In this document: positions 1 to 56,336 of the stretch, piece after piece
How positions within the stretch are numbered: the first letter of the stretch is position 1
Layout: each line of letters opens with the position of its first letter
Made by a program: the position numbers and the translations under genes
Assembly: GCA_050950285.1 (NCBI GenBank)
Contig: JBMNHG010000003.1
Coordinates: 372,001 to 428,336 of the forward strand
Length of the DNA: 56,336 bases
Direction: 5' to 3'
From: Kiritimatiellia bacterium
Lineage (GTDB): Bacteria > Verrucomicrobiota > Kiritimatiellia > RFP12 > JBMNHG01
The notes under the pieces: model-generated
The model's database searches: none
The model's input: the letters and a program-made list of their open reading frames with translations, nothing else
Told to the model about the DNA's origin: nothing

Positions 1-464
1 TCTGTCGTCTCGCAATCGACAACGGGCAGCACCCGAACCTCGCGAAAAACCCAATCCTCGATGTCTGGACTGTCATCAAAGCATGTTTCGATCGTAATTT
101 TGGTGAACCCGATCGCATGAACTTTATAGATCAGTTCCACGACTTCTTTAACTGTCACATCATCATGCACGATAAACGTGACTCGCATGTTCTCGTCGAT
201 CGCGGCGAACTTCTTTAAATGCTCTTCGACCGCCGCAAACTCTTGCTGCTTCTTGCCTCGGAAAAAGAATGTCGTCCTTCCGTCGCTTTTCCCAATGGAT
301 ATGGCTAAGCGGTCGGCCAGGCATTGATCGGCGCAGACAGGGAGGAGCGCTGAAGCCCGATCCTCCTGCATACGCTTCGGCGTCATGCATTGATCGGCGC
401 AGACAGGGAGGAGCGCTAGAAATACAATAAAAATCATCGAACGTATTTGCAGCTGAGTGTTCAT
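1..464 (-). CDS. Putative immunity protein of Rhs1, signal peptide plus ExbD/TolR-like domain (3' end runs off the window)
   Basis: Hand translation from the ATG at 464, 10 nt after the Rhs stop, is open to the window edge: MNTQLQIRSMIFIVFLALLPVCADQC...RVTFIVHDDVTVKEVVELIYKVHAIGFTKITIET.... Lower GC, like the toxin tip. Not in the supplied ORF track. Confidence 0.75.
   Translation of the reverse strand, partial: MNTQLQIRSMIFIVFLALLPVCADQCMTPKRMQEDRASALLPVCADQCLADRLAISIGKSDGRTTFFFRGKKQQEFAAVEEHLKKFAAIDENMRVTFIVHDDVTVKEVVELIYKVHAIGFTKITIETCFDDSPDIEDWVFREVRVLPVVDCETT
321..417. repeat. 31-bp exact direct repeat, 66-bp period, in frame inside the immunity gene
   Basis: gcattgatcggcgcagacagggaggagcgct at 321-351 and 387-417; encodes ALLPVCADQC twice. 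Confidence 0.95.
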
Positions 465-473
465 GGCACACCT

Positions 474-3400
474 CTACTTGCAAGGAGTCTTGGATCTATC
501 TTTGAGCGCGAGGATCTTTTTGCTTGTCCCGTAATCGAGTGCGGGCTGTTTTTGGAGAATTCCCGAGGAGTATTCCTGATGCCACTCCCATCTATGAAGA
601 AGCGATTTGAGTTTGGTGAACTTCACCATTAATTCGGAAAGCAATTCTTCACAATTGCAACATTCGTCTGCTTCGTACGGTGAGACGAGATGTTCGTAGG
701 ACGGAACGTAGATGTTCAGAAAGACCTTGTGATGGTTGAACTCATGCTGCTTGACCGCGATTGGCTGTCCGTTCCAGTATCCATCCATGAGTTCGTGGTT
801 GGGATGCAGGCGCACGATCGGTTTGGCGGTAAGCGTACACTCAATCTTCTGTTTGCCGCCAGGGGGACCAACACACGCGCATGACAGTGATTCGTTGGCC
901 CTATACCCCCCGGGGTTGTCATCCAGTTTACCTTCTTCGATCATGGGATCGGAAACGTCGATGGTGAGGGCACCGAGGAAGTCGAAATAGAGAAACGGGG
1001 TGTTCTTCAAGAACGAGTAGAGATTTGCGCCACCCCATTCCCCAATCGGATCTCTGGAGAGCCACCTCCCCACTCCCGGCCCATACTTCCTAAACAAGTA
1101 CTCGCTCAGTCCCGTGACCCCACACCACGGCTTGGTGCTGAACCGGTGGGTGAAGGTGTCGGCGAGAGGGCCGGTGGAGACGACGATCTCGCCGAAGGGG
1201 GAGTAGCCGTAGTGGGCGGCGACGGCGCCATTCGTGGCGACGTACTCAGTGACGTTGCCGTTGGCATCATACGTGGGCAGGAACACGCCATCGTCGCGGA
1301 CGACGGCGAGGAGTCCGCCCACGCCGCCGGCGCCCTGCAAGGTGCCGTCGAGGTCGAGGCCCCAGACGTTGCGGGTGACAGTAGTCGCGAGACCGGAGAC
1401 GCGGGTTTCGCGGACGATGTTCCAGCCGTCCCAGAGGTACGCGATGCTCACGGGGTCGCCGTCCGTGCGGGCGATCCGCTTCTGGACCATCCGCCCGCGA
1501 TGGTCGTAGGCGTAGGTGACGACGACTTCGGCGTTCGACGCCATGACCATGCGGTTCTCGGCGTCCCACGTGTAAACGAAGCGTCCGTCGGAGGTCATGT
1601 TGCCGTCGGCGTCGTAGGTGAAGGCCTCGGGCGTCTTCGCGACGAAGACCCGGCTCGTAACCGCGTAGACGGTATCGGGGACGTTGGTTCCGGGCGGGTT
1701 GATGGCGGCGTAGACTTCGAGGTCCTTCAACACGTTCGAGGCGGTGTTGTCCGCCGTGTCCCCGCCGAAGAAGTATTCTCCGAGCCTGAAAGCGGGGCGC
1801 TCGTTGACGGTGACGAAGGCGTTGGTGCCGGCCTCGCCGCGGACGGCGGCGTAGCCGGGGACGGTGCGCGACGTGTACTGGTTGAGTTCGTTGGCGGCGT
1901 AGGCGGAGACGAGCGGCGCGCCGTTTTCGTCGTACTCGGCCGCGCCCGTGCGGTTGCCGACGGGGTCGTAGGCGTAGTCGTACGAGAACCCGCGGACGTC
2001 GTTCCCGCCGAGGGTGCGCCGGGCGGAGGTCACCTGCGAGCGGGCGTCGTAGCCGTAGGCGTCGGTCGCGCCGGAGAGGGCGCCGGAGGCGAGTCCGCCG
2101 CGCGCGATGGCCGCGCGGCGGCCCGCCGCGTCGTTTCCGCAGGCGAAGGTGGAGACGCGGGTTGCCCCGAAGGTGTTGGTGACGGCGGAGACCAGCGGGC
2201 GCGGCGGCTCGCAGGCGACGGTCCGAGCGAAGCCGTCGGAGGAGCAGCCGGAGACGAGGTCGGTGCCGGGGAGGTAGGTGCAGGCGAAGACGCGCGGCGC
2301 GCCGCCGAGGTCCGCGACCACGCCGGAGAAGCGGCCGAGGGCGTCGTAGGCGTACCGCACGGCATCTCCGCCGCCGAGGGAGAAGCCCGTGTCGCGGCCG
2401 AGGGCGTCGCAGGCGCGCGCGATGGAGGCGCCGTTCTGCCATTCGTTGGTGAGGCGCCCGAGGAGGTCGCAGGCGTAGAGGTTGGTGGAGACGCCGGCGA
2501 CGACGGCGGAGAGGACGTTGCCGAGGCGGTCGTACTGGAAGGAGACGTCCGGGGTGGCGTCGGAGTATTCCACCGAGAGGAGGTTCCCGGCGAAGTCGTA
2601 GGCGTAGGCGGTCGCGACGCCCCGCGCCCAGGTCCGGGAGGCGAGCTTCCCGTCGGGGGTGTAGGAGTAGGAAACGGCGGAGCCGTCGGCGTAGAGCTTG
2701 TTGGTGAGGAGGCCGGTGGCCTCGTCGTAGAGCCAGCGGGTGGCGTCGAGGGAAGGATGGGACGCGCCTCCGGCGAGTCCGGCGGCGAGGGCGGCGAAGT
2801 CCAGGGCGTCGTCGCGGGCGGTGTACATGGCGGCCATGCGGCCGCAGGCGTCGTACCCGTAGAGGACCGGGCAGGTCGCGCCCCACCGGGCGACGACGCG
2901 GTCTTCGGAGTCGTAGGCGGTGTGGGTGGTGTTGCCTGTCGGGTCGGTGGAGGATACGCGGCGGTTGAGGGCGTCGCAGGCGTAGGTGGTCGTCGCGCCC
3001 GCGGCGTCGGTCTCCGAGACGAGGTTGCCGCGCCCGTCGCAGGCGTAGGTGGTGGCGTTGCCGCGCCCGTCGACGGCGCGGGAGAGGCGGCCGAGGGCGT
3101 CGTATTCGCGGGCGGTGACGACGCCGGTGGAGGAGAGGTTCGTGAAGACGAGGCCGCCGCGGGAGAGGGAGGCCGCCGGCATGGCGGAGGAGGGGCGGAC
3201 CACGATGTCGCGGAAGGCGCCGTCCGCGGGGTCGAGGGTGCGCAGGGTGCGCGTCTCGTTGCCGAGGGCGTCGGTCGCGACGGATTCGGCGAGCAGCAGT
3301 TCGCCGCCTTCCGTCGGCCCGAGGCCGGAGAGGCGGCGGCGGACGGAGCCGGAGGGGACCGGCGCCGCGGAGTTCCCGGCGGGGAAGGTCCAGGAGCGCG

Positions 3401-6011
3401 ACACCTCCCACCAGGCGCCGCCGATCTTCGCATAGGCGGTCTCGTTGGAGGTGGCGCGGTCGGAGAGGAGCGAGAGCGCGCCGTCGCCGTCGAGGTCGGT
3501 CGCGGAGAGGACGGCGGAACCCGGCATCGGGTCGCAGGCGCGGAAGGAGGCCGAGAGGAGCGTCCCGTCCGGCGCGTGGACGCGGGAGGCCACGAGGCGG
3601 CCGGCGCGGTCGTATGCGTTCGTGGTGGACAGGACGCCGCCGCCGGAGGCGGGGCGGAGTTCCAGGACGGCGAGGCCGTTCGGCGCGGTGCGCGTCTCGG
3701 TCCACGCGGGCGAGTTGGTGCCGTCCGGGCCGGCGAAGGAGCGCGTGGCGCGGGTCCCGCCCGGGAGGACGCGGGAGAGGGTCGCGGACTTCAACGCGCC
3801 GTCGAGACGGGCCGCGGAGTACGAGCCGTCGGCGGAGCGGACGGCGAGGTTCGTCGAGGCGAACGGGGTGCCGGGGGCGCGGACGACGGCCTCCGACGAC
3901 AGGCCGCCGCCCTCCGCGTGGGCGTGGAGGTTCGTGACGCCGCGCGAGACGGTCCGGACGAGCCGCCCGGCCGTGTCGTAGGCGCGTTCCTCCGTCTCGG
4001 AGAGGCCGCCGGAGGAGACGGTCCGGGAGAGGATGCGCCCCGCGCCGTCGCGGGCGTAGGAGGTCTCGACGGGAGGGCGGCCGGGGGCGGCGACGGTCTC
4101 CGCCGCGACGCGCCCGTCCGCGTCGTAGGCGTAGGAGGTGGCCGTGCCGTCGGCCGCGGTGCGCGAGGCGACGCGCCCGGCGGCCCACGCGGTCGCGGTC
4201 TCCGTGCCGTCGGAGGAGACGGTGGCGACTTCGCGGTTCTGGGCGTCGAGGAAGGTCTCGGTCCACGCGACGGTCTCGTAGGCGCACTCGTCGAGGTTGG
4301 TCGAGACCGACGTGCAGACGGCGGTCTCCCGCAGCACGACCTGGCGCGAGGCGCGGTGCTCCACCGTCGTCTCCCGGAGGGTGCGGTACGGCACGCCGTT
4401 CGTCGAGGCGGCGCAGCCGTCGATCCTGACGGTGCGGAACCATTTGCCGCCGGGGGCGGGGGTGAAGACGCCGGGGGCGCCGTCGAGGCCGGGCTCGTAG
4501 TCGCCCGAGCCGTAGTACCAGGTCGCGATCGTCCCGTCGGGGCGGACCTCCTGCTTCGGGCGCTTCGAGCAGGCGCGGCAGTCGTCCTCCGGCATCCGCA
4601 CGCGAAGCGAGCGGATGCCCGCGCCCGCGAGCCACGCGGCCGCGGGATCGGCCTCCGGGTCGTCGAGGACGAGCTCTTCGGCGTGGCGGCGGCCGAGGCG
4701 GTCGACCGCCACGGCGCGGGCGGTGCGACGCACGGCCGCGCCCCCGGCGTACTCCGTCTCCACGCGCGGCTCCCACGGCTCGTCCCGCCCGTCGTCCCGG
4801 TAGGCCGGCCGCGGGGGCGCCGCGGCGTTGGTGGGCAGGAAGGGGGCGTAGGACGAGACGACGAGGCGGTCCGGGAACCCGGGACAGCGGTGGAGGACGT
4901 TCGTGGCGCGGCCCCGCGCGTCGTACAGCCACTCCGTCGAGGAGCCGTCCGGGAAGACGCGCCGCCGGACGCGCCAGGAGGCGTCGGCGCCGGTCCCTTC
5001 GGGGCCGTACTCCGAGCGCGTCGTGCGGGCGGACGCGCCGTTGCCCTCGGTCGAGGAGAGCACGAGCCAGCCCGACGGCGTGTTCGTGGCCACCTCCAGG
5101 CGGACGGACGCGAGCGCGCCGTCCGCTCCGTAGGTCCGCCACTCGCGCCGCTCGAGGCCGTCGGAGGGGGGCATGACGGCGTACCGCTCCGTGACGCCCC
5201 CCGCGGTCGCCGCCGCGAACCCGCCCGGGATCCGCGAGACCGTCGAGACCGGGAGCGGGACCCCGTCCCGGACCGTCGCGGCCGACAGGCCGTCGGGGGA
5301 CGCCGTGAACGCGTGGACGACCACAGGCGAAGCGTTGGAGACCACTCTGTAGCGGCCGTCCGGGCCGAAGTCGGGACGCACGTCGGCCGAGCGGTAGAAC
5401 CCGAGCTCCAGGGTGGAGCCGGAACCGGCGAACACCATCAGCCCCTCCGCCGTCCGGATCTGCTCCGGCATGGGGCGGCTCCCGCCGCCCACGACGTCCG
5501 ATTCCGTCGACCGGAAGCCCCGCAGCGAGACCGAAAACGGACTGCCGCCGGAGCCGCCGTCCGCGAGGGCGACGGAGACCTCCCCGGCCGGGGAGCCGGA
5601 CGCGTTCCCGCCGGCCGACACCAGGAACCCGCATCCGGGAGCGTTGGGTTCGATGTCCCCCGGACGCCCGGAGGTGCCCTGGACGAAGATCCTGGTCGTC
5701 GAAGAGCCGGTATGGCGCTCCCCGTGCTCGCAGAACGCCGAAAGCGTGACCGTCACCGGAGGCGCCGTGCCGTCCGGCGCGACCGCGAGCGGGACCACGA
5801 CGTTCGTCGAGACCGTCCCCGTCGTGGTCGAGCAGGTGAAGGAGCCGACCGCCTCGAAGCGGATGTCCCTGTCGCACCGCGTGGCCGTCACCCACTCGGG
5901 CGAGGACACCGTGAATCCGCAGTGGCATCCGCCGCCGCCCGCCCGGGCGCCGGCCGCCGCCAGCGCCAGCGCAGCCGCCAGCCGCATCGCATGCCGCGTG
6001 TTCCGTTCCAT
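474..6011 (-). CDS. Rhs/YD-repeat polymorphic toxin (Rhs1) with N-terminal signal peptide and HExxH C-terminal domain
   Basis: Many YD repeats; Rhs core motifs GAGGVGGLL, YSPFG, RWLSRDPIGEWGGANLY; PxxxxDFLG cleavage-like motif; HEFNH at 732-746; N-terminus MRLAAALALAAAGARA. Confidence 0.93.
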   Translation of the reverse strand: MERNTRHAMRLAAALALAAAGARAGGGGCHCGFTVSSPEWVTATRCDRDIRFEAVGSFTCSTTTGTVSTNVVVPLAVAPDGTAPPVTVTLSAFCEHGERHTGSSTTRIFVQGTSGRPGDIEPNAPGCGFLVSAGGNASGSPAGEVSVALADGGSGGSPFSVSLRGFRSTESDVVGGGSRPMPEQIRTAEGLMVFAGSGSTLELGFYRSADVRPDFGPDGRYRVVSNASPVVVHAFTASPDGLSAATVRDGVPLPVSTVSRIPGGFAAATAGGVTERYAVMPPSDGLERREWRTYGADGALASVRLEVATNTPSGWLVLSSTEGNGASARTTRSEYGPEGTGADASWRVRRRVFPDGSSTEWLYDARGRATNVLHRCPGFPDRLVVSSYAPFLPTNAAAPPRPAYRDDGRDEPWEPRVETEYAGGAAVRRTARAVAVDRLGRRHAEELVLDDPEADPAAAWLAGAGIRSLRVRMPEDDCRACSKRPKQEVRPDGTIATWYYGSGDYEPGLDGAPGVFTPAPGGKWFRTVRIDGCAASTNGVPYRTLRETTVEHRASRQVVLRETAVCTSVSTNLDECAYETVAWTETFLDAQNREVATVSSDGTETATAWAAGRVASRTAADGTATSYAYDADGRVAAETVAAPGRPPVETSYARDGAGRILSRTVSSGGLSETEERAYDTAGRLVRTVSRGVTNLHAHAEGGGLSSEAVVRAPGTPFASTNLAVRSADGSYSAARLDGALKSATLSRVLPGGTRATRSFAGPDGTNSPAWTETRTAPNGLAVLELRPASGGGVLSTTNAYDRAGRLVASRVHAPDGTLLSASFRACDPMPGSAVLSATDLDGDGALSLLSDRATSNETAYAKIGGAWWEVSRSWTFPAGNSAAPVPSGSVRRRLSGLGPTEGGELLLAESVATDALGNETRTLRTLDPADGAFRDIVVRPSSAMPAASLSRGGLVFTNLSSTGVVTAREYDALGRLSRAVDGRGNATTYACDGRGNLVSETDAAGATTTYACDALNRRVSSTDPTGNTTHTAYDSEDRVVARWGATCPVLYGYDACGRMAAMYTARDDALDFAALAAGLAGGASHPSLDATRWLYDEATGLLTNKLYADGSAVSYSYTPDGKLASRTWARGVATAYAYDFAGNLLSVEYSDATPDVSFQYDRLGNVLSAVVAGVSTNLYACDLLGRLTNEWQNGASIARACDALGRDTGFSLGGGDAVRYAYDALGRFSGVVADLGGAPRVFACTYLPGTDLVSGCSSDGFARTVACEPPRPLVSAVTNTFGATRVSTFACGNDAAGRRAAIARGGLASGALSGATDAYGYDARSQVTSARRTLGGNDVRGFSYDYAYDPVGNRTGAAEYDENGAPLVSAYAANELNQYTSRTVPGYAAVRGEAGTNAFVTVNERPAFRLGEYFFGGDTADNTASNVLKDLEVYAAINPPGTNVPDTVYAVTSRVFVAKTPEAFTYDADGNMTSDGRFVYTWDAENRMVMASNAEVVVTYAYDHRGRMVQKRIARTDGDPVSIAYLWDGWNIVRETRVSGLATTVTRNVWGLDLDGTLQGAGGVGGLLAVVRDDGVFLPTYDANGNVTEYVATNGAVAAHYGYSPFGEIVVSTGPLADTFTHRFSTKPWCGVTGLSEYLFRKYGPGVGRWLSRDPIGEWGGANLYSFLKNTPFLYFDFLGALTIDVSDPMIEEGKLDDNPGGYRANESLSCACVGPPGGKQKIECTLTAKPIVRLHPNHELMDGYWNGQPIAVKQHEFNHHKVFLNIYVPSYEHLVSPYEADECCNCEELLSELMVKFTKLKSLLHRWEWHQEYSSGILQKQPALDYGTSKKILALKDRSKTPCK

Positions 6012-6044
6012 GGCGTGGGTTCCTCCCGTGGGTTCCTTCCGAGG

Positions 6045-7136
6045 CTAGTAGAGGCGGATCAACGGATCCGGCGGGGCGGCCGCCTGGGCGCGGGGGTCGC
6101 GGCCGAGGCGGTATTCGCGGAGGTTGGACATGCCGTCGCCGTCGGGGTCGGCGGCTGCGTCCGAGGGGTCGAGGGGATCGAGGCCGTAGAGGGATTCCCA
6201 GGCGTCCGGCATCCCGTCCCCGTCGGTGTCGGGGCCGGGACTGGAGCGCAGGGCGGAGCCGGCGCCGGCCGGGAGGGAGTCCGGGGGCCTCGTCGGGCCC
6301 GCGCCGCCGTCCCCGCCGGCGGCAGGGCCGCGCGGGCCATGGGGGCCATGCGGTCCGCCGTCCTCCCGCGGTCCGGGGTGGGTGCGGGGGCCGCCGCCGT
6401 CCGGACCGGCGGAGGCTCCTGCGAGGGAGGCGACCTGGCCGGGGGAGAGGGCGGCGGCGTAGACGCGGAGGTCGGCGATCGCGCCCTGGAAGGGGGCGAT
6501 CCCCCCGCCGGGGCCGGTGGCGCCGAGGCACAGGGGAGCGTCCCCTGCGGCAGGGGGCGCGCCGGCGCCGGCGGCGACGGGAGCGCCGTCCAGGTAGAGC
6601 GCGAGCCCTCCGGCGTCGCGCACGAAGGCGGCGTGGGTCCAGGCCCCGGCCTCGAGGGCGGGGCCGAGGGGGACGCCGGAGGCGCGGAGGCGGAGGTCGC
6701 CGCCGAGGGACACCTCGAAGCCGCGCGGCGGGTCGGATTCGTCCGCCCATCCGAGGACCGGGGCGACGGCCCCCGCCGGGGGCGCGGCGTCCGGCGCGAT
6801 CCAGAGGGCGACGGTGAAGGCGTGGCCGAGGGTGGCGGCCGCGAAGTCCGGCATGGCGACGCGGGCCGTCTCCTCCGGATCGCCGCCGGCCTCCTCCGTC
6901 CCGTCCGCGGGGACGAAGGCCAGGGCGCCGCCGGAGGGGGACTCCGGGTCGCGGAGGACCGTTTCCGAGAGGATGACGCCGTCGCCTGAGACGGCGGCCG
7001 AGTCCAGGACGATGGGGTCGTCCGCCGCCTCCACGAAGCGCCACCAGCCGACGAGGGGGGGCGGGAGGGCGGCGAGGCGCGCCGCCGCCAGGATGGGGAT
7101 CGCCGCGAGGGCGGGGGGGAGCCGGAAGGTTCTCAT
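6045..7136 (-). CDS. Secreted LamG/concanavalin-like domain protein with C-terminal DxDGDG repeats
   Basis: LVGWWRF, FTVALWI, WTHAAFVRD...LALYLDG, FQGAIADLRVY; DTDGDGMPDAWE and DPDGDGMSNLREY; ATG at 7136 overlaps the sulfatase stop (ATGA). Confidence 0.88.
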   Translation of the reverse strand: MRTFRLPPALAAIPILAAARLAALPPPLVGWWRFVEAADDPIVLDSAAVSGDGVILSETVLRDPESPSGGALAFVPADGTEEAGGDPEETARVAMPDFAAATLGHAFTVALWIAPDAAPPAGAVAPVLGWADESDPPRGFEVSLGGDLRLRASGVPLGPALEAGAWTHAAFVRDAGGLALYLDGAPVAAGAGAPPAAGDAPLCLGATGPGGGIAPFQGAIADLRVYAAALSPGQVASLAGASAGPDGGGPRTHPGPREDGGPHGPHGPRGPAAGGDGGAGPTRPPDSLPAGAGSALRSSPGPDTDGDGMPDAWESLYGLDPLDPSDAAADPDGDGMSNLREYRLGRDPRAQAAAPPDPLIRLY

Positions 7137-8452
7137 GGCAGGGTCTCCTCGGGGCCGCCCGCACCGGGGCGGACGGCGGGTTTGAGCAGCGGGACGAGGC
7201 GCGCCGCCTCCGGGGGGAGCGCGCCGGCGAGGTTCGTGCGCTCGCCGGGGTCGGCCAGCAGGTCGTAGGCTTCGGAAGGCGCGTCGAAGGGAGGGTCGGC
7301 GAGCAGTTTCCAGCGGCCGTCCCGGACGCCCCGGCGGTGCCGCCCGGAGATGCTCGTGTCGAGGACGGCGGGCGCCGTGGGCGCGACCCCGGAAAGGAAG
7401 GAGCCGCTCAGGTCCCGGCCCGTCCACGAGGCGGGCGGGACGCCGCCGGCGAGCCGGAGGAGGGTGGGCGCGAGGTCCACGAGGGCGACCTGGCCCGTGA
7501 CGGCGAGGCCGGGGACGAAGGGGGTGCCTTCGGGCGGGCGGATGACGAGCGGGACGTGCAGTTCCTCGTCGTAGAGGTCGTTGCCGTGGCCGGTGAAGTC
7601 GCGGCGGTCCCAGAAGGATTCGCCGTGGTCGGCGCAGAGGACGACGGCGGTCCGGCCGGCGGAGGGCGATTCCCCGATGGCCCGCAGGAGGCCGGCGAAG
7701 GCGTCGTCGGTGCCGCGGATCTCGGCGTCGTCGGCGCGGACGATGCGGTCCCCCTCGGCGGGGGCCACGCCCTTCCCGTTCAGGGCGGTGATGGGGGGCG
7801 AGGCGTAGCCCTCGACGCCGAAGGCGGCGTCATGGGGGTGCCGCGGGATGTAGTCCCAGTGGGGGTCCATGTAGAGGACGAAGAGGAACAGCGGCTTCGA
7901 GGGGTCCCGGCGGGCGAGGCGGGCGATGGCGAGGCGGGTGACGAGCGGGTCCATGGAGTTCTTCCCGGCGGCCTTGGAGACGTCGCCGCCGACGTCCATG
8001 AAGACGGTGTAGTCGTCGTAGTGGGAAAAGCCCCGCGCGAAGCCGTAGCGGCGGTGGACCATCGGGTTGGCGGTGACGGCGGCCGTCTCGTAGCCCAGGG
8101 CGGCGAGCTCCCCGGCGAGGGTGGGTGCGTCCGGGTCGTGGCGGGAGCCGGGGCCGGTGCGCCCGTGCGCCTCGGGGGGGAGGGAGGTGAAGAGCGACAT
8201 GACCGAGGGCTGCGTCCACGACGAGGAGGGGCAGGCGAAGGCGTAGCGGACGGCGGCGGCCGCGAAGGCGTCGATGGCCGGCGACGTGGGGCGCCCGTAG
8301 CCGTAGCAGCCGAGGTGGCCGGCGCGGAGGCTGTCGACGGCCACGAGGACGATGTCCGGCGGCGGGGCGGCGGGATCCCCGGCGCACGGGGGCGCGGGGG
8401 CGGCGGCCAGGGCGGCCGCGAGAAGGAGCAGGGGGCGGGTGGCGCGCGGCAT
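7133..8452 (-). CDS. Sulfatase/alkaline-phosphatase superfamily protein with signal peptide
   Basis: DIVLVAVDSLRAGHLGCYGY, SSWTQPS, MDPHWDY, ADHGE, HGNDLYDEELHVPL, YDLLADPGE; start inferred at 8452. Confidence 0.9.
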   Translation of the reverse strand: MPRATRPLLLLAAALAAAPAPPCAGDPAAPPPDIVLVAVDSLRAGHLGCYGYGRPTSPAIDAFAAAAVRYAFACPSSSWTQPSVMSLFTSLPPEAHGRTGPGSRHDPDAPTLAGELAALGYETAAVTANPMVHRRYGFARGFSHYDDYTVFMDVGGDVSKAAGKNSMDPLVTRLAIARLARRDPSKPLFLFVLYMDPHWDYIPRHPHDAAFGVEGYASPPITALNGKGVAPAEGDRIVRADDAEIRGTDDAFAGLLRAIGESPSAGRTAVVLCADHGESFWDRRDFTGHGNDLYDEELHVPLVIRPPEGTPFVPGLAVTGQVALVDLAPTLLRLAGGVPPASWTGRDLSGSFLSGVAPTAPAVLDTSISGRHRRGVRDGRWKLLADPPFDAPSEAYDLLADPGERTNLAGALPPEAARLVPLLKPAVRPGAGGPEETLP

Positions 8453-8453
8453 G

Positions 8454-9416
8454 TCACTCCTCCTCCAGGAGCGCGAGGGCGCGTCGGGCGCGTCCGGCGA
8501 ACGGCGACCCGGGATGGTCGGAGAGGATGCGGCGGAGCAGGGCCGCGGCATCCCCCCGGCGGTCTTCCTCGATGGCGATCCAGGCCTGCATGAAGCGGAT
8601 TTCCGGGCGGTCGGCGAGGAGCCCCGGGTCGGCTTCGGCTTCGGCGAGGGTTTCGGAGGCGCGCCCGAAATCGCCCGCCTGGGCGAGGGCGAAGGCCTTC
8701 ACGAGGCGGGCGCGGCCGGCCAGGGCGGGGAAGCGCTCCGCCGCGGAGTCCGCCTGCTCCGCCGCCAGGCCGAAGCGGCCGTCGAGGAAGTGCCGGCGGG
8801 CGGACTGGATCGCGATCTCGCCCGCGAGGGTTCCGTCGCGGCCGGCGGCCCACCGTTCCAGCGCGGCGAGGCGCGACGGCGCGTCGGGTCCGGGGAAGGT
8901 CCCGAGGAGGGCGGCGAACACGTCGTCGCGGGAGAAGCGGCCGGGATCCAGGAGGAGGGCGGCCAGAGGCTCGCGGGAGGAGGGGAGGCGCGGGTCGACG
9001 AGGCCGTCGCGGATGCCCTCGAACAGGAGGCGCCCGCCGGCGGCGGCGGCGATCGCGGGGGGCGGGCGGATCCCGAGGTCCGCCGGAAGGGCGCTCCGGG
9101 GGCCCAGGGGAGGGGGAGGGGGCGCGATGCCCGCCGGGGGCGCGGAGGCCCGTACGGGCGGGGGCGCCACGGGGAAGGCCCGGATGGCGGGAAGGCCCGC
9201 CGGAGGGGGTGGCGGCGCCATGCGCGGGAGGTCCGGGACGGGGAAGTCCGCGGCGGGGGCTGCGGGGAGGGGGATGTCCGGGAGGCGGCGGACGGCCCCC
9301 GGCCGCTCCAGCGACGCCAGGAGCTGCCGCTCGAAGCGGGCGAAGACGGCGGCGGCGCCCGCCGCCGGGAGGAGGACGGCGGGCAGCAGCGCGGCGATGG
9401 TGGCCCGGCGGATCAT
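8454..9416 (-). CDS. Secreted Pro-rich protein with C-terminal TPR-like repeats
   Basis: Signal-like MIRRATIAALLPAVLLPAAGAAA; TPR-type end AAALLRRILSDHPGSPFAGRARRAL; ATG overlaps the upstream stop. Confidence 0.75.
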   Translation of the reverse strand: MIRRATIAALLPAVLLPAAGAAAVFARFERQLLASLERPGAVRRLPDIPLPAAPAADFPVPDLPRMAPPPPPAGLPAIRAFPVAPPPVRASAPPAGIAPPPPPLGPRSALPADLGIRPPPAIAAAAGGRLLFEGIRDGLVDPRLPSSREPLAALLLDPGRFSRDDVFAALLGTFPGPDAPSRLAALERWAAGRDGTLAGEIAIQSARRHFLDGRFGLAAEQADSAAERFPALAGRARLVKAFALAQAGDFGRASETLAEAEADPGLLADRPEIRFMQAWIAIEEDRRGDAAALLRRILSDHPGSPFAGRARRALALLEEE

Positions 9417-10942
9417 TCCGAGGCCGCCTCCTTCCCGGCGGGTTCCGGGGCGGGCGCGCCGCAGGCGAGGCGCGCGCGGGCCTCGGGGAAGGGGTCGGCG
9501 ATGTCGTCCGCGGTTCCTCCGGCGCCGTCCGCGCCCTGCGGGCCGTGGAGAAGGAAGGAGACCATGCGTGCGGAAAGCGCCTCGTCTCGCAGGAGGACGA
9601 GGACGGGGTAGGCCGCGGCCTGGGCGCACGCGCGGAGGTCCTCCTCCCTCATCGGGCAGACGGCGAAGGCGGCGGCCGCGCTGTCGAGAGAGTCGGCCGG
9701 ACGGTCGAGCCAGAGGAGGAGCCGCGCCCGCTCGAGATGGCGCTGGAAGGCGGCGGACGGAGGAACGGGTCCGAGGGAGCCGAGGACCGCGGCCCGATCC
9801 GCGTCGTCCGCCGCGGGGATCTCCAGGAGGGGGTTGGACGCCGCCGGCCCCTCCGTATGGAAGGCGATGAGGGCGGCGGCCCGGCCCAGGTTGCCGTCCG
9901 CCGTCTTGAAGGCCCGGGCGGCAAGGTCGACCGCCGCGGCGTACCCCCGCGGGGAGGCGGAAAGCGCGAAGGCGCGGCACTCCTTCAGGGCTTCGTCCGG
10001 GCGCCCGAGGGCCAGCAGAAGCTCGACCGCCTCGGGCGACACCCGCTCCACCATGGACTGGAAGCGGACGGCGTCCGGGGCGGTCGCCGGGACCTTGCCC
10101 CGGAGCAGCGACACGCACCGCTCCAGCCGCTCCGGGCCCGGGGCCGCGTCGACGATCTTCCGGGCGATCCCGGAGGGAGGGATCCCGTCGCGTTCCAGGA
10201 CCGCCGCCATCGCGTCGGCCGCATCCCCGCCGCGCCCCTCGCCCAGGGCGATCCGGTAGCGGACTTCGCACGCCTGCGCGAAGACCGCCGGGGGGACGGC
10301 TCCGCCAAGGGCCTCCACCTCGTCCGCGCGGGCGAGGGCGCCGGCGTCGTCCCCTGCGGCGCTCCGCGCGACGGCCGACGCCGCCAGGGCGGAGGCGAGG
10401 GTCTCGGGGTCGTCGCCGGGGAGCAGGGGGATCTGCTCGGAAAGCAGCCTGTCCGCATCGGCCGGATTCGACAGGCGCGTGGACAGGAGCCCCGCCGCCT
10501 TGGACGCCAGCCCGTAGCGCGACTTGCCGGAGAAGCCCGCCTCCGGCCCGAGAACCCCCTCCAGGACCTCCAGCGCACCCGCCACGTCGTTGCCCGAGGC
10601 AAGCCAGTCGGCGAAATGCCCGGCAAGGGCCGCGCGCCGCCCGGGGTCCGCGGAGGCGATGCATCCGCGGCACAGGGAGGAGAAGGGATCCGCATCCCCC
10701 AGGACGCGCGCCGCCTTCCCGGCGTTCGCCACCAGGAAGGGGAGGTCGCCCGCCGGCGCCGAGGCGATGCGGTTGGTCATCCACCCATAGGCGGCGCGGC
10801 GCGCGCCGTCGTCCTCCGCCTTCTGGAAGGCCTCCCACGCCCTGGGCGCGGAGTCGAAGACGGGGGGTTGCGCCGATACCGCCAGCGGGATGATGGACGA
10901 CGCGAAGACCAGGAGACCAAGCGAACGGGGGTTTCCAACCAT
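9413..10942 (-). CDS. Secreted alpha-helical repeat (TPR-like) protein
   Basis: Signal-like MVGNPRSLGLLVFASSIIPLAVSA after a GGAGAG RBS; Ala/Leu-rich helical repeats such as LLLALGRPDEALKEC and RARLLLWLDRPADS. Confidence 0.72.
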   Translation of the reverse strand: MVGNPRSLGLLVFASSIIPLAVSAQPPVFDSAPRAWEAFQKAEDDGARRAAYGWMTNRIASAPAGDLPFLVANAGKAARVLGDADPFSSLCRGCIASADPGRRAALAGHFADWLASGNDVAGALEVLEGVLGPEAGFSGKSRYGLASKAAGLLSTRLSNPADADRLLSEQIPLLPGDDPETLASALAASAVARSAAGDDAGALARADEVEALGGAVPPAVFAQACEVRYRIALGEGRGGDAADAMAAVLERDGIPPSGIARKIVDAAPGPERLERCVSLLRGKVPATAPDAVRFQSMVERVSPEAVELLLALGRPDEALKECRAFALSASPRGYAAAVDLAARAFKTADGNLGRAAALIAFHTEGPAASNPLLEIPAADDADRAAVLGSLGPVPPSAAFQRHLERARLLLWLDRPADSLDSAAAAFAVCPMREEDLRACAQAAAYPVLVLLRDEALSARMVSFLLHGPQGADGAGGTADDIADPFPEARARLACGAPAPEPAGKEAASE

Positions 10943-11050
10943 CTCTCTCCTCTTTGCCATGCCGCGGACGGCCCGCGCGGGAAGGTGGCCCGCGGCCAGG
11001 ACGGGGACGGCGAAGCGACCGTCGCCATCGCACTGCCCCACGATGGAGAA

Positions 11051-11059
11051 ATCGTATCA
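11051..11059 (-). promoter_or_regulatory. Putative extended -10 promoter (TG-n-TACGAT) of the Rhs1 cluster
   Basis: TGATACGAT on the minus strand about 110 nt upstream of the first ATG; same TGnTAnnnT pattern as upstream of hom, gspD, the CapD-like gene and the GH95-like gene. Confidence 0.45.
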
Positions 11060-11096
11060 GGCGACCCCCGGATGCGCAAGGGGAAATCGTATTCGG

Positions 11097-11730
11097 CCAG
11101 CAATTCTAATTTCGGGTGTGATCGGGGGATGGATGGTTTTTAGGGAGTTGTTGTTTGGGAGCATGGATAGCCGCTTGACAGTGGTTTTGGAAGCGTTCCG
11201 GTGTTGTTCCGGATGGGATGCCGGGGGATTCCGCTGCGGCGCGCGTCGCGTGACAACCGGGGAAGCGCGCAGTTCCGCGTTTGCACGCCTTGAGTTCGGC
11301 AGGGGTGCGGTGCGGATCGCGGTGTTTTGCCGTGTCAGCGCTTTCGTCCGGCATAGCGCCGGATGAGTCCTTTGGATGTCGCGTCCATGCCGGCCGGCGA
11401 GTTCGAGGACGGTGTGCGCCAGGAACGCGAGGATGTTGAGGGCCGCCAGCGTGTTGGACAGGTGTTCCTTGCCGTGCCCGCCATCGCCGGTGACCGCCAG
11501 ATAGAAGCGCGGCCCGTGCCGCCGGCCGCCGTGGCAGGCGCAGTTCTTCCGCGAACAGGTCGAGTAACGCCGGACAAGCGACCCGTTTAGCAGATCGCGC
11601 AGCGACGCCATTCCGGCGAGCAGCGCGTCGCGTTGCTCCCTAAGCGACATGGTCTCTTTGTTCATGCCCACGGCATAGAGCACGTTTCATGCACTATGCA
11701 ACAGCAAAAAACCAAAATTCGAATTGCTGG
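11097..11730 (-). mobile_element. Internally deleted, non-autonomous IS (ISNCY-like with DUF6788-type accessory gene)
   Basis: Terminal inverted repeats ccagcaattctaatttcgg (11097-11115) and ccagcaattcgaattttgg (reverse complement of 11712-11730), 17/19 identical. The inner ORF fuses CSRKNCACHGGRRHGPRFYL to a transposase-tail-like GHGKEHLSNTLAALNILAFLAHTVLEL. Confidence 0.8.
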
Positions 11731-11800
11731 ATTGGCTTGATCGCGTGCCGACATTCGGCTACCATGAAACAAGCCCGATGTCGTGTGCGACCGGTCATCC

Positions 11801-12709
11801 ATGAACACCCAATCGCCAGCAGAAACCACATCCTCCGAGGAAAGGGCCGCGCGCTATTTCACCTCCCTGGACGGGGGTGGGGTGGCCTGCGCGCTCTGCC
11901 CGCGAGCGTGCCGGATTCCGCCCGGCGGCACAGGCGCCTGCCGGGTCCGGCGCAACGAGGAGGGCACGCTCATCGCCGACACCTATGGGAAACCGGCGGC
12001 GGTGCACGTCGACCCGATCGAGAAGAAGCCGCTGTCCTGGTTCCTGCCCGGCAGCAAGACCTTCTCCATCGGAACCTACGGCTGCAACCTCGCCTGCCGC
12101 TTCTGCCAGAACGACGAACTGTCGCGCCACGGCGGGCAACTCCAGCGCGCGCTTCCGTTTGTTCCGCCGGAGCAGATCGTCGCGCTGGCGCAGCGCCACG
12201 CCTGCCGGTCCGTCGCCTTCACCTACAACGAGCCCACGGTCTTTTTCGAGTACATGCTCGACATCGCCAAACTGGCCCGGGCAGCCGGACTGAAAACCGT
12301 CCTGGTCACCAATGGCTACATCAACCCCAAGCCCCGCGCCGAACTCTTTCCCTGGATCGACGCGGCCAACATCGACATCAAGGCCTTTTCCGAAACCTTC
12401 TATGCCGATCTCTGCGGCGCCAGCCTGGCGCCCGTATTGGCCAGTTGCCGCGCCTTCCAACACGACTTCGGCGGACACCTGGAAATCACCAACCTGCTGA
12501 TCCCCAACCGCAACGATGCCCCCGGAACGATCATCGAACTGCTGGACTGGATCGCCGATGCGCTGGGAAGCGACACGCCGGTCCACTTCACCGCCTACTA
12601 TCCCCGCGGCGGATTTGAGGAGCCCCCGACCCCGCCTGCGACGGTGCGGCACGCGGTCGATCTGGCGCTCCAGCGCGGCTTCACCCGGGTCCGTGCGGGC
12701 AACATCTGA
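11801..12709 (+). CDS. amrS: AmmeMemoRadiSam system radical SAM enzyme
   Basis: CALCPRAC, GACRVR, DPIEKKPL, CNLACRFCQN, FTYNEPT, TNGYI, NIDIKAF. Confidence 0.92.
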   Translation: MNTQSPAETTSSEERAARYFTSLDGGGVACALCPRACRIPPGGTGACRVRRNEEGTLIADTYGKPAAVHVDPIEKKPLSWFLPGSKTFSIGTYGCNLACRFCQNDELSRHGGQLQRALPFVPPEQIVALAQRHACRSVAFTYNEPTVFFEYMLDIAKLARAAGLKTVLVTNGYINPKPRAELFPWIDAANIDIKAFSETFYADLCGASLAPVLASCRAFQHDFGGHLEITNLLIPNRNDAPGTIIELLDWIADALGSDTPVHFTAYYPRGGFEEPPTPPATVRHAVDLALQRGFTRVRAGNI

Positions 12710-13228
12710 CGCATCGCGTCCTCGCAGCGCGCGCTGCGCCTGCACCTCATGCGATGCAGGAAGGCCGGCCCATCCCAGCAGTTCGATGATCGTTCCGGAG
12801 GCGTCGTCGCTCGTGTACTCCAGTGGCGAGGAGCCGCAAAACGGTCCAGCAGACCCTCGGTCTTCCGGCAGCAAGCGAAGAACATTGCGGACCCCCATCG
12901 GCATCGCTTCACGTCGGCGTCCCAGTTCACCTCGAAACATCCGGTGGCTCCCCGGCGCGGTCCTGCGATCTTTGCTTGATCCGGAAGCGCCCCTGTGCCA
13001 TCATTCGCATGCGTAACGGCACCGTTCATCCCATGCTCTTTTCCAAGTTTAAGACGAATCGCCCGACGTTGTCCTTCTGGCAGATCATAACCCGAATGAT
13101 CAATGTGGGTGGCATGTCAAACGGTTGTCAGGCGGATCCTTCGCGGAAGGGTACGTTGCAAACGGGAAAGCTGCGGCGGTGCTCCTTTCGGGCAATACCT
13201 CCGGGGATAAAAACTCTGGGCAAGAACC

Positions 13229-14170
13229 GTGAGTAAATTTTTGTCTGTCATAATAGCGAATTATAATTATGGGCGTTTCCTTTCGGAAGCGGTCGAGTCG
13301 CTGCTGGCGCAATCATGCCAAGATTTTGAGATCATAATTTGTGATGCGGCAAGTACGGACAATTCAGTCGATGTGATTACGAAGTACGCCGGCGGCTTGC
13401 CCCCGAATACGGAAAGAGAATCCTCAAACGAGCATTTTGATCTCGCGCCTTCTCCGATAACCTATTGGTGCTCCGAGAAAGACGGCGGGCAAAGCGCTGC
13501 CTTTAACAAGGGCTTTTCACATGCGCACGGGCGTTTTCTGACTTGGTTAAACGCAGACGATGTGATGCTTCCTGGTACGATCGAGCGATTGAAGCGCGCC
13601 GCGGAGAAGTTCCCGTCGTGCGAGTGGTTTGTGGGTGGCGTTTTGTGGCTGGATCCGGAGATGAGGATTCTCAATTGCGGGCGGGGACGACCATTTTCGG
13701 AAATCAGATATCGGGAGGGGAATGTCAGTGTTTGGGGCCCGAGTTCTTTTTTCACCAAGCGTCTTTTGGACGCCGTCGGCGGTGTGGACGAGCGCTTTCA
13801 CTATACGATGGATACGGATCTTTGGCTGCGGTTCGCGAGCAAGGCTGGCGCGCGGTATCGCCCGTTTTGCGATTATGCCTGGGGATTGAGGCTGCACCCA
13901 GACGCGAAGATGAGCGGACACAACTTCCTGGCGGATGGAAGGATTGACACGTCACGCCCGCAGGAGCAACGGCGCGCTTGTAGTAAGCACAGAGATCAGA
14001 TGGATCAGGAATCAGAATGGCGTAAAGAATATTTCCACGCTCGCAAGGGGAACCGCATAACACATTTGCTGTCGGCATCATGGCTTAATGTGCTCCGCGC
14101 ACGGATCGATTTGTTGCGATGGCGGAACAAATGCCTGAGCTCTGTCATTGGGAAATGGGGTAATGAATGA
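13229..14170 (+). CDS. Glycosyltransferase family 2
   Basis: SVIIANYNYGRFL, DAASTDNS, EKDGGQSAAFNKG, WLNADD, MDTDLWLR; GTG start. Confidence 0.93.
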   Translation: MSKFLSVIIANYNYGRFLSEAVESLLAQSCQDFEIIICDAASTDNSVDVITKYAGGLPPNTERESSNEHFDLAPSPITYWCSEKDGGQSAAFNKGFSHAHGRFLTWLNADDVMLPGTIERLKRAAEKFPSCEWFVGGVLWLDPEMRILNCGRGRPFSEIRYREGNVSVWGPSSFFTKRLLDAVGGVDERFHYTMDTDLWLRFASKAGARYRPFCDYAWGLRLHPDAKMSGHNFLADGRIDTSRPQEQRRACSKHRDQMDQESEWRKEYFHARKGNRITHLLSASWLNVLRARIDLLRWRNKCLSSVIGKWGNE

Positions 14171-15303
14171 GAGTCGCTTTTATCTCAAACCACCCCGCTC
14201 CGTATCGTGATGCATTTCTTTCTCGCCTTGTTTCGGCGATGCAAGGACAGTTGACCGTGTTCTCGGAACTGCCTTGTGATACTGGACATCCCTTTTGGGA
14301 ATTGGACAAGCCTGATTATGTGGCGGAGGTTTTGGTTCCAGCGGGGACGGCAAAAACGACGGCTTGTTATGTGTTTATGAGACGTTTTGTCTTTGGCCCA
14401 TACGACTTTGTCATGTGGCCGGGCATCATGAAGCCCTACATCATTATTCCGCTGATTGTAAGTGCCGTGCTTGGTCGGAAATATGGATTTGTTGCGGATA
14501 CCGTTCGACAACGGCGTATTCCGGTGTGGGCAAGATGGATCAAGTCGTTTATCGTTCATCGGGCTTCCATGATCTTTGTGCCTGGTGCTGCCGGGCGAGC
14601 TTTTTGGATGAATGAATATGGGGTTTCAGCAGAGCGAATTTGTGTTGGCGCCTATGCTTTGGACGGCGAGGACCTTGAACGGAAGATTTTAGATAAACGC
14701 GCGGCGGAAAAGGGGCGCTTGCGAATGGAGATTCGCGCGGGCATTGGTGTATCTCCGGAAGATACGATGTACCTGATGGTTGCAAACATGATTCCCACGA
14801 GACATTATCCGATAACCACAGAAGGGTTTTTAAAATTTCACGAGAAACATGGTCAAAGCAAGTTTGTAATTGTCGGCCGAGGGCCAGATCTGGAAACCAT
14901 GCAGCTGCTTGCCAAGACGAATCCGGCAATAATTGTTATCCCAGGATGTTCGTTTGCAGAAATGTTGGATCTATATGTGGCCGCAGATGTGTATGTCCAT
15001 GGAGGTTGCGAGCCTGCTTCCACCGCACTGGTAGTCGGAGCGATTGCCCACCTGCCATTATTGACAAGTGAAGCGGTCGGCTGTTCCCATGATTGCCTCG
15101 AGGATGGACAGTCCGGCTTCTCTGTTGTATCATACTTGGATCCAGATTCATGGCATCAAGCTTTTGAAAAACTGTTCCTGCATAGAGAGCGATGGGGGGC
15201 TATGGGCGACGTCGCAAGGGATCGCTCACGAGCCTTGGACGTTTCGACGTGTGTGAACGATTTTATATCAAAGATTCAATCGTCGATACACGAGAGAGGC
15301 TGA
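14167..15303 (+). CDS. Glycosyltransferase family 4 (GT-B fold), divergent
   Basis: NHPAPYR, FVIVGRGPD, LYVAADVYV, EPASTALVVGA, TSEAVGC; ATGA overlap with the GT2 gene. Confidence 0.82.
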   Translation: MRVAFISNHPAPYRDAFLSRLVSAMQGQLTVFSELPCDTGHPFWELDKPDYVAEVLVPAGTAKTTACYVFMRRFVFGPYDFVMWPGIMKPYIIIPLIVSAVLGRKYGFVADTVRQRRIPVWARWIKSFIVHRASMIFVPGAAGRAFWMNEYGVSAERICVGAYALDGEDLERKILDKRAAEKGRLRMEIRAGIGVSPEDTMYLMVANMIPTRHYPITTEGFLKFHEKHGQSKFVIVGRGPDLETMQLLAKTNPAIIVIPGCSFAEMLDLYVAADVYVHGGCEPASTALVVGAIAHLPLLTSEAVGCSHDCLEDGQSGFSVVSYLDPDSWHQAFEKLFLHRERWGAMGDVARDRSRALDVSTCVNDFISKIQSSIHERG

Positions 15304-15401
15304 GGCACGATGTCGATTCGTACGATATCATCTTCTGGTTTCACGGCAAAGGCTTGATCAAGGTTTGAGATCTACAACGTTGTCGGCCTTCAAGAGGAAA
15401 G

Positions 15402-16727
15402 ATGAGTACTATGTACATCCGTTTCTGTTCCAACATGATGTTTGCGTTCAAAGAGCTTTGGATGCATCCTGGGCTAGGGAAGACGCTCGAGTCTCAAATG
15501 CAGAACGACAGCATGACTCGCGACCAGATCGTAGAACTGCAGCAAGACAAACTGAAGCGGCTTTTGTCGCATGCCGCCCAAACCGTGCCTTATTATCGCG
15601 AATATTTTTCCCACAAGAAACATGATTTGACCTGTCTTTCACTTGGCGACTTCCCCGTTGTCGGGAAGAATGATATCCGTGGACACGAAAAAGACTTTGT
15701 GTCGGATGTGTATGATATGAGGGAGCTCGTCCGCAATCGAACTAGCGGCAGCACGGGAGAGCCTTTTATGTTTTTCAGGAAAAAGGACGAGCTTGTGATA
15801 TCGTATGCGGATTTGTGGCGAGGCCTGGCGCGTTTCGGCATTCGACCAGGAGACAAGCGCGTGTTGGTAAAAGGGGTTGACGAGGGACGGCAAGTGTCGG
15901 TTCCGAAACGCATGAAGCGTTTCATCTACGGCTGGATGAATCGCTGTTTGTTGATTGACGCCCACTTTCTCGCGGCGAGCCCTGGCCATATCGGGGAAGT
16001 GATTCGTCGGATCGTGAGGTATCGTCCGTCCTATTTTCATGGTTATGCGTCCTCGATTTGCGATATTGCGCTGTACGCCGAATCCCATGGTATCGACATG
16101 CGGAGCTTGAACCTGAAGGCGGTTGTAACGGAATCCGAGAAGCTCTACGATTTTCAAAGGGAGGTGCTGAGTCGAGTCTTCGCATGCCCGGTTGTGGAGA
16201 ATTACGGCTCGGTCGAATTCGGCATGATTGCCCAGCCTTCACGCGATGGAGAGCTTTGTATCAATGAGGATCATGTCTTTGTTGAAACGGATACAGATGG
16301 CTCGGCAATAATCACGAACCTTGACGCCTATGCCTTCCCTCTGATCCGCTTCAAGAATGGCGACGCACTGGAATTGGGAGGGCTTTCCAAGACGTTGCCA
16401 TATCGGACGATCAAAAAAATTGAGGGGCGCATGGCCGAACGCATCAAGCTCCCGAACGGGGGTTATTTGCAGGGCTTTGTCGTCATGTATCCGATTTATA
16501 CATTCGGGAAATACATTCAGGCCTATCAGGTACACCAAACGGATCTGGAGCATGTTGTCCTTCGAATCGTAGAGCGCGACAAAATGCCGGAATCCATTTT
16601 ACTTGAAATCACGGACGGAATGCTGAAACTTCTCGGGGATGAAGTTGATTTTAGGGTCGAGTTTGTGGAAAGCATTCCGCTGTCAAAGCGGGGCAAGCGC
16701 CTTTTTGTGTGTTCGGACGTACAATGA
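15402..16727 (+). CDS. CapK/phenylacetate-CoA-ligase-like adenylate-forming enzyme
   Basis: VPYYRE, TSGSTGEP, HGYASS, ENYGSVEFG, FPLIRFKNGD, IEGR, GKR near the C-terminus. Confidence 0.9.
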   Translation: MSTMYIRFCSNMMFAFKELWMHPGLGKTLESQMQNDSMTRDQIVELQQDKLKRLLSHAAQTVPYYREYFSHKKHDLTCLSLGDFPVVGKNDIRGHEKDFVSDVYDMRELVRNRTSGSTGEPFMFFRKKDELVISYADLWRGLARFGIRPGDKRVLVKGVDEGRQVSVPKRMKRFIYGWMNRCLLIDAHFLAASPGHIGEVIRRIVRYRPSYFHGYASSICDIALYAESHGIDMRSLNLKAVVTESEKLYDFQREVLSRVFACPVVENYGSVEFGMIAQPSRDGELCINEDHVFVETDTDGSAIITNLDAYAFPLIRFKNGDALELGGLSKTLPYRTIKKIEGRMAERIKLPNGGYLQGFVVMYPIYTFGKYIQAYQVHQTDLEHVVLRIVERDKMPESILLEITDGMLKLLGDEVDFRVEFVESIPLSKRGKRLFVCSDVQ

Positions 16728-17938
16728 CGGAGGTGTTTATGAATGTGACTATCGTTGGCGGGGGCAATAGCGCGCATGTCGCGATCGCAATGCTGTCTGC
16801 GACGGGTTATCATGTTTCGCTGCTGACACGACATGTTGAAAAGTGGCAAAACGTTGTCACGGCTGAGTATCAACGTTCTGATGGCAGCGTTGTTTCCGAG
16901 ACAAAAGGGCACCTGGAAATGGTTTCGTCTGATCCGCAACAGGTTATCCCTCATGCCGATTTGATCCTGTTTTGCCTCCCGGTTGCTAAATATCGACTGA
17001 AACTCGATGAAATCGGGCCGCATATCGACAACAAAAGGCTTGTTGTTGTGGCTTCGGTGTATGGACAGGCGGGTTTCAACTGGATGGTTGAAGAGATGAA
17101 GGAAAAGTATGCCTTGGATAAAGTCGCTTACTTTTCTTACGGCCTAATTCCATGGATTGCGCGCACGAAAGATTATGGGCGCCGCGGGATTACATATGGA
17201 GGCAAGCAGGTAAACGTTGTCGCTCAATCTCATGGATTTGATGTGCTGGATTGGGCTCCAACGCTTTTGGACGACCTTGGCACTCGGCTGTTTGGTTGTG
17301 GCGAGACGGTGGTTATAAACGATTTTATATCCTTGACCCTGTCTGTCGACAACCAGGTAATTCACCCATCGAGGTGTTACGGATTATATCAGGAAGCGCC
17401 TGAAGGATGGTCGCAATGCGAAGATGTCCCGCTTTTCTATCGTGATTATACGGATGAGTCGGCCGATTATCTTTCGCGTTTGGATCAAGATTTCGAAAGT
17501 GTCCGCGCCCGAATCCGTTCGATGTGTCCGAATCGGGAATTCAAGTATATGCTTAATTATCTTGACTTGGAACATGTGACATATAAGTCTCGGTCTACGT
17601 CCATTAAAGACTCATTTGTCAATTCCCCGACGCTTACGGCGATTTCCACTCCAGTTGAATTCAATGAGGTTACAAATCGCTGGGAATTGATTAAGCACCA
17701 TCGTTTTTTTAACGATGATACGCAATATGGCATTTGCATTGTTAAGTGGTTTGCGGATCAGTTGAAGATTGAGACCCCTATGATCGATGCCATTCTGCGC
17801 TGGGTCGAAGAGTTTAAGAATCAAAGATTTTTAAGCGATTCCAATCGGCTTTTACTTGACAGCCCTGATATTGTTGCGCCGTTTGCATCGGGGGTTCCGA
17901 TCGTATATGGATTTGCACGTGTCGAGGACGCCTTGTAG
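16724..17938 (+). CDS. NAD/NADP-dependent octopine/nopaline (opine) dehydrogenase family protein
   Basis: VTIVGGGNSAH Rossmann motif, PWIAR, NQVIHPSRCYG, PLFY, HRFFNDDTQYG, ETPMIDAILRW; ATG at 16724 overlaps the ligase stop. Confidence 0.85.
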   Translation: MTEVFMNVTIVGGGNSAHVAIAMLSATGYHVSLLTRHVEKWQNVVTAEYQRSDGSVVSETKGHLEMVSSDPQQVIPHADLILFCLPVAKYRLKLDEIGPHIDNKRLVVVASVYGQAGFNWMVEEMKEKYALDKVAYFSYGLIPWIARTKDYGRRGITYGGKQVNVVAQSHGFDVLDWAPTLLDDLGTRLFGCGETVVINDFISLTLSVDNQVIHPSRCYGLYQEAPEGWSQCEDVPLFYRDYTDESADYLSRLDQDFESVRARIRSMCPNREFKYMLNYLDLEHVTYKSRSTSIKDSFVNSPTLTAISTPVEFNEVTNRWELIKHHRFFNDDTQYGICIVKWFADQLKIETPMIDAILRWVEEFKNQRFLSDSNRLLLDSPDIVAPFASGVPIVYGFARVEDAL

Positions 17939-17958
17939 GACAGCATGATCGGGCTCTT

Positions 17959-19083
17959 GTGAAAGTCCTTCATATTATATCTTCTGTTTCCCGGGATGGA
18001 GGCGGCCCGGCGAGATCTTCACAGGGGCTAGTCGCGGCGTTGAATGCCGTGGAATGTGAAACATGGCTGGCGAGCTGCCGTGCCGGGGATGTGCCGTGGC
18101 TGGATGGCGTATCGCATTTCGCGGCGCCGAACGGCGGGGAGAAACTGGATGGCTTTTTCTCGCGGATGATCGATGAAGTGAAGCCCGATCTTATTCATCT
18201 TCACGGCATTTGGGGATGGAAGATCCATCTCGCGGCAAAAATGGCGCGACAGAAATGCGTGCCGTACATCATCGCGCCGCGAGGCATGCTCGAGCCGTGG
18301 TCGCTTGCCCAGAAGAAGTGGAAGAAGCGCCTCGCGATGTGGCTGTTTCAACGTCGTGATCTCCAGTGTGCTGCGGCGCTTCATGCGACCGCCGAAAGTG
18401 AGGCGGAACAGTTCCGTAAGCTGGGATTCGGGAACAAGATCATCGTCTCGCAGAACGGCGTCAATCTTCCGACGAAATCCATCCATGCTTCCACGCCAGC
18501 TTCCGACTCCAATGCAGAGCCCCGCCGGGCTCTTTTTGTCAGCCGCATGCATCCCAAGAAGGGTGTGCTCGAATTGGTCGAGGTGTGGGCGAAAGCTCGG
18601 CTGGAAGGTTGGGTCTGTGAACTTGTTTATACACTCAATGGTGAAGAGGAGCTGGCGTACGAAGCCAAGGTAAGGGCCCGAGTGAAAGAACTAGGGTTAA
18701 GCCAGTCTTTCGTGTTTACCGGAGCCCTTGACGACGAAAGGAAGTGGGAGGCTTACGGCAGGGCGGATCTGTTCGTTCTCCCGACGTACAGCGAGAACTT
18801 CGGAATCGTTGTGGCAGAGGCGTTGTGGGCCGGCGTTCCGGTCATTACGACGAAGGGCGCTCCATGGGAAGAGCTTGAAAGCCGTCAATGCGGGTGGTGG
18901 ATCGATTTGCCGCCTACGAATTCCCTCATGGAGGCGTTGACGGCCGCGACAGTTCTGCCGCGGAATGAATTGGTCTCCATGGGTCAGAACGGGAAGCGAC
19001 TGGTCGAGGAAAAATATACCTGGAAGGCGGTTTGTGAAAAGATGATCGCCGGGTACAAGGAGGTGCTGGATGGCAAAGCTTGA
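17959..19083 (+). CDS. Glycosyltransferase family 4
   Basis: GGGPARS, HLHGIW, PRGMLEPW, SRMHPKKG, ADLFVLPTYSENFGIVVAEAL. Confidence 0.95.
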   Translation: MKVLHIISSVSRDGGGPARSSQGLVAALNAVECETWLASCRAGDVPWLDGVSHFAAPNGGEKLDGFFSRMIDEVKPDLIHLHGIWGWKIHLAAKMARQKCVPYIIAPRGMLEPWSLAQKKWKKRLAMWLFQRRDLQCAAALHATAESEAEQFRKLGFGNKIIVSQNGVNLPTKSIHASTPASDSNAEPRRALFVSRMHPKKGVLELVEVWAKARLEGWVCELVYTLNGEEELAYEAKVRARVKELGLSQSFVFTGALDDERKWEAYGRADLFVLPTYSENFGIVVAEALWAGVPVITTKGAPWEELESRQCGWWIDLPPTNSLMEALTAATVLPRNELVSMGQNGKRLVEEKYTWKAVCEKMIAGYKEVLDGKA

Positions 19084-19222
19084 TTTGGCGCATCATCGGG
19101 ATCCCCATTTTCGTCGACAGGGCCGAAGGTACGGAAATTGAACAGGGCACCCCCGCCACGAACGCGTCCGTTCGTGTAAGAGGGAGGTTGCGCGGGAGGC
19201 GGGGTTGGGGTATCGTCCGGGC

Positions 19223-19879
19223 ATGAACGTTGTTTGCCTGGGCGACAGTATCACGGGACAGCCGAATCTCCGGTTGTTCATGAAGTATCCGCAGATCCTC
19301 GACTGCATGCTGGAGGCGCGTCTGGGGCCGGGCGCGGCGACGGTCGTGAACCGCGGCATCGCCGGCGACACCACGCAGGGGGCGCTCCGGCGGCTGCAAG
19401 GGGATGTCCTGGATCTGCGGCCGGACATCGTGACCGTCCTGCTGGGCGGCAACGACGGGTGCCAGAAGATCGACCCGGCCGTCACCCGTGCGAATCTCGG
19501 GGAGATCGTGCGGCGGCTTCAGGCGATGGGCGCGAAGGTGTTGCTGATGCAGTACCACTGCCTTCCCCATCCGGATCATCCGGAAACGGCCTGGCGTCTC
19601 CTGCAGGCGAACAACGCCCTCATCGGCGAAGTCGCCGCTGCGGCGGGCGTCCCCTGCCTGGACCTCGCCGCGCCGTTTGATGCGGCATGCCGCGGGCCCG
19701 TCACCTGGGAGCTGTGCGGCCGCGACGACGCCACGGGAGTTGCCGAGTGGCGCGAAACGCCCATGACGCAGGGGCATCTGGTGAGCGAGACGGACGGCGT
19801 CCATCTGAATCCCGGCGGCGAACTGGTCGTCGCCCGCGCCATCTTCGCGAAAGGGCTCGCCCTGGGCTGGATTCCGTGA
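19223..19879 (+). CDS. SGNH/GDSL hydrolase family protein
   Basis: GDSIT, NRGIAGDTT, GGND, DGVHLN; TATCGT 6 nt before the ATG suggests a leaderless start. Confidence 0.92.
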   Translation: MNVVCLGDSITGQPNLRLFMKYPQILDCMLEARLGPGAATVVNRGIAGDTTQGALRRLQGDVLDLRPDIVTVLLGGNDGCQKIDPAVTRANLGEIVRRLQAMGAKVLLMQYHCLPHPDHPETAWRLLQANNALIGEVAAAAGVPCLDLAAPFDAACRGPVTWELCGRDDATGVAEWRETPMTQGHLVSETDGVHLNPGGELVVARAIFAKGLALGWIP

Positions 19880-19943
19880 CCGCCGCGCCGGTTGCCGCCG
19901 GAACGCGGGGATGGGCCCCGCCTTCCGCCTTTCTGTTATGGCT

Positions 19944-21782
19944 TCACTCCCGCAGTTGTTCTTTCCGCAGGGAGGCGTAGAGGCCGTCGGGGTCTGCCAT
20001 GAGTTCGGCGTGGGTGCCGCTTTCGGCGATCCGGCCGTCTTCAATCACGAGGATGCGGTCGGCATGGACCACGGTGGAGAGGCGGTGGGCGATGACGAAG
20101 CAGGTGCGGCCGCGCATGAGGACGGCGAGGGCGTCCTGGATTTGGTGTTCCGCGTAGGAATCCACCATGGAGGTGGCTTCGTCCAGCACGAGGATGCGGC
20201 GGTCGGCGAGGAGGGCGCGCGCGATGGAGAGGCGCTGGCGCTGTCCGCCGGAGAGCTTCACGCCGCGCTCGCCGATGTGGGTGTCGTAGCCTTGGGGGAG
20301 GGCGGCGATGAACTCGTCGGCGTAGGCGGCGCGCGCGGCGGCGCGGAGGTCGTCTTCGGAGGCGTCGGGGCGGGCGTAGCGGAGGTTGTCGGAGACGGTG
20401 CCGTCGAAGAGGAAGGCGTCTTGGGGCACGAAGGCCATCTGGCTCCGGAGGGAGGCCTGGGTGACGTGGCGGAGGTCGTGGCCGTCGATGGTGATGCGCC
20501 CCGATTCGGGGTCGTAGAAGCGTGCCACGAGGTTCACCAGGCTGGTTTTCCCGGCGCCGCTGCGTCCGACGAGGGCGATGGTCTGGCCGGGTTCCGCGGT
20601 GAAGGAAATGCCGTCGAGGACCTTCGCTTCGGGGGTGTAGCGGAAGGAGACGTCTTCGAAGGCGACGCGGCCCCGGATGGTATCGAGCGCGATGGCGTCG
20701 GGGGCGTCCGACACGTCGGGGGAGGCGTCGAGGATCTCGGCGACGCGTTCGCCGGCGGCGAGGCATTGGAGGGCGTGGTTGTAGGTGTGGAAGAGGGCGC
20801 CGATGGGGCGGTAGAGCTGCATGGCGTAGGTGCTGAAGGCGAAGAGGTCGCCCACGGAGAAGGTCGAGCCGGGCTGGAGGATGCGGTAGGCGCCGGCGCC
20901 GATGACGAGCAGGCCGCCGAAGCCGTGGAGGAATCCCATGAAGGGCCAGGCCACGGAGGAGAGGCGCGCCGCCTTCACCTGGGCGTCGTAGACGTCCGCG
21001 ATGGTGGCGCCCACGGCGTCGCGCTCGCGGTCGTCCGCATGGAAGGCCTTGATCACGCGGATGCCGGAGATGTTGTCCTGCACCTTCGCCTGGAAGAGGC
21101 CGATGCGGTCGCGCATGGCGCGGTAGAGGGGGCGGATGGTGGTGCTGAACCAGCGCATCAGCAACACGAGGAGGGGGACGGGGACGAGGGCGACGAGGGC
21201 GAGGCGCCAGTCGAGCCAGAAGAGGAGCACGAGGGTGACGGCGAGGTTCAGGACGTCGTGGACGAGGCGGTCGCCGATGAACGAGATGACCTCCTCGAGC
21301 GAGCCGACGTCGCCGGAGACGCGCGAAACGATGTCGCCGCTGGGCCGGGATTCGAAGAAGCGGAGGGAGAGTCCCTGGAGGTGGTTGTAGACGTGGGCGC
21401 GGAGGTCGCGCACGAACGAGGCGCAGGCGCTCCGGATGACCCATCCATGGACGCTTCCGACGAGGGCGGCGGCGAGGGCGATGCCGAACATGGCGGCGGT
21501 GGCGAGGCCCGCCTGCCGGTAGAGGGAGGAGCGCAGCGCGGCGTCGCCGGCGATGGAGGGGGCCTTGGCGAGCACGTCGTCCACGAGCCAGCGGGTGATC
21601 AGCGGGTTCGCCTTGTCCAGCGCCAGCCCGGCGAGCAGGCAGGCGAGGCCGGCGAGGATGGCTCCGGTGCGGGGGCGGATGAAGGGCCACAGCATCTTCG
21701 CGAGGAGGCGGAAGCTTTGGCGGAGCGGAAGCTGGGGGCGGCGCGGCCTGCCGTGGTGGTGGCGGTGGTGGCCGTTGGGCAT
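19944..21782 (-). CDS. ABC exporter, fused permease and ATPase (MsbA/MdlB type)
   Basis: Hydrophobic N-terminal half; GRSGAGKT, LSGGQRQR, ILVLDEAT, IAHRLST; start coupled to the exosortase stop (TGATG). Confidence 0.94.
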   Translation of the reverse strand: MPNGHHRHHHGRPRRPQLPLRQSFRLLAKMLWPFIRPRTGAILAGLACLLAGLALDKANPLITRWLVDDVLAKAPSIAGDAALRSSLYRQAGLATAAMFGIALAAALVGSVHGWVIRSACASFVRDLRAHVYNHLQGLSLRFFESRPSGDIVSRVSGDVGSLEEVISFIGDRLVHDVLNLAVTLVLLFWLDWRLALVALVPVPLLVLLMRWFSTTIRPLYRAMRDRIGLFQAKVQDNISGIRVIKAFHADDRERDAVGATIADVYDAQVKAARLSSVAWPFMGFLHGFGGLLVIGAGAYRILQPGSTFSVGDLFAFSTYAMQLYRPIGALFHTYNHALQCLAAGERVAEILDASPDVSDAPDAIALDTIRGRVAFEDVSFRYTPEAKVLDGISFTAEPGQTIALVGRSGAGKTSLVNLVARFYDPESGRITIDGHDLRHVTQASLRSQMAFVPQDAFLFDGTVSDNLRYARPDASEDDLRAAARAAYADEFIAALPQGYDTHIGERGVKLSGGQRQRLSIARALLADRRILVLDEATSMVDSYAEHQIQDALAVLMRGRTCFVIAHRLSTVVHADRILVIEDGRIAESGTHAELMADPDGLYASLRKEQLRE

Positions 21783-23482
21783 CAGCGGGACTCCTTGCGG
21801 GCGGCGTCGAAGGCGGCGGCGAAGCGCGCCATGCCGGCCTCGGCCCGCGCGATGTCCGGCAGGCCGTCGGCCCGAACCGGGATGTCGCAGGTGAGGGTGA
21901 CCATCGACCACCGGGTGATGCGGTTGCGGAAGGCGCGGTCTTTCACGCTGGTCAGGATGCGCTGGAGGTGGGAGTCGGTCACGAAGCCTTTGCTTTCGAA
22001 CCAGTAGGCGTGCAACTGGAAGGAATTTCCGGACTCCGGGCGGATCACGAGGGTCCGCGCGGAGAACGACGACCCGTCGGGGCGGGGGATGGTGATTCCG
22101 GACTCGCGATCGATGGAGTAGCCTTGGGCGGGGATGCACATTTCGGGACGGTGGATGCTGGTCCGGCGCTCGCCGTTCACGACCACGTTCACGATGATGG
22201 AGCGATCCCCCTGGGCATACACGCGCTTCTCGATGAGGGTGTCGTCGGGAAGGATGCGGCGTTCGCCGGGGGAGACCGTGTCCAGGGGCCCGCCGCACTC
22301 CGGGCAGGGATGCGAGGCGCGGAAGGCGCCGTCGAAGACCGCGCCGGCTTCCAGGATCTCGAAATATCCGCACTGTTCGTCCTGGCAGAAGAGGGGGCGG
22401 CGCGCCTCTTCGCCGGTGGGGAGGCGTTCGGGCATGGGGAACATCACCCCTTCCTGCGACTCGATGACGGGGGGCGGCATGGACCGGAAGGCCACGAGCA
22501 TCGTGGCCATGGCGGCGAGAAGGGCGACGATGCCGGCCCAGCGGAAAGGCGCACGGGGGGGCGCCGCTTCGACGGACGGCGGGGCCTCCTCGCCGTCCTG
22601 CGCGGTATCGGGCGCCTCCTCGCCGTCCGCCCCCTTCTTCCCATCCTTTTCGAGCCAGGCGCCGACGGCCACCATGAGGAAGATGGCCACGATGAAGACG
22701 ACGTAGCCGGAGTAGTCGTGGTAGAAGCCGACGCCGAAGTCCTGTCCGAAGAAGCGGGCGACCACGGCGATGGTGAAGACGCGCATGATGTTGCCGATCA
22801 CGGCGAGGGGCACGGAGCAGGCGAAGAGGAACCAGCGCTTCCAGGTTTTCGTCTGCGTGAGGTAGGCGTAGGCGGCGGTGACCGCCATCAGCGCGAAGAG
22901 GGAGCGCAGCCCGCTGCACGCCTCCGCCACATCCAGGTTGAAGGGGCCTTCCGGAGTGGTGGAGACCAGGCCGGAGCCGACGCGGACGACGGAGATGCCG
23001 ATGCCGTTGAGCAACACGCTGGCGACCCGGGTGACGAGGAGGCGCAGGCGCACCGTGCTGAGGAACCCGAGGGGCACCGTGAAGAGCATGTAGGCGGCGG
23101 GGAAGGCCACAAGCCGCCCGAGGCGGCGCCCCCATATGGCGCAGGGGAGGGCCCAGAGCATCAGGATGAAGGCGAGCTGGCTGAAGCGCACCTGGCCGCC
23201 GCGTTCGCCGAGCCACAGCAGGGCGAGCGACGCGAAGGCGCCCAGGATGCCCAGCCAGGACGGCGGCGCGCCGCGGGCGGCGGCGGCGAGTTCCTTCCGC
23301 TGGCGCCAGAGGAGGTACAGCGAGAAGAGCGGGATGTACCAGCCGTGGGCCATGTCCTCCGTCTCGTCCAGGAAGGTGTCCCGCATGAAGACGAAGACCC
23401 GCTGGAAGAGGAGGCAGGCCAGGAGGGCGCCCACGATGAAGATCGCGATGCGGAAGAAGCGTGCTCGGGAGGAGGAGGGCAT
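21782..23482 (-). CDS. Exosortase fused to an EpsI-like domain
   Basis: DMAHGWYIP, VAEACSGLRSL, GNIMRV, FYHDYSG give the Cys/Arg/His triad; C-terminal RTSIHRPEMCIPAQG and YWF. Confidence 0.9.
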   Translation of the reverse strand: MPSSSRARFFRIAIFIVGALLACLLFQRVFVFMRDTFLDETEDMAHGWYIPLFSLYLLWRQRKELAAAARGAPPSWLGILGAFASLALLWLGERGGQVRFSQLAFILMLWALPCAIWGRRLGRLVAFPAAYMLFTVPLGFLSTVRLRLLVTRVASVLLNGIGISVVRVGSGLVSTTPEGPFNLDVAEACSGLRSLFALMAVTAAYAYLTQTKTWKRWFLFACSVPLAVIGNIMRVFTIAVVARFFGQDFGVGFYHDYSGYVVFIVAIFLMVAVGAWLEKDGKKGADGEEAPDTAQDGEEAPPSVEAAPPRAPFRWAGIVALLAAMATMLVAFRSMPPPVIESQEGVMFPMPERLPTGEEARRPLFCQDEQCGYFEILEAGAVFDGAFRASHPCPECGGPLDTVSPGERRILPDDTLIEKRVYAQGDRSIIVNVVVNGERRTSIHRPEMCIPAQGYSIDRESGITIPRPDGSSFSARTLVIRPESGNSFQLHAYWFESKGFVTDSHLQRILTSVKDRAFRNRITRWSMVTLTCDIPVRADGLPDIARAEAGMARFAAAFDAARKESR

Positions 23483-23514
23483 GGGAAAGTGTCCTGGGGC
23501 GGGATGGAGGGGCT

Positions 23515-25467
23515 TCACGCCGGAGGCCCCGGGTCCGCCGGGGCGGCGGCCGCCGCATTCCCGAAGGTGTTTTCGGGGACGAACCGGGCGATGGCGCGGC
23601 GGGTCTCGTCGTCGGGCGCGGCGCGCCCGCACAGTTCGCCGCAGCATGCGAGCATCTCCGCGACGGCCTCCGGGGCGGGGGCGGCGATGCGCCCGATGAA
23701 GACGCGCGGGAGGCGGGTCCGGTCGGCATGCTCCTCGCGCGTGCTGAGTTCCTCGAAGAGCTTTTCGCCGGGACGCAGGCCGGTGAAGACGATCGGGATG
23801 TCCTCGTAGGGGCGCAGTCCGGAGAGCCGGATCATCTCCGTTGCGAGTTCGACGATGCGGATGGGTTCGCCCATGTCGAGGATGAAGATCTCGCCGCCGG
23901 CGGCGATGGACGCGGCTTCGAGCACGAGACGGCAGGCCTCGGGGATGGTCATGAAATAGCGCTGCATGTCGGGATGGGTCACCGTCACCGGCCCTCCCGC
24001 GCGGATCTGCTCGCGGAAGAGGGGCACCACCGACCCCGAGGCGCCGAGCACGTTGCCGAAGCGCACGGCGGCGAAACGGGTGCTCCCCTCGCGGTTCAGG
24101 TCCTGGATCGCAAACTCGGCGAGGCGCTTGCTGGCGCCCATCACCGAGGAGGGCTTCACGGCCTTGTCGGTGGAGAGCTGCACGAAGACCTTCACGCCGG
24201 CCTTCACGGCCTCTTCGCCGAGCACGCGCGTGGCGAGCACGTTGTTGCGTATGGCCTCGGTCACGTTGCATTCCATCAGGGGCACGTGCTTGTGGGCGGC
24301 CGCGTTGAGCACGAAGCCGGGGCGGAAGCGCGCGAGCGCCTCCGCCACGCGGGCGCGGTCCGCGATGTCCCCCGCCACCGGGACCACCTCCACTCTCGCC
24401 TGTGCGGCGCGCCGCCGGAGGGCGCGGTGGATTTCGTGGAGGGCCGGTTCGCTCCGCTCGAAGAGGACGAGGCGCGAGGGGCCGAGGCGCATCACCTGCC
24501 GTGCGAGTTCGGAGCCGATCGAACCGCCGGCGCCGGTGACCATCACGCAGGTCCCGGCCACGAAGCGGGCGAGTTCGGCGTCGCTCGCCAAGTCGATTTC
24601 GTCGCGCCCGAGCAGGTCCGCCACGTCCACCTCGCGAAGCAGGCTGGGGTCGGGCGCGCCGCCCAGCATCTCGAAGATTCCGGGGGAGATGCGCACGGGA
24701 ACGCGGAGATCCTCGCAGTCGTGGACGATCGCGCGGATGACCTCGCGCCGGATGGGCGCGAGGGTCACGAAGACCTCGTTCGCCCCGAAACGCCGGATGG
24801 CATCGCGGAGCGCGGAGACGGGCCCCACCACGCGCACTCCTTGGAGGATGGCGTTCAGCCGCGCCGGATCGTCGTCGAGGAAGCCGACGACCTCCACGCC
24901 GTGCGCGCGGTTCTGGCGGAATTCGTGCGCCACGGCGTTCCCCGTGGTTCCCGCGCCGACGATGAGGACGCGCCGGACGGGGGCGTCCGCCTCATACGGG
25001 GCCTTCGCTTCGCCCTCCTGCGCGTTGCGCCCCTCGGAAACAAGGCGCCACAGCATGCGCACGAGCACCGCCCCGCCCAGGAAGAACACGCCGTTGAGGA
25101 TCGACACGCTCAGCGGCGGACGCCACCAGATGAACTTCCCCCCGCGCGTGAAAAGCCAGATCATCACGAGCACGAAGGTCGAGGAGCCCGCCGCCGCCAC
25201 CAGCCGCGGGACGTCGTACGCGCCGAAGAAGCGCCACACGATGCGGTGGCACCGGAAGGCGTACAGCGCCGCCACCTCCAGCACGATCACGGGGATCCAG
25301 TAGACGGTTACGGGTTCCCATCCATAGGCGGGGGGCTGGAAGTTGAAGCGAAGCGCGTGGGCGGCAAGGAAGGCCGCCACCATCACGGACAGGTCGGCCG
25401 CGAAGGTCGCCAGGGCCGTGCCGACGGGGCGTCGCCCGGCAAATCGATGTGGGAGGGATGCGCTCAT
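23515..25467 (-). CDS. CapD/PglF-like nucleoside-diphosphate sugar dehydratase
   Basis: N-terminal membrane segments, VLIVGAGTTG, DLLGRD, TGAGGSIGSEL, HKHVPLME, STDKAV, VRFGNVLGASGSV, GLRPGEKL. Confidence 0.94.
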   Translation of the reverse strand: MSASLPHRFAGRRPVGTALATFAADLSVMVAAFLAAHALRFNFQPPAYGWEPVTVYWIPVIVLEVAALYAFRCHRIVWRFFGAYDVPRLVAAAGSSTFVLVMIWLFTRGGKFIWWRPPLSVSILNGVFFLGGAVLVRMLWRLVSEGRNAQEGEAKAPYEADAPVRRVLIVGAGTTGNAVAHEFRQNRAHGVEVVGFLDDDPARLNAILQGVRVVGPVSALRDAIRRFGANEVFVTLAPIRREVIRAIVHDCEDLRVPVRISPGIFEMLGGAPDPSLLREVDVADLLGRDEIDLASDAELARFVAGTCVMVTGAGGSIGSELARQVMRLGPSRLVLFERSEPALHEIHRALRRRAAQARVEVVPVAGDIADRARVAEALARFRPGFVLNAAAHKHVPLMECNVTEAIRNNVLATRVLGEEAVKAGVKVFVQLSTDKAVKPSSVMGASKRLAEFAIQDLNREGSTRFAAVRFGNVLGASGSVVPLFREQIRAGGPVTVTHPDMQRYFMTIPEACRLVLEAASIAAGGEIFILDMGEPIRIVELATEMIRLSGLRPYEDIPIVFTGLRPGEKLFEELSTREEHADRTRLPRVFIGRIAAPAPEAVAEMLACCGELCGRAAPDDETRRAIARFVPENTFGNAAAAAPADPGPPA

Positions 25468-25585
25468 GGTTCGAAATCGGAAAGGTAGCAGAAACCCCGC
25501 GCCGTGGCAACCCGTCCGCCGGGCGGCGCGCCGCGCCGGTTCCGCCGCGCATCCATCCGGACGCCGGCGGGCGCGGGACGGCTCC

Positions 25586-26386
25586 CTACCCCAGGTCGAT
25601 CTCCAGCCCGTCGTAGGCCGGCTCGATGCCCGGCGGCAGGCGGGCGGAGAGGGTCGCATGGTCGACCTCGTGGCAGAGATGGGTCATCCAGGAGCGTTTC
25701 GCGCCAATCTTCCGGAGCAGTTCGAGCGAGGACTCGGTGGTGAGGTGGGTGGCGTGGGGGCGGCTGGGGCGCAAGGCGTCGAGCACCATCACGTCGAGAT
25801 CGCGGAGAAGGTCCATCGTCTCCGGCGGGATCGCGGAGCAGTCGGAGATGTAGGCGGCCGACGCACCGTCCGCCTCGAGCCGGAAGCCGGTCATCGCGCC
25901 CGTGCCGTGCACCACGGGGAGGGGGGTCGCCCGCAGTGTGCCGGGGGCGCCGTCGAAGGTGCGGATTTCGAAGGGTCCGGCGATTTCGCGGAAGTCGACG
26001 AGCGGGCGATAGAAGCCTGCGATGGGCGCGGTGTCGATGTAGTTGAAGATGCGCCGCATGCCGGCGAGCGTCTCCGGCACGGCGTAGGCCGGGATCACGG
26101 CATCCCCCTGCAGGGTGTTGAAGCGCCGGACGTCGTCGAACCCCATGACGTGGTCTGCATGGCAGTGGGAGATGAGCACGGCGTCCAGGCGGCGCAGCCC
26201 GATCCCGAGGGCCTGCTCGCGGAAGTCCGGCGGCGTGTCCACCACCACCCGCAGCGCGCCGGTGGAGACGAGGAGGCACGAGCGGCGGCGGCGGTTGCGC
26301 GGGTCGGTGGAGTGGCACACCGGGCAATCGCACCCGATCATGGGCACGCCCACGGAGGTACCGGTTCCGAGGAAGGTGAGTTTCAT
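25586..26386 (-). CDS. MBL-fold metallo-hydrolase (PhnP-like)
   Basis: LGTGTSVGVP, CDCPVC, SHCHADH, YISD, HATH, THLCH, AYDGL. Confidence 0.93.
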   Translation of the reverse strand: MKLTFLGTGTSVGVPMIGCDCPVCHSTDPRNRRRRSCLLVSTGALRVVVDTPPDFREQALGIGLRRLDAVLISHCHADHVMGFDDVRRFNTLQGDAVIPAYAVPETLAGMRRIFNYIDTAPIAGFYRPLVDFREIAGPFEIRTFDGAPGTLRATPLPVVHGTGAMTGFRLEADGASAAYISDCSAIPPETMDLLRDLDVMVLDALRPSRPHATHLTTESSLELLRKIGAKRSWMTHLCHEVDHATLSARLPPGIEPAYDGLEIDLG

Positions 26387-26412
26387 GGCGTTCCGCCTTC
26401 GCGGGGGCGAGG

Positions 26413-27717
26413 TCAGCCGACGATGCGCAGTTTCGAGGGCCCGGCGCCGAGGATGCCGGAGGCGGCGATGTCCGCAAGGGCGGCGTCGAGATCGGCTTCC
26501 ACGGAAGGGGCGGTGATCACCACCACCGGCACGAAGGGGCCGGCGTCGGCTCCTCCATCCTTCTGGATCACGGCGGAGATCGAGACGCCGCGCGCGCCGA
26601 GTGCGGTGGAAAGCGTCCCCAGGGTCCCGGGCACGTCTTTCACGGCGAGCCGCAGGTAGTAGCGGGAGGTGATCTCGGCGAGCGGGCGAATGCGGCGCGC
26701 CGCGCCGGCGAGCGGAATCCCGCGGGCGTGGCGGGGACTGCCGGCGGCGAGCCCTCGGGCCACATCCGCGATGTCGGAGATGACCGTCGACGCCGTGGGG
26801 GCGCGGCCCGCCCCCCGCCCGTAGTGGAGCGTGTCGCCCGAAAGGTCGCCGGTGAACATCACGGCGTTGAAGACGCCCGACACCGAGGCGAGCATGTGGC
26901 CCAGCGGAATCAGGGCGGGATGGACGCGCACTTCGATGTCGCCTTCGTCGCCGCCCGCTATCACGGCGAGCAGTTTGATGCGGTAGCCGAGTTCGCGGGC
27001 GAAGCGGACGTCGAGGCCGTCGAGGCCGCGGATGCCTTCCACCGGCACATCCGCCAGCGGCACGTGGAATCCGTAGGCGAGCGACGCGAGGATGGTGGCC
27101 TTGTGGGCCGTGTCGTGGCCATCGATGTCCAGCGCGGGATTGGCCTCGGCATAGCCGAGTTCCTGGGCCTCGGCAAGCACCTGCTCGAAGGGGAGGCCCT
27201 CGCCCTCCATGCGGGTGAGGATGTAGTTGCAGGTGCCGTTCAGGATGCCGAGGACGCGACGGAAGCGGTTGCCCGCGAGCGCTTCGCGCGCCACGCGGAT
27301 CACGGGGATGCCGCCGCCGACGGAGGCGCCGAAGCCGAGGTCGACCCCCTTTTCCGCCGCCAGGGAGAAGAGTTCGTCGCCATGCTCGGCGAGGAGTTTC
27401 TTGTTGGCGGTGACCACCGGCTTGCCGGCCTGGAGGGCCTCGGTCATCAGCGTGCGGGCGATGCCCGAGCCGCCGATCAGCTCGACCACGATGTCCACCG
27501 ACGGATCGGCGATGACCTCGCGGGCGTCGGTGGTGAGCAGGGAGGAATCCACCTCCACCCCGCGGTCGGTCGTGATGTCGAGGTCGCCGATGCGGCGGAC
27601 CACGAGGTCGATGCCGAGACGGGACGCGAGAAGATCGCGATTTTCCTGAAGACCCTGGAAGACGCCGGCGCCGACCGTGCCGAATCCGAGAAGACCCACG
27701 CCAAATTGTTTCATCAT
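26413..27717 (-). CDS. hom: Homoserine dehydrogenase with ACT domain
   Basis: GLLGFGTVG, VVTANK, ASVGGGIP, GILNGTCNYIL, DGHDTAHK, GRGAG; C-terminal ACT domain. Confidence 0.96.
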   Translation of the reverse strand: MMKQFGVGLLGFGTVGAGVFQGLQENRDLLASRLGIDLVVRRIGDLDITTDRGVEVDSSLLTTDAREVIADPSVDIVVELIGGSGIARTLMTEALQAGKPVVTANKKLLAEHGDELFSLAAEKGVDLGFGASVGGGIPVIRVAREALAGNRFRRVLGILNGTCNYILTRMEGEGLPFEQVLAEAQELGYAEANPALDIDGHDTAHKATILASLAYGFHVPLADVPVEGIRGLDGLDVRFARELGYRIKLLAVIAGGDEGDIEVRVHPALIPLGHMLASVSGVFNAVMFTGDLSGDTLHYGRGAGRAPTASTVISDIADVARGLAAGSPRHARGIPLAGAARRIRPLAEITSRYYLRLAVKDVPGTLGTLSTALGARGVSISAVIQKDGGADAGPFVPVVVITAPSVEADLDAALADIAASGILGAGPSKLRIVG

Positions 27718-27724
27718 GGGGGGA

Positions 27725-27733
27725 AGAATAACA
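27725..27733 (-). promoter_or_regulatory. Extended -10 (TG-T-TATTCT) 7 nt upstream of the hom ATG; probable leaderless transcript
   Basis: Minus strand reads TTTGTTATTCTTCCCCCCATGATG with no Shine-Dalgarno. Confidence 0.55.
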
Positions 27734-27814
27734 AAGGGATGGGTCGGACGCAAGCGCGGGGCGGGAAACGCGGGTGTTCGGTTGGTGGAAGGGGCAGATG
27801 CTCCAGAAGGACCG

Positions 27815-30256
27815 GGACGGCCAGCAACCCGTCTACACCACCCGTGCCCTGGAGCGTGCCGGATAGGTCTTTGCCCCAGACGTAGTGGTTGGTTGTCGTG
27901 CCGGATGCGGTTGAAATCGTCTCTTGCACCAAATTCCAATCGTCATAGAGGTAGGTGTGCGTGGCGGTGGGGGTGACTTTCAACACGCGGCGGCTAAGAT
28001 GGTCGTAGGCGTTGGAGACGACGCACAGGCCGTTGGAATAGGCGGCGACGAGGCGGTTCTCGGCGTCATACGCATAGCTGAAACGCCCGTCCCACGTCAT
28101 ATTTCCGTCGAGATCGTATGCGGGAGAAATTTGGACAGGATTGACATGATTGACATGATTGGAAATCAGGAAATACTGGTTCAGTTCGTTGGCGGTGTAG
28201 ATGTTCGTGACGGCGTTAAGCGAGGTCCACAGCGCGTTGCCTATGTTGTCGAAGGCGTAGCGGTTGGTGTGGGCGGGCTGGATGATGGCGGATGTGACCT
28301 CGGAGCGGGCATTGTAATCAAAGGTGTCGGCGTTTCGTGACGTGACGCGGTCGAGGAGGTCGTAGGTGTAGGCCAGCGGATTGTACGGCACGCCGCTGGC
28401 GCTGTTGGTGATGGCTTTTACCAGACTGCGGCGGTAGGGGTCGTGGGTCAGGTTGCGGGCAAGTACGACGCCATTCGTCAAGTTCACCGAATAGCCAGCA
28501 TCCCAACCGTCGGAGGTGTAGGCGTAGGTGGCGCGGAAGGCGGTGTTGGAGACGGCGGAGTGCCGGTTCTCGGAGTCGTAGCCGTAATGGACGGGTGGCG
28601 CATCCTCGACGCGCAACGCCGCCAGGCGGTGGCGGTGGTCCAGGGTACGGGCCAGGGTCGCGGTGTCGCCGCCAACCATGGCCGTCTCGTTGGTGGCGGT
28701 GCCGAGGTGGCTGTTCTGGTAGGCGTATCGCGCGACGGCGTTGGAGGCAAAGGCGGGGCGCTGGAAGGCATCGTACCCGAGCGCGGCGGCAGGAGTAGCG
28801 TCGGAGTACGAGACGCCTGTCAACAGGCCGCCGGGGTTGTAGGCATTCTCCTTCCACGCTCCGCGAGCCCATGCCGTGCGGAGCGGTTTGCCGTCGGGGG
28901 TGTAGGCGTAGGAAACGGCTGATCCGTCGGCGTAGACCTTGTTGGTGGCAAGCCCCGTGGCGTGGTCGTAGTTCCAGGCGGTGAGATCGAGGGACGCAGG
29001 GGACGCAAGGGATGCGAGGGACGCGCCTCCGGCAAGCTGGACGGCGAGGGCGGCGAAGCCGGCGGCGTTGCCTCGGGCGGTGGCGAGGGCGGCCGTGCGG
29101 CCGGCGGCGTCGTACCCGTAGGCCACGGGGTAGGCCGCGCCGGTGGCGGCAACCGGACGCCCGAGGGCGTCGTAGGTGTTGGTGACGGTGTTGCCGAGGG
29201 CGTCGGTGCGGGACGTTTCGCGGCCGAAGGCGTCGAAGGTTCTCGATCCAGTGACGTGCAGATCGTCGTCGTAATAATAAATGCCGTAGTGGGTCTCGTT
29301 GTCGGACTCGTCGAGTCCCGACCAGCGGAAATGGGAATAGACGCCCGTTTCAGGGTCGCGCGTTTCCGAGTATGCAACGCGCCCGAGCGGATCGAAATAG
29401 TTGTAAACGGTTTCGCGCAGCGATCTCGCGGTCGAATCGTGAACGCCCGAACTTCGAGACGGTGGCGGAGCGGCGTCGCCGCATCGGTGGCGCGAACCGT
29501 CGTCACCTCGCAGGTCTGCGGGTTGTAGCTGCCCGATTCCGTCGTCGTCGAGCCGTTCGGGCCGGTGTTCACCGTGCGGCTCCGCAGGGCGTTGGACAGC
29601 CCCGTCAACTGGCGGCGGGTCGTCGCGACGGCGTTGGTGACGCCCCCGAGCGACGTGCTGCGGACGTCCACCCGCCACCATGCCCCGGCGATGTTCTCGT
29701 AGCGGGTCTCAGACGCGGTCTTGACGCCGCTTTGGACGGTCGCCGCCATCTCGCCGCGTTCGTCGTAGAGGTAGGTCGTGGCGGGCTGTCCGGTCGTTTC
29801 CGAGCGAACCAGGCGCGAGGTCGCGCCGTCGTAGGCGTTCGAGGTGACGAGCCAGGCGCCCGCAGTGCCGGGCCTCAGCGTCGCGACCGTGCGCCCGAGG
29901 AAATCGCTGTGCGAAATTTGATTCGTGACCGCGTTCGGTGAATCGGACGCCTCGGTGACGGAGAAGGATCGCCGTGTTCCGTCGGCGGCGTAATCGCTCC
30001 ACGAGGTTTCGCGCGTCCAGCCGCCGTCCCAGCTTCGGATGGCGATGGAACGCCCGTTCCGGTAGGCGATGTTCGTGCTCGCCACGACGCAAACGTCGGG
30101 GTTCGCCGGCGAGAACGTCAGGGTGACGCTCTCCTCGCGGTCGGCGTGCGACGTGCGCGTCGTGACCGTGCGAACCCCGCGCCGGTCGACATGGACGGCG
30201 TGGTCGCCGATGCCGTCGGGGTACGTCGTCGTCTCGGACGCCGCGAAGCCGAGCGC
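27815..30256 (-). pseudogene. Toxin-less duplicate of the Rhs2 core
   Basis: Direct-repeat copy of about 32448-34897; five extra nt at 29420-29472; similarity stops after GGVDGLLAV, before the DxxG motif; no native 5' end. Confidence 0.88.
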
Positions 30257-30450
30257 ATTTACATATCCCAGCGCATTATAGGTGCAACTGAAAATGCACA
30301 CGAACACAATGCGAAATCGCCACCCTCCACAGAATTCCACTATGGCATGAAGCTTACTGGGATTTTTAACGGCACCATTCATTTTGTAGCGTTTTCCAGA
30401 TTCTCTCCTTGGATTTCTGAAACGGGAATTGCTTCCAACACATCGCTGTA

Positions 30451-30837
30451 TTATTGCCCCCTGTCTTCCAAAAAGCGAAGAACAACCTCCCCGTCCGTGA
30501 TTTCAAACATCAAATACCAATACACGCCAAAACCTCTTGGCATATGTTTTTTAACCTCGACATTCCTCCGATGAAAAACACCGTCTTCTGTTTGCCACTC
30601 GACTTGTGCAACTTCCGGGATTGGAACTTCTGGAGAATGGTGTACAGAAGCGCGACCTGCTCCAATCATGCCTCCAACCGACTGAAACCCATCGTATGAA
30701 ACATGGGCTTTGTAGATCATGTTTTCGGTTTTGTTTCTTATCCCGACCGCATAGTCCTGTGTCATGCATCCCCCAAGCGCCAACATCATAATGGAAAGCG
30801 TCGCTGCTGGAAAAATACGTGTCGCCCTTTCTTTCAT
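30451..30837 (-). CDS. Lipoprotein, putative immunity protein, copy 2
   Basis: Lipobox LGGC; near-identical to 30925-31320. Confidence 0.85.
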   Translation of the reverse strand: MKERATRIFPAATLSIMMLALGGCMTQDYAVGIRNKTENMIYKAHVSYDGFQSVGGMIGAGRASVHHSPEVPIPEVAQVEWQTEDGVFHRRNVEVKKHMPRGFGVYWYLMFEITDGEVVLRFLEDRGQ

Positions 30838-30924
30838 GGCAATCTCCTCGTTTGCTGGTCCTTATGGGTAATCGATGTCCCGGGGCCCCGTGCCTCGCGT
30901 TCATTTGCGCCAAGGCTCATGGTT

Positions 30925-31320
30925 TCATCTGAAACCCGAAGGCATTTCATAGTACTCCTCGAAAAGGAGGACAACCTTCCCGTCCGTGATTTCAAACATC
31001 AAATACCCTTTAAAACCTCTTGGCATGTTCTTTTTAACCTCGACATTCCGCCGGTGAAAAACACCGTCTTCTGTTTGCCATTCGACTTGTGCAATCTTGG
31101 GTATGGGGACTTCCGGTGAAAGGTGTACGGAATCACAGCCTGCTCCAATCATGCCTCCAACCGACTGGAACCCATCGTATGACACATGGGCTTTGTAGAT
31201 CATGTTCTCGGTTCTGTTTCTTATACCGACCGCATAGTCCCGTGTCATGCATCCCCCAAGCGCCAACATCATAATGGAAAGCGTCGCTGCTGGAAAAATA
31301 CGTGTCGCCCTTTCTTTCAT
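30925..31320 (-). CDS. Lipoprotein, putative cognate immunity protein of the Rhs2 lipase toxin
   Basis: MKERATRIFPAATLSIMMLALGG-C; GAGGAG RBS; immediately downstream of the toxin stop. Confidence 0.87.
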   Translation of the reverse strand: MKERATRIFPAATLSIMMLALGGCMTRDYAVGIRNRTENMIYKAHVSYDGFQSVGGMIGAGCDSVHLSPEVPIPKIAQVEWQTEDGVFHRRNVEVKKNMPRGFKGYLMFEITDGKVVLLFEEYYEMPSGFR

Positions 31321-31344
31321 GGCAATCTCCTCGTTTGCTGGTCC

Positions 31345-34300
31345 TTATGGGTAATCGATGTCCCGGGGCCCCGTGCCTCCGGTGTCGTGCATGACCGGAT
31401 CGCTTGCGCCGATGTCTTCGGGATTGAGCGGCCCAAAGGGCACGCCCACTCGGATGGCCTCGTGATACATCCAGTTCAAGGCGAAATTCGATCGGTCTCC
31501 AACGTCATATCCTCCGCCGATATCAGAATGCGAGCCCCGGAAGGGACGTTCAACGATTCTTGGATCGACACCGGTCCCGTCCGGATCCAAAACGGGCGAG
31601 AGGGGGAACATGCCGCGATATTCATCTTGGGCAATCGCATGGCGAACCTGTTCCACGCTGCCGGGGATGGAGAGATCGTATCCGAGGTTTACGCCATTTC
31701 CGGGTATCCCAAAGGAGGCCACCGTGTCAAAAAGGCCCAGGAAGCGAATCGTCACGGGGCAAACAATTTCCTTGCCGTTTTTCGTCGTTCTGGGCACGCC
31801 GCCTTGCTCGTTGATGTAATTCACGAAATCGCGCGCAAGCGCCGCGCCACGACTGAAGCCGATGACATCAATTTTCTGGTTGTTGCCAGTTGGATCAGGT
31901 ATATTGTAAATCCTCACAAGCTCGCGATACATAGAATGCACTCGGTTTTTACCACCAGCACCTGTTATGCCGCCGATCACCCTTGTCAAGGGGGCTGTTC
32001 CAATTCCTTTTTTATAAATCTTCCTTCCCGTATAAGCTTCATATAGCTTGGCGACATTGGTCGGACGCGTCATTTTGTCCTTGTCATTCCAGGTTCCATC
32101 AAAGGCATACAAGGCAAGCCCCAGCAAATCCACGGCGTTCACTCCATCATTCCTGCAAAACGCATACAGATTCACCCCGCCTCGTTCCCTGATGGGGTCG
32201 CGGCTGAGCCAGCGGTGCATAACGGGATCGTAGAATCGGTAGCCGTAGTAGTAGATGCCCGTTTCGGAGTCGTAGTATTTAGTGCTGAAACGATGGGCGA
32301 AGGCATCCGCCATACTGCCGGATTGGGCTATGGTACCACCGAAGGCATCATAAACATATTCCGCCACGATAGAACCGGTTTTATCGGCATAGGCCGTGAT
32401 ATTCCCGTTGTTATCGTAGAACGGGAAGTACCATGCGCTACCCATCTGTACCGCCAGGAGTCCGCCGACGCCGCCCGCGCCCTGGAGCGTGCCGGATAGG
32501 TCTTTGCCCCAGACGTAGTGGTTGGTGGTCACGCCCGAGGCGGTGGCGACGATTTCGAGAACCGGCAGCCAGCCGTCATAAACAAATCCCCGTGTCTCCG
32601 CGCCTCCGCGTGAGACTTTCAACACCCTTCTGCTCATGTGATCGTAGGCGTTGAAGACTACGCACAGGCCGTTGGAATAGGCGGCGACGAGGCGGTTCTC
32701 GGCATCATACGCATAGCTGAAACGCCCGTCCCATGTCATATTGCCGTCTAAATCGTATACGGGAGAAATTTGGACAGGATTGACATGATTGACATGATTG
32801 GAAATCAGGAAATACTGGTTCAGTTCGTTGGCGGTGTAGATGTTCGTGACGGAGTTAAGCGAGGCCCACAGCGCGTTGCCTATGTTGTCGAAGGCGTAGC
32901 GGTTGGTGTGGGCGGGCTGGATGATGGCCGCCGTGACTTCGCTTCTGGCGTTGTAATCAAAGGTGTCGGCGTTTCGTGACGTGACACGGTTAAGCAGGTC
33001 GTAGGTGTAGGCCAGCGGATTGTACGGCACGCCGCTGACGCTGTTGGTGATGGCCGTGACCAGGCTGGCGGCGGTACCGGTCGCGGGTCACGGTAGCGGG
33101 CAGAGAACGATCGCCGTTCGTCAAGCGTCACCGAGTATCCCGCGTCCCAGCCGTCGGCAGGTGTAGGCGTAGCTGGCGCGAGAAGGCGGTCGTTCGAGAC
33201 GGCGGAGAGACGGCTTCTCGGAGTCGTAGCCGTAATGGACGGGGGCGGCATTGCCGCTGCGCAGTTCCGCCAGGCGGTGGCGGTTGTCCAGGGTGCGGGC
33301 CAGGGTCGCGGTGTCGCCGCCAACCATGGCCGTCTCGTTGGTGGCGGTGCCGAGGTGGCTGTTCTGGTAGGCGTATCGCGCGGCGGCGTTGGAGGCGGAA
33401 GCAGGGCGCTGGAAGAGGTCGTATCCAAGCGAGACGGCAGGAGTGGCGTCGGAGTACGAGACGCCTGTCAACAGGCCGCCGGGGTTGTAGGCATTCTCCT
33501 TCCACGCTCCGCGAGCCCATGCCGTGCGGAGCGGTTTGCCGTCGGGGGTGTAGGCGTAGGAGACGGCTGATCCGTCGGCGTAGACCTTGTTGGTGGCAAG
33601 CCCCGTGGCGTGGTCGTAGTTCCAGGCGGTGAGATCGAGGGACGCAGGGGACGCAAGGGATGCGAGGGACGCGCCTCCGGCAAGCTGGACGGCGAGGGCG
33701 GCGAAGCCGACGGCGTTGCCTCGGGTGGTGGCGAGGGCGGCCATGCGGCCGGCGGTGTCGTACCCGTAGGCCACGGGGTAGGCCGCGCCGGTGGCGGCAA
33801 CCGGACGCCCGAGGGCGTCGTAGGTGTTGGTGACGGTGTTGCCGAGGGCGTCGGTGCGGGACGTTTCGCGGCCGAAGGCGTCGAAGGTTCTCGATCCGGT
33901 GACGTGCAGATCGTCGTCGTAATAATAAATGCCGTAGTGGGTCTCGTTGTCGGACTCGTCGAGTCCCGACCAGCGGAAATGGGAATAGACGCCCGTTTCA
34001 GGGTCGCGCATTTCCGAGTATGCAACGCGCCCGAGCGGATCGAAATAGTTGTAAACGGTTTCGCGCAGCGATTCGCGTTCAATCGTGCGCCCGAACTTCG
34101 AGACGGTGGCGGATGGCGTCGCCGCATCGGTGGCGCGAACCGTCGTCAGTTCGCAGGTCTGCGGGTTGTAGCTGCCCGATTCCGTCGTCGTCGAGCCGTT
34201 CGGGCCGGTGTTCACCGTGCGGCTCCGCAGGGCGTTGGACAGCCCCGTCAACTGGCGGCGGGTCGTCGCGACGGCGTTGGTGACGCCCTCGCGCGACGTG

Positions 34301-37300
34301 CTGCGGACGTCCACCCGCCACCATGCCCCGCCGATGTTCTCGTAGCGGGTCTCGGACGCGGTCTTGACGCCGCTTTGGACGGTCGCCGCCATCTCGCCGC
34401 GCTCGTCGTAGAGGTAGGTCGTGGCGGGCTGTCCGGTCGTTTCCGAGCGAACCAGGCGCGAGGTCGCGCCGTCGTAGGCGTTCGAGGTGACGAGCCAGGC
34501 GCCCGCAGTGCCGGGCCTCAGCGTCGCGACCGTGCGCCCGAGGAAGTCGCCGTGGGCGATTTGATTCGTGATCGCGCCCGACGAATCGGACGCCTCGGTG
34601 ACGGAGAAGGTGCGCCGCGTCCCGTCGGCGGCGTAGTCGCTCCACGAGGTTTCGCGCGTCCAGCCGCCGTCCCAGCTTCGGATGGCGATGGAACGCCCGT
34701 TCCGGTAGGCGATGTTGGTGCTCGCCACGACGCAAACGTCGGGGTTCGCCGGCGAGAACGTCAGGCTGACGCCCTCCTCGCGGTCGGCGTGCGACGTGCG
34801 CGTCGTGACCGTGCGAACCCCGCGCCGATCGACGTGGACGGCGTGGTCGCCGATGCCGTCCGGGTACGTCGTCGTTTCGGAAGCCGTGAAGCCGAGCGTC
34901 CCGCAATCGGGGGTGACGGCGTCCCCGGGCTCGCCGACCGCCGTCACGACGGTGTTGGTCTCCCTGCCGAGGGCGTCCATGAAATGCATCGTCGTGCGAT
35001 GGCCGTAGCCGTATCCGGGCAACTGGGCAAGCGACACCTCTTCCATGGCGTAATAGAGGTGGTCTTTGCCGGTTTCGGCGGAGCGGAGGGTCTTGAAGCC
35101 GTCGCGATCCTGCGTCCAGAGCAGGCGGCAGCAGGAGTAGGCGTTGGTGGAGATGGAGCCGTCGGAGTAGAGCGTGGAGCGGAGGCGGTTCTTGTCGTCG
35201 TAGAGGTGCGCCTGCCAGTCGAGCGTGGCGCCGGTGGCGTGAAGGAGGGTTGCGGAGTAGAGCGTCGTGCCGTGCGCGGCGTCCTGGATGGTCAGGTCGG
35301 ACGTATCGGACGGATTGGACCGATACCAGCGCCGGGCGATCGTGCGGAGCGCGGTTTTTGCGCCGCCGGGGGCGAAGGTGCGGGTGGCGGGGTCGTAGTC
35401 GCCGAGGGCGTAGTCGCAGGTCGTGGTCACGCCGTCTTCGTCGGTGGATTCGAGCGGGCGGCCGCGCAGGAGCAGCGGGATGCCGGGGGCGTCGGCGTCG
35501 AAGCGGGTGGCGGTCGAGACGGCGTTGCCGGGGTCTCCGAAAGCGGCGTCCGGGGAACAGGCGCGGACCGTCTTCACGGTCGCGAAGGCGCGGCCCACCG
35601 TGTCCGTGCCGACGGTATGGACGTGCCACGTGCGCCCGATGCACGCCGCCGCGCCGTCGCGGACGAGGTGGCGCGACTCGGTGCGGACGGAATCGAGGGC
35701 GGCGAGCGGATTGGAATCGCCCGCCAGCGGCGCGTAGTCGGAGACGGTGGCGATGGCGGCCAGGCCGGGGTGATCGGACAGATCGGAGAGATCGGACGGG
35801 GCGGCCCAGTTCGCAAGCAGCCAGGGGACCTCCGAGCCGTCGAATTGGTCGAGGCGCAATATCTCGCGGCCTTCGTCGTCCCAGGCCTGGTAGCTCCAGG
35901 GTCGCGACTCGCCCCAAACGAGGCGGGGGCGTCCGTTGCGGCGGGGATGGGCGTCGTCCTCCCAGCAGGTGGCGTGGTCTTCGACCAGGCCGGGTTCGCC
36001 GTCGGGCTCGAGGCCGAGCGTGGCGTGGTAGGTCTGGCGGAGCGTCGCGTCCTGCCCGCAGCCGAAGCGCCGGGACTCGGCGACGTCCCGCGAGAGGATC
36101 GCGCCGGCGGCGTCGCGCACGATGCGTTCCTCGCGGAGGACGCCGTGGGGGCCGTCGTCGAGCGTGTCGGTGCGGAGCACTTGCTCTGAGGTCTGCGCGA
36201 TGTTGTCGAAGCACGCCCACTCCCCATCCCCACGATATGAGTAGACGACGTCGCGCATGACGTTGTCCCGGCGGCTGATCTTCTTGAACGCGATTTCACC
36301 CGGACTGCCGCCGACGTTGGCGATCTCCCAGACGTGCTCCAGTTCGTCGCCGGCGGTCTTGCGGACGGCGATCCGGACGCCATGGGCGATCGGTTCGACG
36401 ACGACGGTGCGGCCTCGGGCGTCGGAGCAGGCGATGGTGCGGGTTCCGCCGGCGGCGCTTTCGGCGACGGCGGCGTCGTCGCGGGCGAGCAGGTTGAAGG
36501 TGGCGGGCGCGACGAGCAGCGGCTCCGTCGCCCGGAACCAGAGGAAGCCGGAGACCTGGCCGTCGCGGGGGATCCCGAGGGGGATGCGGAAGGCGAGCGA
36601 GCCGAGGCCGTCGCCTTCGAGGCCGTCGCAGTCGCCGTCGGCGCAGCCGGACGCGCAGTCGCCGCATTCGTCGTAGAAGGGGTCGTGGCATCTTTCGCCG
36701 ACGCGGTGGATGGCCTCCCCGCTCCAGACCGGCCTGCCGTCGAAGAAGATGGTGCCGGTGGCGCGAAGGCCGTCGTCTTCGACGGTTTCGTCGAAGTACG
36801 CGGCCAGCGCCGGGTCGCCGTAGCCGATTTCGGCCCTGCAGTCGCACGGGTGGCCGCCCGTGGCATCCTGCCGCCAGCCCTCCCGGAGGCACCGGCTGTC
36901 GAGGGGGTAGTCGGAAGCGGGCTCGTAGTCGCCCGTCGCGGCGTCGAAGAAGAGCGTGGTCCCGCATCCGCCGTGGCGGCCGTCGCCGTAGGCGATGCGG
37001 GGCTCGAAGAAGAGGAGGCGTTCGACCGGGCCTTCCCCGGGGTCGCCCCTGCCGCCCGCGCCCCGGGCGCCCCGCCGCGCCGGGGGCGGCGCGGGGGCGA
37101 TCGTGCATCCGGGCACGTCGTAGATGCCGGGCGCCTTCGCCGCGAGCGAGCCGCCCGTGAAGCCGCCGTCCGGCGTGAAGACGAGGCGGGCTTCGCCGGG
37201 GAACGGGTCGAGGAGCGCGGCCTGCTCCATCTCGGAGGGCGCGGCGCGGCAGGGGCGGTTGGAGAAGTCGTAGCGGACGCCGACCGACGTCCCGCCGCCC

Positions 37301-39045
37301 GTCCATTCGACGGCCTGGCAGCGCGCGCCGTTGATTTCCGCCGCCGCCCCGGCGCCGTCCACGAGGACGCCCGGCGCCCAGGCCAGCAGGTACAGCGGCT
37401 GTGGGCAGGTCGAATTCGTCGAGGTGGCGCGGAGCGCGAGGGTCAGTTGCAGCGCGTTCGTCGACACGGGGAGCCAGAGGCTGTCGTCGGGCGGCGAGGC
37501 GGTCGCGGTGCCGGAGCCGCCTTCGGAGTCGGCCCACTCGAGCGCCATGCCGTCGAGCGACCAGCCTGCGGGCGCATTCGAGGAGGCGGAGAGGAAGTAC
37601 TGCTGCCAGCCGCCTTTGCGGTCGATCGTGAAGGTGCGTTCGTACACCCGGTTCGTGCCGTCGGCGGGGAGGTCGCACCGGAAGGCGTCGAAGAGCTTGA
37701 GGGAGGCGAGGTTCCAGGCGAGGTTCGTCGGAGCGGAAGCCTCCGCGAAGGGGTCCATGCCCGCGGCGATCTTCGTCGAGAGCGGGAAGCCGGTTCCGCC
37801 GGGGTCGAAGGCGAGGCTGTCCACCGCGTTGGTGCCGCCGAACTTCGCCGTTTCGCAGGCGTCGGGGATGCCGTCGCCGTCGAGGTCGTCGGGCGGCGTC
37901 GGGGACAGCGGGTCGGGGTCGGAGCCGTCGACGAGCCCGTCGCCGTCGGTGTCGCGGAGCAGCGGACTCGTTCCGGCGGCGACTTCGGCGCCGTCCAAAA
38001 CGCCGTCGAGGTCGGTGTCGGGCAGGCGGGGGTCGGTGCCGTGGACCATCACCTCGTCGCAGGTGGAGAGTCCGTCGCCGTCGTGGTCGGCGATGTCCGG
38101 GTCGAGCATGCCGAAGGCGCGCCAGTGGAGCTCGAGGCCGTGGACGAGGACGCCCGTGCCGCCGAAGGCGAAGGTCTCGCCGCCGCCGCCGTGCTGGGCG
38201 CCGACGACCCAGTTGGTGGCGGGCAGCGCGTTGGTGGCGGACAGCCGGGACAGGTCGTAGCGGTAGACGAAGTCGCCGGAGGGGAAGAGTTCGGCCTGGA
38301 AGGTGACGGGGAGGCCGGCGTCGCGGCCGGCGAAGACGTCCTGCCAGGCGAGCAGCAGGCTGTTGGAGGCGGTCGGGGCGTGCCAGAAGCGTCCGGCCGG
38401 CGGGACGATGCCGAGGGAGGTCTGCAGGGGGGCGAGGAAGTCGAGGCCCGAGCCGTCGGGCATCCGGCGGGCGCGGGGCGAGCCCTTGGGCCAACCGAAG
38501 GAGAGCGTGCCGCTGCTGGAGACGTGCAGCCCCCCGACGCGGTTGGTGCCGAGGGTGAAGGACCAGTTGGTGGCGGGGAGCCAGAAGGTGTCCTCGGCCA
38601 CCCCGTAGCGGGTCCAGGGGGCGTGGACGACGGCGTTCGACGGGACGGAGGCCAGGGCGGGAGACGGATTGGTGGCGACGCGCGCGAGCGCGAAGCCGGC
38701 CCGGTATTGGTCGGCGGTCAGGCGGGGGCCGGAGGAGGGGCCGCGCGCGGGCCGCGCCGGGAGGCCGCCGGAGACCATGCCCGCCGGGGGAGGGCCGTGA
38801 AACAGGGCGTTGCCGCCGGGCGGCACCTTCGGGACGCCGTGCAGGGTGGCGACCACCAGGAGGGCGGAGAGCGCCGCCCTGACGGAGGGCGCAAGCGAGC
38901 GGAACCGGTCGCCGAGAGCGCGGAAGAGGCGGCGCAGGCCGGGCGACGTCCCGGCCCAGGCGCCGAGGCAGAAGAGCAGCGGCACGCCGGCCAGCAGGCA
39001 GGCGCCCGCGAACATCCAATGGCGTATCGACTGCAGGAGTCCCAT
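31345..39045 (-). CDS. Rhs polymorphic toxin (Rhs2) with N-terminal hydrophobic segments, DxDGDG repeats and Tle1/DUF2235-type lipase C-terminus; frame broken at about 33060-33220
   Basis: ORFs 33121-39045 and 31345-33030 are in the same frame. Core RWLSRDPIRERGGVNLY...DLLG, then FDGTWND, TNVAKLY, GFSRGAA, GLFDTV, HAIAQDEYR, GSHSDIGGG. Confidence 0.88.
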
Positions 39046-39261
39046 GGCTCTACCGCAGAAGGATCACGGCGCCGTCGGCGGCACAGGCGGCGACGGCCCG
39101 GAGAAAAACGGCGCGCCGCCGGAACCGCGGCCCAAGGAGGAAATGCAACCTGCATCCATGGTGGGGAGCGTAGCACGGGCCAACGCCGGCGGCAACCCTT
39201 GTTTTCCTTTCCCGAGGCTCTTGCGAAACCGAGCCGGACGACACGGAGGTCGTCCCTCCAG

Positions 39262-39333
39262 CCGGCCCGCCGGGGACGGCGGTCCCCAGGCAGCCCGCCC
39301 ATCCATCCGGCCCGCCGGGGACGGCGGTCCCCA
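39262..39333. repeat. Two 27-bp direct repeats with an internal hairpin (REP-like)
   Basis: ccggcccgccggggacggcggtcccca at 39262-39288 and 39307-39333; ggggac...gtcccc stem. Confidence 0.7.
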
Positions 39334-39342
39334 TCCAGCCCG

Positions 39343-39656
39343 CCCGCCACGTCGTTGCCCGAGGCAAGCCGGTCGGCGAAATGTCCGGCAAGGGCCGCGC
39401 GCCGCCCTGGGCGCGGAGTCTGGAGACGGGGGGGTGCGCCGACACCGCCAGCGGGATGATGGACGACGCGAAGACCAGGAGACCAAGCGAACGGGGGTTT
39501 CCAACCATCCCTCTCTCCTCTTTGCCATGTCGCGGACGGCCCGCGCGGGAAGGGGGCCCGCAGCCAGGACGGGGACGGCGAAGCGACCGACGCCATCGCA
39601 CTGCCCCACGATGGGGAAACCGTGTCAGGCGACCGACCCCCCCGGATGCGCAAGGG
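39343..39656 (-). pseudogene. Decayed duplicate of the leader and 5' end of the 9413-10942 gene
   Basis: Matches 10578-11083 with a 200-bp deletion between cgccc microhomologies at 10638-10642 and 10838-10842. Confidence 0.9.
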
Positions 39657-39670
39657 GGATTCACTGAGGT

Positions 39671-40744
39671 TCACTTGAGGGGGCCGACTGCGGAATAGGC
39701 CGCCAAGGTGGCGGCGACCATCTGTTCGAAGTCATAGCATGCCCTGGCGTGCTGCCGGGCGGCTTCCGCCTTGGCTTGCCGGGCGGCCGGATCTTCCAGC
39801 GCCGCGCGGATGGCGGCGGCCATGGCCGCGGAGTCGTCGCTGCCGACGATCCATCCATGGCCCGCGAGCGATTCCACCACGCCCGGCGCATCGGCCGCGA
39901 CGACCGGCACGCCCATGGACATCGCCTCGCGGACCGTCACCGACGCGCCCTCCATCCGCGATGGGAAGCAGAGCACGTCGAACTGGCGAAGCAGGCGCGT
40001 GGCGTCGGCGCGGAATCCCAGCAGATGGAAGCGGTCCGCCAGTCCGGCCTCGCGGATCGCGGCTTCCAGCCCGGCGCGGTCCGGGCCGTCGCCGGCGATC
40101 ACCCATTGCACCGGGAAGGACTCCCGCGCCAGCAACTCCGCCGCCCGCACCATCAGCATCCAGTTTTTTTTCCAGGCCAGGCGGCCCAGGCCGCCCACGA
40201 GGAAATCCGCGCCATACGCGGCCCGGAATCCCGGATCCGGCGGAATCTGGCCCAGGGCCGCGACATCGACGCCGTCCGGCGCGATGCGGATGCGGTCGGC
40301 GGGATAGCCGCTGCGGACCATGGCATCCCGCACGGTTTCGGAGATGGCGATGACCGCATCGAGGCGGCGCGCCGAATATTTCCAGCGCGAGAGCGGATTG
40401 CGCCGGAGGGGCGAGGCGATCCGCCGCGTCAACAGGAGCGGCACCCGCAAGCGCCGGCGGAGCCAGAGGCCCAGGGACGTCGCGCCGGAATCGTGCGCAT
40501 TGAGATGGGTCAGGCCGAATTCCTGCAAATCCAGCAGGAGTTGCCGGCGGGCGGGCGCGCCGTCCCCCAGCGCGAGCACGCGCAGGCCTGCGCGCCGGGC
40601 GCGCGGATAGAGCGCGCCGCGCCCGGGCGTGACCAGCACCGTAAAGAGCCCGCGCGCCTGCATCCGGACCGCGAGGGCCAGCAATTGATTCTCCCCGCCG
40701 CCCCAATCCGGGTTGGTATGCAGATGGGCTACCCGTGGATTCAT
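39671..40744 (-). CDS. Glycosyltransferase family 4
   Basis: WGGGENQ, IAISETV, GRLAWKKN, AGDGPDR, LGFRAD, FPSRMEG...EAM. Confidence 0.92.
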   Translation of the reverse strand: MNPRVAHLHTNPDWGGGENQLLALAVRMQARGLFTVLVTPGRGALYPRARRAGLRVLALGDGAPARRQLLLDLQEFGLTHLNAHDSGATSLGLWLRRRLRVPLLLTRRIASPLRRNPLSRWKYSARRLDAVIAISETVRDAMVRSGYPADRIRIAPDGVDVAALGQIPPDPGFRAAYGADFLVGGLGRLAWKKNWMLMVRAAELLARESFPVQWVIAGDGPDRAGLEAAIREAGLADRFHLLGFRADATRLLRQFDVLCFPSRMEGASVTVREAMSMGVPVVAADAPGVVESLAGHGWIVGSDDSAAMAAAIRAALEDPAARQAKAEAARQHARACYDFEQMVAATLAAYSAVGPLK

Positions 40745-42954
40745 GACGCACCCCCGTTCGGGAACAGGCCAATCGTTTGGGCGGGGAAATCATCCAGTGC
40801 GCATTCCGCGACCACCGTGGGCGCCATGCCGGCGTTTTCCACGAAAAACACGGCTTGCCCGGCATGCACGGGCACGTGCGTTCCGCCGACCAGCGATGCG
40901 CGGACCCCGGGCGGCAGGCGGACGCGCGCTTCGCCTTCATACTGGAACACGGGTACGCCCGCGGCATCCGCCACCTGCAGCCGGCAGGCCACGAGTTCCG
41001 GCGAAATGCGTTCCGCCCGCAATTCGAACCCGGCCGCCGCACCCCAGGGCACCAGTTGCGCTTCGACCGCGCCGTTGGCATGGCTGCCTGCGAAACGCAC
41101 CGGGGCCCCATCGAAATCGAGGTCAACCTCGTAGAGGTCCGGCACGGGCGCCGACAGCAGCCGGAGCCAGTCCGCGCCGCGGCAAATCCGGACTTCCGTG
41201 CAATTCGTGATGAGATACAAACGGCGGCGCGACCCGGCGGCCGACGACCAATCCCCGCGAACGGAAAGGAAGGGCTTGTCCGGTCGGTAGCGGGCCCGGA
41301 GCCAGTCCGACGCCATTTTTGGGGTGCGCCAGCCATCCAGTACGCCGCATTCCCGGAACCAGCGCCGGCGGCGGGGGGTGGCATAGTCGGCAAAGCACCA
41401 TATCGCCCATCCGGCGGCACCGGGACCGGCATTTTCCATGCGTTGCACGGCATCGCGGATCGCGGAGACCTGTTCGGCTTCGACAGGCCAATGCCCGCGC
41501 CTGGCATGGGGGAGATTGGCGCACTCGGTGGCCACGACACAGCCCGTCGGCGCCGAGGCGCGCGCGAAATCCAGTTCGTGGAATTCGTAGTTGAGCCCCC
41601 AGACGTCGGTCAGGCCAACGGTTTTTTTCCGTCGCGCCCGATAGGCATGGTTTTCCGCGTAGATCGTCGGGCGCGTGGGGTCCAGCGCCCGGGCCCGCGC
41701 CTTCAAGCGCAGGTAGGCCTTCCGGTGGCGTCCCTCGTTTCCCAGGCCCCAAAGGATGATGGACGGATGGTGCCGGTCGCGGCGGATCATCCGCTCGAGC
41801 TGGGTCTCGGCCGCAGCCAGCCAACGGCCGCCGCGCACCTGTTTCCAGGAGCAGAGTTCCGCAAGGACCAGGATTCCCAGGCGGTCGCAGGCATCCAGGA
41901 ATTCCGGCGATTGGGGATAGTGGGAAAGGCGGACGAAATTGAGCCCCATCCGCTTGATCCGGGACGCATCGGCTTCCGCCAGGGCGCGCGGCAGCGCGAA
42001 GCCGAATCCCGGCAGGTTTTCGTGGCGGTTCACCCCGCGCAAAACCACCGGGCGGCCGTTCAGGAGGAAGCCCTGCCGGGGATCGAACCGCGCGGTGCGC
42101 AGGCCGAAATCCCACGACAGCCGATCCGCGGCCTGTCCATCCTGCCGCAAGAGGAGTTCGATCGTGTAGAGGTACGGCTCCTCCGGGCTCCACCATCGTG
42201 GCGAGGGGATCGCGCAGCGGAGTTCCTGCCGCGCCCTTTCGCCTGGGGGCAGGGCGACGTCCACCGGCGGAGGCTGCGCGACAACCCGTCCGGCGCGGTC
42301 GCGGATGGAAACCTGCAGGGACCGCGTCGCGCCCCGATCGCCGCGGTTCGCCATGCCGATCCCGACACGGAGATCCGCGGGGTTGTCCTCCGCCATGGCC
42401 ACGCGGCACTCGCCCCGGGCCAAACGCACCCGCGGCAGGGTGGCCAGGTGCATGCCCCCTCCCAGTCCGCCGTAGAGATGGAAATCGGGATCGGGTATCC
42501 CCGGCAGGATGTCCCGCGCGTGGCGGTTGCACACCTGGATGGCCACGCGGTTCGGGCCGGTCCGCAAGGCGTCCGTCACGTCGAGATCCATGCCGAGGTA
42601 ATCCCCGTTCACCCGGCCGGCGGGGCGTCCGTTGACGAAGGCCCGGCCCACGCCATAGAAGCCGCCACAACGCAAGCGCCACTCCCGGGACGCATCCATT
42701 TCCGGAAGGTCGAACTCCAGGGAATAGGTCGCCCAGCCGCGGCCGGCTTCCACCCCGGGGATGTACTCCTGGTGCGCGTTCCAACAGTGCGGCAAGACCA
42801 CGGCGTCGCCCGTTCCGGGCTTCATGGTGCGTCCGTTCGTCCGGCGCCAGCCGGCATGGTCCAGCGGCAGGATGCACCGATCGCCTTCCCGGCCGGGGGC
42901 CGGGACATGGAGACCGCGATGTTCCGGAAGACCTGTGCCAGCGTGTTTCATCAT
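40741..42954 (-). CDS. Glycoside hydrolase family 2, no obvious signal peptide (start uncertain: 42954 or 42825)
   Basis: LPHCWN, WSPEEPYLY, GVNRHE, VRLSHYPQ, HPSIILWGLGNE, ATEC. Confidence 0.9.
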   Translation of the reverse strand: MMKHAGTGLPEHRGLHVPAPGREGDRCILPLDHAGWRRTNGRTMKPGTGDAVVLPHCWNAHQEYIPGVEAGRGWATYSLEFDLPEMDASREWRLRCGGFYGVGRAFVNGRPAGRVNGDYLGMDLDVTDALRTGPNRVAIQVCNRHARDILPGIPDPDFHLYGGLGGGMHLATLPRVRLARGECRVAMAEDNPADLRVGIGMANRGDRGATRSLQVSIRDRAGRVVAQPPPVDVALPPGERARQELRCAIPSPRWWSPEEPYLYTIELLLRQDGQAADRLSWDFGLRTARFDPRQGFLLNGRPVVLRGVNRHENLPGFGFALPRALAEADASRIKRMGLNFVRLSHYPQSPEFLDACDRLGILVLAELCSWKQVRGGRWLAAAETQLERMIRRDRHHPSIILWGLGNEGRHRKAYLRLKARARALDPTRPTIYAENHAYRARRKKTVGLTDVWGLNYEFHELDFARASAPTGCVVATECANLPHARRGHWPVEAEQVSAIRDAVQRMENAGPGAAGWAIWCFADYATPRRRRWFRECGVLDGWRTPKMASDWLRARYRPDKPFLSVRGDWSSAAGSRRRLYLITNCTEVRICRGADWLRLLSAPVPDLYEVDLDFDGAPVRFAGSHANGAVEAQLVPWGAAAGFELRAERISPELVACRLQVADAAGVPVFQYEGEARVRLPPGVRASLVGGTHVPVHAGQAVFFVENAGMAPTVVAECALDDFPAQTIGLFPNGGAS

Positions 42955-43022
42955 GGGGGGGAAGACAACGAAGGGGGCGGAGCGGACGCCGGCGGGGGCG
43001 GCGCCGTGCCTCCGGTTCCGGA

Positions 43023-45260
43023 TCAGCGGGCTTTGCGGGCGGAGACCACGAGCCGGTCGCCCGCCCGGAGCGGGAGGTCGACGAGGGAGGTGAAATCGCC
43101 CTCCACGACCTTGCCGTTGCGCCGGGCGACGATCTTCACGGCGCGTCCGGCCCACGGGTTCGCGAGGCGCAGGCGTCCGGCGCGATCGGCTTTGACGGTG
43201 ACGCTGCGCAGCGCGCCGTCGCGCTTCTCCGCCGAAATCCGGAAGCCTCCCGGAAGCAGCATGCCGCGGAAGGCCGCGTCGCGCCATGCCCCGGGCGCGC
43301 CCCGGAAGACGTGGATGACGCCGCGGCGCTCGTGCGCGAGCATCTCCTGCACCGCCGCGACGGCGCCCATGCCGGCGTCCATCTGCATCACTTCGTTGCC
43401 GCCTTTGCCCGTGAAGGGCGAGGCGCCTCCGAGGAGAGTGAACCCGCCGAAGTCGGCGTCGTGCAGCGTGCCGCGCCCCATGTTCGTGAAGACGCGCTTC
43501 CAGATTTCCAGCACGAGTTCGGCCATGTCGCCGTTCCCGACGCGGGAGTGGATCATCGAGGCCCAGGGCATGCACCAGCCGGACCAGAGGCCCATGCCGC
43601 GATGGGTCCAGTGGCGGAGGGAGTTCTCGATCCGGCGCCGCCATACGGGATCGTCGAGGTCGAGGGTGTCGAAGGGCACGATGCCTCCCAGATGCGAGTG
43701 GTGGCGATGGCTCTCTTCGAGCACGAGGCCTTCCCAGAGGCCGATCTGCTCGTGGTCGCCTTCGCCCACGATCGCGGCTTTCGGCAGTCTTTCGAGGATC
43801 TCCTCCCAGGCGGGGTCGGGGGGGACGCGGAGCTCCTTCGCGGCGGCGAGGAGGTTCTCGGCGAGGCGGTGCACGCTTGCGAGCTGGAAGCTGGCGTTCC
43901 GGCCCCAGGCGTCCATCCGGCAGCCCCGGTATTCGGGGGAGACGCTCACGGGGAGGGCGAGGGCTTCGCCGTCTTTCTCCATCATCGCCTGGTACACGCG
44001 CATCGCGCCTTTCATGAAGGGGAAGGCGCGCGTGCGCAGGAACTTCCGGTCACCCGTGCAGCGGAAGTAGTCGAAGCCCATCTGCGCGACCCACGCGGTG
44101 CAGGCGTGGTCGATGCAGCCGGTCCAGAAGGAGCCCATGCAGGTGCAGCGGTCGTCCACGGCGTGCGGGAGCATGTAGCCGTCGTCCACGTCCGCGAAGC
44201 GTTTCGCGATGTCGCGCAGGACGGGGAGCCAGCCGTGCACGAGGTCGAAGAGCGGCATCAGGTGCTGCAGGCGGTTGCCTCGGTAGGCGGGCCAGTAGCA
44301 CATCTGCACGTTGATGTTGAAGTGGTAGTCGGCGGACCACGGCGGGAGCTGGTATTCCTCGATCCAGGGGCCTTGCAGGCCGGCGGCGACGCCCGTGGGG
44401 GCGGTCATCGCGCCGAACTTGTACATGCCGTAGTCGTAGATTTCCTGGAGGGCGGGATTGGGCAGCACGACCTTCGGGACGTCGCGCCAGTAGGCCTTCC
44501 AGAAGCGCGCGGTGCGCGCCTCGAAGGCGGCGGCTCCGCCCACGGCGGCCTGGGCGGCGAGAACTTCCGTCTTGTGGCACGCTTCGACGGGATTTCTGCC
44601 GCGCACGACGGCGGCCACCATGCCGTCCTTTACGTCGCGCCAGCCCACGCATACGGCCGGATCGGCCGGGAGGGGCTGCACCCAGCCGGTGAGCCCCTTG
44701 CCCTCGAAGCGCTTGGGCGGCGCGAAGCCGATCGGCTCGAGCTCGTCCCGGATCCGATCCCATGCGGGGACCCCCTTCGCCCGGCAGAGCGGCCGGAGCG
44801 CGTCCGGGATGCGCAGCCGGACCGTGGGGCGCTCGGGGTCGAGGGCGAGGACAAGCGTCTCGACCTCGCCTTTGCGGACGACCCGCACGGAGAGGAGGCC
44901 CGTGCCGAGCGAGAGATCGGCGTCGCGCAGGACGCAGCCGGGACGGAACACGAAATCGACCCGCCCCACGGGGATGATGGACGGTCGCTCAGGCTGGCCG
45001 GGCTGCTGCTCGGTTTCGGGGCGGAAGATCTCCGTGATGCCCGCTTCGTTGTTCGTCTCGAGATGCCGCCGGATGTCCCGGAAGTTCTGGCGGGAAGTCC
45101 AATGCAGGCCCCCGCGGTGATCCCAGAGGTCTCCCCGTCCGAAGGTGACGCGCAGGGTGCGCTCGCCGCCCCAGACCATCACGCCGAGAAGCCCGTTGCC
45201 GAGCAGCGCGCCCGTATGGGTGCGGGGGAGGGGGAAACGCCAGTTCAACGTCCTGTCCAT
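43023..45260 (-). CDS. GH95-like (alpha/alpha)6 glycoside hydrolase
   Basis: LGNGLLG, GLQGPW, WSADYHFNINVQMCYWP, SVSPE, HRHHSHL, QMDAGMG. Confidence 0.85.
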   Translation of the reverse strand: MDRTLNWRFPLPRTHTGALLGNGLLGVMVWGGERTLRVTFGRGDLWDHRGGLHWTSRQNFRDIRRHLETNNEAGITEIFRPETEQQPGQPERPSIIPVGRVDFVFRPGCVLRDADLSLGTGLLSVRVVRKGEVETLVLALDPERPTVRLRIPDALRPLCRAKGVPAWDRIRDELEPIGFAPPKRFEGKGLTGWVQPLPADPAVCVGWRDVKDGMVAAVVRGRNPVEACHKTEVLAAQAAVGGAAAFEARTARFWKAYWRDVPKVVLPNPALQEIYDYGMYKFGAMTAPTGVAAGLQGPWIEEYQLPPWSADYHFNINVQMCYWPAYRGNRLQHLMPLFDLVHGWLPVLRDIAKRFADVDDGYMLPHAVDDRCTCMGSFWTGCIDHACTAWVAQMGFDYFRCTGDRKFLRTRAFPFMKGAMRVYQAMMEKDGEALALPVSVSPEYRGCRMDAWGRNASFQLASVHRLAENLLAAAKELRVPPDPAWEEILERLPKAAIVGEGDHEQIGLWEGLVLEESHRHHSHLGGIVPFDTLDLDDPVWRRRIENSLRHWTHRGMGLWSGWCMPWASMIHSRVGNGDMAELVLEIWKRVFTNMGRGTLHDADFGGFTLLGGASPFTGKGGNEVMQMDAGMGAVAAVQEMLAHERRGVIHVFRGAPGAWRDAAFRGMLLPGGFRISAEKRDGALRSVTVKADRAGRLRLANPWAGRAVKIVARRNGKVVEGDFTSLVDLPLRAGDRLVVSARKAR

Positions 45261-45435
45261 GGCCAAATCCTTTCGTGGATGGAAGGAGGATAGCAGGGAC
45301 ACGCCGCACATGCGAACCGAATTTCAAGACGCGCCGCCCTCCGTCCGCAGGCCTGGCGCGGGCGGAGGGCGGAACGGCGGGGGCGTGGCGGGAAAACGGC
45401 GTGCCGTTTTTTCCGCCACGCCCGGCGGCGGGATA

Positions 45436-48051
<2,616 letters not shown>

Positions 48052-48356
48052 AAAACACTTCCTCCCGGCCCACGTCCATCGGGGCCATCTGGAGGAAGCA
48101 GGAAGGATGCCAGAAGGCAGATATGCGGTATTATTCTCTATCGCAACGGATTACAATGCAAATACAACCCGCCTTGATGCGACAATAGGACACAGTGCGC
48201 GACATTTTTGCACGGTCGCGCAAAAAGGGCGGGAGTCCTCTCGCCGGTCGCCGGGCCATCCCGCCGACGGCATGCGCCTGCGCAGGGAAGGCGTCGGCCC
48301 CCTTCGGGAAGGAGGCCGGGCGCTGTTTCCCGACCGGCGGGGACGGCGGGTTGGTT

Positions 48357-51300
48357 TTAGCGCAGGAGGAAGACGGTTCCGGGGGGGATGCCGCGAAGGA
48401 CGAGGTCGTTCCCGGCGAGTTCCACGGCGTACAGTCCGGGCTTTTCGACGCCCGTCACCGTCCAGCCGGAGAGATCGGCCGCGCCTGCGGTATTCCCTGC
48501 GCCGGCGACGAGCGTGCGCCTGCCGTAGACCTTCTGGCCGAGGGCGACGGAAGCGGTGGCGGGGAGGGTGAGCCGTCCGCCTTCGAGTTTCACGAGGTCG
48601 CGACCGGCGGCCGACTCTTCATAGGCGTAGACGGCGCCTTCGGACAGGGCGAGGTCCCCGGCGATGGCGAGCGTGCCGACGCCGAGGTTGCCGGGGGCGA
48701 GCGTGCCGCCTGCCTCCACGACGACCGGCCGTACGACCACGCCGGTTCCGCCGAGCGCGCCGCCTGCCTTGACCGTGACCGCTGCGGTGCCGTTGCTGAT
48801 GGCCCCGCTTACGAGCAGCGTGCCGCGCTCGATGTCGATCTTCTTCTCGACGAGGTTGTTCGCATGGGCGAGTTCGAGGGCGCCGGCGGGGAGTTCCTCG
48901 TCGAGGTAGGTCCTTGCGCCGGTGAGCACGAAGCCGCCGTTCGAGAGTTGTCCTTCCAGGCGCGCCACCGGGACGTCGGCCGTGCCGCCCACGGTCACGA
49001 GGTAGGGGGTGCGGGTCCAGAAGTCGATGTCGTTCAGGAAGCGCACGGTGGCGTTGGCGGTGCGCGAGCCGAAGACGAGCGGGCGGTCGGCGCGGTTGAA
49101 GCCGTCGTTGCCGTCGTTGTAGCGATAGGGTGCGCCTCCGTTCAGCTCGACCGTCGCATCGGAGCCATGCGCGGCGAAGCCGCCACCCCATTGGAGCGAT
49201 GCCTGTCCGTTCGTGGGGGCCACGGCGAGTTCGCGGCGGAAATCGACGCCGTCCAGTTCGATCACGCCGCCCAGGAAGCGCACCGGGAAGGGCTTGGTCG
49301 AGTTCGAGGCGTCCGTGCCGGTTTCGCGGATGGCGCCGGGGAAGTGCCGCCAGGCGCGTCCCGGGAGATACTTCCGTGTGTCGGAGCTTTGGGACCAGGA
49401 GGAATTGTCCGCGCCGATGTGCCAGATGAAGCGGGCGGAGGTGTCGCCCGATCCGTCTTGGGTGGTGTAGGCCACGTTGCGGAGCACGGCGGTGCCGTCG
49501 CCGAGCTTGAAGAGACGGCGTTCGCCGGTGGCGTCGTCCTGGACCACCGATGCGGCCCCCGTGAGGCCGTTGTCCACGTTGCCGTCGTCGAACCCCCAGG
49601 TCGGGGCGAGAGCCAGCGGGCTGCCGGGCGCGCCGACTTCGCATTCCGCGCCGCCCCGCACGAGCAGGGAGAGCTGGGCGACCTGGCCTTCCGCGGCGGC
49701 ATGCATGCAGACGGTGTCTCCCGCGAGCGTGGCACTTTCGCCGGAGCCGCCGGTGGCGCCGAGCAGGCCGATCGTCGCGCCGTCGTTGCTGCCCATGAGG
49801 TAGCGGTAGCCTTCGGCGAGGTTGTAGACGGCGCCGCCCGTGCGAGCCCCCATGAGATAGCCCTGGAAGCCGTTGTAGCGCGACGTTGCGCCCAGCCAGG
49901 CGTTCGCGCCGCCGTTGCCGCGCGGGAGCGATTCCGGAGAGGCGAACTGGACGATCATCGCGAGGCCCGAGCCCTGGTGCGTGGCCATCCCGCCCGGACC
50001 GGAATTGATGCTGGAATTCCTCGCTTTGCCGGTGGCGGGATCGACCCCGTGGTGATCCGTCTGGCAGTTGTTCCCCGTCCAGCTGTTGTTGGCGCCGGCG
50101 AAGACGATTTCATCGTTGTCCCGGCGGCCGTCGAAGCGGAGTGCGCCCGCGCCGCCGATGCTGCCGTCGAAGCGGTTCAGCTTGGCCGGCCGGTGCGTTC
50201 CTTTGAAGCCCGGAGCGGCGGAGTCGTAGTTGGAGTATTCGACGTACCGGCCGCTGATGGTGGTGTCGTTCGCAAGGATCACCGGGGCATCGCAGTAGGC
50301 GCGGATCACGTTGTCGCCGATGCTCGCATGCGAGCCACCCAGGGAGAAGGAGCGATCGAACCATGCCGCTTCGTTGTCGATGGTCACGGCCTGGCCGTGC
50401 GCGGCGAAGCCGCCGCCGCTCAGCTGCCACTGGCGGTTGCCGGTTCCATAGCCGTTGCCGTAGTGCGCGGCGAAGGCATTCCAGCTTATGCCGTCGAAGA
50501 TGAAGCACCCGCCGCTCTGGCCGATGTTGAAGTTCCCGGTGGTGAACTGGCCGACGGAGGTGAAGGCGACGCCGCAACGCATGATTTCCATGTTTCCGGG
50601 GCCCGTGATGGTGGTGGCGGGATCGAGCTTGACCAGCGTGCACCCGGACGTTCCGAAGACGAGTTTCACGCCCGAAGGCACCTCGATGTGGGTTGCGAGC
50701 GTGAGCGGCTTTTCAAAGGGAAGCACGCTGACGGTTCCGGAGGCGCGGGAGGTGTCGAAGGCGTTCGTGAGGGTCTGCTCGCAGTTGCGGAGGAAGATGG
50801 AGCCGTTCGATCCGAAGGCGATGGGGTAGTCCCCGAAGACGTCCGTCCAGGCCAAGCCTTCCGTGCCGACGATGGCGCCATCGATGAAGGGCCCGCCGCC
50901 GAAGGTGTGGCCGGTGGCCGTGAAGACCACCTTGCCGCGCCGTGCCGAGTTCGTGGTGTAGAAGCGGATGATGCCGTCGGTGGTGACGCGTCCGTCGATG
51001 CGGAGCTGCCGGGCGGGGGCGTTGTAGGCCCATGGGCGCATCATGTGCCACTGGTTCGTTCCGCCGGGCGCGTTGAGTTCGAGATTGCAGGCCACGACGT
51101 GCTCGGCCGTGTTGTTGATGAACCAGAGGCCAAGCGCGCCGGAGGTGATGGCGAGCGTGTCGTTCGTGGTGCCGAGGGTGAAGGAGGTGTCGTTTGAATA
51201 GTTCAGCGAATTGCAGGCGCGGTTGCCGTCCAGCAGCACGCCGCCGCCGTAGGTGGCGGTGAAGGGGAACCACACGTCGTCGTCCTCGTCGGGCACGCCG

Positions 51301-51455
51301 TCGTCATCGTCGCCGACCGTGATGGACCAGTTTGCGGCGTTCGTCCAAAGGGCGTCGCCCGAGGCGCCCGTCCAGGCGAATTCGGCGGCGAAGGCGGACA
51401 CGGCGACCCATGGGGCGGCCAGGGAGAGCAGGAGGGAACGGTACGACAGCTTCAT
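48357..51455 (-). CDS. Large secreted beta-helix/autotransporter-passenger-like protein without a beta-barrel
   Basis: Signal peptide; WTGASGDALWTNAANW; KLGDGTAVL; GALGGTG...GGTLAPG; ends GIPPGTVFLLR. Confidence 0.82.
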   Translation of the reverse strand: MKLSYRSLLLSLAAPWVAVSAFAAEFAWTGASGDALWTNAANWSITVGDDDDGVPDEDDDVWFPFTATYGGGVLLDGNRACNSLNYSNDTSFTLGTTNDTLAITSGALGLWFINNTAEHVVACNLELNAPGGTNQWHMMRPWAYNAPARQLRIDGRVTTDGIIRFYTTNSARRGKVVFTATGHTFGGGPFIDGAIVGTEGLAWTDVFGDYPIAFGSNGSIFLRNCEQTLTNAFDTSRASGTVSVLPFEKPLTLATHIEVPSGVKLVFGTSGCTLVKLDPATTITGPGNMEIMRCGVAFTSVGQFTTGNFNIGQSGGCFIFDGISWNAFAAHYGNGYGTGNRQWQLSGGGFAAHGQAVTIDNEAAWFDRSFSLGGSHASIGDNVIRAYCDAPVILANDTTISGRYVEYSNYDSAAPGFKGTHRPAKLNRFDGSIGGAGALRFDGRRDNDEIVFAGANNSWTGNNCQTDHHGVDPATGKARNSSINSGPGGMATHQGSGLAMIVQFASPESLPRGNGGANAWLGATSRYNGFQGYLMGARTGGAVYNLAEGYRYLMGSNDGATIGLLGATGGSGESATLAGDTVCMHAAAEGQVAQLSLLVRGGAECEVGAPGSPLALAPTWGFDDGNVDNGLTGAASVVQDDATGERRLFKLGDGTAVLRNVAYTTQDGSGDTSARFIWHIGADNSSWSQSSDTRKYLPGRAWRHFPGAIRETGTDASNSTKPFPVRFLGGVIELDGVDFRRELAVAPTNGQASLQWGGGFAAHGSDATVELNGGAPYRYNDGNDGFNRADRPLVFGSRTANATVRFLNDIDFWTRTPYLVTVGGTADVPVARLEGQLSNGGFVLTGARTYLDEELPAGALELAHANNLVEKKIDIERGTLLVSGAISNGTAAVTVKAGGALGGTGVVVRPVVVEAGGTLAPGNLGVGTLAIAGDLALSEGAVYAYEESAAGRDLVKLEGGRLTLPATASVALGQKVYGRRTLVAGAGNTAGAADLSGWTVTGVEKPGLYAVELAGNDLVLRGIPPGTVFLLR

Positions 51456-51636
51456 GCGGATACTCCTTCTGGGGGGCATGGTGCCGCGCGGACGTCTCCA
51501 TCCTCCCATGGAACGGGTTGGCGGCACACATCTCCCGCAAAGGCAGGGTAGGGGAAGAAAGAGGCGCAGGCAAGAAAAAATCCGAAAAAATCCGAATGCG
51601 GCGTGCCGCGAATTTTTGCGGCAGGCTGTTCCCGTG

Positions 51637-53646
51637 TCATTCGGCTTGGGGCGGTTCGGCGGTTGCCGGCTCGTTTGGGGCGACGGGGCCGGGGCGGACG
51701 ATTCCGGTGCGGAGGCTCCATTCTTCGGTGGGGACGGAGGCGTCGGCGGGCGTGGAGACGAGGGTGGGCGTCACGAAGATGAGCAGGTTGGTCTTCTTCT
51801 CGACGTCGCTCTTGTAGCGGAAGAGCCATCCCAGCAGCGGGATGTGCCCGAGGATGGGGATGCGGTTGTCCACGACCTGCCGGTCGGTGCGCGTGAGGCC
51901 GGCGATGACGATGGTCTGGCGGTCGGGCACGGTGACGGTGGTGGTGGCGGAGCGTTTCGAGATGGTGGGCGTGTAGGCGTCGCCGCCGGTGTTGGAGAGG
52001 ACCGACTCGATGCTGGGGTTGAGTTCCATGCGCACGAGGCCGCCGGGGATGACGTGCGGGGTGAGCTTGATTTTCACGCCCACCTCCTGGCGCTCGATGT
52101 TCTGGATGTAGTCGCGGGAGGCGCCGGAGCCGCCTTCGACGGTGGATTTCAGGATGGGGATTTCGTCCACGATGCCCACGGTGGCCTCGATGTTGTCCTG
52201 CGCCTGGAGGGCGGTTTCGGAGACGATGTTGACGTTGCCGGCCTGTTTGAGCGCCTCGATGTCGAGGATGCCGGGGTAGGCCACGATGGGGTTTCCTTCG
52301 GAATCGGTGCCGGTGGCGTGGGCCACGGCCAGGCTGAGGCCCTGGGGGAGGACGCCGGCGGCGGCGTTGCCGACGAGGTCGGCGCCGGGGGGGTCGGCGA
52401 AGAGGCGGCTTCCGCCGCTCACGCGGGTCTGGCCTTTTTTGCCGGGCGCGTTGAGGGCGGTGAATCCGACGCCCCAGGTGAAGCCGTCGGTATCGGCGAC
52501 CTCGGCGATCATCACGGAGATGTGCACCTGGGCGGGGGCGCGGTCGAGTTGTCCGGCGAGGGTGCGCACCACCTCGAAGTCGCTGGGGGAGGCGTCGACC
52601 ATCAGCGCGTTGTTCGCGGTGGACGCCTCCACGGCGATGCGGCGCGCGTCCTTGGCGTCGGCGGCCTTCGCGGCGTTCTTTTCCAGCAGGGAGGTGATGG
52701 ATTGGGCGGCTTCCCCGGCGTCGATGTAGTGGAGGAAGATGGCGTTGAGGTGGCCTCGTCCGGTGGGGGCCTCGACGTCGAGGGAGGCCACCAGCGCGCG
52801 GAGCTTGTCGATCTGCGCCTGGGATCCCACGAGGATGACGCTGTTCGCGTGCGCGGCGGGGACGACGCATCCGCTGCGGAGGGCGGAGGAGGGGTTGACT
52901 CCGGGTGCGGCGGGGATGCGGGCGGCGGTGGCGGCGCCGCGGGATTCGCCTTCGGCCATGGCGGCGTTCACCTGGGCGGCGATGGTGGCGGCGTCGGCGG
53001 CCTTCAGGGCGACCACCTCGGTGAGGCGCGCCTGTCCGGGGCGGTCGATCTCCTCCAGCAGGGCGGCCACGCGGGCGAGAATGGCGGCGCCATCGGTGAC
53101 GATCACCTGGTTCGCCTCCTCGAGCACGCCGATGCCTCCCTTGCGGGCGCCGCTCGCCTCGAGCAGGCGGCGGACGTCGTCGGCCGGGATGTGCTGGAGG
53201 CGGAAGACGCGGGTGACGAGTCCGGTGCCGGGGTCGTCGTCCGAAGCCAGCGCGCCGGTGCCGATGGAAAGGGCGCCTTCGGGCATGCGCACGATGCGGG
53301 CGACGTCCGCGTCCTCCACCACGGAGAGGTTCGCGGAGGCGAGCACCGAGAGGAAGAAGGGATAGACCTCGTCCGGCGGGAGGCGGCTCTGCCCCTTGTC
53401 CGGGAAGACCACGGTGAAGGTGGCCTCGACGTCTCCGGCCACGGCGAAGCGGCGTCCGGTCACGTCCGAAACCATCTGCGCGAAGGCGCGCACGTCGATG
53501 CGGTCGAGCGTGCTGAGGTTCAGCCCGGCCTCCGGCGGGAGGGGGAGGTTGTCCGGCGCGGTTCCGCGCGGCGCTTGCGCGGCGTCTTGCGCAAGGAGCG
53601 AGGCGGCAACGAGAAGGGCGAGGGGGGCGAGGGCGAAGGGTTTCAT
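51637..53646 (-). CDS. gspD: Type II secretion system secretin
   Basis: N0 domain (FAQMVSDVTGRRF), repeated N domains, LDRAPAQVHI, VGVKIKLTPHV, IPILGHIPLLGWLFR, NLLIFVTP. Confidence 0.92.
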   Translation of the reverse strand: MKPFALAPLALLVAASLLAQDAAQAPRGTAPDNLPLPPEAGLNLSTLDRIDVRAFAQMVSDVTGRRFAVAGDVEATFTVVFPDKGQSRLPPDEVYPFFLSVLASANLSVVEDADVARIVRMPEGALSIGTGALASDDDPGTGLVTRVFRLQHIPADDVRRLLEASGARKGGIGVLEEANQVIVTDGAAILARVAALLEEIDRPGQARLTEVVALKAADAATIAAQVNAAMAEGESRGAATAARIPAAPGVNPSSALRSGCVVPAAHANSVILVGSQAQIDKLRALVASLDVEAPTGRGHLNAIFLHYIDAGEAAQSITSLLEKNAAKAADAKDARRIAVEASTANNALMVDASPSDFEVVRTLAGQLDRAPAQVHISVMIAEVADTDGFTWGVGFTALNAPGKKGQTRVSGGSRLFADPPGADLVGNAAAGVLPQGLSLAVAHATGTDSEGNPIVAYPGILDIEALKQAGNVNIVSETALQAQDNIEATVGIVDEIPILKSTVEGGSGASRDYIQNIERQEVGVKIKLTPHVIPGGLVRMELNPSIESVLSNTGGDAYTPTISKRSATTTVTVPDRQTIVIAGLTRTDRQVVDNRIPILGHIPLLGWLFRYKSDVEKKTNLLIFVTPTLVSTPADASVPTEEWSLRTGIVRPGPVAPNEPATAEPPQAE

Positions 53647-53653
53647 CCCCGGA

Positions 53654-53662
53654 ACGATACCA
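53654..53662 (-). promoter_or_regulatory. Extended -10 (TG-G-TATCGT) 7 nt upstream of the gspD ATG; probable leaderless transcript
   Basis: Minus strand reads AATGGTATCGTTCCGGGGATG. Confidence 0.5.
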
Positions 53663-53764
53663 TTTGCGAAAGGGGGTGACAAGGGCGCACCGTTCCGGCC
53701 CCGGGATCCTTGCCGTTCGCCGTTCGCCCGCGGAGACCGCAGTCCCCAGTTGTGCCCGATCCGG

Positions 53765-54286
53765 CTAGGCCGGCGGGGATGTCCGTTTGCTCCGATAATC
53801 GGCAAGGATTGCCTCGGTGACGATGGACGCGCCCATGGCGGCGGCGACGGCGGCGAGGTCGATCCCCTGTTCCTTGGCCAGCCGTCTTGCCTTGGGCGTG
53901 GCGCGCACTGCGGCGGGGGCCGGGGCGGGCGGTGGGCCGGCGGGGGATCCGCCATTCCGGGAGGACGGCGCCGGAGCGGTGGCGCCGGATTCGTCGGCGG
54001 CCTTCCGGACGAGTTCGCGGTTGATATCCGGGATGGAGGGATCGACTTCGCCGGGTTCGCCGATCAGCGCGAGGATGTAGCCGACGGGGACGATGCTCCG
54101 GGGCGGGGCGAAAATCTCGAGCAAGACGCCGTCGCAGGGGCATTCGAGGTCGAAGACGGCCTTGTCGGTGGTGACCTCGGCGAGGAGTTCCCCCTTCTCG
54201 ACGTGGTCGCCCGGACTGCGCCGCCATCCGGTCACGGTGACGTCCACGAGGTTGGCGTCGAGCAGGGGCACGGTGAAGCGGGTCAT
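53765..54286 (-). CDS. Stand-alone lipoyl domain plus E3-binding domain protein (173 aa)
   Basis: GDHVEKGELLAEVTTDKA, Ala/Pro linker, ATPKARRLAKEQGIDL; no acyltransferase domain before the stop. Confidence 0.85.
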   Translation of the reverse strand: MTRFTVPLLDANLVDVTVTGWRRSPGDHVEKGELLAEVTTDKAVFDLECPCDGVLLEIFAPPRSIVPVGYILALIGEPGEVDPSIPDINRELVRKAADESGATAPAPSSRNGGSPAGPPPAPAPAAVRATPKARRLAKEQGIDLAAVAAAMGASIVTEAILADYRSKRTSPPA

Positions 54287-56336
54287 CAGGGTTCCTCCAG
54301 GGGGGCGGGTTCGGCGGGGGGAAGGTTTTCCGCCTCGGTGTAGCTGGCGGGGGGGACGGGGACGAAGCGTGGCGGGGCGAGGTTCCCGGCGCGGTCCTTG
54401 ACGCGCACCTCGATCCATCCGACGTTGTCGGGGAGCTTCATGCGGGCGGGGCGGAGCGAGAGTTCGGCGGAGGAGCCGCCCTCCCAGGCGACTCCTTCGA
54501 TGCCGCTGGCGTCGTAGGCGTTGAGGGTGAAGAGGAGTTCGGGCGTCCAGGCGGAGAGGACGGCGGCGGCGCGAATCCGCAGCGCGTACGAGGCGTCGCC
54601 GGGCATGGCGATCGAGAAATCCCGGAGGGGGGGCGCTTCGTCCAGGCCGGTGGCGTCGCGCAGGAAGGCATCGACATCGATGACGAGGTTGCGCCAGGCG
54701 CCGGACTTCCAGCCCGTTCCGCCGGCGGCCACGACCCAGGGCGGATCCGCGCCCTCGGCGGCGGGCAGGGGAATCGCGAAGGGGGCGTTCCCGGCGGGCC
54801 GCTTCGCTTCGGCGGGGAGGTGCTGCGGGTTGAAGAGGAGCGTCATCGGCGGCACGCCCGGTTCTTTGGGCAGGCCGATCGTGCACACGCTGATGGCGAG
54901 GTACGGATGGGCGGAAGGCTGCCACGGTTTCTGCGGGAAGGTGCGGGTGACCGATGCGTCCTTTGCGTCCTGGACGGCGCGAAGCTCCAGCACGGGGATG
55001 TCGTTGGTGACGATCGGCACGACGTGCATGCTCTTGGGCACTCCGCCGACGAGTTCGCGGGGCTGTCGGATCTCGAGCGCGTGCCAGAAGAAGTTCGTGC
55101 CGATGCGCGGGGGCTGCACGGTGGGCGGCGTCGTGTCCGACGCGTAGTCGATGGGAATCTGCGCGGTGTGGTTCGCGGGAGCGTTTCCGGCCGCGTCGGA
55201 GAGGTTCGTGAACTCCACGGAAAGCACGTCGCCATCGCGCGAGGCCTGGATTTCGCGGCGGAGGATGGACGGCCAGTCGAGGTTGAAGACGACGCCGTCG
55301 GGGCTGTACGCGGCATGGCCCTGCACGCGGGAGAGGTCGATGTCCCGCCCCTTGCAGGCGACGCGCAAGGTTTCGAAGCGCGGGAGCGAGCCGCCGAAGG
55401 TGTGGAAGGTGACGCGGAGCGACGTGCCGTTGTTGACGCCCGGCGTGGGGACCACGGCGCTTTCGACGGTGATGGGGCGGCGGTCGAGGAGGAAGGGCAC
55501 GTCGGTGGGCTCCGACCAGGCGCCTTGGCCGTCCATGGCGGCAAGCACGAAGTGGTGGACGCCGTCCTGGAGGTGGCCCAGGAAGGGGGTATGGGGGGCG
55601 TCGTTGGTGATGGCGAACCAGGGCGCGCCTCCGGGGCTCCCGTTGGCGGCCGGGGGGGCGGCGGGGCGTGCCGCCCACGGCTCGGGGCCTTCGACCACGG
55701 CGAACAGCACGGCGGAGACGCCGTCGGGATCGGCGAAGCGGGGGGTCACGACGAGCGGCAGTTCGGGGCCGACCACGGGGCCTCCGGCGACGGAGTCGAC
55801 GTCGATGAAGCTGTAGAGGCCGGTCTGGTCGTGGCTGGCGAACGAGCCGATGACGAGGTCGCAGGGCTGCACGGCGTAGCCGTTTCGGAAGGGGCGCGGG
55901 GCGATGGCGTCGGAGAGCATGCCCATCCAGGTCCGCCAGGATTCGCGCGGTTCGCCGGGCGGGTCCGCAAGGTCCGGCTCCAGCGCGGGGGGCGGGGAGG
56001 CGAAGCGGACGGGGACCGCCTGCGGGAAGGGTTCGGCGAAGGCGGCGGTGCCGTAGCCGATGGCCTGGAGCGAGACGCACGGGAGCGGCCCGCCGCGGCG
56101 GTAGCGGAACTGCACGAGGGGCGTGGAGCCGAGGTCGATCAATCCCGGCGCGAGCGAGGCCTGCAGGCGGCCGGGGGCGCCGTTGTTCGCGATGCGCAGG
56201 AACGACCCGAAGGGGTACGCCGCATCGCCCATGAGGCGCGGCGGCTGGCTGCGCTGGTGGCTTGCGGCGAGCAGGGGGGAGCGGCCTTCAAAGCCCTGGT
56301 AGAAGCCGCGCTCCACGCGCATGGAGAGCAGCACGG
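54286..56336 (-). CDS. Large hypothetical protein, 5' end outside the window
   Basis: Open for more than 680 codons; Ig-like strands (DGVHHFVLAAMD, VRVKDRAGN); stop overlaps the lipoyl gene start (TGATG). Confidence 0.7.
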   Translation of the reverse strand, partial: VLLSMRVERGFYQGFEGRSPLLAASHQRSQPPRLMGDAAYPFGSFLRIANNGAPGRLQASLAPGLIDLGSTPLVQFRYRRGGPLPCVSLQAIGYGTAAFAEPFPQAVPVRFASPPPALEPDLADPPGEPRESWRTWMGMLSDAIAPRPFRNGYAVQPCDLVIGSFASHDQTGLYSFIDVDSVAGGPVVGPELPLVVTPRFADPDGVSAVLFAVVEGPEPWAARPAAPPAANGSPGGAPWFAITNDAPHTPFLGHLQDGVHHFVLAAMDGQGAWSEPTDVPFLLDRRPITVESAVVPTPGVNNGTSLRVTFHTFGGSLPRFETLRVACKGRDIDLSRVQGHAAYSPDGVVFNLDWPSILRREIQASRDGDVLSVEFTNLSDAAGNAPANHTAQIPIDYASDTTPPTVQPPRIGTNFFWHALEIRQPRELVGGVPKSMHVVPIVTNDIPVLELRAVQDAKDASVTRTFPQKPWQPSAHPYLAISVCTIGLPKEPGVPPMTLLFNPQHLPAEAKRPAGNAPFAIPLPAAEGADPPWVVAAGGTGWKSGAWRNLVIDVDAFLRDATGLDEAPPLRDFSIAMPGDASYALRIRAAAVLSAWTPELLFTLNAYDASGIEGVAWEGGSSAELSLRPARMKLPDNVGWIEVRVKDRAGNLAPPRFVPVPPASYTEAENLPPAEPAPLEEP

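Follow-up and report, generated by a model that had tools for sequence, protein, structure and literature searches.

In a 56,336-nucleotide stretch of a Kiritimatiellia genome (the window), a gene for a CapK/PaaK-like ligase lies next to a gene for an opine dehydrogenase (ODH) in a glycan island, and this adjacency of ODH and ligase genes recurs in glycan loci of the same ODH subfamily. It is quite probable that some opine-type amide is placed on a glycan in this way. The more specific reading, in which the ligase amidates a uronic acid with an (R)-N-(1-carboxyethyl) amino acid formed by the ODH, is favored with moderate confidence.

A low-GC glycan island with a ligase-ODH pair

The genes of the island are ordered GT2-GT4-ligase-ODH-GT4, with the ligase first and the ODH second of the pair. 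The five genes have a GC content of 47 to 57% (GC3, 0.49 to 0.65), compared to 66 to 71% (GC3, 0.82 to 0.89) in four flanking genes, and form a foreign-looking glycan cassette. A GDSL gene at positions 19205 to 19879 was left out of the island (GC, 68%).

Features of the island and of the ligase-ODH junction, in window positions
Feature	Position	Strand	Remarks
GT2 glycosyltransferase	13229..14170	+	PF00535, E 1e-23; GC 53%; first gene of the island
GT4 glycosyltransferase	14167..15303	+	PF00534, E 1.2e-9; 4-nt overlap with the GT2 stop
CapK/PaaK-like adenylate-forming ligase (putative)	15402..16727	+	441 aa; PaaK fold, motifs intact
Ligase-ODH junction	16724..16741	+	ATGA 16724-16727, GGAGGT 16729-16734, preferred ATG 16739
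Opine dehydrogenase (ODH)	16739..17938	+	PF02317, E 2.1e-22; ~400-aa subfamily
GT4 glycosyltransferase	17959..19083	+	PF00534, E 4.4e-23; last gene of the island

An earlier, sequence-only reading had described the pair as flanked by GT2 and GT4 genes, and Pfam searches confirmed this (PF00535 once, PF00534 twice). The same reading had the ligase and ODH genes overlapping by an ATGA. The tetranucleotide is present, but the real start of the ODH is probably the in-frame ATG 11 nt past the ligase stop, with no overlap, because a GGAGGT ribosome-binding site precedes it and the protein collection stores the ODH in a 399-aa form (P0001). A contig of DNA run X11, a run not marked as a possible source, bridges the junction (16137 to 17140) with 0 differences; thus, the junction did not arise from misassembly. 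No joint skipping the island was seen in four DNA runs aligned to the window. Promoter and terminator scans gave matches at chance level only. The island holds no uronate-making gene, flippase, or polymerase; elsewhere in the same genome, C8 has a gene resembling UDP-glucose dehydrogenase, and C4 has another low-GC island, which includes Wzx and Wzy.

The only close orthologue of the ligase among the sampled genomes was in G052 (49% identity), where the ligase gene is followed by genes for an ODH (45% identical) and a GT4 (32% identical), so that the ligase-ODH-GT4 order is kept across two classes of the phylum. The G052 operon has a full Wzx/Wzy set, a TviB-like UDP-GlcNAc dehydrogenase gene, and a DegT gene. 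No further close ligase was found in 301 genomes of the window's own class or 301 of the class of G052; thus, the reverse test, from ligase subfamily to ODH, rests on G052 besides the window.

The two predicted enzymes

The ligase gave no Pfam match in the profile search of window ORFs, and its seven NCBIfam matches (PaaK, F390, and DVU_1553 families) were all under cut-offs; it was rejected as an equivalog of the phenylacetate-CoA ligase PaaK (TIGR02155; 37.7 bits versus a cut-off of 646). Among PDB sequences it matched PaaK (E 2e-10), and its AlphaFold model (pLDDT, 91.7) has a PaaK/NatL2-like fold. The T114-G119 loop (TSGSTG), Y268-G269-x-x-E272, D321, G342-R343, and K432, which we take to be the P-loop, the YGxxE motif, the ribose-binding Asp, the hinge GR, and the C-terminal Lys, are all kept, in columns conserved in 46 to 55 of 55 alignment rows. 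Fold and motifs, as judged from sequence and model, are those of a PaaK-like adenylate-forming ligase. The protein belongs to a subfamily of its own (∼90 clusters, 48 to 57% identity), one member of which is named from Victivallis lenta (P0254), and it shares 26.5% identity with a plasmid-encoded protein whose annotation reads "capsule biosynthesis protein CapK." Cap1K of the Staphylococcus aureus type 1 capsule is reportedly associated with a taurine amide link; the literature search found no proven reaction for any CapK-like glycan ligase.

The ODH scored 80 bits against PF02317 (cut-off, 30) and has the Rossmann motif VGGGNSAH at residues 6 to 13 (GxGxxA/G). Scallop octopine dehydrogenase was its sole match among PDB sequences (E 1.6e-19) and the best fold match of its model (pLDDT, 92.8; TM, 0.80 to 0.83). 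Residues Q110, H209, R322, and D327 correspond to scallop Q118, H212, R324, and D329, and the His-Asp dyad and Arg sensor (H209, D327, and R322) were found in 45 of 45 rows. The domain and the catalytic residues of the predicted protein are therefore those expected of an opine dehydrogenase.

In the scallop enzyme, arginine is bound by Glu142 and Trp278 (PMC2924402). The window ODH has Gly135 in place of Glu142 (Gly in 42 of 45 rows) and Asn273 in place of Trp278 (Asp/Asn in 45 of 45), the latter mapping being less sure because the position adjoins a gap in the pairwise alignment; D204 is invariant in the rows, and residue 278 is acidic throughout. The replaced arginine-binding residues, together with the invariant D204 and the acidic residue 278, speak against octopine and would fit a substrate that carries an amine. 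An octopine dehydrogenase proper, acting on arginine and pyruvate, was rejected, as the guanidinium pocket is missing. PMC4575208 describes octopine-type enzymes as condensing at the N2 (alpha) amine; an ODH product linked through the epsilon amine would therefore be out of the ordinary. An opine metallophore or siderophore enzyme was also rejected, the neighbors being GT2, GT4, and ligase genes, and no nicotianamine synthase, IucA/IucC, or receptor gene was found among the window ORFs scanned. A 22%-identical ODH in P. mirabilis, by comparison, adjoins IucA/IucC and TonB-receptor genes.

Adjacency of ligase and ODH genes across loci

The ODH subfamily was sampled at 82 loci, with L003 (a weak 58-residue match) dropped before all counts. 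A ligase gene stood directly beside the ODH in 25 of the 26 loci with at least two glycan genes and in 3 of the 29 glycan-free loci with at least four neighbors. These counts come from non-independent loci, which were also the source of the HMMs used for labelling. All 33 ligase-bearing loci had the ligase adjacent. The other 49 mostly lacked glycan genes as well and had the same active-site signature. When gene order was shuffled for the 21 dereplicated ligase-bearing loci, 6.6 ± 1.8 were adjacent, compared to the observed 21, a value reached in 0 of 20,000 shuffles. The expected co-occurrence in polysaccharide clusters was thus borne out. Conservation of the pair as first described, an ODH with a CapK-like ligase, was upheld for the ODH-ligase unit but not for the ligase family: the partners fell into four classes, TupA (PF14305), ST (PF14397), RimK/LysX-like ATP-grasp, and CapK-like, the last in just 6 of 82 loci. 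TupA ATP-grasps directly adjoin the ODH in 7 of 21 ligase-bearing groups, and the window's own genome has no ATP-grasp of the three other partner classes.

Partners can differ between closely similar ODHs, as in L042 and L053 (97.5% identical) and in L013 and L018 (95.5%), and the CapK-linked ODHs of L026 and L031 are 70 to 72% identical to ATP-grasp-linked ones; the ODH active-site motifs are uniform whatever the partner ligase. An identical ODH has a ligase beside it in L055; in L052, a shorter contig, no ligase was detected. Because of this difference and the repeats nearby, the ODH gene looks mobile. The window ODH, just 44 to 50% identical to any relative, is on a long branch of the FastTree tree, and its nearest neighbors there (L054, L046, L019, L021, L102, and L103) lack an adjacent ligase. 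A genome-collection scan with the single window ODH gave 3 loci, namely L003 and two Bacilli loci without ligase or glycan genes, and there was no close ODH in 40 related genomes. Among the 21 ligase-bearing groups, whose loci are truncated, a Ugd-type gene was seen in just 5 and the amino-sugar genes DegT and FdtA in 3 each. A distant ODH subfamily is located after an NTP-transferase-aminotransferase fusion near LicD or by aminoethylphosphonate genes.

A homologue of the RimK-like partner (36 to 46% identity, 14 of 15 matches) is present in Escherichia coli plasmid capsule loci (NZ_AP027746.1 and NZ_JCAPTY010000003.1), in a setting with wecA, a flippase, glycosyltransferases, an epimerase, and a nucleotide-sugar dehydrogenase (ugd). 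It overlaps a gene whose name, N(5)-(carboxyethyl)ornithine synthase (CEOS), comes from automatic annotation; the product belongs to the AlaDH/PNT family and is unrelated to the ODH (E 0.40), with close relatives named from Shewanella, Providencia rettgeri, and Aeromonas. The N5-(carboxyethyl)ornithine synthase of Lactococcus is said to act on the side-chain amines of lysine and ornithine and to give an (S) product. The CEOS in the ODH slot points to carboxyethyl-lysine or -ornithine for at least one ligase class. Within the window's phylum, CEOS-like genes were found in 2 of 401 genomes, neither in a glycan locus, and there was none in the window's own genome; among the ODH loci, only L023 had a CEOS fragment.

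Proposed mechanism and comparison with known systems

In the following scheme, we infer the substrates of both enzymes, the polarity of the amide, the cofactor, and the modified glycan. The island would give a surface polysaccharide of the Wzx/Wzy type a decorated segment. The ODH would use NAD(P)H to reductively condense pyruvate with an amino acid that has a second amine, most likely lysine or ornithine, and the product would be an (R)-N-(1-carboxyethyl) amino acid. Adenylation of the C6 carboxyl of a repeat-unit uronic acid would fall to the CapK-like ligase, which would then form an amide with the remaining free amine of the opine; in an alternative order, the amino acid may be ligated first and carboxyethylated afterwards. 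Two parts are drawn from the literature: R-selectivity, a family trend of PF02317 enzymes (PMC10787698), and amidation of a uronate by a TupA ATP-grasp. According to PMC11800379, the TupA-like domain of Cj1438 couples serinol-P or ethanolamine-P as an amide to the C6 carboxylate of capsule GlcA. The sequence-only reading, in which the ligase forms the amide link of the opine to a sugar, needs correcting by this precedent, in which the glycan uronate and not the small molecule is activated. The broader proposal of that reading, that an ODH and an amide ligase decorate surface glycan, agrees with the 25 of 26 glycan loci but does not cover the 49 ODH loci with no ligase nearby.

It is unlikely, though conceivable on several grounds, that the amide has the opposite polarity, with the ODH making alanopine or strombine, which have no free primary amine, and the CapK-like enzyme adenylating the opine carboxyl to acylate an amino sugar such as Qui4N. 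Small acids are adenylated by enzymes of the PaaK family, for which there are PDB complexes containing phenylacetyl adenylate and salicylate; PMC10787698 cites an alanopine dehydrogenase of metagenomic origin, and PMC10609480 gives alanopine on Qui4N in P. alcalifaciens O35. However, that alanopine is (S,S), the same ODHs partner TupA ATP-grasps, whose characterized member activates a uronate, and one partner class pairs with the CEOS beside ugd. The DegT and FdtA genes in ligase-bearing groups, and DegT in the G052 operon, are consistent with an amino-sugar acceptor, but acetyltransferases by the DegT genes could explain those amino sugars.

That the module is real and has another product seems improbable. 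The ODH would then use taurine, beta-alanine, an ethanolamine-type amine, or another 2-oxo acid, e.g., 2-oxoglutarate, to give a substituent so far undescribed. The departures from the scallop pocket at Glu142 and Trp278, the low identity of the window ODH to its relatives, the contexts of the distant subfamily, and the beta-alanopine enzymes of the mollusc/annelid-type family (PMC4575208) would fit this, whereas the active-site motifs do not vary with the partner, carboxyethyl-lysine or -ornithine is indicated by the CEOS swap for at least one ligase class, and the island has no gene for synthesis of a special amine or keto acid. About equally doubtful is an ODH that rides in the cassette as a metabolic passenger, acting as a redox sink or in opine catabolism, with the ligase adding an ordinary amino acid or amine independently of it: the ODHs without a ligase, the apparent mobility of the gene, and the absence of an ODH within 1.5 kb at 28 of 28 generic CapK-like loci, which means that the CapK-like class does not need an opine, speak for it, but four ligase classes directly adjacent at glycan loci, the shuffle test, the unrelated opine synthase filling the same slot in E. 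coli, and the ligase-ODH-GT4 order kept across two classes speak against it.

Returning to the uronate amide, the gene pairs offer named candidates for both steps of opine decoration, together with a stereochemical prediction, and a first handle on the roles of CapK-like proteins in polysaccharide loci. If true, this would be a third biosynthetic role for ODHs beside crown-gall opines and metallophores. More tentatively, there may be a general interchangeable module in which a PF02317 ODH (R) or a CEOS-type enzyme (S) feeds any of the four ligase classes and the distant ODH subfamily supplies a phosphodiester route of the CDP/LicD type. One scheme would then account for the (R)- and (S)-carboxyethyl-lysine, alanopine, and carboxyethyl-ethanolamine-phosphate of O-antigens, such groups would be predicted in many unstudied anaerobes, and the window pair would be its first version with an adenylate-forming ligase. 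In Proteus and Providencia, (R) carboxyethyl forms occur in serogroups other than the two considered below.

The window ODH shares its two-domain fold and catalytic residues with Pecten maximus octopine dehydrogenase (PDB 3C7A/3C7D/3IQD; PF02317) but is only ∼20% identical, has the arginine-binding residues replaced, and is bacterial, located in a glycan island, and by context biosynthetic rather than fermentative. Staphylopine, pseudopaline, and yersinopine dehydrogenases and siderophore-cluster ODHs also use the ODH fold biosynthetically, although these make diffusible metallophores. The ligase has the fold and adenylation motifs of the PaaK family (BT_0428, PaaK1/2, NatL2, and AjiA1), with at most 24% identity in structural alignments.

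PMC10609480 describes N-epsilon-[(S)-1-carboxyethyl]-L-lysine in P. rustigianii O14, where it is amide-linked to GalA, and dates opine-bearing O-antigen structures to at least 2003 (its refs 48 and 58). The link first drawn to these antigens holds for the proposed type of product, an opine attached through an amide to a surface glycan, but both the O14 and O35 opines are (S) and PF02317 enzymes are R-selective (PMC10787698); for the two Providencia structures, an enzyme of CEOS type is the better candidate. A search of openly accessible papers found none assigning genes to opine-bearing O-antigens, and the main text of PMC5560731, on Proteus clusters, contains neither "opine" nor "carboxyethyl" nor a gene for these groups. 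The E. coli CEOS takes the same slot beside the RimK-like ligase class as the ODH, with an unrelated protein. The Campylobacter jejuni Cj1438 system has the same logic as that proposed for the window, in which an enzyme that makes the amine and an amide ligase driven by ATP are encoded together in a polysaccharide locus. Here, the island has three glycosyltransferases, and the Ugd-like gene and Wzx/Wzy lie elsewhere in the genome. The window ligase was rejected as a member of Cj1438-type modules because it has the adenylate-forming PaaK fold and not a TupA-like ATP-grasp, and its amine partner is an ODH rather than a PLP enzyme; a similar way of working may nevertheless hold.

The gene pair and its island

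Both genes of the pair are real in-frame open reading frames, and Pfam confirmed the GT2 and GT4 genes that the sequence-only reading had placed around them. That reading also had the two genes overlapping in an ATGA; the frames do overlap at 16724-16727, but the start of the opine dehydrogenase (ODH) is taken to be, probably, the in-frame ATG at 16739, because a GGAGGT site lies upstream of it and the protein collection holds a 399-aa form. GC content was 47-57% in the five-gene island (GT2-GT4-ligase-ODH-GT4) compared to 66-71% in the four flanking genes measured, and the module was probably acquired horizontally. The ligase-ODH junction was bridged with zero differences by a contig from a sequencing run outside those flagged as possible sources. 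The stretch was matched only in DNA runs, chiefly digester and bioreactor metagenomes. Exosortase and CapD-like genes were found 2.7 kb past the island on the opposite strand, so that the island may act on a protein-linked glycan. Several RHS-repeat open reading frames and a second low-GC stretch were also present.

The pair consists of a PF02317 member and a member of the PaaK-like superfamily. By its predicted structure (pLDDT, 92.8) the first is an opine dehydrogenase; the best fold match was scallop octopine dehydrogenase (TM score, 0.80 to 0.83), also its sole PDB sequence match (E value, 1.6e-19), followed by CENDH and metallophore ODHs. It falls in a ∼400-aa subfamily with 561 matches, the best 120 of which, itself excepted, were 44-50% identical. 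Q110, H209, R322, and D327, conserved in 45 of 45 aligned rows, align with scallop Q118, H212, R324, and D329; a His-Asp relay, His212, and Arg324 of the scallop enzyme are described in the available text of PMC2924402, as are Glu142 and Trp278, which hold the guanidinium group. The Glu142 position is Gly in 42 of the 45 rows and the Trp278 position is Asp or Asn in all 45, and therefore the window protein is probably not an octopine enzyme proper. Beside these replaced positions, D204-N205-Q206 is invariant and residue 278 is acidic across the rows; the new acidic residues may bind an amine. NADPH use is hinted at by Arg/Ser where an acidic residue would otherwise follow the second strand.

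The ligase had no Pfam match, and each of its seven NCBIfam matches scored far under its cut-off. Its fold is PaaK-like in a PDB sequence match and the predicted model, all adenylation motifs are intact, and assignment to the PaaK or TupA type was rejected on those scores and that fold. It represents its own subfamily (about 90 clusters at 48-57% identity); the name "CapK-like" derives from a single protein annotated CapK, to which the ligase is 26.5% identical. CapK of Staphylococcus aureus has been linked to taurine; no literature support for that link was found.

Coordinates of features in the window and, where a locus or contig is named, elsewhere
Feature	Position	Strand	Remark
GT2	13229-14170	+	Pfam
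GT4	14167-15303	+	Pfam
CapK/PaaK-like ligase	15402-16727	+	first of pair
ODH	16739-17938	+	second of pair
GT4	17959-19083	+	Pfam
Exosortase EpsH/EpsI (DUF3485), CapD-like polysaccharide biosynthesis gene	21782-25659	-	
RHS-repeat ORFs	474-6011, 27714-29681, 31345-39045	-	one with Tle1-like phospholipase domain
Second low-GC stretch	30-33 kb		
Identical ODH copies	L055:7942-9271, L052:790-2119		
∼350-aa ODH loci	L104:6363-11048, L107:5809-11159, L108:239-4076, L109:5681-11031		L109 by similarity to L107 only
Distant ODH, phosphonate-type locus	L106:1943-7058		
E. coli plasmid capsule locus	L149:10846-21429 (NZ_AP027746.1), L157 (NZ_JCAPTY010000003.1)		IS-flanked; ATP-grasp and CEOS-like genes
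Second low-GC island, own genome	L143:7527-14641 (G000:C4, about 15500-22650)		Wzx, 4Fe-4S/FrhB-like protein, polysaccharide pyruvyl transferase, WecB, GT4 (sole GT), Wzy-like
High-GC GT2-GT4 pair, own genome	G000:C2:64705-66686 (L142)		
ATP-grasp, RraA-like aldolase, and amidohydrolase genes, G052 operon	L144:5411-8084		

Association of opine dehydrogenases with amide ligases

A metagenome scan gave 287 ODH relatives, and the best 80 of these plus L001 and L002 made up 82 loci, in which neighboring open reading frames were called mechanically and clustered, and the clusters were named by Pfam (98 representatives), PDB, and NCBIfam. Among these 82, an amide ligase directly adjoined the ODH in 25 of 26 loci with at least two glycan genes, the lone exception (L069) being a sequence that ends 13 nt past the match. 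The same was true of 1 of 5 loci carrying a single glycan gene, of 3 of 29 glycan-free loci that had at least four neighbors, and of 4 of 22 short glycan-free loci. Wherever the 82 loci contained a ligase (33/33), it was adjacent to the ODH, as confirmed by six-frame search. After grouping at 90% ODH identity (42 groups), the ligase was adjacent in 18 of 18 glycan-rich representatives. Gene-order shuffling of the 21 ligase-bearing groups gave 6.6 ± 1.8 adjacent pairs versus 21 observed, a value reached in 0 of 20,000 shuffles, although the loci are mutually related and the labeling HMMs were built from them, so that fewer independent events underlie the result than the test implies.

By group, the adjoining classes were TupA (7), RimK-like (7), CapK-like (5), and ST (4). 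Partners differed between near-identical ODHs: RimK-like in L042 versus TupA in L053 (97.5% identity), and likewise different in L013 and L018 (95.5%). The co-occurrence anticipated by the sequence-only reading thus held for amide ligases generally, but only 6 of the 82 loci (best 80 of 287 plus two) shared the window's arrangement, with a CapK-like gene immediately upstream of the ODH; the five full-length ligases among them were only 23-25% identical to the window ligase.

The ODH gene of L055 and L052 looks mobile, because an identical copy occurs in two different neighborhoods with ∼169-bp repeats nearby. PGA_cap (CapA-like) genes recurred within three genes of the ODH in L007, L008, L012, L014, L069, and L101, and also in L015, L017, and L033.

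A CapK-like match was found in 45 of 401 genomes of the phylum. Only one, G052, had a close ligase relative (49%); an ODH (45%) and a GT4 (32%) come after it, within a Wzx/Wzy operon that includes a TviB-like dehydrogenase. That operon also carries ATP-grasp, RraA-like aldolase, and amidohydrolase genes, which suggests a second acyl substituent pathway. In a further 28 CapK-like loci that were retrieved (25-31% identity), no ODH lay within 1.5 kb. Glycan-locus ODHs are thus nearly always accompanied by a ligase, whereas CapK-like ligases in general need no ODH.

Other putative opine synthases in glycan loci

A plasmid search with the RimK-like partner gave one match (42%), in an Escherichia coli capsule locus, where the homologue overlaps a gene annotated as N(5)-(carboxyethyl)ornithine synthase (CEOS), followed by flippase, GT, polymerase, epimerase, and nucleotide-sugar dehydrogenase genes. 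This AlaDH/PNT-family synthase is unrelated to the ODH by sequence comparison; an Aeromonas hydrophila protein matches it at 99% identity, and other close relatives are named from Aeromonas, Shewanella, Vibrio, Providencia rettgeri, and Edwardsiella. The pair occurred in 5 of 5,426 E. coli genomes, and the one chromosomal copy inspected was in a decayed island that retains fragments of flippase and amidoligase genes. Lactococcus CEOS modifies ornithine and lysine at their side-chain amines, giving an (S) product. That one ligase class has two unrelated opine synthases as neighbors is the strongest individual reason to take a carboxyethyl amino acid as the ligase substrate; this reasoning applies to the RimK-like class and extends to the window enzyme only via partner swapping.

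A distant ∼350-aa ODH subfamily was found directly after an NTP-transferase-class I/II aminotransferase fusion (CobD-like), near LicD genes, a candidate route to CDP-activated N-(1-carboxyethyl)ethanolamine phosphate. This phosphate group occurs in Proteus mirabilis O14. In L106, aminoethylphosphonate-type genes for PEP mutase-cytidylyltransferase, TPP decarboxylase, and class-V aminotransferase precede a distant ODH near GT genes; an N-carboxyethyl-aminoethylphosphonate glycan substituent is possible.

Proposed reaction and alternatives

No paper tying an ODH to glycan biosynthesis was found in the literature covered, which included parts of the main text of PMC5560731, PMC7685785, and PMC8611851; most subscription journals, the home of the Proteus and Providencia structures, were outside coverage. 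We modestly favor a reading in which the ODH would convert lysine or ornithine to its (R)-N-(1-carboxyethyl) derivative and the ligase would adenylate a uronate C6 carboxyl and then couple the remaining amine of the carboxyethyl amino acid to it. In the own genome, a UDP-glucose-dehydrogenase-like gene on C8 and the Wzx, Wzy, WecB, and pyruvyl transferase genes on C4 could plausibly supply the remaining steps; they may act on the same glycan, and the C4 island may complement that of the window. Elsewhere in the genome, a high-GC GT2 (39% identical to the window GT2) stands immediately before a GT4 (33% identical to the last GT4 of the island), with no counterpart of the island's three middle genes between them; this pair may be the native equivalent of the island.

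Several observations count against the favored reading. Octopine-type enzymes are described as acting on the alpha-amine (PMC4575208, in part); the product would then be lysopine, its epsilon-amine left free, and not the epsilon-linked group already known. In the available text of PMC10787698 the family is described as R-selective, while both opine-glycan structures in that of PMC10609480 are (S). The nearest tree neighbors of the window ODH lack an adjacent ligase, although its placement in this FastTree tree is a long-branch join. It is unlikely that the opine instead serves as acyl donor to an amino sugar, and use of another amine or keto acid by the module seems quite improbable. Least probable is that the ODH is a passenger, which would fit the 49 of 82 loci (best 80 of 287 plus two) without a ligase, whose ODHs bear the same motifs, a point also against the favored reading.

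Coupling to a uronate is modeled on Cj1438 of Campylobacter jejuni, a precedent for the C6 amidation step (PMC11800379, in part), and on the Providencia rustigianii O14 structure, a precedent for carboxyethyl-lysine on a glycan (PMC10609480, in part). The window module may work like a uronate-amidation system in which the ODH is the amine-supplying enzyme.
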